Below are positions 1 through 64,000 of a stretch of 64,000 nt of DNA, one piece after another (position 1 is the stretch's first letter; every line of letters starts with the position of its first letter). The stretch comes from an uncultured Chryseolinea sp. (GTDB taxonomy: Bacteria; Bacteroidota; Bacteroidia; Cytophagales; Cyclobacteriaceae). The position numbers were made by a program, and so were the translations under genes. Under the pieces are notes generated by a model that saw only the letters and a program-made list of their open reading frames with translations, was not told where the DNA came from and searched no databases. Location: positions 2,878 through 66,877 of the forward strand of contig CAZAHL010000001.1 in NCBI GenBank assembly GCA_964484845.1. Direction: 5' to 3'.

Positions 1-159
1 GGAAAAAATAATATCATTTCCACCGTGGCCTTCTACCGTTACTTTGCCAATATTAATTTCCAATCGCCCAGTATTTTTGGGTACTTTAAATTCCTGAGCA
101 CTTAAGCAGCCAGCCCAAATCAATGCGATCGCGAGCAGTCCTAATTTTTTAGTCTTCAT
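1..159 (-). CDS. Secreted hypothetical protein, N-terminal fragment (gene continues past the window edge)
   Basis: Not in the ORF track because it runs off the window. The reverse complement of 1..159 starts with ATG (157..159) and reads MKTKKLGLLAIALIWAGCLSAQEFKVPKNTGRLEINIGKVTVEGHGGNDIIFS. It has a hydrophobic signal peptide. It lies 41 bp downstream of the anti-sigma gene on the same strand. Confidence 0.5.
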   Translation of the reverse strand, partial: MKTKKLGLLAIALIWAGCLSAQEFKVPKNTGRLEINIGKVTVEGHGGNDIIFS

Positions 160-200
160 TTTAATGTCTATGTTATTTTATGTTTTCCGAGGAACTTCTA

Positions 201-971
201 TCACGAAAGTTTCATTAATCCCGAATACGCTTCATCTTTTACGGCGTTCATCGTTCCTTCATCGTCAACAATACGTTTCAAATCGTTTACTACAGCTTTC
301 TCTTTTATTTCTATCATGAGTTGAATCAAGGCGATCTGTACCATCGGATCTTTTTGATTGGTGAGAGATTCAATTAAAATTTTCCGTACGTGAGGCTCAT
401 GGTGAAATTTGCTCAAGGCATCCAGGGCGGCAAGCCTAACGTTTGTATTAGGATCTTCATTCATTCTTTTAGCCAGGGCTTTCACGACTTCATCGTCAGC
501 ATTTTGAATGGTCAGCGCTACATTAACTCCAAGCATCCTTTGACTGGCTGACTGTTTGTTCCCGATCAAGGACATCATCATCAATTTCGTTGCTTCCATC
601 TCCTTCTTGATTTTCGCAATCTCTTGTTGTTGATCGTTTTGTTTGCTGATCCAAAAACCAATTCCGCCGCCAATAATCAGTAAAGCAACCGCTGCAGCGA
701 CACGATAGAGTACCGGTTGAAATAAAATAGTTTTGTTCTTCTTATGTGAAATAATTTCTGACTTCAGCAGTTGGTCAAATTCGTGTTTTAATTTTGATGA
801 TGGTTCCAGGCTTGCGGCCTTATTCATCACCTGTATGACTTCTTTTAATTGTTCGTACACTTTAAAAGCTTCTGTATTTTGCATCAACTCCTGCTCCACC
901 GCTTTCCTTTCAGCTTCCGGTAGCTTCCCATCGATGTAGTCAATAAGTTGTGTTTCCAATTTTTCGTCCAT
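201..971 (-). CDS. Membrane-anchored anti-sigma factor with C-terminal HEAT-like repeats
   Basis: 256-aa ORF directly downstream of an ECF sigma gene. It has an N-terminal anti-sigma-like region (LIDYIDGKLPEAERKAVEQEL), one TM helix (VAAAVALLIIGGGIGFWI) and HEAT-type repeats (VRLAALDALSKF..., DPMVQIALIQLM). Confidence 0.6.
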   Translation of the reverse strand: MDEKLETQLIDYIDGKLPEAERKAVEQELMQNTEAFKVYEQLKEVIQVMNKAASLEPSSKLKHEFDQLLKSEIISHKKNKTILFQPVLYRVAAAVALLIIGGGIGFWISKQNDQQQEIAKIKKEMEATKLMMMSLIGNKQSASQRMLGVNVALTIQNADDEVVKALAKRMNEDPNTNVRLAALDALSKFHHEPHVRKILIESLTNQKDPMVQIALIQLMIEIKEKAVVNDLKRIVDDEGTMNAVKDEAYSGLMKLS

Positions 972-980
972 GGAGAAAAA

Positions 981-1080
981 GTTAATCGTTAATCGTTAAT
1001 CGTACTTTATATTTTTGTCATTATTCATTGCTCATTACTCATTATTCATTGCTCATTGCTCATTGCAAATTGCTCATTGC
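981..1080. repeat. Two adjacent heptamer tandem arrays: (TTAATCG)x3 at 981..1004 and (TCATTRY-like)x9 at 1018..1080
   Basis: Read directly from the sequence: g-ttaatcg-ttaatcg-ttaatcg-ta, then tcattat tcattgc tcattac tcattat tcattgc tcattgc tcattgc aaattgc tcattgc. On the coding (minus) strand the second array reads GCAATGA-like units. The last three units encode the sigma factor C-terminus AMSNLQ plus its stop codon. Confidence 0.9.
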
Positions 1081-1602
1081 AAAATAGTGTTCTCTTAATT
1101 TTGCAATCGCACGGTGCACTTTTACTTTTATATTAGCCACGGTGGTGTTCATAATCACAGCGACTTCTTCATACTTCATATGCTGAAAGCGAGTAAGTAC
1201 TAAGAGTTCGCGTTGCTCTTCATTCAGCATGGCCATAGATTGGTGCAATAATTTTTCCTGTTCGTCCATCTCGTCATTTCCTTCAGTATCCGGTATATGA
1301 TCGCTCACTTTCTCCACGTCTATAAAATCAGAAAATCTATTTTTATGTGCCTGATAATGGTCAGAAAAAATATTTCGTGCGACCTGGTAAATCCAGGATT
1401 GAAACCGAAGTCCTTCGCGGTAACTGCTCCGGTATTTGATAATTCTCAGAAAAACATTCTGAGTCAGGTCCTCTGCCAGCGCTCGATCCATGGTCATTCG
1501 GGCGAGAAAATTATATATTCGCTTGTTATACCGTTCAAAAAGCAAGGAAGCCTGCTGCAGATCACCGCTTTTTACGGCCTCCATGATCATTTCGTCTGTC
1601 AT
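1060..1602 (-). CDS. ECF-family RNA polymerase sigma-70 factor
   Basis: 180 aa. Region 2 (DLTQNVFLRIIKYRSSYREGLRFQSWIYQVARNIFSDHY) and region 4 (LNEEQRELLVLTRFQHMKYEEVAVIMNTTVANIKVKVHRAIAKLRE) are typical of ECF sigmas. An anti-sigma gene follows. Confidence 0.85.
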   Translation of the reverse strand: MTDEMIMEAVKSGDLQQASLLFERYNKRIYNFLARMTMDRALAEDLTQNVFLRIIKYRSSYREGLRFQSWIYQVARNIFSDHYQAHKNRFSDFIDVEKVSDHIPDTEGNDEMDEQEKLLHQSMAMLNEEQRELLVLTRFQHMKYEEVAVIMNTTVANIKVKVHRAIAKLREHYFAMSNLQ

Positions 1603-2066
1603 CCGATCTGTGCTTTTTGTTTCGTTTCGTGTTAGTTACCGGGAGGTGTTGTAAAGGTTACAGTTACCATTAAGAATTTAATTGCATTCGTCGGACGACC
1701 CAGCAGATCGGACGATGCCGCTAAGAGTTACGGTTTTTTAAGGAATAAAAAAAGTTTCACAAAAGTGCGAATTGCTGGATTCTGGGGAAATCTGGACGCC
1801 AGTCTATTGCTAGTTCTTTTATGCCATCATACAAGATAGGTTGCATTACATAACAATGGTTGGAACTTTTATATATGACTTCATTATTATGTCGAGCCAC
1901 AATATATTCCAGTTGTTGTAAGTTCTTTGACGTGATGTGTTGATAAACAAATTTCCTAAAAGCAGGTATAGCTATTGTTTATCTGCATCTTTGGGTCTTC
2001 AAAATAAACTATGATACATTTTTACTTTCGGTAGGATTTTTGTGTCTAAGTAAAAAACAATAAACT

Positions 2067-2762
2067 ATGCGATTTAATATTCTGATTATTTTTTTGATGG
2101 CAACCCTCACTGTCTTTGGGCAGGAAGTTTTTAAAGGTGAGCATTTTATCGAAGTCACTGGAACGGCAGAAATGGAAGTAGAGCCAAATGAGATTTTTCT
2201 TTTTGTGAAGCTTCGTGAGTTTGAAGAGAATCGGGCCAAGGTTCAATTGGAAAAACTGGATCAGGAATTCTTACAGGCAGTAAAAGCAGCAGGCATTGAT
2301 AAAAAAAATGTTACCCTGGCTGATGCAGGTTCTACTCTTTCGCGGATTCGCAGGAAAGATAAAGATGCGTTTCGGGAAAAATCGTACGAAATAAAGCTCA
2401 CTAACGCCGCAGAACTGGAGAAATTCCTAGTGAAAATCGAACCTGTTAAAGTGAACCAGCTTGATTTGACCCGCCTTCACCACACAGACATGGAAAAATT
2501 TAAAATAGAATTAAAAGTTAAGGCCTTACAAGCAGCACAAACAAAAGCACAAACTTTACTTAAGTCGATTGGTGCCGAAATTGGGAAACCCATTATGGTG
2601 CGAGATTGGGATCAAGATCCTGTTCAGCCACTTCCTCAGGTCCGCGCCAATGTTATGTACAAACTTGAGGAAGCAGATATGAACCAAATGGAAGAAGAAC
2701 AAATCGGGTTTCGTAAGTTAAAGTTGAGGGCACAAATTACAGCGCAGTTCGAGATCAAATAA
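2067..2762 (+). CDS. SIMPL/DUF541-like secreted protein
   Basis: 231 aa with a signal peptide (MRFNILIIFLMATLTVFGQ). The opening IEVTGTAEMEVEPNEIFLFV and the overall size resemble the SIMPL (26-kDa periplasmic immunogenic protein) family. Recognised by eye only. Confidence 0.55.
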   Translation: MRFNILIIFLMATLTVFGQEVFKGEHFIEVTGTAEMEVEPNEIFLFVKLREFEENRAKVQLEKLDQEFLQAVKAAGIDKKNVTLADAGSTLSRIRRKDKDAFREKSYEIKLTNAAELEKFLVKIEPVKVNQLDLTRLHHTDMEKFKIELKVKALQAAQTKAQTLLKSIGAEIGKPIMVRDWDQDPVQPLPQVRANVMYKLEEADMNQMEEEQIGFRKLKLRAQITAQFEIK

Positions 2763-2854
2763 TTTCCCGAAAAGATTTATCGGGGTAAAATGTAATGATA
2801 AAGTGTCAGTTGACATTCGTTATACGCATGCAACTTACAAGCTACATGGTACTA

Positions 2855-3310
2855 TCAACTTTTCTTAATACTGGCCCAAACTATAAGACAAAGCGCAAAA
2901 AAAGAAGTGAATGTTCTTACGATATGCAGCGACCACCACTTATCTCGTAATTCAATCCAGTTGTCTGGTGGAGCATCAGGGCTCCATGTCATTACTATAC
3001 TATTAATAGGTTGATTCCCAAACTTGGTTACGAGACCACCTATTATTATAAAGACAGCTGCAATTAGCAATGTTATAAAAGCAGTTTTATTCGCTCTTTG
3101 CAAAAAAGCACCAATCACTGTGACGACAATTGTAATCAATCCTAGAACAGGCATCAGAACATTAAAGGCATTGATAACACTTTGCTGCTGCTCTATGTAA
3201 GTATGCGCCGATAGTTCTTTGGGATTATAACCTAACCAGACCCCACAAAGAATTCCAGCTATTAGAGAAATAAGTATAACGTTTACAAATCGAAACAGGA
3301 GCGGTGTCAT
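2855..3310 (-). CDS. Small integral membrane protein, DUF1772 (anthrone-oxygenase-like) type
   Basis: 151 aa with four predicted TM helices. The layout and N-terminus (FVNVILISLIAGILCGVWLGYNP) look like DUF1772. Low-certainty family call. Confidence 0.45.
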   Translation of the reverse strand: MTPLLFRFVNVILISLIAGILCGVWLGYNPKELSAHTYIEQQQSVINAFNVLMPVLGLITIVVTVIGAFLQRANKTAFITLLIAAVFIIIGGLVTKFGNQPINSIVMTWSPDAPPDNWIELRDKWWSLHIVRTFTSFFALCLIVWASIKKS

Positions 3311-3385
3311 ATTGACGCGTTGAAATGAATGGTAAATATAACCATTGATTATGTAAGTGGAATAAATGGAGTAATCGAGAGGATA

Positions 3386-5644
3386 TCAACTACTTGGTTT
3401 TATTGTTTTATGATGATCGAGGCCGTGAGGGCTTAAACTTTTATCAGGTGAAGCCCAATAAAGGGTTTTAAGATTTATAGATTCAATTTTGTCACTCCCT
3501 TCTGTGATCTTAATGAATTGGTTAGGTTGTATGTTGTGAAAAACCTGAACTTCATTGCTGCCATGCCATTTTATTTCGATCTCCTCTATTAGTTCAGCTC
3601 CACCTACTCCGATTTCCCTTCGCAGTGGCGAAGCTCCAAAACTCCCGCCCGAATTAACATCCCGGTAAACACTTCGTGTAACACCATTTTCTTTGAAGGT
3701 GACCTTTACCCGGGTACCTATCGCTGCACGATTTGATTTTGTTCCTTCTAAACTAAGGCAGATCCAGTTATTATCACTTTGTCCGGGATTCAGAAAAAAT
3801 GAATTTTGATAAGCATCTCCAAGGTATGCGCCACCCATGTCAATATGGATGTCCTGGTCGCCATCGTTATCCATGTCAGCGAATGAAACTCCGTGGCCCT
3901 TTTGAAGATTTCCTACTCTTGCCGAGGCTGTGACATCGACGAACTTCTGACCCGCGATATTTTTAAACATTTTATTTGGAACAAGGGCCTTATAATCCGG
4001 GCTGCCTGTGCCTAAGTACATATCCAGGAACCCATCATTGTCAATGTCACCAAAATTGGATCCCATGGCAAACACATTTTTATCAAGCCCAATTTCGTTG
4101 GCCACATTTGTAAATGTGCCATCATGATTATTTTTGTATAAAAGCATTTTTTCTGGACTCCCAAGAGAGAAGTCGAGATTTTCAGCTGCAGTATACCAGC
4201 CCAACGATCTGTCAAATGAATAGTCGCAAGTGAAGATATCTAACCATCCATCATTATTGTAATCCCAAAACCAGGTTGGAAAAGTATGACCACGTTCCTT
4301 GTTCAGTCCAGCCTGTGCTGTGGCATCTTCAAATATTATTTCTCCGCCTTCCGTTCCTTTGTTTTTTAAAAGCTTCCGCTCACCATTCATTGTAGAAATA
4401 AAAATATCCTGCCAGCCGTCATTGTTATAATCGCCTGACGTTACACCTTTTACAAACCGCACTAAATTGCATTGTGCTTTTTTCGCAATCTCTCTAAAGG
4501 TTCCATCCTGGTTGTTGATGTAAAGTTCGCAAGGATGAGCTTCCTGTACTCCGCCCGTTGCAGTCTCATTTCCAATAAATAGATCAAGCCAGCCATCATT
4601 GTTAAAATCATTCCACGTTGCCGTTTGAGTAGGATGAAAGGAGAGCAGACCGCTTTGAGTGGTTACGTCCATAAAAGTACCATCACCGTTATTTTTAAGC
4701 AATGAATTAGGTTCCTTTCCGAATTCATTCTTCCAAGCTCCACGCAACACAAGGACATCCTTATAACCATCATTGTTATAGTCCGCCTGCATAATATTTA
4801 ACCCACCGGTGATTCCCTGAAGCCCTACCTTCTCTGAAAGATCACTGAACGTTCCATCTGCATTGTTTTTGAAATAGTGTAACGGGTCAGTTATGCCCCA
4901 GCTAGAGGTCATAAGGTCTAAATAACCATCATTATCAAAATCCTCGACTATACTTCCACCAGCCATATTCTTGGTGTCAAGTTTTAAATTCCCAGCAATG
5001 TCCTGAAACGCATTTACCTTATATGTTGTGTCGCCTTCCATACCAGGTATCAAAAACCGGGGGCTTATGCCCTTTGGATATTCTCCAAGCGTCATGTAAG
5101 CGATGTTAAGAAGCCATCCTGACTCGAGATCTTCCTGATTATTATTTTTTGATAGCAGTTTTTGATAAATCTCGATCGCCTTCCTTGAACCCGTTTGATC
5201 GGTGTGAATTCCCATACCTTTTACTGGCAAGATGCAGGATTCAACTGAGTGGTTAGCGATGCAATTAACTCGTTCGCCTTGCCTTAAATATCCCAGCGCC
5301 AGGTCTTTCCAAATCAATTCAAAGGCATAGTTCTTATCTTCTTTTGTCAGTTCTTCAAGGATTGCAATTGCTTCATCTTCCTGTCCCAATTGAAGCAGAA
5401 TATTTGCCTTTAAATAATTGCAATAGCGAATCTGGCTGGGTGTGCTGTGGGGTAATTGCAATAGCGAATCCATACGAGCCAAACCAATTAACGGTTGCCA
5501 TTGATTTTTTGAAACCTGTGATTCTCTATTAAATTTTTTAAGGATCGCGACCATTTCTTCATGACAGGAAGGTGATTGCCAACAGGACGGCGTTGAAATA
5601 AAAATCAAAGCGAACGCGATTGCTGAAAATATTTTTGGTTTCAA
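3386..5644 (-). CDS. CRTAC1-family lipoprotein (TPR-like N-terminal module, FG-GAP/VCBS repeats, UnbV_ASPIC C-terminal domain), paralog 1
   Basis: 752 aa with a lipoprotein-like signal peptide. It has repeated Ca-binding-type DxDxDG motifs (FDNDGYLD, YNNDGYKD, FNNDGWLD, YNNDGWQD, DIDNDGFLD, DMDNDGDQD). The UnbV_ASPIC-like tail reads NNWICLSLEGTKSNRAAIGTRVKV...VNSGGSFGASPLRREIGVG. Confidence 0.85.
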   Translation of the reverse strand: MKPKIFSAIAFALIFISTPSCWQSPSCHEEMVAILKKFNRESQVSKNQWQPLIGLARMDSLLQLPHSTPSQIRYCNYLKANILLQLGQEDEAIAILEELTKEDKNYAFELIWKDLALGYLRQGERVNCIANHSVESCILPVKGMGIHTDQTGSRKAIEIYQKLLSKNNNQEDLESGWLLNIAYMTLGEYPKGISPRFLIPGMEGDTTYKVNAFQDIAGNLKLDTKNMAGGSIVEDFDNDGYLDLMTSSWGITDPLHYFKNNADGTFSDLSEKVGLQGITGGLNIMQADYNNDGYKDVLVLRGAWKNEFGKEPNSLLKNNGDGTFMDVTTQSGLLSFHPTQTATWNDFNNDGWLDLFIGNETATGGVQEAHPCELYINNQDGTFREIAKKAQCNLVRFVKGVTSGDYNNDGWQDIFISTMNGERKLLKNKGTEGGEIIFEDATAQAGLNKERGHTFPTWFWDYNNDGWLDIFTCDYSFDRSLGWYTAAENLDFSLGSPEKMLLYKNNHDGTFTNVANEIGLDKNVFAMGSNFGDIDNDGFLDMYLGTGSPDYKALVPNKMFKNIAGQKFVDVTASARVGNLQKGHGVSFADMDNDGDQDIHIDMGGAYLGDAYQNSFFLNPGQSDNNWICLSLEGTKSNRAAIGTRVKVTFKENGVTRSVYRDVNSGGSFGASPLRREIGVGGAELIEEIEIKWHGSNEVQVFHNIQPNQFIKITEGSDKIESINLKTLYWASPDKSLSPHGLDHHKTIKPSS

Positions 5645-5670
5645 AATTTTATTATTTTAAGAGTTCTATA

Positions 5671-6735
5671 TCATTTTTTTAACTTTTTTTCAGCCAGCGC
5701 GGTGCCTTGAATGCGGGATTGTATCTTGGCAAAAGCTGTTTCCCGTGCCGTTGAAATATCATCAGCAAAGGGTGAAAAACCACAATCATCGGTAGTACCC
5801 AACTGGTCAATCGGAATAATCTCAGCTGCTTCTAGGATTAGATCTCTTATTTCTTCCGGCGTTTCAATACGGGGATGCAATACATTGGTGACGCCAATGA
5901 AAATGCGTTGTCCCGGTTTTACAGATTCTTTTATGGCATGAAGAACTTTGCCTTTATTTTTTTCAGCTGCATATTCGAGATAAAAATTGCCTGCCTTTAA
6001 CTCGAATAAATAGGGAAGCAACTCAGCATAATCTATTTCAGCGCTGTGGGTTGAGTCGTGATCACCCCCCGGACACGTATGAACACCAATTTTTTTTCGT
6101 TCTGCTTCAGTGAATCGGTCGAGCACCTGATTGTTCAAATCCACAAACATCCTCAACAGTCCTTTCGATGGATCAAGTTTAATAGACAGTCTCGCTTCTG
6201 TAAAATCAATCTGAACATTGTATGCACCACTTTTCAAACATCGCCTAATATCGGCTTCTGCTTCATTGATAAGGTCTGTGATGAATTGTTCTCTGGGGTA
6301 ATTTGCAATTCCTTCCTGCGGATAAAGTAAGCTTAGGGCGGATGCTGAAATTACGGCTTGCTTTACTGGTAGCTTGGTAAATTTCATTGCTTTTTCAAGA
6401 TAACTGCTTGCAAAAGTCTGGTAACGAAATACTCCAGAAGTAAGCTTAGGAAGTTGACGCGTATGTCCGTCAGCAAACGGAATGACCACACCATCCGAGG
6501 AAAGATGCTTCATGCCATGAACAGGATAGGTAGCAAAACTCGGTTTCGATTGTTCTCCATCGGTAATGACAGGTGAGCCCGTTTGTTCAAACAGACTCAG
6601 CGTTTCTCTTATTGCCTGACCTTTGAGCTCTGACAATTCGCTTTCTTTAATTTGTCCCTTTGAAAAATTATTCATCGCCTCGATCAAATATGCTGGCCTT
6701 GGAATACTACCAATAGGTTCGGTTTGAATTTTCAT
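5671..6735 (-). CDS. Cobalamin-independent methionine synthase (MetE C-terminal domain)-like protein
   Basis: 354 aa. The N-terminus TEPIGSIPRP, the zinc-ligand-like HTCPGGDH and the C-terminal DDCGFSPF match the short MetE-like / methionine synthase II family. Confidence 0.75.
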   Translation of the reverse strand: MKIQTEPIGSIPRPAYLIEAMNNFSKGQIKESELSELKGQAIRETLSLFEQTGSPVITDGEQSKPSFATYPVHGMKHLSSDGVVIPFADGHTRQLPKLTSGVFRYQTFASSYLEKAMKFTKLPVKQAVISASALSLLYPQEGIANYPREQFITDLINEAEADIRRCLKSGAYNVQIDFTEARLSIKLDPSKGLLRMFVDLNNQVLDRFTEAERKKIGVHTCPGGDHDSTHSAEIDYAELLPYLFELKAGNFYLEYAAEKNKGKVLHAIKESVKPGQRIFIGVTNVLHPRIETPEEIRDLILEAAEIIPIDQLGTTDDCGFSPFADDISTARETAFAKIQSRIQGTALAEKKLKK

Positions 6736-6804
6736 AAATTTAAATTTTTAGAGTTTGATGTAAGGATTCCTTTTGCGAAAAAAAATAACGATATGCCTAC
6801 CTTG

Positions 6805-9057
6805 TTAATTTTTAAATGTCATAGACCCCAGCGGATAACATAGTCTGTCTGGTAGTATCCAACTTATCGTTTTTAGATCTACCTGCGTAATATTATCGCT
6901 GCCCTCTGTAATCTTTATGAATTGGTTGGGTTTGATATCCTTGAATACCTGAACGGAACCGCTTCCATGCCAGCGAATTTCCAATTGATCGATCTTTTCT
7001 GTTTGTCCCAATCCAATCTCCCTTCTCAAGGGCGAAGACCCAAAGCTTCCACCCGAATTAACATCACGATAGACGCTACGCGAAATCCCATTTTCCTTGA
7101 ATGTAATTTTTATGCTTGTGCCAATCGCAGTACGATTTGCTTTAGTACCCTCCAGTTTCAAATTGATCCATTTGTTATCGTTTTGTCCGGGGTTAAGAAA
7201 AAATGAGTTTTGATAAGAGTCGCCAGAAAAAGCTCCGCCCATTTCAATATAAATATCCTGGTCACCATCATTATCCATATCTGCAAATGAAACACCGTGT
7301 CCCTTTTGCAAATGTCCTACGCGTGCCGAAGCAGTAACATCAGCGAATTTTTTTCCACCTTCAATGCTCTTGAACATTTTATTGGGTACAAGTGACTGGT
7401 ATCTGGGATTCCCGGTCCCCAAGTACATGTCGAGAAAACCATCGTTATCGATGTCTCCGAAATTGGCCCCCATTAAAAAAACAGTTTTATCCAAACCAAC
7501 TTCCTTTGCTACATTGGTAAAGGTTCCATTCTGGTTGTTTTTAAACAAAAGCATATGGCCCGAAGTGCCCTTTGAAATCTCAAGCTTTTCAGCGGCAGCA
7601 TAGTATGCTAAAGATTTTTCGAATGTATAATCGCCTGTTAGTATGTCTAGCCAGCCATCATTGTTATAATCCCAGAACCACGTTGTAAAAGTTCTACCCG
7701 AATCAATATCTAAGCCAGCTTGTTTGGTAACATTTTCAAACAAGACCTCATTTCCCTTTACTCCCTTGTTCTCCAGTAATTTTCTTCCTCCATCCAGTGT
7801 TGAGATGAAAATGTCTTTCCATCCATCGTTGTTATAATCACCTGAAGTAACGCCCTTCACAAAATTTAAGACGGCACAGTGCGCCTGGGTTGCGACCTCT
7901 CTAAAAGTTCCGTCCTGATTGTTTATGTAAAGCTCACACGGATGTTGTTCTTTGAAGGCCGTAGGCGTAGTTTCGTTTCCGATAAAAAGATCAAGCCAGC
8001 CATCGTTGTTGAAATCATTCCAGGTCGCTGTCTGTGTCGGATGAAACGAAAGCAAGCCGCTTTGTGTGGTAACGTCAGTGAAGGTACCGTCACCGTTGTT
8101 TTTAATTAGTGAGTTAGGTTCTTTGCCAAATTCGTCTTTCCACGCGCCTCGCAACACCAAAATATCAATAAACCCATCGTTATTGTAGTCAGCCTGGGTG
8201 GTATTTAGTCCGCCTGTAATATCCTTTAATCCAGACTTCTCCGTAATGTCGCTAAATGTACCATTGGCATTGTTTTTAAAATAATGCATCTTATCTCCCA
8301 ATCCCCAGGATGACATGACGATGTCAAGATATCCATCATTATTGAAATCTTCCGTGATGCTCCCGCCGGCCATATTGTTAATATTTAATTTCAGATCGCC
8401 GGCAACATCTTCAAAGGCATTGACTTTAAAAGTAGTATCGCCCGCCATACCTGGTATGTAAAATGCCGGAGGTACCTTTTCTGGATACTCTCCAAGGGTC
8501 ATATATGCGATGTTAAGGAGCCATTTAGATTCGATATCGTACGCGTCTTTCCTAAGAATTTCCTGATATACAGCAATGGCTTTTCTTGATCCTTCCGCGT
8601 CCTCATGAATACCTAAACCCTGAATTGGCAAAATACAAGACTCTGCCGCGTGATTCGAAACGCAATTAGAACGCTCTCCGAGTCTCATATAAGCCATTGC
8701 AAGATCTTTCTTAATTCGCGGCAGCCCATACGATTCATCATTCTTAGCCAGGCGCTCTAATATTCTGATCGCTTCCTTTTCCTGGCCAAGCTCTAACAGA
8801 ATATTAGCCTTTAAATAACTGCAATATCTGATCTCACCCGGAGTACTATGTTCTAAGGATAGTAGTGAATCCATATACGGCAGTTTGGCTTCCGGATTAA
8901 ATGCATTCTTAGGCCCAAATGATTCTTTTTGAATTTTTTTTAACATACGGACCATTTCTTCATGACAGGATGCCCGCGGTTGTAATTCCATGCTGCAAGA
9001 CAACAAGAAGAAAAGTGTTATTGACAACGTTGATATTGATAGTAATTTTGATTTCAT
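6805..9057 (-). CDS. CRTAC1-family lipoprotein (FG-GAP/VCBS + UnbV_ASPIC), paralog 2
   Basis: 750 aa, colinear with paralog 1 and sharing long identical blocks such as TTQSGLLSFHPTQTATWNDFNNDGWLDLFIGNET and HPCELYINNQDGTFRE. Lipobox-like LLSC. Confidence 0.85.
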   Translation of the reverse strand: MKSKLLSISTLSITLFFLLSCSMELQPRASCHEEMVRMLKKIQKESFGPKNAFNPEAKLPYMDSLLSLEHSTPGEIRYCSYLKANILLELGQEKEAIRILERLAKNDESYGLPRIKKDLAMAYMRLGERSNCVSNHAAESCILPIQGLGIHEDAEGSRKAIAVYQEILRKDAYDIESKWLLNIAYMTLGEYPEKVPPAFYIPGMAGDTTFKVNAFEDVAGDLKLNINNMAGGSITEDFNNDGYLDIVMSSWGLGDKMHYFKNNANGTFSDITEKSGLKDITGGLNTTQADYNNDGFIDILVLRGAWKDEFGKEPNSLIKNNGDGTFTDVTTQSGLLSFHPTQTATWNDFNNDGWLDLFIGNETTPTAFKEQHPCELYINNQDGTFREVATQAHCAVLNFVKGVTSGDYNNDGWKDIFISTLDGGRKLLENKGVKGNEVLFENVTKQAGLDIDSGRTFTTWFWDYNNDGWLDILTGDYTFEKSLAYYAAAEKLEISKGTSGHMLLFKNNQNGTFTNVAKEVGLDKTVFLMGANFGDIDNDGFLDMYLGTGNPRYQSLVPNKMFKSIEGGKKFADVTASARVGHLQKGHGVSFADMDNDGDQDIYIEMGGAFSGDSYQNSFFLNPGQNDNKWINLKLEGTKANRTAIGTSIKITFKENGISRSVYRDVNSGGSFGSSPLRREIGLGQTEKIDQLEIRWHGSGSVQVFKDIKPNQFIKITEGSDNITQVDLKTISWILPDRLCYPLGSMTFKN

Positions 9058-9366
9058 AGTTTTTCGTTAAGAAATGTTTAAGCACATTCTACCAAAGCGG
9101 ACAAAATTTTATCCACTCATGTCATCGCTTCTACCGAAACAAACTGCGACGTCGCATAGAATTAGCCTCATAGCAAGCAAATAGGACATGCATATGGCAT
9201 GCGTCATATGCAACGTTATGGGTATTGGACAATACCCTGATCGGAATTAATAAACTTCCATTATTTACCGTACGTGCAAATTTGCTTTACGCATAGCGGC
9301 TGAAACAAAAGTATATCTCTCCAGCAATTGCCAGGGTTTTTGGTTTAGGAAAGCCGTTAAAAAGAA

Positions 9367-9915
9367 TTATGAAATATGGCCTTCCGGTGGATGGATAATG
9401 GAAGGATAAAAGTCGGAGATGAAAATATTGATATTGGTTTGCTTCACAACGTCACATACCCATCCTGGCGAAAACTGAATTATCGAGAAGCTTCGGGTCA
9501 AGTAGTCTTTAATGAAACTATAAGATATTGTTGACTGAGATTGGTTATCCGAGTGATTATCAGTAAACGTTTTAACATAGCTTGTCCATGCCTGATTGAT
9601 ATAGGCAAGCTCCTGATCTTTGACACAAACAACCTGAAGAGTATCCTGAAAAAGTCGCTGTTTCACCAATCGATAAAATTCGCCTTTATGTTCAAACAGT
9701 CCATCAACCCTTTCAAATTCTTCAGAATCTGAAGCATAAGGAACGGAAATGGGGATTTTAACAGTTACCATTTCAGCCTCATTGTAGTCTCCCAAATCCA
9801 GCTTCTGGAGCATTTCCACATTATTCTGGTACCTAAGGCCCATGAAAAATCCATAATATCCAAGAGTATTAGATAGAATCAGCCCGACAAATACTATGGA
9901 GAAAAGTCTTTTCAA
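9367..9915 (-). CDS. Hypothetical membrane-anchored protein
   Basis: 182-aa ORF with an N-terminal TM/signal anchor (LFSIVFVGLILSNTLGYYGFFMGL). No motif recognised. Confidence 0.5.
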   Translation of the reverse strand: MKRLFSIVFVGLILSNTLGYYGFFMGLRYQNNVEMLQKLDLGDYNEAEMVTVKIPISVPYASDSEEFERVDGLFEHKGEFYRLVKQRLFQDTLQVVCVKDQELAYINQAWTSYVKTFTDNHSDNQSQSTISYSFIKDYLTRSFSIIQFSPGWVCDVVKQTNINIFISDFYPSIIHPPEGHIS

Positions 9916-10049
9916 TTTTTTAAGATTAACGCCAACTTAAATAAAAATAAATAAAAATCTACATTTCTTCTATAAATGGATTGCAAATAATAGATGGCCC
10001 GTCAATTACAAATCAAATTTCTCCCAACTGTTATAAACCAAATATTCTG

Positions 10050-10568
10050 TTACAGTTTCAATATCTGTGAAGCATGCTCCTTCGTATCAACCTTGTCTAT
10101 TATACTTGTTATTATTCCTTTTTCATCGATCAAAAAAGTAGTTCGTGCTGTACCAAAGAATTTTTTTCCATCACGTTCTTTTTCAACCCAAACTCCGTAT
10201 TTCTGATTGATTGATTTATCTGTGTCCGCCACAAGGGAAAATGGCAGACTGTATTTTTGCTGAAATTCTTTATGAGACGCTTCATCATCTGTACTTACTC
10301 CGAGCACTTCATAGCCCTCGTCTGTTAGTGCGTCCATATTGTCGCGAAGATTACAGGCTTCCTGGGTACAACCTGGAGTCTGGTCTTTAGGATAGAAGTA
10401 TAAAATCACTTTTTTGCCTTTGAAAGCGCTCAGACTAATTTGTTTTCCGTCTTGGTCCTTAGCAGTAAAATCCGGCGCTTTGTCACCGGCTTTTAAAGGA
10501 GATTGAGAAAAACTATCCATAGAATAAAAATTAAAAATTATCGAACAAACCAACAAGAAGGATTTCAT
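10050..10568 (-). CDS. bcp: Thiol peroxidase / peroxiredoxin Bcp, secreted form
   Basis: 172 aa. Signal peptide followed by GDKAPDFTAKDQDGKQISLSAFKGKKVILYFYPKDQTPGCTQEACNLRDN, the canonical Bcp/PrxQ active-site context (PGCT). Confidence 0.85.
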   Translation of the reverse strand: MKSFLLVCSIIFNFYSMDSFSQSPLKAGDKAPDFTAKDQDGKQISLSAFKGKKVILYFYPKDQTPGCTQEACNLRDNMDALTDEGYEVLGVSTDDEASHKEFQQKYSLPFSLVADTDKSINQKYGVWVEKERDGKKFFGTARTTFLIDEKGIITSIIDKVDTKEHASQILKL

Positions 10569-10780
10569 ACACTATCATTTATACATTAAATATAATACTG
10601 TTTCAGAACCATCGCTATTGTTTAATTGAATAATATACATTCGGTACGTCCACAAGTAGCTTAACGCTATTTTTGAAATCATTTTTTTCAACCTCAGGCA
10701 ACCCTTTTGTCTTTTAAGCTGTAATTCTTAGTAGGACTGCGCAATCCGTTAATTGGAACTTGAACACTAATCTTAAAATT

Positions 10781-12370
10781 ATGCACCGCCTTAAAAAAAT
10801 ACTTCTTCCGTTGCCTGCTATTATATTCCTTTCGATATGCCTTTCCGGTTGTTCAGATGATGATCCCATCAATGTGGGTATTATTACACTTCAGAATAGT
10901 AGCACTTTAGGTGACTTTCTTGTAGATGGTAACGGAAAAACGCTTTACTTTTTTACAAAGGATGTCGCGGGCCAAAGTCAATGCACCGGTGGATGCCTTA
11001 CTGATTGGCCTATCTATTATGCGCCGGATCTACAGCCTGGAAATGGAATAGACCTCGATGATTTCACTACCATTACCCGAAGCGATGGCACAAATCAGAC
11101 AGCTTATAAAGGCTGGCCATTGTACTATTTTAAAAGTGATAATGCATCGGGTGACACCCATGGAGAAGCGGTAGGCAACGTATGGTTTGTTGCAAAACCG
11201 AATTACTCTATCATGCTTGCTGATGCGCAATTGGTAGGTAAAGATGGAAAGAGCTATACAAGTAGTTATCAGGAAGGTGTTGGTGAAACTCAATATTTTG
11301 TTGACTCCGAAGGAAATACTTTGTATACCTTTATTAAAGATTATAAAAACGTTAACAAATTCACAGCGCCGAATTTAAGCAATAATGGCGTCTGGCCCAT
11401 CTTTCACGTAGATATCGACGCGTTGCCAAGTACATTAAATGCCAGTGATTTTGGTGAAATCGATGTATACGGAAATCCACAACTCGCTTACAAAGGGAAT
11501 CCGTTATACTATTTCGGGGAAGATGCCAGTCGCGGTGAAAACAAGGGCGTAAGTGTGCCTACGCCGGGAATTTGGCCCGTTGCCACGTCACAAACAACGG
11601 CAGCACTAGAGCAACCGACCGTAATGTTGAAAAATGATCCTACCTTGGGAAATATTTTGACAGATAATCAAGGCCGTTCGCTGTATTTTTTTGCGCGTGA
11701 GACAAAAGGCACCAGTGCCTGCACGGGTGATTGCCTGAAACGTTGGCCCATTTTTCATGTTGAGCAACTTGTGTTACCACAAGGCGGACCCTTACTTGAA
11801 GCAGACTTTGGAAGTATTGGCGACGGCGCTTCGAAACAACGTACATACAAGGGCAGACCACTGTATTATTATTCTGCTACAAACGATACTGTTATAGAGG
11901 CTGCAGGGCTGACGGGGGGAAATGCCATTGGTAACATATGGTATGTAGCAACACCCGATTACAGTTTAATGGTAGCAAGCGCCCAACTCATTGGACTTGA
12001 CGGAAAAAACTATACAAGCACATATGTTGAAGGAACGGGAAACACCCGGTATTTCACGGATACTGCTGTCCGCACTCTTTACATTTTCGTGAATGATAAA
12101 AAAAATACGAATACGTTTACTACAGCCAACTTCAGCAACGATGCTGCGTGGCCCATATTTCACGTGACGATCGATCGTTTACCAACCGGCATGAACGCCG
12201 CTGACTTTTCTGAAATCAATGTGCATGGACGAATGCAACTGACCTATAAAGGCTGGCCAATCTATTATTTTGGCCAGGATACCAATAGAGGCGATAACAA
12301 AGGGGTAAGCGTACCCGTACCTGGTAAGTGGCCTGTTATAAATGGTGACACAGCAGGGGCTCCTTTATAG
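10781..12370 (+). CDS. Lipoprotein built from eight Yx(F/Y)xxD secreted-repeat modules (COG4315 / Lipoprotein_15-like)
   Basis: The start is moved to ATG 10781 (MHRLKKILL...); the track start at 10760 is a TTG. Lipobox LSGC. Motifs LYFFTKD, LYYFKSD, LYTFIKD, LYYFGED, LYFFARE, LYIFVND and IYYFGQD recur. The two halves of the protein are clear duplicates. Confidence 0.7.
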   Translation: MHRLKKILLPLPAIIFLSICLSGCSDDDPINVGIITLQNSSTLGDFLVDGNGKTLYFFTKDVAGQSQCTGGCLTDWPIYYAPDLQPGNGIDLDDFTTITRSDGTNQTAYKGWPLYYFKSDNASGDTHGEAVGNVWFVAKPNYSIMLADAQLVGKDGKSYTSSYQEGVGETQYFVDSEGNTLYTFIKDYKNVNKFTAPNLSNNGVWPIFHVDIDALPSTLNASDFGEIDVYGNPQLAYKGNPLYYFGEDASRGENKGVSVPTPGIWPVATSQTTAALEQPTVMLKNDPTLGNILTDNQGRSLYFFARETKGTSACTGDCLKRWPIFHVEQLVLPQGGPLLEADFGSIGDGASKQRTYKGRPLYYYSATNDTVIEAAGLTGGNAIGNIWYVATPDYSLMVASAQLIGLDGKNYTSTYVEGTGNTRYFTDTAVRTLYIFVNDKKNTNTFTTANFSNDAAWPIFHVTIDRLPTGMNAADFSEINVHGRMQLTYKGWPIYYFGQDTNRGDNKGVSVPVPGKWPVINGDTAGAPL

Positions 12371-12404
12371 CTAAAAACTTTTCAAAAATCTCTGTGTTTG
12401 AATC

Positions 12405-12442
12405 GGGATGTCCGGAGTAATCCAGGCATCCCTTTTCTTTTT
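12405..12442 (+). terminator. Probable Rho-independent terminator
   Basis: GGGATG (12405..12410) pairs with CATCCC (12427..12432), followed by TTTTCTTTTT (12433..12442). It starts 35 bp after the stop of the 10781..12370 gene. Confidence 0.55.
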
Positions 12443-12694
12443 ATCCTCATGATCCCTATTAAAGGGTTCTTAGGTCAAAGAAATTCTTCCCATTATAAGA
12501 AAAAAAAATCCAGTTTGGTGGAATGCTACGGCTTAAATGGGCTCAAAAACATATTACCTCCATCATCAAATCATTCCCAATCAACAACTTAGCGTTTAGG
12601 CCCTTTTGTCGATACGAAATACGAGTCATTGGCTTAATAATTGGCCAATCGCTAAAGACTCATAGCACTATTAAGGGCATAAGTTCAATTCTAC

Positions 12695-13309
12695 ATGAGA
12701 ATAGCAGGTGTTACATTTTTACTGTTGATTGTGTTTTCAACCATTGGTACCATTTTTTGGTACCAGGAAGTGCAATATCTTCTACCAACGCCGCAGCCGA
12801 AAAATTATCATGCAATCTTGCCCAATGAACCAATTAAAATTGATACGACGCTTATTTCGGAACAGCATTCGAAACCGAAACTATTTCATTTTTTCAGCCC
12901 TGATTGTCCCTGCTCGCGATTCAACATCAAGCATTTCCTTACGCTAAAAAGAAAATATAAGAATGAAATAGATTTTTATGCGGTAGTCACCGACGAACAG
13001 AAAATATCGTCTGCCAAAAAAATGCTTGACGACGACATTATCATACTTATTGACAGGGAAGAAAAACTTGCGAAAGCATGTGGCGTATACTCTACTCCTC
13101 AAGCAGCGATTCTTCAAACTGATAACAAACTATTTTTCAGAGGAAATTACAACAAGGCCCGGTATTGTACGAATAAGAATAGCAACTTCGTTCAAATGGC
13201 GTTGGATTCTTTGGTTGCCAAAAAAAATCCACCTCACTTTAGCGAGTTAGCAACTGATTCTTATGGATGCGTTCTCTCTCAACCTGAAGATCCCTCTATA
13301 TCACTATGA
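12695..13309 (+). CDS. Membrane-anchored thioredoxin-fold protein with a CPC motif
   Basis: 204 aa with an N-terminal signal anchor (VTFLLLIVFSTIGTIFWY). LFHFFSPDCPCSRFN sits at the usual Trx-fold active-site position, and GVYSTPQAAIL resembles the cis-Pro loop. Confidence 0.5.
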   Translation: MRIAGVTFLLLIVFSTIGTIFWYQEVQYLLPTPQPKNYHAILPNEPIKIDTTLISEQHSKPKLFHFFSPDCPCSRFNIKHFLTLKRKYKNEIDFYAVVTDEQKISSAKKMLDDDIIILIDREEKLAKACGVYSTPQAAILQTDNKLFFRGNYNKARYCTNKNSNFVQMALDSLVAKKNPPHFSELATDSYGCVLSQPEDPSISL

Positions 13310-14292
13310 GTAAATACTCCTTAACTACAACAGAGCTGAAAGAGTTATATAAGGAGCTCCATGTGAAATCGGATAAGATCGTGGCATTCGTATTAATCTT
13401 TATGTTTCTATTTGGAATTTTCATTGCCCTATTTTATGAAACTTGGTTAGTGGCTTTTGGAGTGGGTGGATTATGTTTGTTCGCTTACTTTATCACGAAA
13501 AAATTATTACCAAACCACGATGCATATCAATATGTGCTAAGTGCCATATTTGCGATTTTTGCTGCACAATATATTTACCAGATGCATGGAATGGCTGAAA
13601 TGCATTTTTGGGTATTCATTAGCGCTACAGTACTGATCATCTATCAAAATTGGAGATTGCAAATTCCACTCATTGTAATTGTCTGTATTCACCATGCATC
13701 TTTTGCTTATTTACAATATGCTGGATTTAAAGAAATATATTTTACGCAATTGGAATATATGGATTTAACATCTTTTCTTTTTCATGCTGTCCTTGCGGCC
13801 TGCGTATCTCTGGTTTCAGCCCTTTGGAGTTACAATCTTCGAACGCGAACAGTACAAGACGCTATGAACTATAGAGCCCTTGCAAAAATGCAGGCTGAGC
13901 TTCAACAGAATGCAGAAAAGTTAGATGAACTTAACAAGCACCTGATAACAGTTAACAAAGAGGTGCAGACCAAAAACGAAGAATTGGAGGCCTATGGCGA
14001 AGAGCTCCTGGCATCGGAAGAAGAGTTGAAACTGATTAATGAAAACCTAAATAACCTGGTTGAGAATAGAACACAAGCTGTAATAAAACAAAATGAAAAA
14101 TTAGTACAGCATGCGTTTATCAATGCCCACAAAGTCCGAAGTCCTTTGGCGCGCATCGTGGGTCTCGTTAATTTAATTGAATATGAAGTGAAATTGGAAG
14201 CCAATGGCAAAGAATTAATTGAACGACTCCAAAACTCAACAGATGAACTTGATATAATTCTGAAGGAGGTCCGGATTAACCTGGAGGAGTGA
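13306..14292 (+). CDS. Polytopic membrane protein with coiled coil and HisKA-like dimerisation/phosphoacceptor domain but no ATPase domain
   Basis: 328 aa with about 6 TM helices, followed by a coiled coil (AKMQAELQQNAEKLDELNKHL...). The H-box-like NAHKVRSPLARIVGLVNLI is followed by only ~55 residues before the stop. The start overlaps the upstream stop (ATGA at 13306..13309). Confidence 0.6.
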   Translation: MSKYSLTTTELKELYKELHVKSDKIVAFVLIFMFLFGIFIALFYETWLVAFGVGGLCLFAYFITKKLLPNHDAYQYVLSAIFAIFAAQYIYQMHGMAEMHFWVFISATVLIIYQNWRLQIPLIVIVCIHHASFAYLQYAGFKEIYFTQLEYMDLTSFLFHAVLAACVSLVSALWSYNLRTRTVQDAMNYRALAKMQAELQQNAEKLDELNKHLITVNKEVQTKNEELEAYGEELLASEEELKLINENLNNLVENRTQAVIKQNEKLVQHAFINAHKVRSPLARIVGLVNLIEYEVKLEANGKELIERLQNSTDELDIILKEVRINLEE

Positions 14293-14304
14293 CACGAGTG
14301 GTAA

Positions 14305-14332
14305 GTTAATCGTGAAATGTTAATCGTGAAAA
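14305..14332. repeat. Tandem 14-mer (GTTAATCGTGAAAT)x2
   Basis: gttaatcgtgaaat gttaatcgtgaaaa, read directly. It starts 13 bp after the stop at 14292 and shares the TTAATCG word with 981..1004. Confidence 0.85.
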
Positions 14333-14448
14333 TACCCTTCATAGTCAACGAGTGCCAGTAAAACGCATCTTCTGCCCTACTTAACACGAGAAATACTCTA
14401 AGCAAAGAAGCTTACACCCAGACACTCCAACAAAAACTACTGAAATCA

Positions 14449-14682
14449 TTATTTCAACTCACAGAAAAAATCCTCTAAAGTAAGTTTATGAATAGCTAGA
14501 AGCTTCGTTAAACTTTTAAGCGTCAGGTTGGTTTTGCCATTTTCTATTCTCCAATATTGAATTTCGGGAAGCTTATATGCCTTGGCAAAATCTCTGATGG
14601 TATCATATCCCTTTCTTTTTCTTAACTCGCTTAATCCAGATCCAATTTGTTGTAGTTTGACATCCAATGTTTTTGTTTTCAT
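14449..14682 (-). CDS. XRE-family helix-turn-helix transcriptional regulator
   Basis: 77 aa. LRKRKGYDTIRDFAKAYKLPEIQYWRIENGKTNLTLKSLTKLLAIHKLTLEDFF is a typical Cro/C1-type HTH. Confidence 0.75.
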   Translation of the reverse strand: MKTKTLDVKLQQIGSGLSELRKRKGYDTIRDFAKAYKLPEIQYWRIENGKTNLTLKSLTKLLAIHKLTLEDFFCELK

Positions 14683-14923
14683 AACATGGTGGTATTTTAT
14701 TAATAGTTATCAATTAATTTGCCATATCATTTTATGAGTGTTTAACGTGGTCCTGATAAAAAATTTAATCGATACAGACGTCTTTTTGTAGAAAAATGTC
14801 ATCATCCAATGTGATGAAAAAATTCCCTTTACCCTTCAGGGAAATAAATGTTTGCGTTGTGAAAGTCATGCCAATATCGAACACCAGTTGGTTACAAGCG
14901 TTCGCTAATAAGGCCAAAAACCG

Positions 14924-14931
14924 TAATTTTG
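14924..14931 (+). promoter_or_regulatory. Candidate Bacteroidota -7 promoter box (TAATTTTG matches TAnnTTTG)
   Basis: Exact match to the TAnnTTTG consensus, about 70 bp upstream of ATG 15001. I saw no convincing -33 TTTG element. Confidence 0.3.
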
Positions 14932-15000
14932 TATGAAAAAGGTTGCTCTTTTTTGATGGCACGCTTTTGTTATGCCTGTGGTTTCACAGATTATTGCTTT

Positions 15001-17430
15001 ATGCTAAAACATTACCTTCTCATCTCCTGGAGAAACATTCTTAGAAATAAATTTTATACAATCATTCTTGTTCTCGGGTTGGCTATCGGCATAGCCGCTT
15101 CTTTACTGTTGGGGATGTACACCTGGCATGAGATGACGTATGACAACTTCCATGAGAAAAAAGACAGGATCTTTTTAGTTGGTGTACATGGAAAAGAGGG
15201 TGACAACGAATGGACAGGGGGCTGGACCACTCCACCTACCGGCCCAGCGCTGCAGGCATTTTTTCCGGAAATAGAATCATCTGTGCGATTATGCCTTTGG
15301 TTTGAAGATGTTATGGTTTCGAAGGATGATAAACAGCATATCGAAAATAAAATCATCGGTGCAGATTCATCGATTTTCCAGGTTTTCACTATTCCTTTCG
15401 TTGCAGGCGATCCCCGCACAGCTCTTAAGGAACCAAACACGGTTGTTATCACGGAGAAGATTGCCAAAAAGTATTTTGGTGATCAAAATCCCCTAGGACA
15501 AACATTGCATTTCGAACAGTTCTTTAGTGAGTGCAAAGTTACAGGTGTTATCAAAGACTATCCCGATAACAGTCATTTTGATCTTGATATTTTGCTTTCG
15601 TTAAGTTCCTTGAAGACGATCAACTTTGATTTTACGAATAGCTGGCAGAATCATACTTTCAGCACATATGTATTGCTCGATAGACATGCAAAAGCTGAAA
15701 AAATTGAAAGCGCCCTCCCTCAGTTTGTACAAAAAAATCTGGAGCCTTACCTGCTAAAGCAATATCAAAAGTCGTACAGTGAAATATACAAGGGAGGTGA
15801 TCAATACAATTTATTTCTGATGCCATTAAAGGATGTGCACCTCAGCACGATGATCTTTGAAAACCGGGAAGGGAAACGCATGCTTACATACGCCTTGGGA
15901 GTCATTGGATTTATCATTATCATGCTGGTGTGTATCAACTACACAAATTTAGCGACTGTCCTTTCATTTTCGCGAGCCAAAGAAGTAGGAATACGCAAGG
16001 CAACCGGAAGCAGAAGCGATTCATTATTCAAGCAATTTTTAATTGAGTCCGTTATGTTGGTATTCTTTGGACTCATTATCGGCCTGGGACTAATCGAAAT
16101 CTGTCTGCCAATTTTTAATACACTAACCAACCAGCATTTGAGTATTAATTATTTCAATCCGCTTTTAGTAGTAGGTCTTATAGCGTTTACAATAACATTA
16201 GGGTTAGTCTCGGGATTCTATCCCGCGTTAACTTTTTCTTCTTTTAACCCCATTCGGGCCCTTAAGGGTAATGCCGTTATAAAAGGCAATCATCCATGGC
16301 TTCGAAATTCGCTGGTGATCTTTCAGTTTACAATTTGTATTGTCATGATCGTGAGTACGCTTGTTGTCTATAAGCAACTTACATTTATGACAGACAAAAA
16401 TGTAGGATTTGCAAAGGACCAAGTCCTTGTTATTAAAAGACCTGGAGGACTAAAAGACAATAAAACAGTTTTTAAAAATGAGTTACTCAAACATTCAGAC
16501 ATCCTCAGTGTAAGCTATTCGGAAACTACACCAGGCCGGCACTTTAATGGACATGGCCAACATCTCGCGGGCACACCGGCTGACCAAATGTATACTATTT
16601 ATCCGCTTATTGGAGATGATGATATTTTGCAAACATTGGACCTTGAACTCATACAAGGAAAGGGGTTTAAAGACCAGAAAACAAAAAATCCAAAAGCCAT
16701 TCTAAATGAAGCTGCTGTAAAAATGTTGAACCTTGAAAATCCCCTGGGACAGACTATCGACCGAGGCACGCTCGGCAACAAAGACGTTGATGTTATAGGT
16801 GTCGTTAAAGATTTTCATTTTAAATCTTTTCACTATGCAATCGAGCCTTTAATTATTTACCCATTGGATGTAGAGAATGACACATTGCATCGTGCAACTT
16901 ACATCCTGGTTAAGATAAACGGGAAAAATATTGCATCCACATTACAGCACATCCAGGAAATCTGGAAAAAACAAGCCGCCGCGTATCCGTTCGACTATTC
17001 GTTTCTTGATGAAGATTTCAACCGGCTTTTCGAAAGGGAAAATACAATGGCAAAAGTATATACTCTATTTTCCATAATCTCAGTTAGTATTGCCTGCCTT
17101 GGACTGTTGGGATTGGCTTCCTTCTTTGCCAGTAAACGCACAAAAGAAGTGGGCATCCGAAAAATCGTGGGGGCTTCCATTGGCAATATTGCCATTCTCC
17201 TTTCCCGGGATTTCATGAAATGGATTATTACTGCGATTATACTCGGTTCATCACTTTCATGGTACTTAATGCATCGATGGCTACAAAATTTTGTTTATCA
17301 AACGGAGCTCAATTGGTGGATTTTTGTTTTGGCAGGAGGTTGCATTTTGATCATTGCTTTAATTACAGTTGGTTGGCATTTATACAAGGCAGCAACACGA
17401 AATCCGGTGGAGACTTTACGGTATGAATGA
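15001..17430 (+). CDS. FtsX/MacB-like ABC transporter permease (two FtsX domains with MacB-type periplasmic domains)
   Basis: The start is moved to MLKHYLLISWRNILRNKFYTIIL (15001), the family-typical N-terminus. KEVGIRKATGS and KEVGIRKIVGAS are the two FtsX-domain signatures. Confidence 0.85.
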   Translation: MLKHYLLISWRNILRNKFYTIILVLGLAIGIAASLLLGMYTWHEMTYDNFHEKKDRIFLVGVHGKEGDNEWTGGWTTPPTGPALQAFFPEIESSVRLCLWFEDVMVSKDDKQHIENKIIGADSSIFQVFTIPFVAGDPRTALKEPNTVVITEKIAKKYFGDQNPLGQTLHFEQFFSECKVTGVIKDYPDNSHFDLDILLSLSSLKTINFDFTNSWQNHTFSTYVLLDRHAKAEKIESALPQFVQKNLEPYLLKQYQKSYSEIYKGGDQYNLFLMPLKDVHLSTMIFENREGKRMLTYALGVIGFIIIMLVCINYTNLATVLSFSRAKEVGIRKATGSRSDSLFKQFLIESVMLVFFGLIIGLGLIEICLPIFNTLTNQHLSINYFNPLLVVGLIAFTITLGLVSGFYPALTFSSFNPIRALKGNAVIKGNHPWLRNSLVIFQFTICIVMIVSTLVVYKQLTFMTDKNVGFAKDQVLVIKRPGGLKDNKTVFKNELLKHSDILSVSYSETTPGRHFNGHGQHLAGTPADQMYTIYPLIGDDDILQTLDLELIQGKGFKDQKTKNPKAILNEAAVKMLNLENPLGQTIDRGTLGNKDVDVIGVVKDFHFKSFHYAIEPLIIYPLDVENDTLHRATYILVKINGKNIASTLQHIQEIWKKQAAAYPFDYSFLDEDFNRLFERENTMAKVYTLFSIISVSIACLGLLGLASFFASKRTKEVGIRKIVGASIGNIAILLSRDFMKWIITAIILGSSLSWYLMHRWLQNFVYQTELNWWIFVLAGGCILIIALITVGWHLYKAATRNPVETLRYE

Positions 17431-17440
17431 GTTTTGTTAC

Positions 17441-17468
17441 AATTAGCAATGGGCAATAGGCAATGAGC
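17441..17468. repeat. Heptamer array aattagc aatgggc aataggc aatgagc (GCAATRR units)
   Basis: Read directly. It starts 11 bp after the stop at 17430. In mRNA sense it shows the same GCAATRR unit as the array after the sigma gene at 1018..1080. Confidence 0.8.
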
Positions 17469-17653
17469 ATTTCTCGCTCTATCGTTCCCTGCTCCGAAAT
17501 AAATTCAGATTTTTTTACCATTTGTTCCGCTTGAGGCGGCATTTTTTTAGTTGCGCATTCTTTAATGCTTATTACATATCTTTTAATATGTTCTTCACAT
17601 TTTGCAATCACAATATTCCTATCATTGTATCAACTGGGATATAGCCAAATTTT

Positions 17654-18430
17654 ATGGATTCGACCGATTCGGTGATCATTACACATAATTTATCAAAAAC
17701 CTTCACGGTTCCAGTTCTCCAAAATATCAATCTCGATGTTAAAGCAGGAGAGATAATTGGATATATCGGCCCTAATGGTGCAGGGAAAAGTACTACTATA
17801 AAAATACTCACCGGTATCATTTCTGATTTTGATGGAGAAGCAACCGTACTTGGATTTGATATTCGAAAAGAGATTCTCGAAGTAAAAAAACGAATTGGAT
17901 ATATTCCTGAAAACGCTGCGTTGTATGAAACACTTACACCGTTAGAATACCTGCATTTCATAGGCCAACTCTATAAAATGGAACGAGCACGGGTGGATAA
18001 GAAAGTGAAAGATCTTCTAATGCTTTTTGACCTTGGTAATTATAGTGAATCACGAATGACAACTTTTTCCAAAGGTATGCGACAGAAAGTTTTACTTATT
18101 GCGGGAATGATTCACAATCCTACTATTTTATTTTTGGATGAGCCACTTTCCGGATTGGATGCGAACGCTGTAATCCTTGTTAAAGAAATTCTTACTCAAC
18201 TCAAGCGAAGTGGGAAAACGATTTTCTACAGTTCGCATCTGATGGATATAGTGGAAAAAATTTCTGATCGCATCATGATCATTAATAAGGGGCAAATGAT
18301 AGCGAATGGAACATTTGCCGAATTGAATACGCAAGCCAAAAGTTCTCTTGAAAAAATTTTTACCGACCTCACCGGAAACAAAGAACATGAAAACGCAGCA
18401 GGCCATTTTATTAACATTTTAGAAAGCTAA
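17654..18430 (+). CDS. ABC transporter ATP-binding protein
   Basis: 258 aa. Walker A GPNGAGKST, signature-like FSKGMRQKV, Walker B ILFLDEPLSGLD, H-loop SSHLM. Confidence 0.9.
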   Translation: MDSTDSVIITHNLSKTFTVPVLQNINLDVKAGEIIGYIGPNGAGKSTTIKILTGIISDFDGEATVLGFDIRKEILEVKKRIGYIPENAALYETLTPLEYLHFIGQLYKMERARVDKKVKDLLMLFDLGNYSESRMTTFSKGMRQKVLLIAGMIHNPTILFLDEPLSGLDANAVILVKEILTQLKRSGKTIFYSSHLMDIVEKISDRIMIINKGQMIANGTFAELNTQAKSSLEKIFTDLTGNKEHENAAGHFINILES

Positions 18431-18434
18431 TGAG

Positions 18435-20093
18435 GTGGAAAAATTTCTGCTGAAATTTCTGGACGTATTTGCATGGGCATTCAAGTCAATGAAGGTAGAC
18501 TACGACCAGCTTCGCGCTATAGTGGCCACGAAACTCACCATGGACAACAGGCGTCATCTTGTGGCTTACAGTCGCAAGAACAAGAAGGAACCTGGAAATA
18601 CCTTCATTATGACTCTATTCTTTTACGCCATTTTTGGTGGGGTCGTGGCGCTGGTCATGTATAAAATTCCTTCCTTCATGCTTTCCATGATTGTGTTTTT
18701 CAGCTACATCATAGTGATGGTTTCCATGACACTCATCACCGATTTTTCTTCCATCTTGCTTGATACCAGTGATAACACCATTGTTCTTCCAAGACCTGTT
18801 GATGGTCGTACTTTATTTGTGTCACGGCTTACCCATATATTGCTTTACCTTGGGCAATTGGCTTTAGGCCTTTCTATTATTCCTGCCATTGTCATTATAA
18901 TACAATATGGAGTAGTACTATTTGTTATTTTTTTGATAGCCATCGTGCTTACCATTTTTACGGCAGTTTTTATAACCAATGCGTTGTACCTGCTCATCAT
19001 GCAATTTGCCAATGAGGAAAAACTCAAAAGCATTATCAACTATTTCCAGATTTTTATGGCTGTAGCCATTATGGGAGGATATCAAATATTGCCGCGCATG
19101 ATGGAAAGGATGGATATGAAGAATTTTGTTTTTGAAATTCAATGGTGGAGTTTTCTTCTGCCTCCCATATGGATGGCTGGTGCAATGGAAACTTTCCATC
19201 TTAACATGGTTGATACCGCACATATATCTCTTACTGCAAGCGCGATAATATTTCCTTTGCTGGGTGTTTACATCGTAAATAAACATCTCTCCCCCATTTT
19301 TAATCGCAAGCTTTCGGCACTTGGCGGAGGCTCCGAACGAATTGAAAGTGTAAAAGCAGAGCGAAACAATGTATTGACTAGCATCGCGGGTTGGATAACG
19401 GCAACTCCATTTGAGCGTGGAGCGTTTGATGTGATCTATAAAATTTTAGGAAGAGACCATAAAATTAAACTAAAAATTTATCCGGCCTTTGGATATGTCG
19501 CTGTATTTGGATTGATCTTTATGATGCGCAGTCAGGAGGATTTTGCTACCACATGGACCAATCTTCCTGGTACGCAGTATCACCTGATGTTGCTCTATCT
19601 CACCTTCATGGTGTTGCAAGTGGCCTTACATGAAATTCCATACTCAGACGATTTTAAAGCGAGCTGGATTTATTATTCTGCACCTTTAAATAATCCAGGA
19701 GAAATCCTTTCGGGTACTCTCAAAGCAATTTGTGTCAGGCTTTTCGTTCCTGGATATTTGATCATTAGTACCTTTGTATTGTTTGTCTGGGGCCTGAATG
19801 TGATCGATGATATTATTGTCGGATTGCTTAACAACCTTCTCATGGTGATGATTTTAGCCATGATCAATAAACGTTCCTTACCCCTTTCCATGGCCCCGAG
19901 CGTGCGGACACAAAGCGGCAACTTAATGCGAAACATTTTAACCTTTCTATTGATTGCAGTCTTAGGTGCCTGTCATTTCTTGCTCACCCAAAAACCAATT
20001 CTCCTGATAGGAGTTATTCCCATTCAACTTACAGCACTTTATTTTATGCATCGTGCTTATAAGCTAACCGCCTGGAGTAAGATTACTCTTTGA
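18435..20093 (+). CDS. Polytopic membrane protein, putative ABC-exporter membrane partner
   Basis: 552 aa with at least 10 hydrophobic segments. It starts (GTG) 5 bp after the ATPase stop. It resembles the 'putative ABC exporter' membrane family by size and context only. Confidence 0.5.
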   Translation: MEKFLLKFLDVFAWAFKSMKVDYDQLRAIVATKLTMDNRRHLVAYSRKNKKEPGNTFIMTLFFYAIFGGVVALVMYKIPSFMLSMIVFFSYIIVMVSMTLITDFSSILLDTSDNTIVLPRPVDGRTLFVSRLTHILLYLGQLALGLSIIPAIVIIIQYGVVLFVIFLIAIVLTIFTAVFITNALYLLIMQFANEEKLKSIINYFQIFMAVAIMGGYQILPRMMERMDMKNFVFEIQWWSFLLPPIWMAGAMETFHLNMVDTAHISLTASAIIFPLLGVYIVNKHLSPIFNRKLSALGGGSERIESVKAERNNVLTSIAGWITATPFERGAFDVIYKILGRDHKIKLKIYPAFGYVAVFGLIFMMRSQEDFATTWTNLPGTQYHLMLLYLTFMVLQVALHEIPYSDDFKASWIYYSAPLNNPGEILSGTLKAICVRLFVPGYLIISTFVLFVWGLNVIDDIIVGLLNNLLMVMILAMINKRSLPLSMAPSVRTQSGNLMRNILTFLLIAVLGACHFLLTQKPILLIGVIPIQLTALYFMHRAYKLTAWSKITL

Positions 20094-20346
20094 AGCGAAG
20101 TTTAAAAAATAACAGCGTTGAAGCCAGCATCAATGTAAGAAGATTAGCAGCTATAACAGGTATGTCCTGAACCAGGACGCCATACGCTAGCCACATCGCT
20201 ACTCCTAAACAAAACATGGAGAACATTCCTAATGATAAATCTTTCGCTGACCGCGACTTCCAAGTTTTTATCACTTGAGGAAGAAAAGCGATTGTCGTAA
20301 GCATTCCGGCCGCCAGGCCTAACAGTTGTATTTGATTCATATTCAT
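20083..20346 (-). CDS. SemiSWEET / PQ-loop family sugar transporter
   Basis: 87 aa with 3 TM helices. It has the PQ motif (FLPQVIKTWKSRSAKDLSLGMF) and the size typical of bacterial SemiSWEETs. Confidence 0.8.
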   Translation of the reverse strand: MNMNQIQLLGLAAGMLTTIAFLPQVIKTWKSRSAKDLSLGMFSMFCLGVAMWLAYGVLVQDIPVIAANLLTLMLASTLLFFKLRFKE

Positions 20347-20620
20347 TTCTAAGTCGATATCTTTACATGATATTATACCGACAAAGTTAAATAAACGTTG
20401 CGGTGATTTAAGGGTAATGTAATTTTATTGATGCAATTCTCTATTACAACGATTGCGCTGAGATTCTAATGCAACTGCTAACGCTAAGTTGACGGGAAGC
20501 TGGAGGGCTACACGCCTACCATTGGTAGGATCATACGTTTGGAGTATATAGTTTGAAATAACAGGCATTGATTAGGCCGGCCGTGGCTAAATTCTCACCA
20601 AAGCCAAGCTAGATATTATC

Positions 20621-22054
20621 TTATCTCCAATCCCGTAACAACCTGCCGAGAACTTTAAGACCTTCCTCAATTTTCGGGCTCCAAGGTTCTCCGTAACTAA
20701 TGCGGAAACAATTCTCAAAATTTCCCTGAGACGAAAAGATCTGGCCTGGAGCGATTCCAATATTGTGTTTTAAAGCACGCTTATGAAGTTTATAAGCGTT
20801 TATTTTTTTGTTCATCTCTATCCACAGCGTAAAACCACCTTGTGGTCTTGTAATACGTGTGTCCTCCGGGAAATATTCACACACTGCCTGGATGTATCTT
20901 AGCGATTGTGTATGCAAAGCTTTCCGAAGGTGGCGTAAATGCAATTCAAACCTTCCCTTACTTAGAAAATCGGCAACAGCTGCCTGAGCCAATGTATTGG
21001 TAGAAACTGTGTGCATCCGTTTTAACCGAATTACTTTTTCTTTAAATTTTCCCGGGATCGCCCAGCCTATCCGATATCCAGGTGCAAGGGATTTAGAGAA
21101 GGAAGCACAATGTAAGACCATGCCCTTTTTATCAAAAGTCTTACACGTCTTCGGCCGGGTCTTTCCGAAGTATAGTTCACCATAAATATCATCCTCGATA
21201 AGAGGGATATCTTTTTTCGCCAACATTTCCACCAAGTGTTTCTTGCGATCATCAGGCATGCAACTGCCCAGCGGATTGTTAAAATTATTTACTACCAGAC
21301 ATGCTTTAATATCAAACTTAGGGATGGCTTGTTCGAGGTAGTTGATGTCGAGACCGGTAACCGGATCGGTGGGAATTTCAACTACTTTTAATCCGTTACT
21401 CACCATTACTTGAAAAAGCGCGAAGTAAGTAGGGCTCTCAAGAGCAACAGCATCTCCTGGTTTTGTAATTGCTTTTATACAAAGCGAAAGAGCTTCCACG
21501 CACCCCGCCGTTACTACGATATCATCGTCACTGGGAGTTCCGCCCCAATTAAACGCTTGACGCGCGATTTGTTTTCGCAAAGCGACGTTTCCCTGGATAT
21601 GTTCATAGTGTAAACAGCTTGTAGGGGATTCCCGAAGCGCATGCATCACAGCTTTATTCAACTTCGCAGTTGGCAGAAGCTCAAAGGCCGGAGTACCCAT
21701 CGAGAAGTTCAATAAATTTTTAGTGTTCAAATCAAAATATACACTGTTGATCATATCGTCTATAGTCACCGGCAACGCGTCATCGGGTGGTTCACAGACT
21801 TTTGGCAAATCAAGAATGTATTCGGGAGAGTATTTTACATAATACCCAGACTGCGGGCGGGCTTCGACAAGACCTTTACTTTCTAATAAATAATAAGCCT
21901 GGAAAGCTGTGCTTAAGCTTATGCCTTGTTCCTTGCTAAGCGCGCGGACAGAAAGCAGCTTGTCGCCGATTTTAAAAACTTGCTTCTCAATCAAGATTTC
22001 AATACGATCGGCTACTTCAATGTATTTGTGATCACCTTTCACTAATGATTCCAT
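20621..22054 (-). CDS. MocR/PdxR-type regulator (GntR HTH fused to a fold-type-I aminotransferase-like domain)
   Basis: 477 aa. The N-terminal winged helix reads KLLSVRALSKEQGISLSTAFQAYYLLESKGLVEARPQSGYYV. The aminotransferase-like body carries the PLP-lysine context SFSKSLAPGYRIGW. Confidence 0.85.
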   Translation of the reverse strand: MESLVKGDHKYIEVADRIEILIEKQVFKIGDKLLSVRALSKEQGISLSTAFQAYYLLESKGLVEARPQSGYYVKYSPEYILDLPKVCEPPDDALPVTIDDMINSVYFDLNTKNLLNFSMGTPAFELLPTAKLNKAVMHALRESPTSCLHYEHIQGNVALRKQIARQAFNWGGTPSDDDIVVTAGCVEALSLCIKAITKPGDAVALESPTYFALFQVMVSNGLKVVEIPTDPVTGLDINYLEQAIPKFDIKACLVVNNFNNPLGSCMPDDRKKHLVEMLAKKDIPLIEDDIYGELYFGKTRPKTCKTFDKKGMVLHCASFSKSLAPGYRIGWAIPGKFKEKVIRLKRMHTVSTNTLAQAAVADFLSKGRFELHLRHLRKALHTQSLRYIQAVCEYFPEDTRITRPQGGFTLWIEMNKKINAYKLHKRALKHNIGIAPGQIFSSQGNFENCFRISYGEPWSPKIEEGLKVLGRLLRDWR

Positions 22055-22301
22055 ACCCTTTTATGCTTTTCCAGAATCAAAAATAAGGAACTTTATCGGT
22101 ATGTGTTTATAAACTAGAAGCTGGCTTACACAGCAGCGATCGAATATCGGGGAAAAGGGGTCATTGGGAAAAATAGATGGACATTGTTAATACAAATTGA
22201 GATAAAAATGTTTGTGATGAAAGGCGATGACCGCATTCCAGTTGTATTCTCAAAACGGATAACTTCTATATCTTTATGCGCTTTAAAATTCGCTGTGAAC
22301 G

Positions 22302-23402
22302 ATGTACAAAATCAGATTAAATCCTCAATTGATCAGCGGGGCAATTCTGTTCCTGTTACCCTTTACATGTTTCGCTCAATCGCAAAACGCTCCGGACCCC
22401 AAGAAAGGATTAAAGGATTACTATAAACCGTACTTCCCCATGGGTGTAGCCATCAGACCTCAATCTGTTAAAGGGGAAGAAGCAGTCCTCATCTTACAAC
22501 ATTTTGAAAGCATAACGGCGGAAAATGCCATGAAAATGGGCCCTATTCATCCGGAGGAGAATCGGTTTTTTTGGGAAGATGCTGATGCCATAGTTTCGTT
22601 TGCTCTAACTAACAACTTAAGAATACGGGGCCATACACTTTGCTGGCATAATCAAACTCCTGCGTGGTTGTTTAAAGATGCACGGGGTAACGATGTAACT
22701 AAGGAGGTTTTGCTAAAACGCTTAAAAGATCATATCGAAGCCGTTGCGTCGCGTTACAAAGGCAAGATCTATGCGTGGGATGTAGTGAATGAAGTTATCG
22801 ATGATGACGATACCAAGTATTTCCGCGATTCACCCTGGTATAAAATCTGTGGTGAAGAGTTTGTCGCGAAAGCGTTTGAGTATGCTCACCAAGCCGATCC
22901 GAATGCATTTTTATTTTATAATGATTACAATACTGAAAGTCCTGGAAAAAGAGATCGGATCTATCGTATGTTGAAAGAATTACTCGATAAGAAAGTTCCA
23001 ATTCACGGTGTAGGTCTGCAGGCACATTGGTCAATATTTAGTCCAACGGAAGAAGAGTTGCGTCAATCCATTGAAAAGTTCTCGTCCCTGGGATTAAAAG
23101 TTCAATTCACAGAGCTGGATATTTCTGTCTACCAATCAGAACATTCACGACGCGAACGGAAACCGGATGAGTCCGATACATTTAGTCCAGAAATGGAAGC
23201 AAAGCAAATTGAACAATATAAAATGGCCTTTGAAGTTTTCAGAGAACATAAAGACGTTATCACAGGAGTCACGTTTTGGAACGTTTCTGATAAATCCACA
23301 TGGCTTGATAATTTTCCGGTAAGAAGCCGTAAGAATTATCCTTTGCTATTCGACCAGAATCTAAAACCAAAAAAAGCATATTGGGAAGTGGTGAGATTCT
23401 GA
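22302..23402 (+). CDS. Endo-1,4-beta-xylanase, glycoside hydrolase family 10
   Basis: 366 aa with a signal peptide. GH10 blocks present: ITAENAMK, RGHTLCWHNQTPAWLF, WDVVNEVI (acid/base Glu), FYNDYN, FTELDIS (nucleophile Glu). Confidence 0.9.
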   Translation: MYKIRLNPQLISGAILFLLPFTCFAQSQNAPDPKKGLKDYYKPYFPMGVAIRPQSVKGEEAVLILQHFESITAENAMKMGPIHPEENRFFWEDADAIVSFALTNNLRIRGHTLCWHNQTPAWLFKDARGNDVTKEVLLKRLKDHIEAVASRYKGKIYAWDVVNEVIDDDDTKYFRDSPWYKICGEEFVAKAFEYAHQADPNAFLFYNDYNTESPGKRDRIYRMLKELLDKKVPIHGVGLQAHWSIFSPTEEELRQSIEKFSSLGLKVQFTELDISVYQSEHSRRERKPDESDTFSPEMEAKQIEQYKMAFEVFREHKDVITGVTFWNVSDKSTWLDNFPVRSRKNYPLLFDQNLKPKKAYWEVVRF

Positions 23403-23482
23403 CCGTTGCCCTCTCTTATACATATTGAATAAATAAAAACTTTGATTTGATAATCAGTAACATTGCACTATAAACCTTAGAC

Positions 23483-24319
23483 ATGAAAATATACAAAGTC
23501 AAACGAGGCATTGTCATAGAAACTGAAACATCCCTTTATCTAGTGGAAAATGAAAATTGGGACACGTTTATTAATGACGATGATCTTTTTGAAAAAGCGA
23601 CTCGCGTTGTACAAGCCTTGAAGGCTTCCCTTGAATCGAAAGAAGACCTGCTTAAAGAGCTACAGGCTCCAATACAAAATCAGGAAGTATGGGCCAGCGG
23701 CGTTACATACATAAGAAGTAAGGTAGGGAGGCAAGAGGAATCCAAGAATTCGGGGGCAAGTGATTTTTATGCCCGTGTATACGAAGCAGAGCGTCCTGAA
23801 TTATTCTTTAAAGCTACGCCCGGGCGGGTAGTGGCACCGGGAGGCAAAGTAAGAATCCGCAAGGATTCAACGTGGGATGTACCGGAACCCGAACTTACCT
23901 TGGTCATTACTTCAAGCGGTAAGATCGTTGGTTATACCATTGGAAACGACATGAGTTCAAGAAGCATCGAAGGCGAAAATCCTTTATATCTCCCGCAAGC
24001 CAAAACCTATGACGGATGTGCCGCTTTAGGCCCCTGCATTTATGTCACACAAAAACCATTACCAGGAAATACCCTTATTCAGCTCGAGATTCACAGAGAA
24101 AATAAAAAAGTATTTGAAGGAAGTGTTATGATCAACCAGATCAAGCGAACCTTCGAAGAACTTGCAGGGTTTTTATACCGTGAATGTAGCTTTCCTTACG
24201 GAAGTTTCCTGATGACGGGTACAGGCGTTGTGCCCGGAAGTGACTTCACGCTGCAAAAAAATGATCAAGTGAAGATTACTATTGAGCCCATCGGTACGCT
24301 CATTAATACTGTGGGTTAA
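23483..24319 (+). CDS. Fumarylacetoacetate hydrolase (FAH)-family protein, XylX/KdaD-like 2-keto-3-deoxy-pentonate dehydratase candidate
   Basis: 278 aa. The FAH-fold C-terminal half ([13 protein letters not shown]..., [32 protein letters not shown]) lies directly upstream of a KGSADH-type aldehyde dehydrogenase. Confidence 0.65.
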
Positions 24320-24320
24320 T

Positions 24321-24415
24321 AGATGTGTTTAGGTGCGTACGTGCTTAGGTGTTTACGTAAGCGCCTTGAACCTGACCCGTAAACACATAAACACTCAAAC
24401 ACATAAACACATTCA
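24321..24415. repeat. Imperfect ~37-bp inverted repeat built from period-8 GTGTTTAN / NTAAACAC units
   Basis: Left arm agatgtgtttaggtgcgtacgtgcttaggtgtttacg. The reverse complement of the right arm is gaatgtgtttatgtgtttgagtgtttatgtgtttacg, giving 28 of 37 matches by hand alignment. The core GTGTTTACG (24349..24357) and CGTAAACAC (24378..24386) pair perfectly. The element fills the spacer between the FAH and ALDH genes. Confidence 0.85.
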
Positions 24416-24417
24416 TA

Positions 24418-25992
24418 ATGACTGGAAAGAATATAATTGGAGCATCTCTCTCCGGTGATAGCAAAGAAATTTTCTATGGCGAGAATCCATCAAACGGACA
24501 AAATTTAGAGCCTGGTTTTTATGAAGCCACTCAGCAAGAAATAGATGAAGCAATTGAAAAAGCTTCGGCTGCATTCCAACATTATCGTAATGTCAGTGGG
24601 AAAGACAAAGCTACTTTTCTCGAAACTATTGCGGAAGAAATTGTTGCATTAGGGGAAAGCTTAATTTCACGATGCATGGAAGAGACAGGACTTCCGGAAG
24701 CAAGACTTTTGGGAGAACGCGGACGTACCGTTGGACAGCTAAAACTCTTTGCAAATCTTCTTCGCGAAGGTTCCTGGGTTGATGCAAGGATCGATACAGT
24801 TGAGCCTGACAGAAAACCATTACCGAGGCCTGATGTTAGAAGCATGCAAAAAGCACTAGGGCCAGTTGGTATTTTTGGGGCTAGTAATTTTCCATTCGCT
24901 TTTTCAGTAGCCGGTGGGGATACAGTCTCCGCGTTGGCAGCTGGATGTCCCGTGGTTTTTAAAGCGCATCCCGCGCATCCGGGAGTATGCGAGCTAGTAG
25001 GCCTTGCCATACAACGCGCTATAAAAAAAACTGGAATGCCGGAAGGTACATTTTCCATGGTGAATGGAAAATCAACCCAAGTTGGATTGGCCCTTGTAAG
25101 ACACTCTTCTATATCAGCTGTTGGTTTTACGGGATCTTTTAGAGGTGGAAAAGCTTTGTTTGATGAAGCCAACAAAAGGCCTGTACCCATCCCGGTATAT
25201 GCGGAGATGGGTAGTACGAATCCCGTGTTCATTCTTCCCGACGCTTTAAAAGAAAGAAAAGAAAAAATTGCTCAGGAGCTTGCTGCTGCCGTCACGTTAG
25301 GTGTAGGACAATTCTGCACGAACCCAGGTTTAGTATTTATTCAAAATTCGGACGACGGCTCTCAATTTAAAGATGCATTGTCCAATAGCATCAAGGGAAT
25401 TAACGCTGGTGTTATGTTGACCTCGGGTATGCAAAACAATTACCAAAAAGGTATTGAAAAGCTGAGTAATACCAAGGGAGTAAATGTCCTCGCAAAGGGA
25501 ACAACGGAAGGATCCGGTAGCCGGGGTACAGCCCACTTATTGCATGCTTCAATTGAATCCTTTTTGAATGATCATACCCTGGAAGAAGAAGTTTTTGGCC
25601 CTTCTACCCTAGCGATAACGGCTAACAATAAGGCTGAACTACTTCAAGCTGCTAAGAACTTAAATGGTCACATCACTGCAACACTTCACGCCACGGATAA
25701 AGATTTAAAAGAATATGTTGATCTTATTGCCATACTGGAACAAAAGGTCGGTCGTTTAATTATTAACGGTTACCCTACCGGTGTTGAAGTTTGTCATGCC
25801 ATGGTTCATGGCGGTCCGTTTCCTGCCACGACTGACAGTCGTTCAACATCCGTCGGAACAGGGTCCATTAGCCGTTTTACCCGACCTGTTTGTTATCAAA
25901 ATTTTCCATCTGCATTGCTTCCTCCCGAATTACAGGAAAATAATCCGTTAGGCATTTGGCGATTAGTAAACGGAGAAAGACAAAAGAAATAA
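24418..25992 (+). CDS. NADP-dependent aldehyde dehydrogenase, alpha-ketoglutarate-semialdehyde dehydrogenase (KGSADH/XylA)-like
   Basis: 524 aa. ALDH catalytic Glu (YAEMGSTNP) and Cys (GQFCTNPG) contexts are present. The size and N-terminus are typical of the 'aldehyde dehydrogenase (NADP+)' KGSADH clade. Confidence 0.8.
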   Translation: MTGKNIIGASLSGDSKEIFYGENPSNGQNLEPGFYEATQQEIDEAIEKASAAFQHYRNVSGKDKATFLETIAEEIVALGESLISRCMEETGLPEARLLGERGRTVGQLKLFANLLREGSWVDARIDTVEPDRKPLPRPDVRSMQKALGPVGIFGASNFPFAFSVAGGDTVSALAAGCPVVFKAHPAHPGVCELVGLAIQRAIKKTGMPEGTFSMVNGKSTQVGLALVRHSSISAVGFTGSFRGGKALFDEANKRPVPIPVYAEMGSTNPVFILPDALKERKEKIAQELAAAVTLGVGQFCTNPGLVFIQNSDDGSQFKDALSNSIKGINAGVMLTSGMQNNYQKGIEKLSNTKGVNVLAKGTTEGSGSRGTAHLLHASIESFLNDHTLEEEVFGPSTLAITANNKAELLQAAKNLNGHITATLHATDKDLKEYVDLIAILEQKVGRLIINGYPTGVEVCHAMVHGGPFPATTDSRSTSVGTGSISRFTRPVCYQNFPSALLPPELQENNPLGIWRLVNGERQKK

Positions 25993-26093
25993 TTTATATA
26001 GCATAATACTTTCCGTGCATTTGGTAGCGAAAAAATTATTATTTGTATACTGCAAAGACTTATTACTTCCTCGTATCAATGCATCCACTGGTA

Positions 26094-26304
26094 GAAGCCC
26101 GAAGGGCTTCAATGTGAATAGCCACCGGTGAAACCGGTGGAAAGTTATATAGTGCAGATAACCCTGAAAGGGTTAAACGTTCTAAGCTATTAATTATGAG
26201 AAGCTACAAAATCAAACATTAAACCCCGTCGGGGTTTTTACAACATTCCAATTGTAACCCTGAGTTGCACTCAGGGCTATTCACCTTGAAGCCTTTCAGG
26301 CTTC
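26094..26304. repeat. Six-hairpin palindromic element with 30-bp terminal inverted repeats (MITE/REP-like element or structured RNA)
   Basis: Hairpins lie at 26094..26110, 26122..26140, 26159..26175, 26221..26237, 26258..26276 and 26288..26304. The left end GAAGCCCGAAGGGCTTCAATGTGAATAGCC matches the reverse complement of the right end GAAGCCTGAAAGGCTTCAAGGTGAATAGCC at 27 of 30 positions. Two of the three differences are a compensatory pair within the hairpin stem. Confidence 0.8.
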
Positions 26305-26409
26305 GTTTGTCGAAAGTATAGTTTTTTTTATTTCGCGCTGCAGGTTTCGGGCCGGGCCATGCTTGGAAGTTCTACGAAGAGAAAAAGCATAGAAGGAGAT
26401 AGAATGACC

Positions 26410-26940
26410 TTACTCTAACATTGGTTGATAATCGTCTGAGGGTCTTTCATGCAAGTGAGATTCCATGATAATGCGCGCACAGGTATTCCATCGCAAAATA
26501 GGATCGTTGTTCTCACCTTTATTAATCTCGTCTGCCTTTTCATAAAACTGCATGGCTTCACGATACCACATGTATGCATCAAAGTCAGCCCCTGGTAACG
26601 ATGAGCTTAGTGCAGCAGCGCCTTGACGCTCATGAATAATTCCAGTGTAATAAATTTTTGAATACTCATCTTTCAAACTATTCGCCAATTCAAGGGCTCG
26701 TTTGGAAGCTTTCGTGGACGACTGTTTGAACTGATCCGTGAGTGCTAATAACAAGACAACGGCAGCCTTTTGATTTCCCGGATCTATGTCCAACACATCC
26801 AGGCAAATGCTTTCGGCGAGTCGAGGCTGATTGAGGAATCTGTAATGTTCAGCTTTGCCCACGGCTGCATCAATGCTGTCTTTTGAAAGGGGCTTAAGTT
26901 CAAACTGAGGGGTTTCGGTTGATGGTGATACTATTCTCAT
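26410..26940 (-). CDS. Hypothetical protein, helical/TPR-like, last gene of the sdh operon
   Basis: 176-aa ORF, 24 bp downstream of sdhB on the same strand. No motif recognised. Confidence 0.5.
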   Translation of the reverse strand: MRIVSPSTETPQFELKPLSKDSIDAAVGKAEHYRFLNQPRLAESICLDVLDIDPGNQKAAVVLLLALTDQFKQSSTKASKRALELANSLKDEYSKIYYTGIIHERQGAAALSSSLPGADFDAYMWYREAMQFYEKADEINKGENNDPILRWNTCARIIMESHLHERPSDDYQPMLE

Positions 26941-26964
26941 GGCTCAAAAGCTTAGGTTTACGTC

Positions 26965-27705
26965 TCACTTACTAAATATACGGAAAAGCTTCATGAGGGG
27001 GTCATAAAACTTATCTGCAACTCTTTCTTTCAATGGAATAATGGCATTATCGGTAATGTGAATATTTTCAGGACAAACCGTTGTACAACATTTGGTGATA
27101 TTACAAAAACCAATGCCGTGTTCAGCTCTCAAATCTCCGGTTCGGTCTTCTATATCTAGAGGATGCATTTCAAGTGCTGCTGTGTATACCATGTGACGGG
27201 GACCAGCAAATTTTTCTTCCAAATGATGCTCCCGCAAAACGTGACATACATCCTGGCAAAGGAAACATTCAATACATTTCCGGAACTCCTGAACCCGGTC
27301 TATATCACTTTGATCCATTCGCCACGTGCCGTCAGGTGCATCGGGTGAACGAGGCTTGAACTTTTTTATTTTCTTTTTGATCCGGTAGTTCACCGATACA
27401 TCCGTTACTAAATCTTTGATCACTGGAAAGGCTTTCATGGGCTGAATAGTGACAGGCTTACCTTCCGGCATATCAGCCATTCGCGTCATGCACATCAACT
27501 TAGGATGTCCATTAATTTCGGCAGAGCACGACCCACACTTACCCGCTTTGCAATTCCATCGCACTGCCAGATCGTTGGCATGCTCTGCCTGAATCTGGTG
27601 AACGGCGTCAAGCACTACCATCCCTTCGGTAATTTCAGTTTTGTATTCCTGAAATTCGCCGCCGCTTGAATTTGTACGCCATATGTTGAATAAAACTTTT
27701 GGCAT
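26965..27705 (-). CDS. sdhB: Succinate dehydrogenase/fumarate reductase iron-sulfur subunit
   Basis: 246 aa with three Cys clusters: CKAGKCGSCSAEINGHPKLMC (2Fe-2S), CIECFLCQDVC and CNITKCCTTVCP. The start overlaps the sdhA stop (TAATG). Confidence 0.9.
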   Translation of the reverse strand: MPKVLFNIWRTNSSGGEFQEYKTEITEGMVVLDAVHQIQAEHANDLAVRWNCKAGKCGSCSAEINGHPKLMCMTRMADMPEGKPVTIQPMKAFPVIKDLVTDVSVNYRIKKKIKKFKPRSPDAPDGTWRMDQSDIDRVQEFRKCIECFLCQDVCHVLREHHLEEKFAGPRHMVYTAALEMHPLDIEDRTGDLRAEHGIGFCNITKCCTTVCPENIHITDNAIIPLKERVADKFYDPLMKLFRIFSK

Positions 27706-29525
27706 TATTTCATTTCCTCTATGATTTGCTGAAGGTCTTCCCGAACTTTCTGTTTCGGTATTTGCTTTACTTCCATATTGCCCGCTGAATCTTTTTGAAT
27801 ACAGATATTTACCTTTCCAAACACCTCACTCTTCTCCTGAAAGTCCTCGCGAAAGTGCCCACCGCGACTTTCCTTGCGTTCTTTGGCTGCCCGTGTAATC
27901 GCTTCAGCGACGGTTATCATATGTTTTAACTCCAGGGCTGTATGCCAACCAGGGTTATATCCACGATTTCCACCACAGCCCGCCCGATCCGCGCGTACAC
28001 TTAAACCTTTTATCTTATCAATGGCTTCATTCAATTCACTTTCAATCCGTACAATTCCGACGAGCTTATGCATCTCTTCCTGTAAATCGGTTTGGACTTG
28101 AAAAGGATTCTCAGCACCCGAGGTTGATCCTCTTTGAAATGGAGCCAGCGCCCACGTTGAAACTTCTTCCAGTTGTTCCTCGCTGATCTTACCCGCCTTG
28201 GATTCTTTAGCATACTTCGCCGCATATTCACCTGCGCGCTGACCAAATACCAGCAAGTCGGAAAGTGAATTACCTCCTAACCGGTTTGCTCCATGAAGAC
28301 CGGCTGCACATTCACCAGCTGCAAAGAGGCCAGGAATGCTCGTCATTTGGGTGTCGGCATCGACGCGCACACCTCCCATGATGTAGTGCGTTGTAGGACC
28401 TACTTCCATTGGTTCCTTCGTGATATCAACACCAGCTAGTTCTTTAAATTGATGATACATGCTGGGCAGCTTTCTCTTAATGTGCTCCGGCGCGTTTGAA
28501 ATTTTTTCTTTAATCCAGGCAATGTCCAGAAACACTCCGCCATGAGGCGATCCACGGCCTTCTTTTATCTCGCGCGTAATACAACGTGCCACATGATCTC
28601 GTGTTAATAATTCCGGTGGGCGTTTTGCATTTTTGTCTCCCTGCGTATATCGCCAGCCTTCTTCTTCATCCGTTGATGTTTGCCCTTTGTAAAGTTCGGG
28701 TATGTCATCAAACATGAATCGTCGTCCTTTATTATTTCGCAATACTCCCCCTTCGCCCCGTACTCCTTCGGTAATTAAAAGCCCACGAACACTGGGAGGC
28801 CATACCATACCCGTTGGATGAAACTGTACAAATTCCATATCGATAAGTTCGGCACCGGCGTGGTAGGCTAAGGAAATTCCACCTCCAGTACAATCCCAAC
28901 TATTGCTGGAGATTTTATAAATCCTGCCCATTCCCCCCGTTGCAATTATGACAGCTTTAGCTTGAAATATTTTGAAGCGACCCTTCTCACGATCATAGCC
29001 AAATGCGCCCACTACTTTCTCACCATCCTTCAACAAGCTTACAATGGTATACTCCTGGTAGATGTCTACCTTTTGATGAATCGCATGATCCTGTAATGTC
29101 CGGATCATTTCAAGTCCAGTGCGGTCGCCCACGTGAGCCAGGCGCGGATATTTATGTCCCCCGAAATTGCGCTGTAAAATTCTGCCATCTTCGGTTCTAT
29201 CGAATACCGCTCCCCAGGCTTCCAACTCTCTTACCCGATCGGGGGCCTCCTTTGCATGCAGTTCAGCCATCCTCCAGTTATTCAGGTATTGACCACCGCG
29301 CATGGTATCTGCAAAATGGACTTTCCAACTATCCCGATCATCCACATTAGCTAAAGCTGCGGCAACACCACCTTCTGCCATAACGGTATGCGCCTTGCCC
29401 AACAGTGATCGGCATATAACAGCAACGGAAACACCAGTACCTGCTGCTTCAATCGCCGCTCTAAGCCCCGCGCCACCGGAACCGATGACAAGTACATCAT
29501 GATTATATGTTTCGTAGTTGGCCAT
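27705..29525 (-). CDS. sdhA: Succinate dehydrogenase/fumarate reductase flavoprotein subunit
   Basis: The start is moved to MANYETYNHDVLVIGSGGAGLRAAIEAA (FAD dinucleotide fold), where its ATG overlaps the sdhC stop (TAATG at 29523..29527). Motifs: GKAHTVMAEGG, HPTG, RGEGG, ANRLGGNSL. Confidence 0.9.
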   Translation of the reverse strand: MANYETYNHDVLVIGSGGAGLRAAIEAAGTGVSVAVICRSLLGKAHTVMAEGGVAAALANVDDRDSWKVHFADTMRGGQYLNNWRMAELHAKEAPDRVRELEAWGAVFDRTEDGRILQRNFGGHKYPRLAHVGDRTGLEMIRTLQDHAIHQKVDIYQEYTIVSLLKDGEKVVGAFGYDREKGRFKIFQAKAVIIATGGMGRIYKISSNSWDCTGGGISLAYHAGAELIDMEFVQFHPTGMVWPPSVRGLLITEGVRGEGGVLRNNKGRRFMFDDIPELYKGQTSTDEEEGWRYTQGDKNAKRPPELLTRDHVARCITREIKEGRGSPHGGVFLDIAWIKEKISNAPEHIKRKLPSMYHQFKELAGVDITKEPMEVGPTTHYIMGGVRVDADTQMTSIPGLFAAGECAAGLHGANRLGGNSLSDLLVFGQRAGEYAAKYAKESKAGKISEEQLEEVSTWALAPFQRGSTSGAENPFQVQTDLQEEMHKLVGIVRIESELNEAIDKIKGLSVRADRAGCGGNRGYNPGWHTALELKHMITVAEAITRAAKERKESRGGHFREDFQEKSEVFGKVNICIQKDSAGNMEVKQIPKQKVREDLQQIIEEMK

Positions 29526-30301
29526 TACAATATTCTCCAATCTGTCCAAATGCCCATCGAGCAAAGACGCACATAAACATCTGCGAACATCACCCCAAAC
29601 AAACTGAACCATGCCCAATTCATATGCCCTCTGTTAAGGCAACTAGCACAGTCGTAAACTTTTTTCTGTACAGGTGATTTTGAAAGCCGGTCTTTAAATC
29701 CTCCTACTAGATGACGGAAAGAATGACATCCAAATGTATATCCCCCAAGCAACGTTGCATTGAGCGTCAATACTAATGTGCCCACCCCAATCCCAAATGT
29801 TTTTTCTCCTGTGACCGAATCAACGAACCACATTGCCTTCCATGCATCGTAAGCCAGAAGGATTACAAAGATGATTGCCAGGTAAAGGAAATAGCGATGA
29901 ATGTTTTGCATGATCAGGGGGAAGGAATTTTCACCCAGGTATGTCTTACGAGGTTCCGACACTGCACATGCAGGAGGGTCTGCCCAGAATGATTTATAAT
30001 AAGCGCCACGATAATAATAGCAGGTAAAACGCATGCCTCCAGGCGCCCATAAAATGAGTAAGGCTGGAGAGAAAGGTATTACTGCCGGCCACCACGAAGG
30101 CTTTGGTCCAAACCAGCTATGAGGAGAACTGCCAAAAATTTCAGGTGAATAAAAGGGAGAAAGATAGGGGCCGATTGCATAGTGCTCACCCTGAAAGGCG
30201 GCCCAAGTAGCATACACAATAAATGATGAGAGGCCCACCAGGACCAAAAGTGGACGGACCCACCACAGATCATTTCTTGAAGTAATGCCGAAAGTACTCA
30301 T
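29525..30301 (-). CDS. sdhC: Succinate dehydrogenase membrane-anchor subunit, single large anchor with Cys/His motifs (mycobacterial Sdh1 SdhC-like)
   Basis: 258 aa with about 5 TM helices. It is first in the anchor-flavoprotein-FeS gene order. It carries GCHSFRH and CASCLNRGH motifs. The assignment rests on context and topology. Confidence 0.65.
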   Translation of the reverse strand: MSTFGITSRNDLWWVRPLLVLVGLSSFIVYATWAAFQGEHYAIGPYLSPFYSPEIFGSSPHSWFGPKPSWWPAVIPFSPALLILWAPGGMRFTCYYYRGAYYKSFWADPPACAVSEPRKTYLGENSFPLIMQNIHRYFLYLAIIFVILLAYDAWKAMWFVDSVTGEKTFGIGVGTLVLTLNATLLGGYTFGCHSFRHLVGGFKDRLSKSPVQKKVYDCASCLNRGHMNWAWFSLFGVMFADVYVRLCSMGIWTDWRIL

Positions 30302-30390
30302 CAGGTTGCATTGTCTGGTTGAGCTTCAATTTATTTATGACGTTAAGGAAAAATAGGATGAAAAGCAAACGTTTGAAATGATCAAATTAA

Positions 30391-30440
30391 AGTATTTAAG
30401 GTGTGTTTGTGTTTACGTATTTAAGTTTCCGATTAACTTA
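30391..30440. repeat. Period-8 GTGTTT-type low-complexity block
   Basis: agtatttaag gtgtgttt gtgtttac gtatttaa gtttccga. It shares the exact 11-mer GTGTTTACGTA (30409..30419) with 24349..24359. It lies in the divergent spacer between sdhC and the crp-like gene. Confidence 0.75.
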
Positions 30441-30538
30441 ATGCCTGCAGCTTTATTGTATGGGTCCGACCGAGACAGGTACTTAGCTGTATGGATACAT
30501 ACCGTCAACTTTGGACTCGTATTTATATCTTCAGTTAC

Positions 30539-31102
30539 ATGGAGGAAAAACTAAGGGAACATATAGAAAAAATAGTGGCGCTGACTGATGATGAGTTTGC
30601 TTTTGTGTTCTCTCATTTCACTTTTAAAAATTATAAAAGACGGGAATTCCTTTTCCAGAAAGATGAAAGCGTAAAGTATTCTTATTTCGTGCTCTCGGGA
30701 CTTTTAATGTTGGCCTATGACGATGACTTAGGCAAGCAGCACATCGTTTCCTTTGCGATAGAGGACTGGTGGGAAAGTGATTTTCTGGCCTATTACACTC
30801 AGGCTAAAGCGACAATGTCGTTGCAATGCCTTGAAGACACCGATGTGTTATGCCTTTCGGTGGAAGACTATCAAAAGTTATGTGCAGGCCTCCAAAAGAT
30901 GGAGCATTTTTTTCTTAAAAAATCGAATTCTGGACACATTGGATCGCAGCGGCGAATCTTGTCTTTCCTTACCTCCAATGCAGCGGAGCGTTACGAACAA
31001 CTACTTAAACAGCACCCTTCTCTACCTCAAAGAGTGCCTAAAACTCTACTTGCGTCCTATTTGGGTGTTTCGCGCGAAACCCTTAGCAGGCTTTCCTCTT
31101 AA
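30539..31102 (+). CDS. Crp/Fnr-family transcriptional regulator
   Basis: The start is moved to MEEKLREHIEKIV (30539). It has a cNMP-binding-like domain (FKNYKRREFLFQKDESVKYSYFVLSGLL) and a C-terminal HTH (LASYLGVSRETLSRL). Confidence 0.8.
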   Translation: MEEKLREHIEKIVALTDDEFAFVFSHFTFKNYKRREFLFQKDESVKYSYFVLSGLLMLAYDDDLGKQHIVSFAIEDWWESDFLAYYTQAKATMSLQCLEDTDVLCLSVEDYQKLCAGLQKMEHFFLKKSNSGHIGSQRRILSFLTSNAAERYEQLLKQHPSLPQRVPKTLLASYLGVSRETLSRLSS

Positions 31103-31199
31103 CTTTATCTCCATCAGTTTGAAAATTGTGATGTTTGTCACGCAATCGAAATGTGTGTTATGCTCACTTTGCAGTGTACATTTTAAACAAATAAATCAT

Positions 31200-31589
31200 A
31201 TGGAAAAACGAATTATTAATCCATGGCAATGGCAGGATCAGCGCAGTTATGTGCAAGCCGTGGAAGTAAAGCAAGCAGTAGGCACGCTCTATATTTCAGG
31301 ACAGACAGCGGTGCATGCTGATGGTCAATCAAGTACTGACGATATGAAAACCCAATTAATGCTGACTATACAAAACCTGGAACACGTTATCAGTGAGGCC
31401 GGGTACGAATGCAAAAATATTGTGCGTTTAAATATCTATACAACTTCGTCAACAGAGCTCTTCACTTGCTTTGATATTTTTCAAGATTGGATAGCTAAGC
31501 ATGGTATTAAACAAGCAAGTACTTTGTTCGAAGTAAAAAGCCTATTTGAAACATTAAGAATTGAATTGGAAGCTACAGTTGTGAACTAG
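31200..31589 (+). CDS. RidA/YjgF/UK114-family protein
   Basis: 129 aa from ATG 31200; the longer track ORF from 30777 overlaps the crp-like gene in another frame. GTLYISGQTAV and NIVRLNIYTT are RidA-like blocks. Confidence 0.7.
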   Translation: MEKRIINPWQWQDQRSYVQAVEVKQAVGTLYISGQTAVHADGQSSTDDMKTQLMLTIQNLEHVISEAGYECKNIVRLNIYTTSSTELFTCFDIFQDWIAKHGIKQASTLFEVKSLFETLRIELEATVVN

Positions 31590-31599
31590 TCATTTAAAA

Positions 31600-31648
31600 G
31601 CTTTACGCACACATCAGCACCACATAAACACTTAAACACCTAAACACG
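31600..31648. repeat. Period-8 TAAACAC-type block
   Basis: gctttacgcacacatcagcaccacataaacac ttaaacac ctaaacac gc, read directly. It lies in the convergent spacer between the ridA-like and CE15 genes. Confidence 0.75.
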
Positions 31649-31657
31649 CTTATCCCC

Positions 31658-33058
31658 TCAATTGAAATACCTACCAGCAAATGTCAAAAAAGTTGCCCAA
31701 TTGGGTGCCGGAGTATGACCTCCGCTGTGCTGCCTGAAGGCAATATCTCCATCAATCAACGTAGTCTCTAATGGAGGAAACTCGGCTGTCCCTAAATCTT
31801 TTTTCCCAAGCAGCTTGTAAACCGGGCCCGCGTGTACTCCTGCAAGAAATATTCCTTTCGGATCAACCCAACCGTCGCCCTTATCTCCGCTACCCAAAAA
31901 AACAGGTCGTGGTGCGCAAAGAGCAATCAGGTCGTGACCATCCACAGGCAAGTCGCCGCCATTTAGAGGCCCGGCATATTTTATAAAGTTACCCGCTATC
32001 CAATGGTATTCTCCCGAACCTGCAACGTTCTCAATAATTTCACCATAATTCCTGCGGTTAATTTTTGCGCCACCTTCACCACATGAGCTTATGTAAGCAA
32101 TGGAAAATCGCGAATCGTAAGCCATTGTAACAGCGGTTGCTTTGCCATATCGTGAGTGACCCTCAATCCCAACACGTTTTGCGTTCACTGTTTTATCCGT
32201 TTCAAAATAGTCCAGTGCGCGGCTCGCTCCCCATGCCCACGCACGCAATGCGCCCCAATCATCAGGCTTACGTGTTTGTCCTTTATTCATCAATCCGATA
32301 ATACCTTCTGTTAAGCCAGCACCGTTATCTGCCTGAATGCTGGTTGGCAAGATGGTGGCATATCCCCAACCTTTGTCCAAAACTTGTTGCTGCCAGGTTG
32401 GACCAGTAGGCGCAGGGTTTGGAGCGGGAAACCACGGTGGACGAACAAACGAAAACTCCATTATAACCGGTACCGGACCTTTTGCATCTGCAGGCGTTGC
32501 CAACGTCAATTGGATATCGACGGTGATTTGTGGATAGGATGAATTATCAACATGTCCTATTATTTTTTTTGTGACAACGGGAATTCCTTCATAGGTTTCA
32601 TTCGTGGTGTTTACCACTTCCCACTTTATTTTCGGTGTATTTCCAGGTTGTCTTCCATAAATCTCACTATCGAATTCCTCTACAATCTCAGCCCTTCGTT
32701 GACTCCACCACATTTTGGCGGAAGTTACTTTCTTACCATTTTTCAATGTCAAAGGATCCGGCAAGTTGGGAAATGGATTTGCTTTCGACTCGTCATAGTT
32801 AGCTGCATTGGGTGCGTTAGGATCATTACCATTCGCTCCCTGCCGAATCGAATCAATGTTCAACAGTTTCATCATTTTCTTATGATCCTCAACTGATGCA
32901 TCACGAAGCTCAGCGAAGTAAGCATCCCGCTCCTCCTTCGTCATTGCGTTGAGGTCAGGTGTTTGGGCCACGACCTGAAAATGAGAAAAAATTGCAAGGG
33001 TTAAAGCTATAAGTGCGTTGCTCAAAAACTTAATAAAGGGTTTCATGAGTATGTGCAC
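31658..33058 (-). CDS. Carbohydrate esterase family 15 (glucuronoyl esterase)-like protein
   Basis: 466 aa with a signal peptide. The nucleophile context VGIEGHSRYGKATAV matches the G-x-S-R-x-G motif of bacterial CE15. The downstream CGEGG and HSGGHT blocks fit the fold. Confidence 0.65.
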   Translation of the reverse strand: MHILMKPFIKFLSNALIALTLAIFSHFQVVAQTPDLNAMTKEERDAYFAELRDASVEDHKKMMKLLNIDSIRQGANGNDPNAPNAANYDESKANPFPNLPDPLTLKNGKKVTSAKMWWSQRRAEIVEEFDSEIYGRQPGNTPKIKWEVVNTTNETYEGIPVVTKKIIGHVDNSSYPQITVDIQLTLATPADAKGPVPVIMEFSFVRPPWFPAPNPAPTGPTWQQQVLDKGWGYATILPTSIQADNGAGLTEGIIGLMNKGQTRKPDDWGALRAWAWGASRALDYFETDKTVNAKRVGIEGHSRYGKATAVTMAYDSRFSIAYISSCGEGGAKINRRNYGEIIENVAGSGEYHWIAGNFIKYAGPLNGGDLPVDGHDLIALCAPRPVFLGSGDKGDGWVDPKGIFLAGVHAGPVYKLLGKKDLGTAEFPPLETTLIDGDIAFRQHSGGHTPAPNWATFLTFAGRYFN

Positions 33059-33155
33059 TTATTGATTTTATAGTAAATCCATGATCCGCAAAATCCTACC
33101 AACGGAGGCTCAGCATCATTCTCTATCATAATTTGAAAGAGTACATCACAGATAA

Positions 33156-34541
33156 TTATTTTTTGTTTTTTAACGCTACCTCTAATCCCTTGGTCGTTGT
33201 AAAATACTTGGCAATCATGTTGGGCACTTCCCACGATGGCATATTTCCATTTTTCAAGTATTCCAGAAATTTTTCCGTTACACGTGCAAAATGCGCTTCA
33301 TGACCTTCCTTGTAAGTTTCGGGGATGACTACTTCCCAGCCATTTTTAGATTTTTTCAATTCAATTCCCGGGTATTTGGCGGCAACTGATTTAAGCTGTT
33401 CATTCAACGCGTTTTCATAGTTTCCATCTTTTCCGACGGGTTCAATGTAAAAGGTAGGTTTATAATTTTCTTCCTTATCCTGGCGAATGACGAGGTTTGC
33501 TTTTGTTCCCCGCATGATAGAATAATGTGTATCCGCTGTTCCTTCGGGAGCTTTGTATTTCCAGATCACGGATGTTTTTGCATGAACACCCCGCAGTTGG
33601 TAGTTAATCTCCCCGTTGGAAAATACTTTAAGCAATGTATCCGCTGTGATGTTCTTTTTTAAATAATCGGGGAATACATCTAGTTTTGTGATAGCCTTGA
33701 ATTGGGATAAGCCCATATCAGTTGACCAACGCTTAGCCGCATTAACCTGAATTTCAGTGGTATCAATAACTTGTTCCGGGAAACATTCCCATTGAACTAA
33801 ATCTACCAGGTGTGTCATCACATCCACGATTCCTTCCCCTTGTTGCGCCGCATCTAAAAACCACGCCGGACGCGTCAATACATTTCCGGAAACGTACTTA
33901 TAAAAATGATGGACGCTCTCTTTCGTAATAGCCGGATTTTTTGGCGTTCCCTTTTCAAGCACACCAAATACTTCCGGCAACATTGAAAATTCACGCTGAA
34001 GCAGCGTTGTTATTTCAAAACGCTCAGTCATGATATCATACAACAATAATTTATTTTTTTGAGCGATTTCAAAAGCTTGCTTTAATTGATCAAAACCTTT
34101 GTGGTCAATTGCCATGGGCTTATCGGCAAGGACATTGAATTGATTTTGCAAGGAAGTCAGGATGTATTCTGTTTTCTTTTTATTGTTACCGGACAGGACA
34201 ACGACATTTCCTTTTTTTTCCGAGATCATCTTTTCAAAGAAATCATCTCCGCTATATACCTGCTCATTCCAATTCGTCGGGGAATCGGTGCGTGTATTAT
34301 ATCCTGTAATACGATCGAGATAATAGTTCAGATCATTTCCTTCCGGCGCATACACATGCACGGTAGAATCCACATCTTCATAAGCAGTTTTCTGCACGAG
34401 AGCAGCATGAAAATGTCTTGGATCTAAAGTGACGAGTCGCACTGATTTGGTTTTCATTTCTGACGTTGATTGATCTGATTTTTTTGTGCAAGACATACAA
34501 AGGAGTAATGCGATGCCTACGGAGATAAAAAATTTTGACAT
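33156..34541 (-). CDS. Lipoprotein with putative-oxidoreductase domains (Rossmann-like N-terminus, 'oxidoreductase C-terminal' type)
   Basis: 461 aa with lipobox LCMSC. VRLVTLDPRHFHAALVQK near the N-terminus is characteristic of this uncharacterised oxidoreductase-like family, as far as I recall. Confidence 0.45.
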   Translation of the reverse strand: MSKFFISVGIALLLCMSCTKKSDQSTSEMKTKSVRLVTLDPRHFHAALVQKTAYEDVDSTVHVYAPEGNDLNYYLDRITGYNTRTDSPTNWNEQVYSGDDFFEKMISEKKGNVVVLSGNNKKKTEYILTSLQNQFNVLADKPMAIDHKGFDQLKQAFEIAQKNKLLLYDIMTERFEITTLLQREFSMLPEVFGVLEKGTPKNPAITKESVHHFYKYVSGNVLTRPAWFLDAAQQGEGIVDVMTHLVDLVQWECFPEQVIDTTEIQVNAAKRWSTDMGLSQFKAITKLDVFPDYLKKNITADTLLKVFSNGEINYQLRGVHAKTSVIWKYKAPEGTADTHYSIMRGTKANLVIRQDKEENYKPTFYIEPVGKDGNYENALNEQLKSVAAKYPGIELKKSKNGWEVVIPETYKEGHEAHFARVTEKFLEYLKNGNMPSWEVPNMIAKYFTTTKGLEVALKNKK

Positions 34542-34547
34542 AAGAAG

Positions 34548-35315
34548 TTATTCAAATTGAAAGGCAAAATAGGAACAAAGACCCTTACTATCATTGCGTA
34601 TGCCATGAGTAATATTCGACCCGATGTAATAAATATCACCAGCACCTCCTTTATATGACTCACTTCCCATCTCCATTTCAGTCTGATTGTCAATGACCAA
34701 TATAATTTCTTCAGCACGGTGTTTATGGGGATCATGGCTCCTCAGCCCCTCTTTTAAGGTAGTAACATGCATTTCAAATCTTTTACACATAGCAGTAGGG
34801 CGTTCAAAATAACTCCGGCCTCCACCACGAACCGTCGGTTTAAACGTAAGTTTATTCCAGTCTTTTATAAGCGATGCTCCCGAGGTCTTTGCCCGTGCTA
34901 AATCCATAGGCAATTTTGAACGGTATTTCATTACATAATATGTGCAGGAATCATTTTTGGTTTGTATTGAATATTTTTCACCGGGCATCAGCAGCGCAAT
35001 ACTCTCACCTCCAATTGACCAGGTAGAATCCTTAATTGCAAAATCGAGCGTACCTTTTTTTATAATCAGCAAGTGTTCTTCATTACCCGGAACCTGCAGT
35101 GCTATTTTTCGAGTCGATGGGAGAAGAGCATTGGCACTCATATTAAGATATTCCATGTCGTAGGTAGAACCTTCAAACAACAAAGCCGAATACAAATTCT
35201 CCTGTACCTTTATGTCAGGTTTCTTCCAGGAATACATTTTTGTTTGCACCTCCCCCTTTTGTCCAAAGGTCGAGACTGGCATTATAACAATTAGAATTAA
35301 TGCAATACTTTTCAT
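34548..35315 (-). CDS. Secreted bicupin-domain protein
   Basis: 255 aa with a signal peptide and two cupin-like halves. The second half carries HKHRAEEIILV...GDIYYIGSNITHGIRN. Confidence 0.6.
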   Translation of the reverse strand: MKSIALILIVIMPVSTFGQKGEVQTKMYSWKKPDIKVQENLYSALLFEGSTYDMEYLNMSANALLPSTRKIALQVPGNEEHLLIIKKGTLDFAIKDSTWSIGGESIALLMPGEKYSIQTKNDSCTYYVMKYRSKLPMDLARAKTSGASLIKDWNKLTFKPTVRGGGRSYFERPTAMCKRFEMHVTTLKEGLRSHDPHKHRAEEIILVIDNQTEMEMGSESYKGGAGDIYYIGSNITHGIRNDSKGLCSYFAFQFE

Positions 35316-35397
35316 GGGTGAATTTTAAAAATAGCCAACCTGTTGACCTGTTATTGGAAGTTAGTATAGAAGTTTTATTTGCCGTTCACTACCCTAG

Positions 35398-36798
35398 TTA
35401 TTTACTTTTCAAAGCATAGGGTGAACGTTGAGGCCTGGATAGCATGTTATTGGCTTCTTCATCATTTTTGAATTGCTCTTTTGCTGGATCCCAATATACT
35501 TTTCTATCGACCTTCATGGCAATATGATGTACCAGGCAGGTTGAGCAAGAGCGATGCGCTTCTTCCATGGGTGCGATCGTCGCCTTATTATCCCGTATAC
35601 CTTCTAACCAATTGCCGTGGTGGTCCTTGCTTACAGCAAAATGAAACTCATCCGGGCCTATCACCGATTTAATAATCTTCGGATCGCTGGCATCCAGCGG
35701 CTTGGTGCCATCCGAGTTTACAGGATCACTTGAGGTTGCCTGGTAGTTGCCTCGTGTTACAAATATCCAGCCTTTTGTGCCTTCAAACTTAATACCATTG
35801 GGCAACTCATTACTCACTATCATATGAACACCATTGGCGTACAGGGCTTCCGTTTTAAATATACCGTGAACATCCCATAAACCCTTCTTTGGAAATTCCG
35901 CATGTCCCCATACCTCAATGGGGCCCGAACGCTCCATCCCCATGCCCCAATGTGCAGAATCAATATGATGCGAGCCCCAACCCGTGATCATACCAGCTCC
36001 AAATTGCTCACAACGCAACCAACCCGGACGATCATAACCTTCCTGCGGATGAACTCTTTTTTCAGTGTAGTACACCATGGGCGTTGATCCCAACCACATA
36101 TCGTAATTAAGATTGGAAGGAACGGGCATTTCAGGTTCTTCTTCTCCTGAAGGATCTCCGGGTAATCCCACAGAAACTGTTTTTAATTGTCCGATGCGTC
36201 CGTTGCGCACCAGCTCCGCCGCATAACGGAATTGCTCTGATGAACGCTGCTGACTACCAATCTGAAATTTTACTCCGCTTTTCTGCACAATGTCACTGAC
36301 AATCCTTCCTTCTGAAATGGTAAGAGAGGCAGGCTTTTGCATGTAAATATGTTTCTTCGCATTCGCCGCAGCTATCGCGATCATCGCATGGGTATGATCT
36401 GGCGTACTGATGATCACCGCATCGATGTCTTTGCTACTGATCAGTTCCTTATAATCATGATATTCCTTTACACCATCAAAAGGTTTTCCATTTCGCTTCG
36501 TGTAGTACTCGTTAACCAGTGTTTTCCCTTCAGCAGCCCGCTTACTATCCACATCACAAACGGCAACTACCTGAGCAAAATCATATTTCCATACGCCAGG
36601 TAAATCGTGCCCGCGGGAAATACGACCGGTCCCGATCGCACCGATATTAATCCGATTGCTCGGCGCGTTTTTTCCAAATACACTCGCCGGCACAATGGAT
36701 GGGAAGCCCAGGGCTAAGGATGAAAGTGCAGTGGCTTTTACGGACGTCTGGAGAAATTTTCTCCGGGTGACGATAGTTTTATTTTTATTATTTTTCAT
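35398..36798 (-). CDS. Tat-exported Gfo/Idh/MocA-family oxidoreductase
   Basis: 466 aa. Twin-arginine signal TRRKFLQTS, Rossmann motif INIGAIGTGRISRGH, and the family block TPDHTHAMIAIAAANAKKHIYMQKP. Confidence 0.85.
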   Translation of the reverse strand: MKNNKNKTIVTRRKFLQTSVKATALSSLALGFPSIVPASVFGKNAPSNRINIGAIGTGRISRGHDLPGVWKYDFAQVVAVCDVDSKRAAEGKTLVNEYYTKRNGKPFDGVKEYHDYKELISSKDIDAVIISTPDHTHAMIAIAAANAKKHIYMQKPASLTISEGRIVSDIVQKSGVKFQIGSQQRSSEQFRYAAELVRNGRIGQLKTVSVGLPGDPSGEEEPEMPVPSNLNYDMWLGSTPMVYYTEKRVHPQEGYDRPGWLRCEQFGAGMITGWGSHHIDSAHWGMGMERSGPIEVWGHAEFPKKGLWDVHGIFKTEALYANGVHMIVSNELPNGIKFEGTKGWIFVTRGNYQATSSDPVNSDGTKPLDASDPKIIKSVIGPDEFHFAVSKDHHGNWLEGIRDNKATIAPMEEAHRSCSTCLVHHIAMKVDRKVYWDPAKEQFKNDEEANNMLSRPQRSPYALKSK

Positions 36799-36810
36799 AA
36801 CACTGAGAAT

Positions 36811-38063
36811 TTATAAGGATGAATGATTTTTTACGGTAACCTTGGGCGGCAACTTGTAGTACTGCCAGCCGCTTTCTGCCTGCTCTTTTGTAAAATGTCC
36901 GCTAAAAACAGTGAACCTATAGTGAAGGACATAAGTCTTACCTGGTTCAAGCAGCCAGTCCTTAGTTTTCGTTGGAGCGAACATGGCAAACATTTCACCC
37001 CGTTTGAATCTTCTGGCCATATACGCAAGGGTTCGGGATGATTGTAGTTGGTTGGATAAGACATCATAACTGCGCCACCATAATCGTTATCTAAAGCACC
37101 CTGAATGATGGTCCATCGTGCTGTGGTCCCGTCGGCGTCTTTACGAGTCTTGCCTTCCGAAGTAAGGACTTCGCTATTTTCCTTCTTCCACTTTTCAGTA
37201 GCCCGCCATCCAAGTCCTGCATAGCGATATTCAAGGATCAAGAATGGACTCGCACTCGCGCAATTCAATTGGATCGTTATATCGACAATATAATTATTCT
37301 GGTCATTTTCAGGACGGTAGACACGCACCGTTTGCAATTCATTCAACGCCACTTTTTCATTTCCATTTTTAAAAGCTACGTGCTCATGCAGTGCCTGATA
37401 TTCTGAATACACTGTTCCACCAGTGGCCGAAACAAAATGTCCAAAACGAACGGTTCCTTTCCTTCCTTTAATATTCCAAAAGTCTACCGTATCGCCTTCG
37501 AATAAAACGTGCGTCCATGGATTCCAGATTCCGTAATGATGATAGTGATCCGGGGGTTGTATACGGGTTAATACCTTTCCACTTGGTGTCCACAAGGGAT
37601 GGATGAAAGCGCTTCGCTTAAAAGCTGTGTCAATTCCTTGCGGTGGATAAACAGTTTTGAAATTATAGCGAAGAAAATTTTTCTCACCCGAATGAATCGT
37701 CAGCGTTCCATTTTCAACCTTGCCTTCGATGAGATCTCCCGGTTTTGCAGGTGTGTCCTTAACCAATTCATAAGTTCGCCTTCTGCTCTTATCATTTTCA
37801 GAATTGACCATCCAGTGTAATGCACGGCTACCGTTGTTTTCAATTTGAAATGAAACCGGGGTTCTCTTATTACCCTGTATCTCGACTAGATTTAAAACAG
37901 TGTCAGATAGAAATGTAACGCCGTCGAGATTCACCTTCGCTGGCACAGACAATCCATTAAGCGGTGTTGTAAACTCTACTTCCAGCGTTGCAATTTTTTG
38001 CGCAATGCCGGGAGCATGTAGTATTAAACAAATAACAAGCGTCAAAAATCGACAAGGAGTCAT
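36811..38063 (-). pseudogene. PmoA-family (DUF6807-like) secreted protein interrupted by a 1-nt frameshift in a C4/G4 run
   Basis: The long ORF (36831..38063) reads sensibly up to ...NHPEPLRIWPEDSNG, then turns into low-quality sequence. The plausible C-terminus RGEMFAMFAPTKTKDWLLEPGKTYVLHYRFTVFSGHFTKEQAE... is in the adjacent frame (ORF 36811..37020). The switch point is the cccc run at 36998..37001. Confidence 0.55.
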
Positions 38064-38142
38064 ATTACTGCTAAGGTACTCCTACAAAGGTGATCAATGC
38101 AATCGATTACACTATTAAGTTTACACGATTGGTAAATTTACG

Positions 38143-38172
38143 TTGTTGCATTTGTTGCATGCTTTGTTGCAT
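38143..38172. promoter_or_regulatory. Three direct copies of TTGTTGCAT (candidate operator or iteron)
   Basis: Copies at 38143..38151, 38152..38160 and 38164..38172, read directly. They lie in the divergent spacer between the PmoA-family operon and the FtsX permease gene. Confidence 0.35.
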
Positions 38173-38384
38173 AGATCATTATGCCGGAATACATGCATTC
38201 TCCAGATACCAACATTTACAAATATGCACAACGCCACGTTCAAGAATGAACAATAAATTCCCTGAAACCTCCTTCCATAGCGTCATATCGCAATGGCATG
38301 TTTGATGCAGATGCGGTCGGCAGCGTAACGTCGTTTCCTCAATACGCGTCCAAGGCAATAGAAATTGGTATAACTCTTCCGCTT

Positions 38385-40772
38385 ATGTTTAAAAATTATA
38401 TCGTCATTACTTTCCGCAACATCTTAAATAATAAGGTGTTCATTCTGATTAATGTGCTCGGAATGGGCGTAGCAGTAGCGTGTTGCATTGTTGCTTATCT
38501 AAACTGGGACTTCAGTACTAATTTTGACAAGAATCATGTGCATGCTGCACGTATTTACCGGGTTCAATCGTATCAAGATTACGAGGGCCAAAGAAACCGC
38601 CATGCCACTGTGCCTAATCCCCTCGGCAGCATTGTAAAACAAAATTTCAAAGAAATATCGAACGTGGTGCGTTACACCGCTTCAACCAGTAATATCCGGA
38701 TCGGAGATGAAGTATTCAATTCATCGATCGTCTATACCGATTCTGCGTTTTTTGATTTGTTCACTTTTAAACTCAAAGCAGGAAGTTTTTCAGCATTCCA
38801 TGACCCGAGTCAAATTTTTATAAGTGATGACCTCGCCCGAAAATATTTTAATACGGAAGAAGTGGCTGGCAGACAAATCACGCAGATAAACCATGGCAAA
38901 TTGAAAGAATTTATCATCGGAGGAGTATTTGAAATGCAGCCCCTCAATTCAAGTTTTGCATTTGATGCAATCACAGCGTGGGACAATTATGGGGATACGA
39001 TGGAGAACGAGCAGTCACTTGACAATGACTGGAAAAGTATGAGTACCTTGTTTCTTGAAATTAAGGACGAGTCTCGTGTAGACGTCATTACAAAACAACT
39101 GCAAGCCTATATCAAACCACAAAATAAGGCTCGTGAGGATTTCAAGTTAAGCGCGTATTATCTACAAAACTTTCAGACCCTGGCTGCTAATTTTTTTGGC
39201 GACACCTGGTTGAGTGGTGAACAGCTTAGGTGGGGCTTCCCACCTTCCGCGGTAGTTGGTCCAGGCATTATGGCAGTATTTTTACTTTTGCTGGCGTGTT
39301 TTAATTTTACAAACACTTCCATTTCTATGTCCGGAAAGCGACTTAAGGAAATCGGTATCCGGAAAACGATGGGCGGCATGAGTGGCCAATTGATCCTTCA
39401 GTTTTTAAGTGAAAGCATCATTCTCTGTTTCTTCGCATTAATAGTCGGTATGCTTCTGGCTGAATTCCTGGTACCGGCCTATAATAGCCTGTGGCCGGGA
39501 ATTAAACTAACGTTAAGTTATACTGATAACTTCTACTTTTTTGTTTTCCTTTTCATCTTACTTCTGTTTACCGGTTTTATTGGGGGGATTTATCCAGCCT
39601 TTTACATAACATCATTCAAGCCTGTAGCTATACTAAAAGGTAAAATGAAGTTTGGGGGAACAAACTGGTTTACACGTACACTTCTTACTTTTCAATTCAG
39701 CATCTCCCTGCTGTGTATCATCAGTGGAGTTGCCTACATTCGAAATGCGCAGTACCAACGCGACTATAGTTTAGGCTATTCGAAAAACGGTGTAATTATC
39801 GCGAGTATCCGTAATGAGAACGAGTTTAATACGTACCGAAATGCATTGATATCTAATAAGGATATTAATATCATCGCAGGTTCAAAAAATCATGTGTCTG
39901 ATAAATATTACAAAGAACCTGTGAAATTTGAAACCACGGAACATCAGGTTGAAATTGTGGACATCGGGGATGATTACCTAAAAGCAATGAATATTTCCTT
40001 AATTGAAGGCCGGGATTTCATAAAAGATTCTGAAACAGACAAAAAAGAATCTGTATTAGTATCTGAAGAGTTCGTAAAACAATTTGGTCTAAACGATAAC
40101 CCCATCGGTAAACGCCTGTTGTGGAGAGACAGCGTTCAACTCTACATTGTGGGTGTAGTGAATGATATTTTAACGGATGGTTTTTGGAAAGCCGCAGGTC
40201 CACTGATGTTACGTTATGTAAGTCCGGAACAATACGTTCAAATTGTAGTCAGCACTTCTCCTGAAAAATTATTGGCCGTAAATGATTTCATGAAACAGGA
40301 ATGGAAAAAGATATTGCCTAATACAATGTATAGCGGAAAGTATACCGATGGCAACATGTATGCCGCTCAATTGATCAATACGAACGTGGTTAAAATTTTC
40401 GGTTTCCTTGGGGTTATTGCAGCGCTGATGTCGGCTACTGGTCTATACGCGTTGCTATCCCTGAATATTCAAAAGAAGTTAAAAGAAATTGGTGTTCGGA
40501 AAGTACTCGGCGCATCGGTTGTAAACATCGTGCGCGTTATTAATCTTGAGTTTGTTACTATTCTGTCGGTTGCTTCCGTTTTTGGAGGAACGCTAGGTTA
40601 TTTCATGACCGATAAAATGATGGATGCGATTTGGGAATATTACCTGGGCGTAAATGTTTCAACGCTCGCCATTTGCATTGTCTTGCTTTTTGTCGTCGCT
40701 GCCATTACCGTTGGTTACAAAACCATCACAACCGCTTTTATGAATCCAGTAAATACGCTGCGGGATGAATAA
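38385..40772 (+). CDS. FtsX/MacB-like ABC transporter permease, second paralog, no adjacent ATPase
   Basis: The start is moved to MFKNYIVITFRNILNNKVFILINVLG (38385). The FtsX signatures are KEIGIRKTMGG and KEIGVRKVLGAS. Confidence 0.85.
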   Translation: MFKNYIVITFRNILNNKVFILINVLGMGVAVACCIVAYLNWDFSTNFDKNHVHAARIYRVQSYQDYEGQRNRHATVPNPLGSIVKQNFKEISNVVRYTASTSNIRIGDEVFNSSIVYTDSAFFDLFTFKLKAGSFSAFHDPSQIFISDDLARKYFNTEEVAGRQITQINHGKLKEFIIGGVFEMQPLNSSFAFDAITAWDNYGDTMENEQSLDNDWKSMSTLFLEIKDESRVDVITKQLQAYIKPQNKAREDFKLSAYYLQNFQTLAANFFGDTWLSGEQLRWGFPPSAVVGPGIMAVFLLLLACFNFTNTSISMSGKRLKEIGIRKTMGGMSGQLILQFLSESIILCFFALIVGMLLAEFLVPAYNSLWPGIKLTLSYTDNFYFFVFLFILLLFTGFIGGIYPAFYITSFKPVAILKGKMKFGGTNWFTRTLLTFQFSISLLCIISGVAYIRNAQYQRDYSLGYSKNGVIIASIRNENEFNTYRNALISNKDINIIAGSKNHVSDKYYKEPVKFETTEHQVEIVDIGDDYLKAMNISLIEGRDFIKDSETDKKESVLVSEEFVKQFGLNDNPIGKRLLWRDSVQLYIVGVVNDILTDGFWKAAGPLMLRYVSPEQYVQIVVSTSPEKLLAVNDFMKQEWKKILPNTMYSGKYTDGNMYAAQLINTNVVKIFGFLGVIAALMSATGLYALLSLNIQKKLKEIGVRKVLGASVVNIVRVINLEFVTILSVASVFGGTLGYFMTDKMMDAIWEYYLGVNVSTLAICIVLLFVVAAITVGYKTITTAFMNPVNTLRDE

Positions 40773-40840
40773 TAAAAACTTTGGATACCTAATTCGTGCG
40801 AACTGAAGAGGCACGTATTTAATACAGACTTATTAACTTA

Positions 40841-41248
40841 TTAATTAAGGCGAAAAGAAAATTCTTGTGCTATCAATCTTCGAATCTCATCCCGTGACAA
40901 CGGTTTATTGTAGTAATACTTAATTCCTAATTCTTTTGTTCTTGCAAGGTCTCTTGGATCAGCAGAGGAAGTTAATACAACAATCGTAATAGCGTTTTTA
41001 TTGGGTAAGTCAATGGCTGCAAAAGCCTCGAGAAATTCATATCCGTTCATGATGGGCATGTCCAGATCCAGGAAAATAATATCGGGCATTTGCATCTTTC
41101 CGCTCTTATAGAGCTCCAGAATCTCTAACGCTTGCTGACCATTCGATGCAAAGCTGATCTCATTGGCCAGATCTAACGACGCGATGGTCTTTTCGCTGAG
41201 GAAATTAAAGATCTTATCGTCATCGACTAATAATATATTTTTTTTCAT
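40841..41248 (-). CDS. Stand-alone response-regulator receiver protein (CheY-like)
   Basis: 135 aa. ILLVDDD, the phosphoacceptor context IIFLDLDMPIMNG, and TSS and K residues in the expected positions. There is no output domain. Confidence 0.85.
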   Translation of the reverse strand: MKKNILLVDDDKIFNFLSEKTIASLDLANEISFASNGQQALEILELYKSGKMQMPDIIFLDLDMPIMNGYEFLEAFAAIDLPNKNAITIVVLTSSADPRDLARTKELGIKYYYNKPLSRDEIRRLIAQEFSFRLN

Positions 41249-41601
41249 GCCCCTCCTGTTTTCCCTGCAAATATAGAATTTTTATATTTTATTCCTACCA
41301 TGTGTCAAATCTGAGTCGGTGACATTGGGTTAGTAATCAGGACCTTGGCTATTATATGAGATAATTCGATGAACTTCATGACACGCTTGTTTAACCATGT
41401 TTTTCACACCTGTCCAGACACTAGGGAAACCGTTGTAAGTAGCAGCTGAATGATTACACTTTAAGCTTGAGAGATCGAATGCCCTCCATTCGTTCCATTG
41501 CCTCAACCTTAGGATTTCTAAAAAAGTATGGATTATACTTCGGGTAAACTGAAGGTTTTGTCGTTTTTTTTTCTTAAAGTTGAAAACGTTTGCGAAACAA
41601 G

Positions 41602-42219
41602 ATGGCCGGCGATTCTTCTCCCCACCCTACCAACCAACATCACACGGATGAGGCTCTGATAGAAATGCTTTGCTCTGGATGTCATCAGGAGGAAGCCTTG
41701 GAGCACATCTTTCAAAGATACCATTTGCGACTTTTCCGCATCACAAACAATGTTTTGCAAGACGAAGACCTCTCGAAAGACCTTGTTCAGGACATCTTGA
41801 TTGATCTGTGGAACCGCCGCGCTGACTCCCAAATTAAAACGCTGTCAGCCTATCTCCTGAGAGCAGCTAAGTTTCAGATTCTGAAGCATCTTAGAAATGG
41901 CAAGCTTCGCGAAAAGCACCTCAAAACAATGGAGACAATTCAGTTTGTTAACCAGACTGAAGATTCTGTTAATTTCGCTGAGTTGGAGCGGGTATTGAAC
42001 GATAGCGTGGAGCAACTACCTCCACGATGCCGGGAAGTTTTTGTTCTTAGCCGTTTTGAGAACATGACCAATAAAGAAATTTCTGAAAAACTGAAAATAT
42101 CACCCAAGACAGTAGAAGTGCAGATCACCAAAGCGCTTTCATTTTTGCGCACACAGATGAATGGTAGCGTGTTTACGCTCTCTATGTTGCTGACCTTTTT
42201 CAAGCAGGATTCCTTTTAA
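41602..42219 (+). CDS. ECF-family RNA polymerase sigma factor of the GH43/GH105 SusCD locus
   Basis: The start is taken at ATG 41602. Region 2 reads DLVQDILIDLWNRR. Region 4 reads LPPRCREVFVLSRFENMTNKEISEKLKISPKTVEVQITKAL. A FecR-like gene follows. Confidence 0.85.
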   Translation: MAGDSSPHPTNQHHTDEALIEMLCSGCHQEEALEHIFQRYHLRLFRITNNVLQDEDLSKDLVQDILIDLWNRRADSQIKTLSAYLLRAAKFQILKHLRNGKLREKHLKTMETIQFVNQTEDSVNFAELERVLNDSVEQLPPRCREVFVLSRFENMTNKEISEKLKISPKTVEVQITKALSFLRTQMNGSVFTLSMLLTFFKQDSF

Positions 42220-42290
42220 ATCTCAAAAAACTCAGACCTGGAGTAGGGGATCGTTAACGTTTGCGGTACTATCTATTAGTACGAGAGCAA

Positions 42291-43253
42291 ATGACCAAAG
42301 AAGAATTCCATAAACTGACTGACAAGTATCTTGCAGGGAATGCATCTCCTGATGAAGCGAGGCTTATTGATAGTTTTTTTAATACTTACGAAAAGAAAGG
42401 CGACCCTCAACGGGAAAGTATCAAGAGTAAACAGATGCAGGCGGCTTTCCAAAAGTGGAAGCAGGCCGAATTGTTTCCACGAAAACATTCTGCAAATGTT
42501 TTACGACGTCGTGTAGCATACTTCATGATACCGATCCTCATAGGATGCAGTTTTTTTTTAGTCTACCGTAGCGGCCTGCCGGAAACAAAGACACGTGAAA
42601 TAACGCAGACCTCGAATAACGGTCAACGATTGATCATTACTCTTTCTGATGGATCTATTATACGGATGAATGCGGGGAGTGTCATTTCCTATCCTGAAAA
42701 GTTTGCAATCGATAAGCGAGAGGTTACGCTAACCGGCGAAGCCTTTTTTGAAGTGGCAAGAGATACAAAACGTGCCTTCACGGTGCGTACTGGAGATCTA
42801 ACGACAACTGTCTTAGGTACCCATTTTAATGTTCAGGCATTTCCCGATGAAAAGATCAGTGTAACGGTGGAGACCGGAAAAGTTGAGCTAATAGCCAGTC
42901 GTGGTGACCGGGATACACATGTCATCCTTACGCCCAGACTTCAAGGAGTATTTGATCCCACTCAGAAGAGTATAACCACATCCGAGGTAGATCTGAATCT
43001 TTTCCTTGCTTGGAAGAATGGTGTGCTGAGATTTGAAGATTCAACGATGGATGAAGCGGCTGCGATGCTGGAGCGATGGTATGATGTTCAAATAAATTTT
43101 GAGAACGATAGCATCAAATATTGCCGCATTAACGGCCAGTATAAAAACCAGGCGATAAACAATGTATTGGAGAGTTTCCGATACATGTATAAGATTGATT
43201 ACAAGTTTACCAATCAAAACACCGTCTTGCTTTACGGGCAAGGGTGCAACTAA
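42291..43253 (+). CDS. FecR-family anti-sigma factor / sensor
   Basis: The start is at MTKEEFHKLTDKYLAGNASPDEARLIDSF (42291). It has a single TM helix, the FecR domain block (TLSDGSIIRMNAGSVISYP...LTGEAFFEV) and a C-terminal domain ending LLYGQGC. Confidence 0.85.
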   Translation: MTKEEFHKLTDKYLAGNASPDEARLIDSFFNTYEKKGDPQRESIKSKQMQAAFQKWKQAELFPRKHSANVLRRRVAYFMIPILIGCSFFLVYRSGLPETKTREITQTSNNGQRLIITLSDGSIIRMNAGSVISYPEKFAIDKREVTLTGEAFFEVARDTKRAFTVRTGDLTTTVLGTHFNVQAFPDEKISVTVETGKVELIASRGDRDTHVILTPRLQGVFDPTQKSITTSEVDLNLFLAWKNGVLRFEDSTMDEAAAMLERWYDVQINFENDSIKYCRINGQYKNQAINNVLESFRYMYKIDYKFTNQNTVLLYGQGCN

Positions 43254-43423
43254 GATTTATGACGAGTACTTACGATACTTCATAGTACACCGCGGTTTTA
43301 CTTCGACTGAAAGGTCATGGAAAGCCGACAATAGAAAAAAGTCCGGATCCTCTTGAACTTGGCGGGACATCGGGAGCCGGACTAACGCCGAAATAAATAT
43401 CATTTACTTCAACCCTTCAATTT

Positions 43424-46400
43424 ATGAAAATTACTTTAGCTAAACTGTTAAAGTTTATGTCAATGCAATGTTTGATTGCTGTGATTATCCAGGCGACGAC
43501 GTTGCATCTCCTTGTCGCAGAGAATACACATGGTCAAAACCTGAAGGATACAAGGTTATCGTTCAAGGTTACTGAGGAAAGATTAGTCGATATATTCGAG
43601 ATCATTCAAACCAAATCACCGTTTGTTTTCGCTTATCCGGATGATATCAAAAATGATAAGAGCCGGTTTTCGCTGTCATTCCGGGACGAAAGCCTGAAAT
43701 CAATACTGGAGAAGCTTGGTCAGGAAGCAAAACTGAAATTTAAAAGTATTAACAACACGATCACCGTTGTATTTGATGAAAAACTAATCGAAAAAGGTCA
43801 GTCGACGGGCGCTCCCTTATTAGCGGTTAACGTAACGGGTACTGTCAAAGATGACGCGAACACTCCTTTACCAGGCGTGAACGTGCTGGTAAAGGGTACC
43901 ACCACTGGTACATCCACGGATGCCAATGGAGTTTATTCGATCACCGTTCCGGACGAGAACTCTGTATTGACGTTTTCTTTTATTGGCTACGAAAACCAGG
44001 AAGTGACTGTAGGCACCAAAACGGTAATCGACGTTTTGCTGAAGACGGATATTCAGTCACTGCAAGAAGTGGTAGTGATTGGTTACGGTACGGTTAAAAA
44101 ATCGGATCTGACAGGCTCCGTAGTGTCGATGCGGAATAAAGATCTTACCTCCATTCCAGTGACTAATGCCCTTGAGGTAATGCAGGGAAAGGTGCCGGGA
44201 CTTGACTTAACCAAATCCAGCGGGCAGCCTGGTGCCGCGTTAAATTTTACAATCCGTGGTAACCGATCATTAAATGCAGGTAATCAGCCGATGATCCTTG
44301 TTGATGGCATAATATACGGGTCTGCCATGGATGTTAACCCAAATGACATTGCTTCTATTGAAGTGCTTAAAGACGCGGCATCGACGGCGATCTATGGTAC
44401 ATTAGGAGCCAACGGTGTTATACTGATCACTACCAAAAAGGGAGCACAAGGCAAGAGTAAGGTTTCGATCAACAGCTACTATGGCATACAGGAATTAAGT
44501 GGTTATGAACATATGATGACAGGACCCGAGTGGGTTGAACTTCGACGTGAATCAAGAAAAACCGTCGGCGAATGGGACGGTCCTGAGGATGACGTGAACA
44601 TATTCCCTCCGGCGCAACTGGAAAACTTTCAGAATGGAATTTACACAAACTGGGCTGATGAGCTGCTGCGGAAAGGAAGTCAACAAAACCATCAGGTCAG
44701 CATTTCGGGTGGCGATGAGCGGCTATCGTACTATTTTTCCATGGAATATTTTAATGAGAAAGGACTGCTCCTGAACGACGAACTAAATCGCTACAGTGGA
44801 AGGTCATCCGTAGATTACAAGTTCAGTGACAAGTTGCGTCTTTCAACGAACCTGATGTATACCATTAAGGATCATGACCGGCGCAAAGATCCGCTGAATC
44901 AGGCAAACAAGATGAGCCCGCTTGGAGCACCGTACGATGCAGAAGGCAAAGTGAACACGTTCCCGCTAGGAGATCTTAATCCAAGCCCACTGGTTGATGA
45001 AGTACCAGGGAACTGGGTTGATAACGAGTTAAATAAAAGATTCTTTGGAAATATTTCGCTGGATTGGACGATTACTAACAAGATTGTTTTCACATCACGG
45101 CTGGGACTTGATCAGGCCAATTTCAGGCGTGGTCTTTTTGCAGCCAGTAATACAATAGAGGTCGGTCCAAATGGGCAATCATTAGCCCGCATAACAGACG
45201 AATCGAGTTCGCGAACCACCTGGGAAAATTTTGCCAACTATACAACCTCTTTCTCCAATCACGAAATCCAGTTCATGCTGGGCAGTAGCATTTGGGCAAC
45301 CAGGACTGAGACAAACTTTGCTGAAGGAAGGAATGTGTTATCGCCGACCATGTTGTTTCATAACCTGGGTGCAAGTCAAAATACTATCGCGGTGGGAAGT
45401 GAGCTAGTTGAAACGTCGTTGGCCTCATTTTTCGGGAGATTAAACTATAAGCTAAATAATAAGTATTTGTTCACAGGGGTAATAAGAACGGACGGTTCCT
45501 CGGTGCTGGCGCCTGGAAAAAAATGGGGGTTCTTCCCTTCTGTAGCGCTCTCGTGGATAATGAAAGAGGAGCAATTTCTCAGTGGTGCAGAAGCCATCAG
45601 TGACTTGAAGCTCAGGCTTAGTTACGGAGTTTCCGGAAATAGCGCCGTCGATCCTTATCAGACTCAGGGCGGCCTGTCAAAGAGTACCTATGCGTTTGAC
45701 GCAGGCAATACTGAGGTTGGTGCATTTGGCTTTTATCCTTCGCTGATTGCAACTCCTGATCTGAGTTGGGAGACCACGGCGACGACTAATTTCGGGATCG
45801 ACTTTGGTTTCTTCAATGGGAAAATATCCGGAGCTCTTGATGTCTATCAACAAGATACGAAGGACCTCCTTATGAAACGGGCTATTCCGACCTCTTCGGG
45901 TTTCAGTACTTCGTGGGATAACATTGGAAGCACCCGGAACAAGGGAATTGAATTGTTGCTTACCACGATCAATTCCGATCGTCCGAACGGAATCAAATGG
46001 ACCACCGACTTTACGTTTGGGGCCAATCGCGAGGAGATCGTGAAGCTGGTGGATGGTGACCGGGATCTTGCAAACGGATGGTTTGTCGGTTATCCGATCG
46101 ATTCTCATTATGATTATCAGAAGACTGGCATCTGGCAACTTGGTGAAGAGGATCTTGCTTCTGAGAACCAGCAGATCCCTGGCGAGATTCGCGTGAATGA
46201 TCAAGATGGAGATAACCTTATTACACCTGAAGACCGGGTTATTTTAGGAAGCGAGGTTCCCAAATTCAGTCTCGGCCTCAACAATCGGATTTCTTATAAG
46301 AATTTCGAGCTGGCCTTTTTTATCTATGCGCGGCAGGGCCAGACAATAAAGAGTGAAGCGGCTAATTCATATAAGATCGATGCTTTGGAAAACGGCCCTA

Positions 46401-46720
46401 AGGTTGACTACTGGACTCCAGAGAATCCTACGAACGATTATCCCCGGCCCAGTTCTGCCACCAGCAGGGCCAGTTCGCGATACTATTCCACGCTGCAATA
46501 TGTTGACGGGTCATTCCTGAAGATTCGTGATGTTACGTTGGCTTACACGATTCCGACAAGCATCTCCGAAAAAATTTCCCTGTCCAGAGTACGCTTCTAC
46601 ACGACGGCCAAGAACTACTTCGTCTGGAGCAAAATAGATCCGTATGATCCGGAGCGGGGCGGCAACCTAAGCTTCCCGATGACTAGACAACTCGTGTTCG
46701 GCGTCAACATTGATCTTTGA
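43424..46720 (+). CDS. susC: SusC/RagA-family TonB-dependent transporter with N-terminal STN signalling domain
   Basis: 1098 aa. It has an STN-like region, a carboxypeptidase-regulatory-like domain ([37 protein letters not shown]), a plug ([29 protein letters not shown]) and a beta-barrel ending in an aromatic-rich terminus. Confidence 0.9.
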   Translation: [1098 protein letters not shown]

Positions 46721-46748
46721 TAATTACTTCATTAAGACACATAATATA

Positions 46749-48449
46749 ATGAGAACTATATTTTATAAAACTGTCGCTATCATACTAATAATATCGGTAA
46801 GCGCTTGTGAAGATTTTCTCAGTGAGGACAATAAAACCGGTCTTACTGCAAATTCATACTATGCCACTGTGGAGGGAGCCGAAGCCCTGGTTAATGCCTG
46901 TTATACTCCGATGCGTTTTTGGTATGGAAAGGAAAATGGCTTGGCCCTTACGGAAACAGGAACAGACATTTTTACAAGAGGAAGTGGAATGGAAAACCCG
47001 CCTGTTGCTTTGTATAATTCAGATTTGTCAGGAGCAAATGCGCCGTTGAATTTTTACTGGACCAGATTTTATTCCGCACTCAATTCAACGAACACGGCTG
47101 TGAAGCGGATACCATTGTCACCTTTATCTGATGAATTGAAAACGCTGCGACTTGCTGAGGTACGTTTTTTAAGGGCATTTTACCTGTGGCATATTGTTGA
47201 AACCTGGGGTGATGTACATTTGTCGCTAGAAGAGGTGTCGACAATTGAAACGACGGCCAATAGAACACCCGTTGACACATTTTACGAACAGATCTTTGAA
47301 GATCTTCAATTTGCGATTGACAACCTTCCGCCTACTTCCGCTCAATATGGAAGGGTGATCAAGCCAGCGGCCGAAGCTTTTATGGCGAGGATGCATTTAA
47401 CTCGGAAGAATTATGCAGAGGCTTCCGCACTGGCGAAGAAAGTGATAAACGACTACAGCTTTTCACTGGAACCGGTCTACGCCAATTTGTGGAATATCAA
47501 CAATATCAAGAACCCGGAAATCGTTTGGCTGGTCAATTTTACCGCGGACCTTACTTTGAATAAAGAATTGCAAGAGCCTAGGGTGGATGATGACACTCCC
47601 GTGCAAGAGATTCTTTTGCGCGATGGCGGCAACAACAGTCACATGTTCTTTTTAATGACCTATGATCAGGTTCAGGGAATGACGCGTGATATCGGGAACG
47701 GCAGGCCCTTTTCAAGGTTCATGCCGACAGCCTTCTTGTTGGACCTATTTGATGAGAGCATTGACAGCAGATATCATGCAACTTTTCAGACAGCTTGGTA
47801 TAGTAATAAGCCCGGTACATATAACCTGCCTCTTTCCAATGGCACAAATAAATCTGTTGTCTTTAAGCAGGGGGACACGGCCATTTTTGCCACGAAATAC
47901 CCGCTAACAAATGCTGAAAAGGATGCTTTACCCTATACGGTGGTCGATCGAAACAGGACCTATGGTGCCAATGACGTACCGAAGGTACGAGACAGGTTTC
48001 TTTCGTTAAGGAAATTTCTGGATCCGGCAAGGCCCACCATTTCCCAACAGCAGGGTAAGCGTGATTTCTTTGTTATCCGGTTGGCGGAAATGTATCTCAT
48101 CGCTGCTGAGGCCGAAATGCTTTTAGGAAATACCAATGATGCGGTTGATTATTTTAATGAGGTAAGGAGGCGCGCTGCGAACCCTGGAAAGAAAAGTGAC
48201 ATGGAGATCATGGCTGATCAATTGAATCTTGATATGATACTGGATGAACGTGCAAGGGAGTTCGCTGGGGAACAGCTGCGATGGTTCGATCTGAAAAGGA
48301 CGGATCGTCTGATCGAACGGGTACAGGCACACAATCCTGATGCGGCCAGTAATATAAAGGCCTATCATATTGTTCGACCCATCCCACAGGCACAATTAGA
48401 TGCCGTCTCTAACAAAGCTGAATTCATACAAAATGAAGGCTATCAATAG
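46749..48449 (+). CDS. susD: SusD/RagB-family nutrient-binding lipoprotein
   Basis: The start is at MRTIFYKTVAIILIISVSACEDF (46749; lipobox SAC), 28 bp after the susC stop. SusD-like helical blocks present: RAFYLWHIVETWGDV, MYLIAAEA, ERAREFAGEQLRWFDLKR. Confidence 0.85.
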   Translation: MRTIFYKTVAIILIISVSACEDFLSEDNKTGLTANSYYATVEGAEALVNACYTPMRFWYGKENGLALTETGTDIFTRGSGMENPPVALYNSDLSGANAPLNFYWTRFYSALNSTNTAVKRIPLSPLSDELKTLRLAEVRFLRAFYLWHIVETWGDVHLSLEEVSTIETTANRTPVDTFYEQIFEDLQFAIDNLPPTSAQYGRVIKPAAEAFMARMHLTRKNYAEASALAKKVINDYSFSLEPVYANLWNINNIKNPEIVWLVNFTADLTLNKELQEPRVDDDTPVQEILLRDGGNNSHMFFLMTYDQVQGMTRDIGNGRPFSRFMPTAFLLDLFDESIDSRYHATFQTAWYSNKPGTYNLPLSNGTNKSVVFKQGDTAIFATKYPLTNAEKDALPYTVVDRNRTYGANDVPKVRDRFLSLRKFLDPARPTISQQQGKRDFFVIRLAEMYLIAAEAEMLLGNTNDAVDYFNEVRRRAANPGKKSDMEIMADQLNLDMILDERAREFAGEQLRWFDLKRTDRLIERVQAHNPDAASNIKAYHIVRPIPQAQLDAVSNKAEFIQNEGYQ

Positions 48450-48491
48450 TGGCCTTTTCGGAATCGGCGTCGACCGATTATTATATCAGAG

Positions 48492-48519
48492 GCCGGAAAC
48501 AAAAGTTTCCGGCTTTTTT
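48492..48519 (+). terminator. Strong Rho-independent terminator
   Basis: GCCGGAAAC (48492..48500), loop aaaa, GTTTCCGGC (48505..48513), then TTTTTT (48514..48519). It begins 43 bp after the susD stop. Confidence 0.8.
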
Positions 48520-48552
48520 CCTTAAATCAATAACACAATTGTGAGGTAAATA

Positions 48553-50175
48553 ATGAAACGATGTTTTCAAATTATTCCTAGTTTGATGGTTGCGCTTTTT
48601 TTGCCACCCATGATCTATGCGCAACAGTCGGCAGTGTGGATTTCGGATCAGGGAAATGGCACCTATAAGAATCCAATACTTCACGCTGACTATTCAGACC
48701 CGGACGCGGTGCGTGTAGGCGAAGACTATTATATGACTGCCTCAAGTTTTGACGCAATTCCTGGACTTCCCATCCTGCATTCCCGGGATTTGGTAAACTG
48801 GTCTTTGATCGGCCACGCGCTAAAGCGGCAGCCACCTTTTGATCACTTCGAAAAAACACAACATGGTAATGGGGTATGGGCGCCGGCCATACGATACTAT
48901 AAAAATGAATTCTACATCTATTATCCAGATCCTGATTTCGGAATCTATCTGACCAAAGCAAAAAATCCGGCGGGGCCCTGGTCTGAGCCGGTATTGGTTG
49001 AAGGTGGAAAAGGATTGATAGATCCGTGCCCTCTCTGGGATGACGATGGCAACAACTACCTTGTCTATGCTTATGCCGGTAGCCGCGCAGGAATAAAAAG
49101 TGTTCTTGTTGTAAAGAAGCTCAGTGCTAATGGCGTTAGCGTTCTGGATGCCGGCGTAATTGTATACGATGGACATGAGCAGGACCCAACGATCGAAGGA
49201 CCTAAATTCTATAAGCGGAATGGCTACTATTACATCTTCGCGCCTGCTGGCGGTGTGGCTACCGGTTGGCAGTCCGTCCTGCGCTCGCGGAATGTATATG
49301 GTCCCTATGAACGCAAAGTGGTGATGGATCAGGGTAATACTTCGATCAACGGCCCTCACCAGGGTGCCTGGGTAGACACACCTTCAGCTGAGGACTGGTT
49401 TTTGCATTTTCAGGATAAAGGTGCGTATGGCCGTGTGGTACACCTGCAACCTATGAAATGGGTGAAAGACTGGCCAGTGATCGGTTCAGATCCGGATGGC
49501 GATGGTAAGGGTGAACCAGTGCTAACCTTCCGAAAGCCTTCGGCCACAACCAATGCACTACTGCGCACACCACTTGAATCAGACGAATTCAGTTCCCTTG
49601 ACCTTGGCCTTCAGTGGCAATGGCAAGCCAACCCCAAGGCTACGTGGGTCTTTACGGGCAAGGAAGGATATCTGAGGTTTTATGCCGCCAAAGTGCCGGA
49701 CAGCGCCCGTAATTACTGGGACGTTCCCAACATTTTGCTTCAGAAGTTTCCAGCGGAAGAATTCCGCGTTACCACCCGTTTAACATTTAAGCCTAATAAT
49801 AAGATTGAGAACGAGAAGGCGGGACTCATCGTCATGGGTCAAAGCTATGCCTATCTTGGGTTGAAGAGCACAAAAGAAGGTGTGCAACTGATTTACACAA
49901 CCTGCCTCAAGGCTGTAAACGGTACGGCGGAAACGGAACAAGTTTTAGCATCGTTCCGTGAGCCTGTAATCTACTTAAGGGTGAACGTATCACCGGGCGC
50001 GAAATGCTCCTTTAGCTACAGTCTGGACAATAAACGTTATACGGTGATTGATAGTCTATTTACGGCCGAGGCTGGGAAATGGATTGGTGCCAAGGTCGGT
50101 TTGTTTTGTACTCGTACGCAAACAACCAACGACTCAGGCCATGCGGACGTCGACTGGTTTCGTGTGGAAAAGTAG
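48553..50175 (+). CDS. Glycoside hydrolase family 43 (beta-xylosidase/alpha-L-arabinofuranosidase type) with C-terminal beta-sandwich domain
   Basis: 540 aa with a signal peptide. GH43 blocks present: NPILHADYSDPDAVRVGEDYYM (catalytic Asp), LIDPCPLWDDDGN, PTIEGPKFYKRNGYYYIF (catalytic Glu), HQGAWV. Confidence 0.85.
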   Translation: MKRCFQIIPSLMVALFLPPMIYAQQSAVWISDQGNGTYKNPILHADYSDPDAVRVGEDYYMTASSFDAIPGLPILHSRDLVNWSLIGHALKRQPPFDHFEKTQHGNGVWAPAIRYYKNEFYIYYPDPDFGIYLTKAKNPAGPWSEPVLVEGGKGLIDPCPLWDDDGNNYLVYAYAGSRAGIKSVLVVKKLSANGVSVLDAGVIVYDGHEQDPTIEGPKFYKRNGYYYIFAPAGGVATGWQSVLRSRNVYGPYERKVVMDQGNTSINGPHQGAWVDTPSAEDWFLHFQDKGAYGRVVHLQPMKWVKDWPVIGSDPDGDGKGEPVLTFRKPSATTNALLRTPLESDEFSSLDLGLQWQWQANPKATWVFTGKEGYLRFYAAKVPDSARNYWDVPNILLQKFPAEEFRVTTRLTFKPNNKIENEKAGLIVMGQSYAYLGLKSTKEGVQLIYTTCLKAVNGTAETEQVLASFREPVIYLRVNVSPGAKCSFSYSLDNKRYTVIDSLFTAEAGKWIGAKVGLFCTRTQTTNDSGHADVDWFRVEK

Positions 50176-50185
50176 CGTTTAACTT

Positions 50186-51400
50186 ATGACATATCTCATG
50201 ATCGTCAGACGAATTATAACTTCCATCCTGCTATTGGCTATTTATCTGCCTGCATTTGCACAAGCCAAAAAGCAGCAAGTGTCAGCCAAGGCAGCACTCT
50301 CAGTACGAATGGCCGAGTCGGACATGATCCGGAATCCTGACCCGGCGAAACTGGATTTCGTGAAGGAACCACGGTGGAACTACACGAACGGCCTTGTGTG
50401 TAGCGCCCTTGAGCAGGTCTGGAAGAAAACCGGTGACGTTAAATTCTACAATTACATTAAAAACTATGCTGATCAAATGATCAGCGAGGATGGCACGATA
50501 AAAAACTACAAGCGGCAGGACTATAACATTGATAAGGTAAACTCGGGCAAGTTCTTGTTTGCCCTGCGCGAGAAAACCGGTGATCCGAAATACGAAAGAG
50601 CGATTCGACTGCTGCGGGAACAAATGCGTACACATCCTCGTACTTCCGAAGGAGGGTTTTGGCACAAGCAAATCTACCCACACCAGATGTGGTTAGATGG
50701 TGTATATATGGGAGCGCCATTCCTGGCACAATTTGCCAGGGCGATGAACGAGCCTGCTGCCTTCGATGACGTTGCCTTGCAGATCCGTTTGATCGACAAG
50801 CACACCTATGATTCAGCTTCGGGCCTTTTCCACCATGCTTGGGATGAATCGCGCGAACAGCCGTGGGCCAACAACGTCGATGGTAAGTCACCGCACGTTT
50901 GGGGCCGTGCGATGGGTTGGTTCGCGATGGCGCTCGTTGATGTGCTTGACTTTTTTCCAGCAGATCATCCGGAACAAAAAGAGATTTTGAAAGTGGCTGA
51001 TAAAATGGCGCAGGCATTGGTCCGTTATCAGGATGCAACGTCTGGTGTGTGGTATCAGGTTGTGAACCTGGGGACACGCCCCGGAAACTACCTTGAGTCG
51101 TCAGCGTCGACCATGTTCTCCTATTTCCTGATGAAGGGTACGATGCGTGGGTATATCGATAAAAAATACACTGCCGCAGCGCGAAAGGGTTATGAGGGTG
51201 TACTCAATAATTTCGTCAAAACAGATGATCAAGGACTTGTCAGTATTACCCAAGCATGTTCAGTCGCGGGTCTTGGCGGTAACCCGTACCGCGACGGTTC
51301 ATTCGACTACTACATCAATGAACCTAAGCGTGACAATGACCCCAAGGCTGTAGGTCCGTTTATTATGCTTGCACTTCAGTTCGAGGCGCTGGGTCAATAA
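50186..51400 (+). CDS. Glycoside hydrolase family 105/88-type unsaturated glycuronyl (rhamnogalacturonyl) hydrolase
   Basis: 404 aa with a signal peptide. YteR/YesR-like blocks present: WNYTNGLV, HQMWLDGVYMGAPFLAQ, LFHHAWDE, WGRAMGWFAMALVDVLDFFP. Confidence 0.8.
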   Translation: MTYLMIVRRIITSILLLAIYLPAFAQAKKQQVSAKAALSVRMAESDMIRNPDPAKLDFVKEPRWNYTNGLVCSALEQVWKKTGDVKFYNYIKNYADQMISEDGTIKNYKRQDYNIDKVNSGKFLFALREKTGDPKYERAIRLLREQMRTHPRTSEGGFWHKQIYPHQMWLDGVYMGAPFLAQFARAMNEPAAFDDVALQIRLIDKHTYDSASGLFHHAWDESREQPWANNVDGKSPHVWGRAMGWFAMALVDVLDFFPADHPEQKEILKVADKMAQALVRYQDATSGVWYQVVNLGTRPGNYLESSASTMFSYFLMKGTMRGYIDKKYTAAARKGYEGVLNNFVKTDDQGLVSITQACSVAGLGGNPYRDGSFDYYINEPKRDNDPKAVGPFIMLALQFEALGQ

Positions 51401-51626
51401 CAGCAGGTAATGGTGAATCGAATGATGACCTATGAGTTATTCTCACTTTAATATTTATTGTCGACGAAACCCGCGAGAGAAGTTTGTGTCACGGCGATAG
51501 GCAATATTCAGCGAACATCGCGACAGCAGCACGCCGTAGACAGTCGAGCCAAAAACCATAACAATCAATATCGATCTTATGCATCCAAATGTTCAGTTCA
51601 GACTACTCCGAAGATAATTTCCACCT

Positions 51627-53858
51627 TTAGTGATGTCCGTGTAATGCAGCGGGTCTAGTAAAGTCCAAAACTTTCAACTGTATAAGTTCTAATTTATCGC
51701 TACCCTGATGCACTCTTAAAAATTGATTGGATTGTATATTGGTAAAAACCTGAACCCGTCGGGTTGGGTGCCATTGAATGGTAATTGTATCGATAATAGC
51801 AGCACGGCCAATACCGATTTCTCTTCGCAACGGAGATGCACCAAAGCTGCCCCCTGAATTAACATCGCGGTATACATGTCTCGTCCTTTCATCTTCCCGA
51901 AAAGTAACTTTAATGGAAGACCCGATAATGTTTTGATGATCTTTACCGACAAGGTCCAGTGTGATCCAATTATTCTTTGCATTTTGTCCGGGATTCAAAT
52001 AAAAAGCGTTATGAAAAGAATCTCCTTTGTAGGCTCCACCCATTTCTATATAAATATCCTGATCACCGTCATTATCAAGGTCAGCAAATGAAATGGCATG
52101 TCCCTTTTGCAAATGTCCCACACGCGCGGGTTTTGTAACATCAATAAATTTTTTGCCATTGACATTTTTAAACAACTTATTTGGTATGATAGATTCCAAC
52201 TCCGGATTTCCAGTACCCAAATAAAAATCAAGGAACCCGTCGTTGTCAATATCACCGAAATTGGCTGACATCGCAAACGCAGTTCGTTTTGTTCCGCTCT
52301 CTGCTGATACATTCGTGAAAGTGCCATCACGATTATTTCGATATAACATTACAGTGCCAGAAGTGCCTTTAAAAATTCTCAGGGCTTCTTCTGCGCAATA
52401 AGAAGATATAGATTTATCAAATGTAAAGTCACCTGCAAAAATATCAAGCCACCCATCGTTGTCATAATCCCAAAACCAGGTTGGAAAAGTTCTATCAGAG
52501 TCGCTACTCAGACCGGCTTTGTCCGTTACATCTTCAAACACCGGTATCTCTCCTTGAAGGCCTTTGTTTTTTAAAAGGAAACGCTTGCCCGATAAGCTTG
52601 TAACGAAGATGTCTTTCCATCCATCGTTATTATAATCGCCGGAGGCAACACCTTTAATGAAACCCAGTACATCACAGCTTGCCTCTTTTGCTACGTTTGT
52701 AAAAGTATTATCCTGATTGTTCAAGTACAGCTCACAAGGATGAGTTCCAGATAACGCATTCCCCTCCCATGTTTCATTGCCTATGAAAACATCTACCCAG
52801 CCATCATTATTAAAATCGTTCCATGTCGCAGTTTGCGTGGGATGAAACGATAACAGGCCGCTTTGAGTAGTAACGTCTGAAAATGTTCCATCGCCGTTGT
52901 TCATTAGTAGTGAATTGGGTTGTTTGCCATAATTCCCACGCAGCCACGCACCGCGCAAAACAAAAACATCTTTAAATCCGTCGTTGTTAAAATCCATCTG
53001 CATCAGATTTAATCCTCCCGTGATATCTTTTAACTTTGATTCCTCCGACTGATCGATGAAATTTCCTTCGCCATCATTTCTAAAATAATGCATCTCATCA
53101 TTAATGTCCCAGCTTGAGGTAATGATATCCAGGTAGCCATCGTTATCAAAATCATCGATAATAGTCCCGCCCGCCATATTATTTATATCTAAACCGAGGT
53201 CTGATGCAATGTCTTTGAAAGGCATAACAAACGCAGAGTCCTCGCTAGCCCCTAGTCCCGGAATCAAAACCGTGTTTGGCACATTCCAGGGATATTCTCC
53301 AAGTGTCATGTAAGCAAGATTAAGAAGCCATCGGTATTCCATGTTATCAGGATATTCGTCCAGCAACTCTTCATATATACGGATGGCATTACGGGAGCCT
53401 TCCGGTATTTTATGAATGCCAGTGCCTTGAATCGGAAGTATACATGTTTCAGAAGTATGATTGGCTACACAATTTTTTCTCTCTCCCATTCGAAGGTATG
53501 CAAGGGCTAATTGCACCTTTAGTTTATCCATACCTTTTATTCCCTCTTTGTTTATTTTTTCTACCTGCGCTTCCAGTAAGGGAATTGCGTCCTCTTCCCG
53601 ACCAGCCGCGATTAGCGCATAACTCTTGTTAAAAGTAAGCATCATTTTATCCTGCTTACTTTGAGTAGCATTAATCAATGAGTCGTAATATGCTATCTGC
53701 GGAATCGATGCGTAGTAATTATCCGGACGGTTATAGTCATCCCGTTGTTGTTTCAGAAGTTGGATCATTTCCTCATGAGATGAGGGCGTGGAATTACAGG
53801 AGAGAAGACTGGAGAAAAAAAAGACAACTAATAATTGGTTTAATTTAATTCTTTTCAT
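51627..53858 (-). CDS. CRTAC1-family lipoprotein (FG-GAP/VCBS + UnbV_ASPIC), paralog 3
   Basis: 743 aa with lipobox LLSC. It is colinear with the paralogs at 3386..5644 and 6805..9057, for example TTQSGLLSFHPTQTATWNDFNNDGWVDVFIGNET. The UnbV_ASPIC tail reads NNWITLDLVGKDHQNIIGSSIKV...VNSGGSFGASPLRREIGIG. Confidence 0.85.
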   Translation of the reverse strand: MKRIKLNQLLVVFFFSSLLSCNSTPSSHEEMIQLLKQQRDDYNRPDNYYASIPQIAYYDSLINATQSKQDKMMLTFNKSYALIAAGREEDAIPLLEAQVEKINKEGIKGMDKLKVQLALAYLRMGERKNCVANHTSETCILPIQGTGIHKIPEGSRNAIRIYEELLDEYPDNMEYRWLLNLAYMTLGEYPWNVPNTVLIPGLGASEDSAFVMPFKDIASDLGLDINNMAGGTIIDDFDNDGYLDIITSSWDINDEMHYFRNDGEGNFIDQSEESKLKDITGGLNLMQMDFNNDGFKDVFVLRGAWLRGNYGKQPNSLLMNNGDGTFSDVTTQSGLLSFHPTQTATWNDFNNDGWVDVFIGNETWEGNALSGTHPCELYLNNQDNTFTNVAKEASCDVLGFIKGVASGDYNNDGWKDIFVTSLSGKRFLLKNKGLQGEIPVFEDVTDKAGLSSDSDRTFPTWFWDYDNDGWLDIFAGDFTFDKSISSYCAEEALRIFKGTSGTVMLYRNNRDGTFTNVSAESGTKRTAFAMSANFGDIDNDGFLDFYLGTGNPELESIIPNKLFKNVNGKKFIDVTKPARVGHLQKGHAISFADLDNDGDQDIYIEMGGAYKGDSFHNAFYLNPGQNAKNNWITLDLVGKDHQNIIGSSIKVTFREDERTRHVYRDVNSGGSFGASPLRREIGIGRAAIIDTITIQWHPTRRVQVFTNIQSNQFLRVHQGSDKLELIQLKVLDFTRPAALHGHH

Positions 53859-53906
53859 TTCTAAACATCAAACTTTATAAAGAGTCCAAACCGTTTCTCA
53901 GCTACA

Positions 53907-56900
53907 TCACCGGTTATGCAACTTAATGTTTGCGATGCTTTTATCGCGCACAAGTACCCGACTGGAAGATGAAAGATAACTGCTCCCATAATAAAACTCG
54001 TGTTTTCTTTTCTTGCCATTCTTTAATTCGATGATAGACGAATTTGTTAGCCTGTCGACTCGAACCAAATTCTCTTTGGTATAAAGAGAAGCAGATGATT
54101 TCGCGAAAATCTTTAGGCTATCTCTGTTTTGAGTTGCCAGAAACAATTGAGTCCCATCATTGAGTGTAAGATTCGCTAGTCCTTTAGCATCGCCATCAAC
54201 AAAAAAACCAGATTGAGTCACAGTCATGGACTTAAAATTTCCTAGCCCGTCACCTCGAAGATAATTTCCAATTCCGGCATCGTAAAAACCCGATAATGTT
54301 TCCGAAGCATAGGAGTTACCGATTGTAAGGACATCAAGATTCCCGTCTTCATCTACGTCTGTTATAGAAACGCCATACATAGGAGAAAACTGAGCTTCAA
54401 CAGGAAGTTCCTTTATCTTAAAATTATTATCTCCTCTATTTTCAATATAAACAGACGCAAAAAGAGTACTTTTCAAAACCATGGCATCCTTAAGCATGGC
54501 TTCTGGCATAAGGTCCTTTATTCCCATCTCGCCATATTGCGAATAACGTTGAGCAACGCCTCTTAACTTCGGTATTTGTCCTGTCAACGTTTCCCTGGGG
54601 TGAACCGGATATTCTTTCCCCTGAATATACCTGCAAAGGATAGCATCCACTGATCCATTGTCGTCAAAGTCCTTTGCCGATACAGTAACCGGTTCAGTTA
54701 CGGACGCCCTATACACAGAATTTAGTCCAAGATTCCCAGCGATGTAGTCCATGTCTCCGTCATTATCAAAATCTCCTCCGGAGATGCTGTTCCACCATCC
54801 TGATGAATCTGGGATTTTTATGGACGTAAAAGACTTCCCCGCATTATTGATAAAAAACGTAATGGGCATCCATTCGCCCACGAGTGCAAGATCCATCCAG
54901 CCATCGTTATTTATATCAGTCCATAGAGCAGAAGTCACCATACCAGCTTTGCTTAATGACGGAGAAAATTTAGACGTTTGATTCTCGAATTTTCCATTAC
55001 CGTCATTTATTAATAGATAACTCTCAGGGATTTCAGGATAACGTATGGGGACAATTCTGCCCCCTACAAACAGATCGAGATCACCATCCTGATCAAAATC
55101 ATTCGCTACTACACAACTGCCACTGCTTAAAATCTTCGGCAATGCCGTTGTATCATACTCCAATTTGCCCCTACCGCTATTTCTGTAAAACCGGTCCTGA
55201 TATTTATCTGTATCATTTTTGAATTCAGAACTTCCGCTGACACAATATAAGTCCAGATCAGTGTCGTTATCCGCATCAAAAAGAATCAAGCCCATATCTT
55301 CAGAATCTTTTTCGGGAAGGGAGTCCAACTTGAACGAATTATTTTTTCCCTGGATAAAAACTTTAGCGCTATTAAAAGCTGCGCCTCCAATGATAAAATC
55401 TTCGAGGCCATCACTATTTATATCACCGACTGCAATTCCAGGTCCTCCTTGAGAATGCTTATGAGGCAATAACAACTGTCCTTCTAAAAAATCTATAAAA
55501 TCTTTTTCTTTGTGCTTATAGGGCTTACCTAGATTATTTATTTGTTTGAATATCGGCATCGGGGAAATTGAGTTGGGCATTTCTTTTCCCATTACTCCAT
55601 CCTTCTCATTTAGTGCAATTACTTGATTAACTCCTACATTTTTCAGAACCTGACTTTTTCCACTTAACCAAACAACTTTTATGGAATCCACTTTATCAGA
55701 CTTACTTTTCCCCAGTCCGAAATGCTCAAAATTCTCAACGGTTGATTTATAACCCCGTTGAGTTTGATGCTCGGAATAGTACATGTTACCCCTCTGATAC
55801 ACCCAGAGTTTTGCTCCAAATCCTTGCAAGTTGCCTTTTTCTCCTGAAAGCTTAATCCGCAGGAAATTATTTTCAGTTTTACCTTCTTTGTTAATCAAGT
55901 TATTCTGGTAAATAAAAGCTTCATCATTGATGTTATTCGTTACTAAGTCGAGATCTCCATCATTATCAAAATCGGCGTATGCAGCTCCATTTGAGTAAGA
56001 AGGTTGATCCAGTCCCCATTCACCTGCTTTATCTGAAAAAGTTAAATCACCATTATTTTTGAAAAGAAAATTTTGTTTTTTAACACCCATTAATTTTTCA
56101 ACTTCCTGACGGATCGTATTTAATCGGTTCTTGTCGGTGCTGAACATGGCCAGCTCTTTACTGTAGGCAATGAAATCCTGATCAGTAATATCTTTGCGAT
56201 AACCGTTTCCCACAAACAAATCGCGATACCCATCATTATCAAAGTCAGCCAGTAAGCTGCTCCAGCTCCAGTCCGTTGCATATATACCTGCCAAATATCC
56301 GATATCACTAAATGTGTTGTTCCCGTTATTGATTTGTAAAACATTCCGGATGTATTGATCCTGATAGCCTTTACTACGAAAAAGCATAAACCGGTCATAG
56401 CCTATGTTTGAAAACATTGTCTTCTGGCGTAAATTATCATCTGGCATCATGTCCAATGCCACAATGTCGTTCAAGCCATCATTATTAATATCTGCGATAT
56501 CCATTCCCATTCCATTTTGCTCCTGATGTTTCAACATAGTCGTAATGTTGTTGGAGAATGAATTCTTTTGAGTGTTGATTAAGAGATTGTCATTGGATAT
56601 AAAATCATTTGCGATGTACAGGTCAGGATAGCCATCTCTATTAAGATCATTTACCACCATTCCCAACCCCCAACCTTCTAATTGAATTCCTGCCTCCATT
56701 GATACATCCTTAAAAAAAGGTAATCCATTAACTACACCTTCATTTCGATAAAATTTATCAACACTTTTTGCAGTCCCATTATTTTTCATTCCCACCGCCT
56801 GATTTCGATTAAAATTCTCCAGGGCATTGGTTAAAAGATACATATCGAGATCGCCGTCAAGATCGTAGTCGAGAAAGGAAGCTTGCGTTGCGTAACTGGA

Positions 56901-57419
56901 ATCAGCAAGACCGGTGGTCGCTGCTACTTCTTCAAACTGAGGATTACCGTCTTTATCATTTCCTTTATTCAGAAAAAAAAGATTGGGAACCGATGGGCTA
57001 TTTATATACGGCTGAATCGTTGAAACGTATATGTCCAAAAGTCCATCCTGATTAATATCTGTTATAGCGACTCCGGTACACCATAAATTAGTTTCTATGG
57101 ATGACTTCTCAGTGACGTCTTCGAATTTAAAATCTCCTCTATTAAGGTAAAGCTTACTGGAGACCATATTCCCGGCAAAGAAAATATCTGTTAACCCATC
57201 ATCATTAACATCGCCAACACCTACACCGGCACCGTTGTATATATATTCGAACGTAAGAACATTAAAACTATCGTTTTCTGTCAATTGATTGTTAAAAGTG
57301 ATATTGGTTTCAGAGGATGGAAGAAGCTGGAATAATCTATTCTTTTCGGAGGAATTACAGCATATCATTAACAACGCAAATATGCCGATAGAAATAATTT
57401 TTGATAAAGTTTGATACAT
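53907..57419 (-). CDS. Large lipoprotein: FG-GAP/VCBS propeller, UnbV_ASPIC module, second FG-GAP/VCBS propeller
   Basis: The start is moved to MYQTLSKIISIGIFALLMICCNSS (57419). There are many DxNxDGxxD motifs (DVNDDGLTD, DINQDGLLD, DYDLDGDLD, DINNDGLND, DFDNDGDLD and others). The central module reads NNFLRIKLSGEKGNLQGFGAKLWV...GYKSTVENFEHFGLG. Confidence 0.85.
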   Translation of the reverse strand: MYQTLSKIISIGIFALLMICCNSSEKNRLFQLLPSSETNITFNNQLTENDSFNVLTFEYIYNGAGVGVGDVNDDGLTDIFFAGNMVSSKLYLNRGDFKFEDVTEKSSIETNLWCTGVAITDINQDGLLDIYVSTIQPYINSPSVPNLFFLNKGNDKDGNPQFEEVAATTGLADSSYATQASFLDYDLDGDLDMYLLTNALENFNRNQAVGMKNNGTAKSVDKFYRNEGVVNGLPFFKDVSMEAGIQLEGWGLGMVVNDLNRDGYPDLYIANDFISNDNLLINTQKNSFSNNITTMLKHQEQNGMGMDIADINNDGLNDIVALDMMPDDNLRQKTMFSNIGYDRFMLFRSKGYQDQYIRNVLQINNGNNTFSDIGYLAGIYATDWSWSSLLADFDNDGYRDLFVGNGYRKDITDQDFIAYSKELAMFSTDKNRLNTIRQEVEKLMGVKKQNFLFKNNGDLTFSDKAGEWGLDQPSYSNGAAYADFDNDGDLDLVTNNINDEAFIYQNNLINKEGKTENNFLRIKLSGEKGNLQGFGAKLWVYQRGNMYYSEHQTQRGYKSTVENFEHFGLGKSKSDKVDSIKVVWLSGKSQVLKNVGVNQVIALNEKDGVMGKEMPNSISPMPIFKQINNLGKPYKHKEKDFIDFLEGQLLLPHKHSQGGPGIAVGDINSDGLEDFIIGGAAFNSAKVFIQGKNNSFKLDSLPEKDSEDMGLILFDADNDTDLDLYCVSGSSEFKNDTDKYQDRFYRNSGRGKLEYDTTALPKILSSGSCVVANDFDQDGDLDLFVGGRIVPIRYPEIPESYLLINDGNGKFENQTSKFSPSLSKAGMVTSALWTDINNDGWMDLALVGEWMPITFFINNAGKSFTSIKIPDSSGWWNSISGGDFDNDGDMDYIAGNLGLNSVYRASVTEPVTVSAKDFDDNGSVDAILCRYIQGKEYPVHPRETLTGQIPKLRGVAQRYSQYGEMGIKDLMPEAMLKDAMVLKSTLFASVYIENRGDNNFKIKELPVEAQFSPMYGVSITDVDEDGNLDVLTIGNSYASETLSGFYDAGIGNYLRGDGLGNFKSMTVTQSGFFVDGDAKGLANLTLNDGTQLFLATQNRDSLKIFAKSSASLYTKENLVRVDRLTNSSIIELKNGKKRKHEFYYGSSYLSSSSRVLVRDKSIANIKLHNR

Positions 57420-57490
57420 ATTGCCAAGTGAATACTTGTATCCCGTTTGTTTTAAGATTAATAATAAAGGGGAAGATAGTTCACCCATAA

Positions 57491-57522
57491 ATAAAACAAA
57501 AGGAGCGGGTTTGTCCCACTCC
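57491..57522 (-). terminator. Intra-locus Rho-independent terminator or attenuator between susD and the FG-GAP gene
   Basis: The minus strand reads GGAGTGGG-ACAAA-CCCGCTCC, an 8-bp stem including one G-U pair, followed by TTTTGTTTTATTT. Confidence 0.55.
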
Positions 57523-57547
57523 TTTTAGAATTTAAGAATCTATATTT

Positions 57548-59071
57548 TTAGAAGTCCGGGTTTTGATCGGTCTGTGAAAGTTTAGAATTATTATCAATTT
57601 CCTGTTGTGGAATTGGTGCCAAAGCATGTTTAGGTGAATAATAAGAAATAGGTTCAGAGGGAAGCTTATTTAACGATCTCCATCTTAATAGATCTCTGTT
57701 TCTTATTTGCTCACCGGCGAGTTCTACTCTGCGTTCATGAACAATCGCACGGAATACTTCGGCCGGAGTATTTACCGGATAATTTACTGTTGGGTATGGA
57801 GGCATCTCAACACCTGGTCTTGATCTGACATCATTTAGTAAAATAATGGCTTCCCCATCATTTCCCAGTGCATTTTCACATTCCGCCAGACTCAGTAACA
57901 CTTCCGTAAAGCGAATCATTCTCATGTTAATTCCAGATCGTGCCTCCTCATCTGCTGCCTTGTATATACGTTGGTATTTTTTCCAGCTGACTTTCGGATC
58001 GTTACCCTGCATATCGGTAATGGTCTTTGTGTTATTATGATATTTATCCCCTATAAAATAGAACGACTCCGTATAACGCGGATCATCTTTTAGATCGCCT
58101 TTTGCAACCTTCTCATATTCTCCCAGCAGGGACACGGATGGAATTACATTTCGCCATGCATTAGGGCCGTACTCCTGACCACGAAAAGTAACTTCAGTCT
58201 GAGTACCCTGACCGCTACCATCCCAACTGGAGCCACCGAAGTCGTAGGAAAAAGCAACTTCGAAGAGAGACTCTGCATTGAACTCCATTTCCTCTCTGAA
58301 ATTTTCTATGTAGGGAATCGTTTTCCAGGTACTGAATTCACCGGTGCTTATTATTTCTTTCAGCAACGGCTTAGCTAGATTATAATCGCCTTGCTGCATA
58401 TGAGCCCGTGCCAACATAGCTTGCGCTGCTTGTTTACTAGCCCTTCCAATGTTAGCATTGTCATATTCCGATTTAAGTAGCAATGACGTTATCGCGGATT
58501 CAAGATCAGCGATGATCAAAGCATATACTTCATCGACAGTTGCTCTGGGCTTATCCTCTCCGACCGCTTTGACATAAGTATCCATAAGCGGTACACCGCC
58601 AAATAAAACTACCAAGTCCATATACGCCATCGCTCTGAGAAATTTTGCTTCGCCTACCACCCTCGTCTTCATAGGTTCGGTAGCAGGTGCGGTGGCTAAT
58701 GGGACTTTTTCAATTACCTGATTGGCCTGATGAATAAGTCTGTACCATCCTTTCCAAACACTGTTAAGGAGGGAGTTAGTAGCATTGTGTGTTCCCGTTA
58801 ATAATTGCGCTCGGGCAGTTTCCAACTGACCTCCTCCAGAACCCATGTCATCTGAGCGTAAATCGTGAACGAAGAAATATTCACGGCACACGAGGTCCAG
58901 GCTTTGCAAACTGCTATACACCGCGTTGACGGCGCCTACGATCTGAGTGTCATTTTTATAAAATGTATCGGGAGTAAATTCATTTGGATTTTGCTTATCC
59001 AGTATATCTTCTTTGCAGGAGAAGCAAAATGCAAACATCCCTATTGCTGTAAGTATTATTTTTCTTTTCAT
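57548..59071 (-). CDS. susD: SusD/RagB-family nutrient-binding lipoprotein
   Basis: 507 aa with lipobox-like FCFSC. SusD blocks present: FLRAMAYMDLVVLFGGVPL, LLSLAECENALGN, ERRVELAGEQIRNRDLLRW. Confidence 0.85.
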   Translation of the reverse strand: MKRKIILTAIGMFAFCFSCKEDILDKQNPNEFTPDTFYKNDTQIVGAVNAVYSSLQSLDLVCREYFFVHDLRSDDMGSGGGQLETARAQLLTGTHNATNSLLNSVWKGWYRLIHQANQVIEKVPLATAPATEPMKTRVVGEAKFLRAMAYMDLVVLFGGVPLMDTYVKAVGEDKPRATVDEVYALIIADLESAITSLLLKSEYDNANIGRASKQAAQAMLARAHMQQGDYNLAKPLLKEIISTGEFSTWKTIPYIENFREEMEFNAESLFEVAFSYDFGGSSWDGSGQGTQTEVTFRGQEYGPNAWRNVIPSVSLLGEYEKVAKGDLKDDPRYTESFYFIGDKYHNNTKTITDMQGNDPKVSWKKYQRIYKAADEEARSGINMRMIRFTEVLLSLAECENALGNDGEAIILLNDVRSRPGVEMPPYPTVNYPVNTPAEVFRAIVHERRVELAGEQIRNRDLLRWRSLNKLPSEPISYYSPKHALAPIPQQEIDNNSKLSQTDQNPDF

Positions 59072-59117
59072 CGTTTTAATATTTTCTTGAAAAATGATTC
59101 AATCATTTCGTCGATTG

Positions 59118-62100
59118 TTAAAATCCTACCTGTATTCCGACCATTATACTTCTCGATTGAGGAAACTGACCATAGTCAATACCTTGGACTAGCGACTCGG
59201 TAAGTGGAGGTTTAAAATTCTCATTGGTCCTATTACCTACTTCCGGATCATATCCACTCTTATATTTTGTAAGCGTTAACAAATTTTGAGTTGTAACATA
59301 AATCCGCAGTTTCGTAAGAGTACTGTTAGAGATGGAAGAAAAAATACTAGAGGGTACACTAAACCCTACTGTTAAATTTTTGACCCTGAAGTAGGAGCCG
59401 TCTTCCACGAATCGATCCGATGCTCTGCCATTTCCATTTGGATCTCCGGAAATAGCACGCGGAACATTTGTATTCGTATTTTCAGGCGTCCATCGGTTCA
59501 ATACTGCAGTCCCTGAATTAAACAATCGGCTCATACCTTCTAACTCATATTTCACAACGCTGTAGATTTCATTGCCAGAAACGCCTTGCAAGAAAAGACT
59601 AGCATCAAAATTCTTCCATGCTCCGGAAAAATTAATCCCGTATGAAAAGTCTGGAAGAAAATGCCCAATGTTTTGCTTATCCTCACTATTTAACACACCG
59701 TCACCGGTTACATCTTTAAATCTAATATCGCCTGGTCTGGCATTTGGTTGCATGGCCGTTGATTCGCCCACCTGAAAGATACCATCTGTTATGTAGCCAT
59801 TAAAGAATCCAATGGGCTGTCCAACTTTGGTTTGTGTTAAAAAATCTCCATACCAATCACCCGATGGAATTGTTGCTCCTTCACCACCCAGATCTAATAC
59901 CTTGTTTCTTACCACGGAGATATTGCCTGACAAATTGTAGGTGAAGTCCCCTTGAGATTTATTATATCCCAACATAAGTTCGAAACCTTTATTCTCAACT
60001 TCCCCCACATTCGAAGTTGGAGGAGTGTCATAACCAAATGACAATGGGATTGGACGGGGTAAGATCATATCCTTTGTCCTGGTATTAAAATACTCTGCAG
60101 TTAACGTTATTTTGTTATTTAAGAAACCAAGATCGATACCTACATTTGCCATATAGTTACTCTCCCATTTCAGTGTGGCATCGGCCAAACCTCTTATGGT
60201 GTAGCCTGCTGAAGAAGTAGAGCTGCCCTGGTTGAATTCATAAATTTGCTTCCCAGAAATTGTCGATTGATAGTCATACTCACCGCGGGTTAAATAATTT
60301 CCTGTGAGTCCATAGCTACCTCTAAGTTTAAATTCACTTATCACGTCACTGTTTTTAAGGAATCCTTCTTCACTTAATCTCCAGCCAACCGAAACTGCGG
60401 GGAATGTTCCCCATCTTTTATCGGGTGCAAATCTTGATGAGCCATCCCGACGAATAGAAGCTCCAATTAAATATTTATTCTCATAATCATAATTTACTCT
60501 GCCTACATATGAAATCAGTGCGCTCTCACTCCTGTCCCCTTCGAAACTCACATTTGCCAATGCTACGGGTTCAGTAATGTCATTTGATTGAGTGTTATTA
60601 CCCAGTCCCGTTATTTGGCTAAAATTGAACGTCTGCTGTTCAGCAACCACTATTGCATTAATTGTATGTTTACCAAAGGTTTTGTTGAAACTCAATTGAT
60701 TGGTAAGAATGGTAGAGACAAAATTCTGTTGGTTCATATTCAAGTTGGCGTTTGCTCTGGTCGAATATCCACCAGCGCCAGAATTATATGCAGGTAAATG
60801 TGTCTTCTGCGCATAATCCACATAGTCAACACCTCCTTGAAATCTATAGCTTAAAAACTCAAATAATTTTACATCAACATATGCATTTCCCAAAAATTTA
60901 AGTCGTTGTTGGTTTTGCTTATCTAGTGCGGCCACTCGTACAGGATTTTCAGGGTCAGAACCATCCAGGCCTTGTGAACCAAAGAATCCACCATTGTTGT
61001 CAGGATTGTGGACAGGAAAATATGGGGAGCTTCTGATGATATGCTGGAGCTGCGTTCTACCCCCTGCATTCTGTTCAACTTTTCTTTCATCAAATGCCAC
61101 ATAAAAATTCTGTCCAAACGTAATTCGCTTACTGATATTATGATCGGAATTGAATCGCGCATCGCCCCTCCGATACCCAGCGCCCTTCATAATACCTTCT
61201 TGGTCAAAATAACCCACCGAAGCAAACATTCTTGACTTATCCGAGCCGCCAGACAACTCAGCCTTGTGTTGTTGAATTGGAGCGGCTCTGAACATTTCAT
61301 CCTGCCAATCGGTATTGGTTTGTCTGAAAGTTTGAGAGGTTGTAGAGTTAATAGGTTGATCTAAACCATTTTTAATTCTGGTAGGAACACTTGAACCTAT
61401 AATAACATCCGGATCAGTAGGTTTTTTTGTTTCTTGTTTATAGATGTCGGAATTGGTCATCAAATCTGTCGCATAACTAATGTATTGATCTGTATTTAAC
61501 AGGTCTAACTTTCTCCACGCCTGTTCGACACCGTAATAACTTTCAATGCTAACGCTTAATTTCTTGTTCGTACCTTTTTTAGTGGTTATCAATATAACAC
61601 CATTTGCAGCGCGTGATCCATAAATAGCTGCAGCACTTGCATCCTTTAGAACTTCAAGCGATTCGATATCCTTTGGATTAATGCTATTTAAATCTCCGGT
61701 AGGAAATCCGTCTATTACATATAAAGGGTTAGCATTATTTACGGTACCGACACCACGGATTCTAACAATTGGAGCGGCTCCGGGAGCTCCATTATTTACC
61801 ACTGTTACACCTGCTACTCTTCCTTGAAGTGCTTGTCCGATGTTAACGACTGGCTGAACTCCGATTTCTTCAGAAGAAACAGAAGATATTGCGCCGGTTA
61901 CAGAAGTTCTCTTTTGTGTACCGTAACCAACTACAACCACTTCTCCTAATTGTTTAACATCAGGAACAAGTTTGATATTAATATTTGTTTGGTTCCCAAC
62001 TACGATCTCCTGTGTGGTGTACCCAATAAAACTAATGACAAGCACGGTGTTCTCATCTGGGACACTCAGAGAAAATTTACCTTGTGCATCTGTAGTAGTA

Positions 62101-62654
62101 CCCACAGTACTTCCCTTTACTAATACATTTACTCCTGGAAGTGGATTATCTACTTCATCTGTAAGAACACCAGAAACAATAATATCCACGGGGCGCATAT
62201 ATTTTTCAATTACCAGTTCTTTATCCATAGGAGCAGGAAAAATCATTGTAGTACTTATCGTGGCATCGGGTTCGTTCTTGTTTACAAGCTTTGAAGGCTC
62301 TTGAGGCAAGATTGAATATGTTTTTGCATTTATTTTTTTAAATATTAATCCCTCTGGTTCTAATAGACGGGAAAGTGTATTTTCAACTTTACCTCTATAG
62401 TTTACAGGTACTTTTACTTTTTTATCTTGCAACGTGACAGGCTCGTATAAAAATGAGACGTTGTAGTGCGATTTGATTTCGTTCAATACCTCAAGAAGCG
62501 GTCGATACTGATCTTCTGTCTCTCGTTGCTGATAGAGCCGTTGTGCATTAGCATAAACCTTTTCTTGGGCATGACTGAACTGCGGTACGGAAGAAATTAC
62601 CACCATCAGTAAGCACCAAAATAGGTTATAATAAATTGTGTAATGTTTATTCAT
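59118..62654 (-). CDS. susC: SusC/RagA-family TonB-dependent transporter with N-terminal STN signalling domain
   Basis: 1178 aa. It has an STN-like region (LLEVLNEIKSHYNVSFLYEP...), a CarbopepD_reg-like domain (VSGVLTDEVDNPLPGVNVLVKGSTVGTTTDAQGKFSL) and a plug (LEVLKDASAAAIYGSRAANGVILITTKKG). The terminal residue is Phe. Confidence 0.9.
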   Translation of the reverse strand: MNKHYTIYYNLFWCLLMVVISSVPQFSHAQEKVYANAQRLYQQRETEDQYRPLLEVLNEIKSHYNVSFLYEPVTLQDKKVKVPVNYRGKVENTLSRLLEPEGLIFKKINAKTYSILPQEPSKLVNKNEPDATISTTMIFPAPMDKELVIEKYMRPVDIIVSGVLTDEVDNPLPGVNVLVKGSTVGTTTDAQGKFSLSVPDENTVLVISFIGYTTQEIVVGNQTNINIKLVPDVKQLGEVVVVGYGTQKRTSVTGAISSVSSEEIGVQPVVNIGQALQGRVAGVTVVNNGAPGAAPIVRIRGVGTVNNANPLYVIDGFPTGDLNSINPKDIESLEVLKDASAAAIYGSRAANGVILITTKKGTNKKLSVSIESYYGVEQAWRKLDLLNTDQYISYATDLMTNSDIYKQETKKPTDPDVIIGSSVPTRIKNGLDQPINSTTSQTFRQTNTDWQDEMFRAAPIQQHKAELSGGSDKSRMFASVGYFDQEGIMKGAGYRRGDARFNSDHNISKRITFGQNFYVAFDERKVEQNAGGRTQLQHIIRSSPYFPVHNPDNNGGFFGSQGLDGSDPENPVRVAALDKQNQQRLKFLGNAYVDVKLFEFLSYRFQGGVDYVDYAQKTHLPAYNSGAGGYSTRANANLNMNQQNFVSTILTNQLSFNKTFGKHTINAIVVAEQQTFNFSQITGLGNNTQSNDITEPVALANVSFEGDRSESALISYVGRVNYDYENKYLIGASIRRDGSSRFAPDKRWGTFPAVSVGWRLSEEGFLKNSDVISEFKLRGSYGLTGNYLTRGEYDYQSTISGKQIYEFNQGSSTSSAGYTIRGLADATLKWESNYMANVGIDLGFLNNKITLTAEYFNTRTKDMILPRPIPLSFGYDTPPTSNVGEVENKGFELMLGYNKSQGDFTYNLSGNISVVRNKVLDLGGEGATIPSGDWYGDFLTQTKVGQPIGFFNGYITDGIFQVGESTAMQPNARPGDIRFKDVTGDGVLNSEDKQNIGHFLPDFSYGINFSGAWKNFDASLFLQGVSGNEIYSVVKYELEGMSRLFNSGTAVLNRWTPENTNTNVPRAISGDPNGNGRASDRFVEDGSYFRVKNLTVGFSVPSSIFSSISNSTLTKLRIYVTTQNLLTLTKYKSGYDPEVGNRTNENFKPPLTESLVQGIDYGQFPQSRSIMVGIQVGF

Positions 62655-62670
62655 AATTATCGGGTTTGGG

Positions 62671-63660
62671 TTATTTTATTTTGGAAGAAAACGTCACTGT
62701 ATTATCGTTCTTTTTAGTTACCTCTATGTTAAAGGTCTCGGCAATAGCAAATAATATATCTTCCGTTGATGCAGAAGATATCTCTCCTGAGAGCTGTCGA
62801 TATTTTAATTCTTCATTCTGGAAAGAAACTTGAAGGCCGTATGTATCGTGAAGAATTTGAGCAAGCTCTTCTAAAGTCATTTTATCAAAAAATAATTTAC
62901 TTCTCACCCATGAGGTATACTGTTTATCTTCAACTGCCCGTTTAGATAACTTATTTTTTTTCATGGTTGCCAACTCACCGGGCTTCAGAATTACAGTACG
63001 ATCTGCTTCATTGCTTACGTTTAGCTGAACTTTTCCTTCCGTTAACAATACCTCAGATCCGTGCTCCCGGCTTTTTACGTTGAATTTTGTTCCCAGAACT
63101 TCAACGTTTAAGCCTTCACGAGTATGGACAATAAACTTTTGATGATTCTTTGTATGCTGCACGGCAAAGAAACCTTCACCATCGATCCAAACTTCGCGCG
63201 GCTGTGATTCAGACCAATTTTTAGAATATTGAATGGTTGAATTTCCATTCAGCACTACAGATGATTCATCGGGTAATTTAATAGTTAACCGTTGTCCATA
63301 ATTTGTGTGAACCTCGGTAAGCGCGTTCACGGCTGGTGCATTACTTTTTATTTTAACATTCAGATACCAGACTGCGGAGGAAACAAATAATATTAAAATT
63401 GCGGCAGCAATTTTGTACAACAAGAGATCACGTTTAAAATGTGGAATAACTTTTTGTTGTTTGTTAAACCTTAACTGATTGGTAATCGCAACAAACATGT
63501 CTTTTTTAAGATTTTCTTGCGCGTGTGGGGACACACCATCCAAACCAGAATTATCCTTTAATGCGCTTTCCCAATAACTTTCCAGTATTTCTTTTTCCCG
63601 TTCGGTGGCAGCTCCACTTTTTAACCGGTTTATAAGACGCGCCAATTCACTTTTATCCAT
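62671..63660 (-). CDS. FecR-family anti-sigma factor / sensor
   Basis: 329 aa with one TM helix (LLLYKIAAAILILFVSSAVWYL) and the FecR block (KLPDESSVVLNGNSTIQYS...IDGEGFFAV). Its stop lies 16 bp upstream of the susC start. Confidence 0.85.
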   Translation of the reverse strand: MDKSELARLINRLKSGAATEREKEILESYWESALKDNSGLDGVSPHAQENLKKDMFVAITNQLRFNKQQKVIPHFKRDLLLYKIAAAILILFVSSAVWYLNVKIKSNAPAVNALTEVHTNYGQRLTIKLPDESSVVLNGNSTIQYSKNWSESQPREVWIDGEGFFAVQHTKNHQKFIVHTREGLNVEVLGTKFNVKSREHGSEVLLTEGKVQLNVSNEADRTVILKPGELATMKKNKLSKRAVEDKQYTSWVRSKLFFDKMTLEELAQILHDTYGLQVSFQNEELKYRQLSGEISSASTEDILFAIAETFNIEVTKKNDNTVTFSSKIK

Positions 63661-63786
63661 GAAGCATAGTTATATATAGGGAAGAAGGATGCCACCCCCT
63701 AACACCCTAAATCGATTGCGGAATTTTTTTTTAAATGTTCTTTTCCTAATTTCATCCTTCGTAAAAGATTTCACAACCTAGATTCT

Positions 63787-64000
63787 ATGACCGAAAAAGA
63801 CTTCGAGCGGATATACAATATTCTCTGGAGTAAGCTCTATAGACTTGCCTATAGCTATTTTCGGGACAAAACAATGTCTCAGGAGATCACACAGGATGTG
63901 TTTGTAAAATTATGGCTAAAGCGCGATTCCTTAGACGGCATTGTAGACATAGAAGCCTATCTTTTTAGGTCCGTAAAAAATAAAATTTACGATCAGTTTG
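63787..64000 (+). CDS. ECF-family sigma factor, N-terminal fragment (runs off the window), divergent from fecR
   Basis: From ATG 63787 it reads MTEKDFERIYNILWSKLYRLAYSYFRDKTMSQEITQDVFVKLWLKRDSLDGIVDIEAYLFRSVKNKIYDQF, which is ECF region 2. Confidence 0.75.
   Translation, partial: MTEKDFERIYNILWSKLYRLAYSYFRDKTMSQEITQDVFVKLWLKRDSLDGIVDIEAYLFRSVKNKIYDQF

Follow-up and report, generated by a model that had tools for sequence, protein, structure and literature searches.

A gene-less doublet of inverted three-hairpin modules in an uncultured Chryseolinea is probably a non-autonomous repeat element associated with a Y1/HUH transposase

The intergenic element at 26094..26304 of the window (the whole 64-kb stretch of DNA analysed here) is probably a non-autonomous, REPIN/MITE-like doublet of a module associated with a Y1/HUH transposase, which has lost the transposase gene and would be mobilised in trans. 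It consists of two inverted modules with three hairpins each. The same ends flank a Y1/HUH gene elsewhere, which upholds the proposal made in the preliminary description of this DNA that a MITE- or REP-like mobile element recognised by a transposase might be present.

The spacer that holds the element is 417 bp long (25993-26409) and lies between convergent genes, as had been described. Its left border is the stop of the aldehyde-dehydrogenase gene (24418-25992, + strand). On the right the sdh operon had been named; the immediate neighbour there is a 176-aa ORF (26410-26940, - strand), whose stop adjoins the spacer and which comes after sdhB and sdhA, and not an sdh gene itself. All six stem-loops listed earlier were found at their positions, and they fall into two modules. 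The left module (26093..26182, + strand) is matched by the covariance model of the module, R1 (93 model positions, three hairpins), with 96.3 bits and an E value of 1e-19. It starts with the terminal hairpin hpA-L (GAAGCCC-GAA-GGGCTTC, 26094..26110, + strand), followed by a single-stranded tag, AATGTGAATAG (26111..26121, + strand), that lies directly 5′ of hpB-L (CCACCGG-TGAAA-CCGGTGG, 26122..26140, + strand), in which the stem sequence is variable and the TGaAA loop conserved. An A-rich spacer then leads to hpC-L (TAACCCT-GAA-AGGGTTA, 26159..26175, + strand). The right module (26214..26305, - strand; R1 97.2 bits, E value 7e-20) has the same parts on the opposite strand. Its terminal hairpin hpA-R (26288..26304, - strand) reads GAAGCCT-GAA-AGGCTTC on the - strand (GAAGCCT-TTC-AGGCTTC on the +) and carries a T-A compensatory pair, the tag reads AAGGTGAATAG on the - strand (26277..26287), hpB-R (26258..26276, - strand) reads CCCTGAG-TGCAA-CTCAGGG on the - strand (CCCTGAG-TTGCA-CTCAGGG on the +), and hpC-R (26221..26237, - strand) reads AAACCCC-GAC-GGGGTTT on the - strand (AAACCCC-GTC-GGGGTTT on the +). 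The two modules are separated by about 31-34 nt. Hairpins 2 and 5, once considered unrelated in sequence, are therefore the homologous hpB positions of two inverted copies of one module, and the same hpB sequences, that of the left end as well as that of the right end, are found again in the related DNA L003, L004 and L014.

The outermost 30 nt of the two ends match in inverted orientation except at 3 positions, in agreement with the 27 of 30 counted before, and two of these three differences are indeed a C-G to T-A swap, located in the terminal hairpin at its innermost pair. Not one terminal inverted match arose in 100 shuffles. With a repeat search the inverted repeat can be followed over 41 nt at 80% identity, and the inverted likeness of the ends spans about 90 nt. 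The minimum free energy is -94.1 kcal/mol on one strand (z = -8.6) and -96.9 kcal/mol on the other (z = -9.2), and none of 200 shuffles folded as well as the element. Within the 64-kb window the element is single-copy, as neither BLAST nor the covariance model found a further copy there, and the window holds no tnpA.

A gene between such ends was found in related DNA. In L014, L018 and L106 and in 80 metagenome loci, a Y1/HUH transposase of 148 aa is enclosed by two such inverted modules; no other gene has been found in this position. At 4874-5536 of L014, left and right ends like those of the window (88-92% identical) enclose a 148-aa ORF (4987-5433) that matches Pfam Y1_Tnp (PF01797, E value 2e-22) and the NCBIfam IS200 equivalog NF033573 (60.3 bits against a cutoff of 55), and for which the PDB matches are ISHp608 TnpA and ISDra2 TnpA. 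Compared with the L014 left ends, the left module of the window shows 90% identity, and it has the orientation seen upstream of tnpA in full-length relatives; the right module shows 88-92% identity with the right ends of L014 and has the orientation seen downstream. A second full-length copy, L018, is distant, with a TnpA that is 53% identical, yet the tag of the window's left module recurs in it unchanged. The bracketed TnpA has the Y motif YIKNQKxHH and the HuH motif DHIH. Among 14 aligned homologues the motifs DH[IV]H, WQ and Y---Q--HH are invariant or nearly so; the invariant residues in alignment A1 are D53, H54, H56, W94, Q95, Y114, Q118, H121 and H122, and a C-terminal tail FDE[KR]YL is conserved. 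These features (147-148 aa, DH[IV]H, WQ, Y---Q--HH, C-terminal tail) agree with the signature of TnpA_Y1 subclass 1.2, an assignment made by motif comparison with Table 1 of PMC6006769. A protein search gave more than 2,400 TnpA homologues at E ≤ 1e-5, among them proteins of Runella limosa and Niabella drilacis. It may be noted that tnpA itself looks single-copy (tnpA P0222 occupies one genomic place in 24 of the 24 contigs read), and for this reason the full tnpA unit is probably not an active IS. In the runs from the window's own sample, X1 and X2, contigs span a whole tnpA that is about 90% identical to that of L014 and that belongs to a relative in the same sample; this tnpA cannot be assigned to the window's own genome.

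The association of the module with tnpA is regular and occurs in many Bacteroidota. In the 80 metagenomic tnpA loci the covariance model identified 240 modules at E ≤ 0.01. When nhmmer was used to look within 200 nt of tnpA, 65 of 78 loci had a + module upstream and 67 of 79 had a - module downstream, and modules flank the gene on both sides in 57 of 75. Pairs in the order + then - form a long class with gaps of 451-597 nt, in which tnpA lies inside, and a short class of 27 gene-less cases with gaps of 6-109 nt. Gene-less doublets with gaps of 7-22 nt are the common dispersed form in MAG loci. Modules also occur in arrays, with up to 8-10 per locus and, in one MAG, at least 15 across three loci. 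A search with a pattern derived from the terminal inverted repeats gave 18 loci in Bacteroidota MAGs and one Verrucomicrobia MAG, with several per genome. No plasmid matches to the element were found, and 34 pattern matches in viral contigs are due to chance, as none of these contigs contains a module according to the covariance model.

The copies also tell where the element ends. In metagenomes it is multi-copy with many different flanks, and its depth is 30-95 against about 5 on the flanks (6-18 times the flanks). Metagenome contigs break or diverge right before 26094/26095 and after 26304-26307, with unrelated sequence beyond, and short-read contigs stop at module edges in every metagenome examined. 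Across the family conservation stops at the foot of hpA, and the information content outside hpA is about 0 bits at all 30 positions in 193 modules. No tetra- or pentanucleotide target next to the left end is conserved family-wide, and window-type copies in metagenomes have diverse left flanks; a target specific to one subfamily may nonetheless exist. The target-site duplication that had been suggested is absent, for the flanks …CACTGGTA| and |GTTTGTCG share no direct repeat, which suits a Y1 transposase better than a classical MITE of the DDE type.

What is conserved in the module is structure rather than sequence, as had been surmised: the stems covary across 147 distinct copies that vary in sequence. 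Stem cells are paired in 95.3% of cases as compared to 73.8% in shuffles, double (compensatory) changes occur at 21 of 21 stem pairs, and the covariation score, which is 0.03-0.065 in slid controls, reaches 0.566; these counts come partly from an alignment fitted to the model, and the cells are not independent events. RNAalifold recovers all three hairpins, hpC included, from an alignment not fitted to structure. In helix 1 (hpA) 91.7% of cells are paired, with compensatory changes in 7 of 7 pairs, and for the pair at columns 8/17, 107 copies have CG and 25 have UA. Helix 2 (hpB) has 96.5% of cells paired with up to 5-6 pair types per position, and helix 3 (hpC) has 97.8%. The tag (consensus …TgAATA[g/a] before hpB) is the best-conserved unpaired stretch of the module, and its TA is invariant in 150 copies. 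The wobble pairs give an orientation to these stems: + modules have 42 G·T against 13 A·C and - modules 44 against 13, an excess of about 3:1 that lies on the module strand at both ends and hence on opposite strands. This strand-specific bias points to recognition as single-stranded DNA. It also removes the possibility that the modules are leader and trailer structures of the tnpA mRNA, since at the right end the bias is on the antisense strand.

The core between the modules (26183..26213, + strand) suggests how the doublet arose. Judged from sequence, its ~31 nt are a probable remnant of the tnpA leader and start, with the first codons in …TTATGAGAAGC…; the counterpart in the full copy of L014 reads …CTATGAGCAGTCATCG… and a variant in run X1 reads TATGAGCAGTCGTCAAAATGAAAACATTAAACCCC. 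In an alignment that includes other deleted copies, the core runs straight into what, in full-length copies, is the sequence just after the tnpA stop, and the deletion junction reads …ATGAGAAGCTACAAAATC|AAACATTAAACC…. Some doublets thus keep pieces of tnpA, from which we conclude that they arise by internal deletion, as MITEs do. The amount of tnpA kept differs between doublet lineages, which implies repeated independent deletions.

The same remnants allow another reading, in which a full-length tnpA element lost its gene in place and left an immobile relic, the doublet having never moved or multiplied as such. Besides the leader and start-codon remnant and the independent deletions, this reading can draw on the relatives in X4 and X7, where the doublet is present at the same locus (X4 contig 18, X7 contig 19) and is thus not a recent arrival. 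We nevertheless regard it as unlikely. Contigs from other samples show the same core junction in another context, contig 9 of X3 passes from a right end into a left end and on through 26219 with 2 mismatches, and in X1 the depth over 26156-26209 is about 3 times that of the flanks. The 27 further gene-less doublets in the 80 loci, and their being the usual dispersed form in MAG loci, are also against a relic. The locus itself gives no direct comparison. Neither the locus relatives nor the contigs of eight metagenome/genome runs supplied a clean pair of filled and empty sites for the window's position, and no contig of those eight runs skips exactly 26094-26304. The exact aldehyde-dehydrogenase protein is not on record. 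The locus relatives were gathered through the 176-aa neighbour, and their spacers are diverse: in L019-L021 an extra ILVD_EDD gene is present, in L023 the spacer has 21 nt, in L025 there are 219 nt of unrelated sequence, and in L024 module fragments are arranged differently.

A feature kept by the host for RNA or transcription, whatever its origin, is less probable still, although REP and MITE elements are known to have been co-opted for such roles (PMC3733652). It could be a bidirectional terminator, an mRNA-stabilising cluster or a small structured RNA. The position between convergent genes and the very stable RNA fold on both strands (the z values given above) would suit it, and on the - strand hpC-R resembles a terminator, with a T-rich tail after it. 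This is the one such site, a weak one, as compared to a mean of 0.6 in shuffles, and so the terminator cluster put forward before is not supported. The small structured RNA offered as a further candidate fares no better, for a wobble bias on opposite strands at the two ends is a misfit for a single transcript. The module moreover mostly flanks tnpA or sits in arrays, and relatives do with the 21-nt spacer. A search of RNA runs gave none that contains the region. Rfam gave no match at gathering thresholds over the whole window, which is in line with the remark that no named RNA family could be recognised; over the spacer, at a permissive E value, the best sub-threshold match reached 20 bits against a cutoff of 211. 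Finally, a classical MITE whose 30-bp terminal repeats are read as double-stranded DNA by a DDE transposase is very improbable: the 27 of 30 inverted ends, the small size and the lack of coding capacity would allow it, but there is no target-site duplication, the sole parent gene found encodes a Y1/HUH transposase, and stems that covary while sequences vary, together with a strand-specific wobble, are unexpected for duplex recognition.

Set against known systems, the doublet of Y1/HUH-associated modules has features of several. As in REPINs, BIMEs and REPtrons, two hairpin-forming repeat copies lie inverted and close together, and as in REPtrons inverted repeats flank a low-copy Y1/HUH gene with arrays beside it. 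With REPs it shares a covarying hairpin immediately preceded, on the 5′ side, by a conserved single-stranded tag, and repeats that are apparently extragenic and multi-copy and are devoid of a target-site duplication. Unlike the REPtron enzyme RAYT (class 2 TnpA_REP, Y---NP), the transposase here is class 1 and IS200-like, with Y---Q--HH and DH[IV]H. The tag is AATA[G/A] instead of the REP tag GT[AG]G, the unit is ~90 nt with three hairpins instead of one imperfect palindrome of 20-40 nt, and, in a further difference from REPINs, some doublets retain pieces of the transposase gene, that of the window included. Likeness to the IS200/IS605 group (IS200, IS608, ISDra2) and to PATEs lies in the same TnpA fold and family, the hairpin ends, the insertion without direct repeats and the origin of derivatives by gene loss. 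Canonical IS200/IS605 elements, however, are without terminal inverted repeats and have both ends read on the top strand, whereas here one end is an inverted copy of the other and the wobble bias points to opposite strands for the two; also, no conserved 4-5-nt target is seen beside the left end, and tnpA is apparently single-copy, not an IS with many near-identical copies. The nearest enzyme group is TnpA_Y1 subclass 1.2, to which length (147-148 aa), motifs, C-terminal tail, low copy number and distribution in Bacteroidetes correspond. Quentin et al. (2018, BMC Genomics 19:475; PMC6006769) listed this subclass as ‘REP: no’, while we find structured inverted modules on both sides of 57 of 75 genes and gene-less doublets dispersed. 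Our search, outside of which lay most subscription journals and ISfinder, found no later description of a DNA partner of subclass 1.2 or of the motif. The TIRYT proteins of the same study are also Y1 transposases with genes bounded by terminal inverted repeats other than canonical REPs, yet both repeat sequences and protein class are unlike those here, as TIRYT fall into class 2, for the most part into subclass 2.1 with its HTH tails, and have the repeat consensus GGGG[AT][CG]A[CG] (PMC6006769).

From this we propose a mechanism modelled on the TnpA of IS608 and ISDra2 and on TnpA_REP of E. coli. During a single-stranded stage, for example at a replication fork, each module would fold its hairpins on its own strand. 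TnpA supplied in trans could then bind the hairpin beside the conserved tag, for which we propose hpB, and cut and rejoin at the module edge, so that doublets would be excised, copied or amplified with no target-site duplication. The binding and cleavage of modules by TnpA, the hairpin that is read and the movement of doublets are all inferred from analogy with these enzymes, and ‘peel and paste’ cannot simply be transferred, because the ends are inverted unlike those of IS200/IS605.

A wider reading, to which we give even chances as a whole, is that the TnpA of subclass 1.2, an IS200-class enzyme described in 2018 as an orphan that lacks both IS ends and REPs, lies at the heart of a REPtron-like system that is independent and widespread in Bacteroidota. 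This Y1 enzyme, single-copy and probably kept vertically, would then maintain and disperse the 90-nt modules and their inverted doublets, and would recognise the modules in single-stranded form, each on its own strand. For annotation, multi-hairpin spacers of this type in Bacteroidota are to be taken as Y1-transposase-associated repeat doublets and not as new RNAs or terminators. A candidate DNA substrate is now offered for Y1/HUH subclass 1.2, previously reported without associated repeats, and with its defined tag, three covarying hairpins and unusual inverted geometry this substrate makes binding and cleavage directly testable. It bears on how Y1 enzymes spread REP-like repeats whose two ends lie on opposite strands. 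If the wider reading is true, a Y1 transposase would have been domesticated a second time, convergently and together with a repeat family of its own, of which the window holds one doublet.

The six short hairpins of the preliminary description are all present in the window exactly as given (26094-26110, 26122-26140, 26159-26175, 26221-26237, 26258-26276 and 26288-26304). Its 30-nt inverted ends were confirmed, with three mismatches between the outer copies and 0 matches in 100 dinucleotide-preserving shuffles; two of these differences are indeed a C-G to T-A swap at the innermost pair of the terminal hairpin. In a repeat search the inverted repeat reaches 41 nt, with 80% identity. The minimum free energy of the 231-nt stretch is -94.1 kcal/mol on the forward strand and -96.9 kcal/mol on the complementary strand, while shuffles give about -55 (z = -8.6 and -9.2). 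The spacer (25993-26409) has the described length of 417 bp and begins, as described, where an aldehyde-dehydrogenase gene (24418-25992, + strand) stops, but its right border is not an sdh gene itself: that border is formed by the stop codon of a 176-aa ORF (26410-26940, - strand), conserved but without a Pfam hit, the minus-strand order being sdhA, sdhB and then this ORF.

When left ends and reverse-complemented right ends were placed in one MAFFT alignment, they aligned along their entire length. The shared module consists of a hairpin hpA (AAGCCC-GAA-GGGCTT), an unpaired tag (cAATgTGAATAg), a hairpin hpB with a 7-bp stem of variable sequence and a TGaAA loop, an A-rich stretch of about 21 nt, and a hairpin hpC (AACCCC-GAA-GGGGTT, then GAAT). 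Hairpins 1 and 6 are both hpA and hairpins 3 and 4 both hpC. The mirror geometry noted for hairpins 2 and 5 is explained by both being hpB; though unrelated in sequence, they occupy homologous positions in the two module copies. A covariance model built from 14 end sequences gives 96.3 bits for the left half and 97.2 for the right (E about 1e-19) and has no other match in the window, and BLAST likewise finds the element only once within the 64 kb. The differences between the hpA copies and between the hpB sequences keep the local hairpins, and the same differences would break a long left-right duplex.

A pattern made from the inverted ends (GAANGGCTTCAANGTGAATAGCC) was scanned against one genome per species. 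This gave 18 loci, 17 in Bacteroidota MAGs (Saprospiraceae, Chitinophagaceae, Cyclobacteriaceae, Prolixibacteraceae and Arcicella) and 1 in a Verrucomicrobia MAG, with single genomes yielding several. One locus, L014, holds a tandem series of elements whose left and right ends are 88-92% identical to the window's, and at about 4874-5536 the ends bracket a 148-aa ORF that matches Pfam Y1_Tnp (E 2e-22) and the NCBIfam IS200/IS605 transposase equivalog (60.3 bits, cutoff 55), its nearest solved structures being the ISHp608 and ISDra2 TnpA. The GC-rich Verrucomicrobia locus (L018, 686-1347) provides another full-length copy. Although its TnpA has only 53% identity, hpA and the tag, the initial 37 nt of the left end, are 95% identical to those of the window; either this stretch is very strongly constrained, or the copy reflects horizontal transfer or mis-binning. 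Since its ends match those of the full-length copies in L014 and L018, the window element represents both ends of a tnpA unit with the gene missing. Also, the core of about 31 nt between the halves (26183-26213) aligns with the tnpA leader and first codons (…TTATGAGAAGC… versus …CTATGAGCAGTC…) and runs straight into the sequence found after the tnpA stop in full-length copies, and other gene-less copies retain differing amounts of tnpA. Some doublets, the window's among them, have clearly arisen via internal deletion of a gene-bearing unit, which is a likeness to MITEs. The MAG with one intact tnpA at L014 also has a gene-bearing copy in decay: at L004 (2419-2535), an intact left module precedes a tnpA cut down to its first 37 residues (62% identical) and interrupted by a stop.

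Covariation was examined in 147 distinct modules, in an alignment fitted to the model. Standard pairs fill 95.3% of the stem cells as against 73.8% after partner shuffling, two-sided changes occur at all 21 pairs, and 650 double-change cells were observed where 192 were expected. The covariation score is 0.566, and sliding the partners by 1-3 columns lowers it to 0.03-0.065. On the unfitted alignment of ends, RNAalifold also recovered all three hairpins, and 12 of their 21 pairs are compensated there. What is conserved as sequence is the loops, the tag (two positions invariant in 150 copies) and the hpC flank. Counted on each module's own strand, stem G·T exceeds A·C by 42:13 upstream of tnpA and 44:13 downstream, a bias to which model scoring could add mildly; relative to tnpA, the strand favoured thus differs between the ends, sense on the left and antisense on the right. 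The structure is under selection, and apparently in single-stranded form: the bias fits modules that each fold on their own strand as DNA, but not hairpins in the leader and trailer of a single mRNA. The proposed terminator cluster found no support, with a single weak site in a terminator scan, a number not above that in shuffles. For a named structured RNA, the Rfam scan of the element found no matching family. The suggested transposase-linked element of MITE/REP type is the one borne out: the same ends bracket a Y1 TnpA and their stems covary.

A protein search gave >2,400 TnpA homologues at E <= 1e-5, and 14 aligned homologues have invariant D53-H54-x-H56, W94-Q95 and Y114-x3-Q118-x2-H121-H122, with a conserved C-terminal tail. 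The TnpA bracketed by modules shares exactly the defining features of TnpA_Y1 subclass 1.2 (median 148 aa, DH[IV]H, WQ, YIKNQKEHH; Quentin et al. 2018, PMC6006769), known from Cyanobacteria and Bacteroidetes at 1.7 copies per genome and entered there as 'REP: no'; the automatic REP search of that study targeted canonical GT[AG]G-tagged REPs (PMC6006769). In 80 metagenomic loci with TnpA homologues at 52-76% identity, the covariance model found 240 modules (E<=0.01). An nhmmer search run independently placed a + module no more than 200 nt upstream of tnpA in 65 of 78 assessable loci and a - module at most 200 nt downstream in 67 of 79; 57 of 75 loci have both, the median distances being 32 nt upstream and 9 nt downstream. 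At a further locus, L106, modules flank the gene likewise, and tnpA is single-copy there, being found at the same genomic place in 24 of 24 contigs read. Neighbouring '+ then -' module pairs fall into two classes, with gaps of 451-597 nt enclosing tnpA or gene-less gaps of 6-109 nt (27 cases). The window doublet, with its 34-nt gap, belongs to the latter; the commonest dispersed form in MAG loci is a doublet with a gap of 7-22 nt.

Many copies with unrelated flanks occur in metagenomes. In the sequencing run X1, where 98% of the region's words are present, 26102-26317 is covered at a depth of 30-95 and the flanks at about 5, with a similar excess in other runs, and many contigs match the element and then pass into unrelated sequence exactly before 26094/26095 or after 26304-26307. 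No information was found in the 30 nt outside hpA across 193 modules, so the foot of hpA is the unit edge. One contig of run X3 links 26304 to 26091, right end to left end, with one extra base, and could be a tandem copy (multiplication) or a circle junction. In one MAG neighbouring elements are linked right end to left end via a shared 20-26-nt spacer sequence (about ATGCCATCTGCTTCGATGTGTTG), present in either orientation; right-to-left linking spacers lie at 4570-4597, 4850-4875, 5536-5561 and 5809-5830 of L014, 6945-6972 of L003, and 282-304 and 2291-2313 of L004. L003 has a lone unit ordered as right end, spacer and left end, a circular permutation of the window layout. These joins, too, could stem from tandem multiplication or a circle junction. 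Contigs of X1 and X2, from the window's own sample, cover a complete tnpA that shares about 90% identity with the L014 gene, at a depth of 7-18 versus 4-5 for the window's genome; they thus provide a potential trans-acting enzyme in the same community, not assignable to the window's genome. The element had no plasmid match. Viral-contig hits to the end pattern were due to chance, as the covariance model finds no module there.

Close relatives differ greatly in the spacer that follows the 176-aa gene (3529-3897 in L019, 3532-3750 in L021). A relative at 89% (L023) has 21 nt there (3532-3552) and one at 91% (L025) an unrelated 219 nt (762-980). Loci L019-L021, with neighbours 85-86% identical, have an additional ILVD_EDD-family dehydratase gene between the 176-aa gene and the aldehyde dehydrogenase, which the window does not have at this position. 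In L024, whose 176-aa neighbour protein is 91% identical, module fragments lie in a different arrangement, 2892-2978 (-) and 3129-3216 (+), that is in '- then +' order and 150 nt apart, with the same gene upstream, past an extra 105-aa ORF. The neighbourhood of the 176-aa gene may be a recurrent landing or rearrangement site. The closest relatives seen (in runs X4 and X7) already have the doublet, so the insertion predates the splits from them. No clean empty site was found among the relatives fetched and the metagenome contigs at the locus, nor did the search for a target-site duplication reveal any direct repeat flanking the window element; movement of the doublet is what we infer.

As to the neighbouring genes, the 176-aa ORF directly follows sdhB in the same position in every relative fetched, has >2,500 homologues at E <= 1e-10 under inconsistent names (RarA, TPR protein, hypothetical), and may be an undescribed accessory gene of the succinate dehydrogenase/fumarate reductase operon. 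The mechanically called sdhA ORF (27705-29618, - strand) opens with a TTG and has 637 aa, compared with 606 aa for called orthologues in relatives; translation probably begins some 31 codons further downstream. On the other side, 22302-25992 (+) encodes in a row a GH10 xylanase, an FAA-hydrolase-family protein and the aldehyde dehydrogenase, which, on Pfam hits only, resembles a portion of an oxidative (Weimberg-type) pentose pathway beside a xylan-degrading enzyme.

The IS608/ISDra2 TnpA and the E. coli TnpA_REP bind a DNA hairpin within single-stranded DNA, use or read a short tag 5′ of the hairpin foot, and cleave with the catalytic tyrosine, leaving no duplication. By analogy, hpB with the AATAG tag would be the recognition unit, and cleavage and rejoining at the module edge would allow doublets to be excised or copied during replication. 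The best-supported reading of the element is a non-autonomous doublet of a module putatively recognised by a subclass-1.2 TnpA. In its inverted geometry and single-copy gene the system is closer to a REPtron with its REPINs than to an IS200/IS605 insertion sequence, except that the protein is of IS200 class and not a RAYT, and that the repeat, unlike a canonical REP, is a three-hairpin composite without a GTAG tag. A Y1-transposase-associated hairpin repeat in the form of a gene-less inverted doublet is of a kind already known. The pairing of subclass 1.2 with this module appears undescribed in the literature searched, which excluded most subscription journals and ISfinder, and the paper defining the subclass gives no partner DNA (PMC6006769). 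The element is thus ordinary as a genome feature, and it offers a concrete candidate substrate for an uncharacterised transposase subclass.

Follow-up and report, generated by a model that had tools for sequence, protein, structure and literature searches.

Bacteroidota of soil, sea and gut acquire complex nutrients mainly through SusC/SusD loci, whose interpretation usually starts from the CAZymes that they encode. In the polysaccharide utilisation loci (PULs) controlled by an ECF sigma factor and an anti-sigma factor, the genes for the sigma factor, a FecR-type protein, an extended SusC and SusD are followed by lipoprotein genes. Proteins of the SusE/SusF type, encoded directly after susD, carry a lipoprotein signal and have no catalytic domain; such surface glycan-binding proteins are usually poorly conserved. 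Propeller lipoproteins are also encoded beside other outer-membrane TonB-dependent transporters, for which BtuG (B12) and XusB (siderophores) act as capture proteins, but these systems are not SusD-containing ECF-regulated loci. SusCD loci without CAZymes have a precedent in the Pus loci of Flavobacterium, which carry phosphatases and phosphodiesterases and serve phosphate utilisation (PMC8115612).

The locus described here, from a soil Bacteroidota bacterium, lies at one end of the window, i.e. the whole stretch of 64,000 nucleotides that was analysed, and consists of the following features:

63787..64000, plus strand: first 71 codons of an ECF sigma factor gene that runs past the window end (TIGR02985, Sigma70_r2)
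62671..63660, minus strand: FecR-type anti-sigma factor, 329 aa (FecR, FecR_C)
59118..62654, minus strand: SusC-like TonB-dependent transporter, 1178 aa, with a ~159-aa N-terminal extension (TIGR04056, Plug, CarboxypepD_reg_2, barrel)
62301..62456, minus strand: STN-like signalling segment of SusC, residues 67-118 (sub-threshold Pfam STN)
57548..59071, minus strand: SusD-like lipoprotein, 507 aa (SusD_RagB, SusD-like_3)
57497..57527, minus strand: terminator-like hairpin followed by a U-run, between susD and A (stem of 13 bp, -20 kcal/mol, z -4.6)
53907..57419, minus strand: protein A, a double-propeller lipoprotein of 1170 aa (FG-GAP_3, UnbV_ASPIC)
51627..53858, minus strand: protein B, a lipoprotein of 743 aa (FG-GAP_3, UnbV_ASPIC, weak TPR)

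An ORF check of the window places the five minus-strand genes at the coordinates given in an earlier note on this DNA, and Pfam and NCBIfam domains agree with its order of FecR, SusC, SusD and lipoproteins of about 1170 and 743 aa. The successive gaps between fecR, susC, susD, A and B are 16, 46, 128 and 48 bp. The 46 bp between susC and susD, on the same strand, constitute the adjacency by which a SusC/SusD-type utilisation locus is recognised, and the sigma and FecR genes adjoining the transporter gene are those of trans-envelope signalling. The locus is a self-contained import operon with two calcium-propeller lipoproteins as its sole passenger genes, FG-GAP and UnbV_ASPIC domains being above cut-offs in both, as the earlier note had claimed. 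Its order is that of the ECF-regulated PULs, but unlike those it holds no glycoside hydrolase, lyase, esterase, sulfatase or peptidase, and two propellers of the CRTAC1 family are the only cargo.

The divergent sigma factor expected at 63787 is present as a truncated ORF with a Bacteroidetes-type ECF N-terminus (TIGR02985 Sig70_bacteroi1, 3.8e-18; Sigma70_r2, 2.8e-11), and a divergent sigma gene of 136-167 aa likewise occurs in two relatives, L086 and the JGI contig that carries P0002. The anti-sigma protein matches FecR (1.5e-15) and FecR_C (1.5e-11) in Pfam, SusC matches TIGR04056 with 929 bits together with Plug, CarboxypepD_reg and barrel domains, and SusD matches SusD_RagB (1.6e-30) and SusD-like_3 (4.1e-24). 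The SusD N-terminus ends in ...FCFSC/KEDILD, where the lipobox precedes acidic residues of the kind that direct lipoproteins to the surface. The trans-envelope-signalling chassis that had been proposed therefore stands for sigma factor, FecR, SusC and SusD, whereas the STN domain of SusC is seen as a sub-threshold Pfam match only (residues 67-118; E 4.3e-4; 20.5 bits vs the 28.4-bit cut-off). This segment lies within the N-terminal extension preceding the CarboxypepD_reg domain and has an additional weak FecR_C-like match; the SusC of the neighbouring locus shows the identical STN score and a similar FecR_C-like match. Among PDB sequences, the SusC/SusD pair is nearest to one Bacteroides pair, 8aa4/9sje, with 8aa4_A as the closest solved chain to SusC (3.7e-178) and RagA scoring lower. 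The chains of this pair are labelled 'SusC homolog' and 'SusD homolog' only, and we take it to be a glycan importer; assigning a substrate by analogy was dropped, as the pair was judged too distant. A hairpin with a T-run, of different sequence, occupies the same susD-to-A position in three relatives (L001, L086 and L085), and no riboswitch or other RNA element hinting at a ligand was found at E <= 1.

The longest ORF of A (53907..57488) encodes 1193 aa, and the start at 57419 (M24), which matches the position where A homologs begin, yields the signal peptide MYQTLSKIISIGIFALLMIC/C. The mature protein consists of a calcium propeller, an UnbV_ASPIC beta-domain, a second calcium propeller and a beta-rich C-terminal tail. 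Pfam detects FG-GAP_3 (2.2e-66) and UnbV_ASPIC (2.6e-17, residues 556-624), and 13 strict Dx[DN]x[DN]GxxD calcium motifs are distributed over the first half (7) and the second half (6). A full tandem duplication with a second UnbV_ASPIC after propeller 2 is not supported: Pfam finds one stretch only, and BLASTP aligns none of the last 82 residues with it. The two halves are related through the propeller repeats alone. The more than 8000 homologs of A are named 'VCBS repeat-containing protein' or, for many of them through JGI/KEGG labelling, 'enediyne biosynthesis protein E4'. At E <= 1e-30 the family forms 4,364 clusters at 50% identity, the best-scoring 150 being mostly full-length double propellers. 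Orthologs of A share long helical insertions and invariant polar motifs (H298/E300, DMMPDDNLRQK, TDWSW and NGYRKDITDQDF), and the positions that are at least 90% conserved in 102 family members belong mostly to the calcium-blade motifs.

Protein B starts with a helical TPR-like domain (about 27-185), with weak Pfam TPR matches toward the N-terminus, followed by a calcium propeller (about 229-620; FG-GAP_3, 2.3e-43) with seven strict Dx[DN]x[DN]GxxD motifs and an UnbV_ASPIC domain (about 631-725; Pfam match 7e-10 at residues 645-714). An NCBIfam match to XAC2610_fam falls below its cut-off (32.7 vs 35 bits) and was read as generic FG-GAP similarity. The homologs, named 'CRTAC1 family protein', retain an invariant C130/H134/C139/H149 motif (N-C-x3-H-x4-C...H) and a RVGHLQKGH motif. 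Paralogs of B from quite different contexts are 56-59% identical and keep all key motifs; their neighbours include TonB-dependent receptors other than SusC and genes unrelated to sugars (Meth_synt_2-like, CMD and DUF3179), and B-type proteins are not PUL-specific. Two further paralogs occur in the same window, in a cluster without SusCD, where genes for an AhpC/TSA peroxiredoxin and an anthrone-oxygenase-like protein belong to the same run on the minus strand. In Larkinella, a B homolog is flanked by a PAP2/VCPO-like protein, CMD (AhpD-like) proteins and TonB-dependent receptors.

By both PDB sequence and fold, the sole strong relative of A and B is mouse CRTAC1 (9etn). Vertebrate CRTAC1 (cartilage acidic protein 1) shares with both proteins a calcium propeller of the FG-GAP type followed by UnbV_ASPIC, the architecture of the CRTAC1/UnbV_ASPIC family. 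The AlphaFold models (pLDDT 72.7 for A; pLDDT 86 and pTM 0.87 for B) have 9etn as top Foldseek match, with 2e-21 for A and 1.4e-26 at a TM of 0.73 for B. Unlike CRTAC1, to which identity is 18% only, A and B are lipoproteins; A carries two propellers around one detected UnbV_ASPIC, with long helical insertions, and B an N-terminal TPR-like domain bearing the Cys/His motif. The function of CRTAC1 offers no clue to the role of A and B. Integrin alpha propellers are the next PDB profile matches, at E values below significance (0.017-0.02). Neither BtuG nor XusB is found by sequence or fold among the top matches of A and B. A and B share the UnbV_ASPIC domain family with UnbV and the enediyne protein E4, whose name automatic labelling gives to many A homologs; the locus has no polyketide synthase or enediyne cassette.

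No hydrolase, lyase, esterase, peptidase, sulfatase or phosphatase had been recognised in the operon by eye, and the searches agree. Neither Pfam nor NCBIfam assigns any operon protein to an enzyme family at E <= 0.01, and no GH, PL, CE, peptidase, sulfatase or phosphatase domain is found in Pfam, NCBIfam, PDB sequence and profile searches or Foldseek searches with the AlphaFold models, which for A and B covered PDB profile matches to E <= 1 and the best 50 Foldseek matches and reveal no hidden catalytic domain in either protein. The GH, PL, CE or sulfatase that gives the label 'polysaccharide' its meaning was thus not seen in these searches. Calcium propellers can, however, be enzymes. Propellers built of 'calcium blades' with the motif Dx[DN]xDG include the PL11 rhamnogalacturonan lyase YesW, with eight blades (PMC3123361), and A and B share such blades with YesW, with aldos-2-ulose dehydratase (AUDH, 4a7y) and with Bacillus beta-propeller phytases, the latter two being weaker fold matches. 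For B, Foldseek places 4a7y second (6.8e-09) and the lectin-type propeller UmbA4 third, with Bacillus phytases at about 5e-06. A PL11 identity was rejected: no lyase family is found in Pfam, no PL11 among the PDB profile matches (E <= 1) or the best 50 Foldseek matches, and the propellers of A and B have seven motifs each, not eight blades.

These enzyme propellers bear on the somewhat doubtful reading that A and/or B are unrecognised enzymes which replace the missing CAZymes and cleave or modify a polymer, either outside the cell at its surface or within the periplasm. Their active site would lie on the face of a calcium propeller, in the helical insertions of A or at the Cys/His motif of B. 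The invariant polar motifs of A, the Cys/His and RVGHLQKGH motifs of B and the high conservation across different contexts argue for such a role. Against it stand the lack of a catalytic family by sequence, profile or fold and the dominance of structural calcium motifs in the family-wide conservation; moreover, the only significant relative, CRTAC1, is not known to be an enzyme.

Our tentatively favoured reading, held at somewhat less than even odds, is that SusCD receives its substrate from A and B, which would act as capture lipoproteins, probably exposed on the cell surface. A and B and all their orthologs have lipobox signal peptides, with acidic residues soon after the Cys in many. A is encoded directly after susD, the position of SusE/SusF-type proteins, and shares with these the lipoprotein signal and the lack of a catalytic domain; it differs in fold and in a far higher conservation across differing enzyme sets, and its binding role is putative. 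By sequence and model comparison, the nearest relatives of A and B appear to be binding proteins (CRTAC1, and UmbA4 as third fold match), and the conservation centred on calcium-blade motifs likewise points to capture. Against this, A homologs hold 35-47% identity and TDWSW-type motifs even between classes and in PULs whose enzymes differ, which may be more than expected of plain binding proteins, and the persistence of B paralogs with all key motifs across contexts looks more like a conserved activity or partner. Furthermore, the acidic export-type signal is weak in the window proteins (CNSSEK in A, CNSTPSSHEE in B), so that surface exposure is not established.

In the capture reading, the operon would act as a self-contained, self-inducing import system of the outer membrane, in which the SusC barrel and SusD lid take up the ligand. 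Its passage would be sensed, via the N-terminal extension of SusC, by the FecR-type anti-sigma factor, and the response would release the divergently encoded ECF sigma factor and increase operon transcription. A, with two CRTAC1-like modules, and B, with a TPR-like domain and one such module, would be calcium-loaded and anchored in the outer membrane, most likely at the cell surface, and would capture the ligand and hand it over as parts of the SusCD complex, from the usual gene position of surface glycan-binding proteins. Since the operon has no depolymerase, the ligand would be small enough for intact import or be processed by enzymes encoded elsewhere.

A survey of 80 loci with A homologs across Bacteroidota shows that the arrangement of SusD and propeller is a very common module of this phylum and not special to the window. 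SusC/D is found within the same gene run in 54/80 loci, and SusD immediately precedes the A homolog in 49/64. Its recurrence in many species marks the module as a widespread uncharacterised system, not a one-off. The earlier note had raised the question of how often UnbV_ASPIC proteins follow SusD without any CAZyme; among the 44 SusCD-linked loci with a complete 3' end, the propellers are the only cargo in 17, and 22 hold other genes, varied CAZymes among them, so the hydrolase-free state is not a fixed property of the family. The enzyme sets beside A homologs include GH92, GH127, GH31, GH26, GH43, GH9, GH97, GH1 and sulfatases, a diversity more in keeping with an accessory function than with a single set enzyme specificity. 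The literature agrees with the earlier claim that bacterial FG-GAP/UnbV_ASPIC proteins have no established function: full-text searches returned nothing that assigns a function to bacterial UnbV/ASPIC/FG-GAP/VCBS/CRTAC1 proteins and nothing that links such proteins to SusC/SusD or PULs.

The commonest extra partner, in 17/80 loci, is a vanadium-haloperoxidase homolog downstream of the A homolog, close to the Zobellia vanadium iodoperoxidase (4cit, 5.6e-116) and scattered across the whole A tree. Together with other recurrent redox or peroxide neighbours (peroxiredoxins and a multihaem cytochrome), it hints at chemistry over plain binding. One specific version of the enzyme reading holds that A and B take part in oxidative or halide-dependent chemistry with vanadium haloperoxidases or peroxiredoxins. 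The propeller-only loci, the peroxidase gene, the PAP2/VCPO-like and CMD neighbours and TonB-dependent receptors in Larkinella, the peroxiredoxin and anthrone-oxygenase-like genes beside the window paralogs of B and the enediyne E4 name of many A homologs count for the enzyme reading; an enediyne cassette with E4/UnbV reportedly yields an iodinated intermediate. It counts against this reading that neither a haloperoxidase nor a redox gene is part of the window operon, and a phmmer search with six VHPO homologs as queries finds no vanadium-haloperoxidase gene among the six-frame ORFs of the 64-kb window.

The last operon gene, B, is convergent with a GH88 gene across a gap of 226 bp. The neighbouring locus encodes a sigma factor, FecR, SusC, SusD, GH43 with GH43_C2 and Glyco_hydro_88, which bears out the GH43/GH105 cargo claimed for it, as the Pfam Glyco_hydro_88 model also covers GH105. 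Given that both loci are adjacent, convergent and under ECF sigma/anti-sigma control, the operon could be an incomplete PUL that draws its enzymes from this neighbour, the two forming one pectin or arabinan system. We regard this as highly improbable: the neighbour owns a separate sigma factor, FecR, SusC and SusD, and synteny is not kept. Relatives at 70-89% identity retain all six genes with differing flanks (L001/L003, L086 and the contig of P0002), and the 3' neighbours are a response regulator with MacB/FtsX or an alkaline phosphatase with GH3 in closer relatives and convergent esterases in Ohtaekwangia; Xanthocytophaga has five of the six genes, without B. The varying flanks around a conserved cassette imply that the adjacent GH43/GH88 PUL is not linked to the operon, and a functional link was rejected. 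The same autonomy of the cassette counts for a self-contained import system.

The lack of a CAZyme would also be consistent with import of a non-carbohydrate, i.e. a peptide or protein fragment, a metal chelate or cofactor, or a phosphorus-containing or aromatic/humic compound, for which the propellers would be high-affinity capture proteins. The Pus loci show that SusCD loci for non-glycan nutrients exist (PMC8115612), and B paralogs stand beside non-SusC receptors and non-sugar genes. We nevertheless consider it distinctly unlikely. Where related loci have additional genes, roughly half of them hold CAZymes and sugar transporters or kinases (RhaT, SSF, FGGY and GH families), which places the family as a whole in carbohydrate contexts; no RNA element points to a cofactor, and the nearest solved SusC/SusD pair is presumably a glycan importer, with RagA lower. 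The phosphatases and phosphodiesterases of the Pus loci are absent here, and the text of the Pus paper does not contain the words propeller, FG-GAP or VCBS (PMC8115612).

Across the phylum, a large propeller family fills the slot right after susD, often without any enzyme. Should A and B prove to be generic capture or scaffold proteins, the uptake machinery would gain a new standard component. Should they instead be enzymes, or work with vanadium haloperoxidases, they would point to a non-hydrolytic way of attacking polymers. It is conceivable, if unlikely, that A/B-type propellers are a new class of catalytic or co-catalytic parts for TonB-dependent import, with non-hydrolytic, possibly peroxide- or halide-dependent, surface processing of recalcitrant organic matter and uptake of the products by SusCD; this would explain the CAZyme-free loci, haloperoxidase and peroxiredoxin as most frequent partners and the strong conservation of the family. 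The ECF sigma/anti-sigma switch makes the operon easy to induce experimentally, and the answer would offer a first way into the function of the CRTAC1/UnbV family, whose members include a human protein of cartilage and nervous system and, by Pfam/KEGG naming, a conserved enediyne-biosynthesis protein.

Five consecutive minus-strand genes, running from an anti-sigma factor to a smaller propeller protein, had been claimed in the earlier note, and the ORF list places all of them at the claimed coordinates, with intergenic gaps of 16, 46, 128 and 48 bp. The run stops 226 bp short of the convergent gene. The ECF sigma gene placed divergently at 63787 is likewise present, the plus-strand ORF there corresponding to its first 71 codons. 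The genes and their Pfam and NCBIfam assignments are as follows.

Genes of the operon
from 63787, plus: Bacteroidetes-type ECF sigma, first 71 codons
62671-63660, minus: FecR/FecR_C anti-sigma
59118-62654, minus: SusC/RagA transporter (TIGR04056, 929 bits)
57548-59071, minus: SusD-like protein
53907-57419, minus: protein A, large FG-GAP_3/UnbV_ASPIC protein
51627-53858, minus: protein B, smaller FG-GAP_3/UnbV_ASPIC protein with weak TPR matches

The start proposed for A at 57419 (M24 of the longest ORF) yields a lipoprotein signal peptide and agrees with the starts of its homologs. Within the ~159-residue N-terminal extension of SusC lies an STN match that is sub-threshold (E 4.3e-4, 20.5 vs 28.4 bits). 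The chassis of the operon belongs to the ECF/anti-sigma SusCD class. The gap between susD and A contains a terminator-like hairpin followed by a U-run (57527..57497, minus strand; 13-bp stem, -20 kcal/mol, z -4.6), and a hairpin with a T-run but of other sequence occupies the same position in three related loci (L001 ~9933-9975, L086 ~9899-9935, L085 ~9945-9985). The hairpin suggests different expression levels for susCD and the propeller genes, and it may act as an attenuator within the operon or stabilise the RNA.

Lipobox signal peptides are found in A, B and the orthologs of both. A has 13 strict calcium-blade motifs (Dx[DN]x[DN]GxxD), split 7/6 between its first and second halves, and B has 7; motifs of this type occur in integrins, a fungal lectin, a PL11 lyase and PilY1 (Rigden et al., PMC3123361). 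A PL11 lyase identity of A and B was tested and rejected, with no PL11 match in Pfam, in the PDB profile searches (E <= 1) or in the top 50 fold hits. For B, AlphaFold gives a good model (pLDDT 86, pTM 0.87), consisting of a helical N-domain (~27-185), a propeller (~229-620) and a beta-sandwich spanning the UnbV_ASPIC match. A is modelled less well (pLDDT 72.7), and its model reproduces the claimed order of two propellers with the UnbV_ASPIC domain in between, followed by a beta-rich tail in which a second UnbV_ASPIC domain is not detectable. Model confidence is lowest (pLDDT <50) at residues 296-446 of A (window 56082-56534, minus), which form helical insertions in propeller 1 and are among the best-conserved stretches of the orthologs (KHQEQNGMGMD, DMMPDDNLRQK, TDWSW, NGYRKDITDQDF); they are a candidate functional or partner-binding region. 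Residues 130-149 of B (window 53362-53471, minus), at the end of the TPR-like domain, carry the motif N-C-x3-H-x4-C-I-x-P-I ... G-x-H. Its residues C130, H134, C139 and H149 are invariant, being kept in the paralogs and in the Roseivirga, Flavobacterium and Muricauda homologs, and could form a disulfide hairpin or a metal site.

Whether searched as single sequences or as profiles, A and B have CRTAC1 (mouse, PDB 9etn) as their sole solved relative, followed by integrin alpha chains with non-significant E-values. CRTAC1 is also far in front in the fold search (B: 1.4e-26, TM 0.73; A: 2e-21), and the next matches of B are aldos-2-ulose dehydratase 4a7y, the lectin-type propeller UmbA4 (9oee), generic propellers and Bacillus phytases. 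By domain and fold, A and B belong to the CRTAC1/UnbV_ASPIC family. The absence of a hydrolase or other catalytic domain, asserted from the sequence alone, held up: searches of A and B by sequence, profile or fold returned no GH, PL, CE, peptidase, sulfatase or phosphatase family, and Pfam, NCBIfam and fold searches found no CAZyme in the operon itself.

Both proteins have at least 8000 homologs, named "VCBS repeat-containing protein", "CRTAC1 family protein" or (KEGG) "enediyne biosynthesis protein E4", and the closest named ones among the matches listed are from Chryseolinea, Ohtaekwangia and Chryseosolibacter, which assigns the window to a Cytophagales bacterium of soil. The cassette is retained in relatives to the following extent, percentages being identities to the window's A or B.

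Cassette in related loci
JGI contig of P0002, a close relative of A (A 89%): all six genes, sigma divergent; 3', response regulator and MacB/FtsX
L086 (A 76%): all six genes, sigma divergent; 3', alkaline phosphatase, response regulators and GH3
Ohtaekwangia koreensis, L001 (A 70%): all six genes; 3', convergent esterases
L003, a MAG (A 70%): all six genes
Xanthocytophaga flava (A 60%): sigma-FecR-SusC-SusD-A, without B; 3', convergent nucleotide-sugar genes
Adhaeribacter aquaticus (B 59%): SusC-SusD-B only

Chryseolinea lacunae (L084, 10001-13534) encodes an A homolog, 58% identical to the window's A, that does not adjoin SusC/SusD and is surrounded by genes for an MFS transporter, GDPD phosphodiesterases, a BNR_2 protein, aminotransferases and inositol-1-phosphate synthase.

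The convergent neighbour of the operon is an independent polysaccharide utilisation locus (PUL) with sigma, FecR, SusC, SusD, GH43 and a GH88-type hydrolase. The Pfam model for the latter covers GH105 too, and the GH43/GH105 cargo claimed for this locus was recovered in that form. That PUL is never a conserved neighbour of the cassette in these relatives, and a functional link between the two was therefore rejected; that the operon depends on the adjacent PUL is very improbable.

How often SusD is followed by UnbV_ASPIC propellers without a CAZyme, a survey proposed in the earlier note, was determined from a scan in which each GTDB species was represented by a single genome. The scan listed at least 600 stretches, 525 of which encode relatives, and the best 80 of these at least 525 relatives were sampled, their ORFs being called and then labelled by phmmer against the window's proteins. 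The classes represented among these 80 are Cytophagia, Chitinophagia, Saprospiria, Flavobacteriia and Bacteroidia, and there is one Ignavibacteria MAG. SusC/SusD share the gene run of the A homolog in 54/80 loci and lie elsewhere inside the 10-kb flanks in 11 further ones, several directly divergent; where the run has a gene upstream of the first A (64 loci), the adjacent one is SusD in 49. Tandem A paralogs, two or three, are frequent, and in seven loci a ~200-aa ORF without a Pfam match adjoins them (L035:13102-13776, L063:9342-9956, L068:9325-9933 and four others). Among the 44 SusCD-linked loci with a complete 3' end, 17 carry only A/B-type genes, as in the window, so that the CAZyme-free arrangement is common and phylum-wide; 5 add only a PAP2 protein and/or the ~200-aa ORF, and 22 contain other genes. 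The enzymes among these other genes are heterogeneous (GH92, GH127, GH31/melibiase-like, GH26, GH43, GH9, GH97, GH1 and sulfatases), and further non-propeller genes encode RhaT, SSF, FGGY kinases and NrtR/AraC/LacI regulators. When 1.84 billion cluster representatives were searched exhaustively with HMMER, 4,364 clusters matched with E <= 1e-30; the top 150 of them are mostly full-length (1,000-1,200 aa), all with E <= 1e-231.

The best-supported reading, tentatively preferred here, is a self-inducing SusCD import system with A and B as ligand-capturing lipoproteins. Both would be outer-membrane lipoproteins, probably surface-exposed, that capture a ligand and hand it over to SusD/SusC. This is argued for by the post-susD position of their genes, the lipoprotein signals, close structural relatives that are all binding proteins, the many unrelated enzyme sets that A homologs accompany, and conservation mainly in structural calcium motifs. 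A and B resemble SusE/F-type binding proteins in gene position, yet are unrelated to them. Speaking against capture are a conservation unusually high for a glycan-binding protein, the conserved polar and Cys/His motifs, the weakness of the export-type motifs in A and B of the window itself, and the redox neighbours. A non-carbohydrate ligand appears unlikely. The search for RNA elements yielded neither a riboswitch nor another known family hinting at the ligand.

The largest cluster of unlabelled neighbours, in 17/80 loci, is the ~445-aa PAP2 protein, whose sequence is close to that of the vanadium-dependent haloperoxidase 4cit of Zobellia galactanivorans (E 5.6e-116). Lipoprotein-type N-termini are present in many copies of this PAP2 protein. 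Its gene adjoins A homologs, usually directly after them (for example L011:13630-14946, L022:13449-14786, L059:13488-14849, L075:13387-14736), and the association is dispersed over the entire A tree. Redox neighbours of other kinds are two Redoxin/AhpC-TSA proteins (L069) and a multihaem cytochrome c (L051). B homologs of Larkinella (L088) and Spirosoma (L087) (57% identity) have Meth_synt_2-like, CMD (AhpD-like) and DUF3179 neighbours, with TonB-dependent receptors and a PAP2/VCPO-like protein in addition in Larkinella; the flanks shown lack a SusD-family gene. The window itself contains a second CRTAC1-family cluster (2855-10568, a single run on the minus strand), in which SusC/SusD are not involved.

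Second CRTAC1-family cluster
10050-10568, minus: AhpC/TSA peroxiredoxin
9367-9915, minus: 182-aa ORF, no Pfam match
6805-9057, minus: B paralog, 57% identical to B, every key motif kept
5671-6735, minus: Meth_synt_2-like gene
3386-5644, minus: B paralog, 56% identical to B, every key motif kept
2855-3310, minus: anthrone-oxygenase-like gene

Near the end of this cluster the minus strand also encodes a further ECF sigma (1060-1602) and, at 201-971, a HEAT-repeat protein; a SIMPL gene (2067-2762, plus) separates both from the cluster. Since B paralogs and homologs occur in clusters without SusCD, B-type proteins are not PUL-specific. The CRTAC1/UnbV_ASPIC family recurs alongside peroxide- or halide-handling enzymes, and the enediyne cassette from which the UnbV name derives reportedly yields an iodinated intermediate, which serves as a lead. 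The main rival to ligand capture is that one or both proteins are unrecognised enzymes, perhaps acting with oxidative partners; given these neighbours on one side and the catalysis-free family searches on the other, we consider it possible, if somewhat less probable than capture. The remaining probability is assigned to explanations outside those considered.

The Pus loci of Flavobacterium (PMC8115612) are a precedent for SusCD loci that lack CAZymes; the words propeller, FG-GAP and VCBS are absent from that paper. No description of the module and no function for a bacterial CRTAC1-family protein appeared in the literature found, most subscription journals lying outside the search. The import chassis is known, and uncharacterised is a highly conserved, very widespread class of propeller cargo. 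CAZyme-free SusCD loci as such will not surprise a specialist; the A/B family, through its size, its conservation, its fixed post-susD position and its haloperoxidase and peroxiredoxin partners, poses a concrete and testable question.
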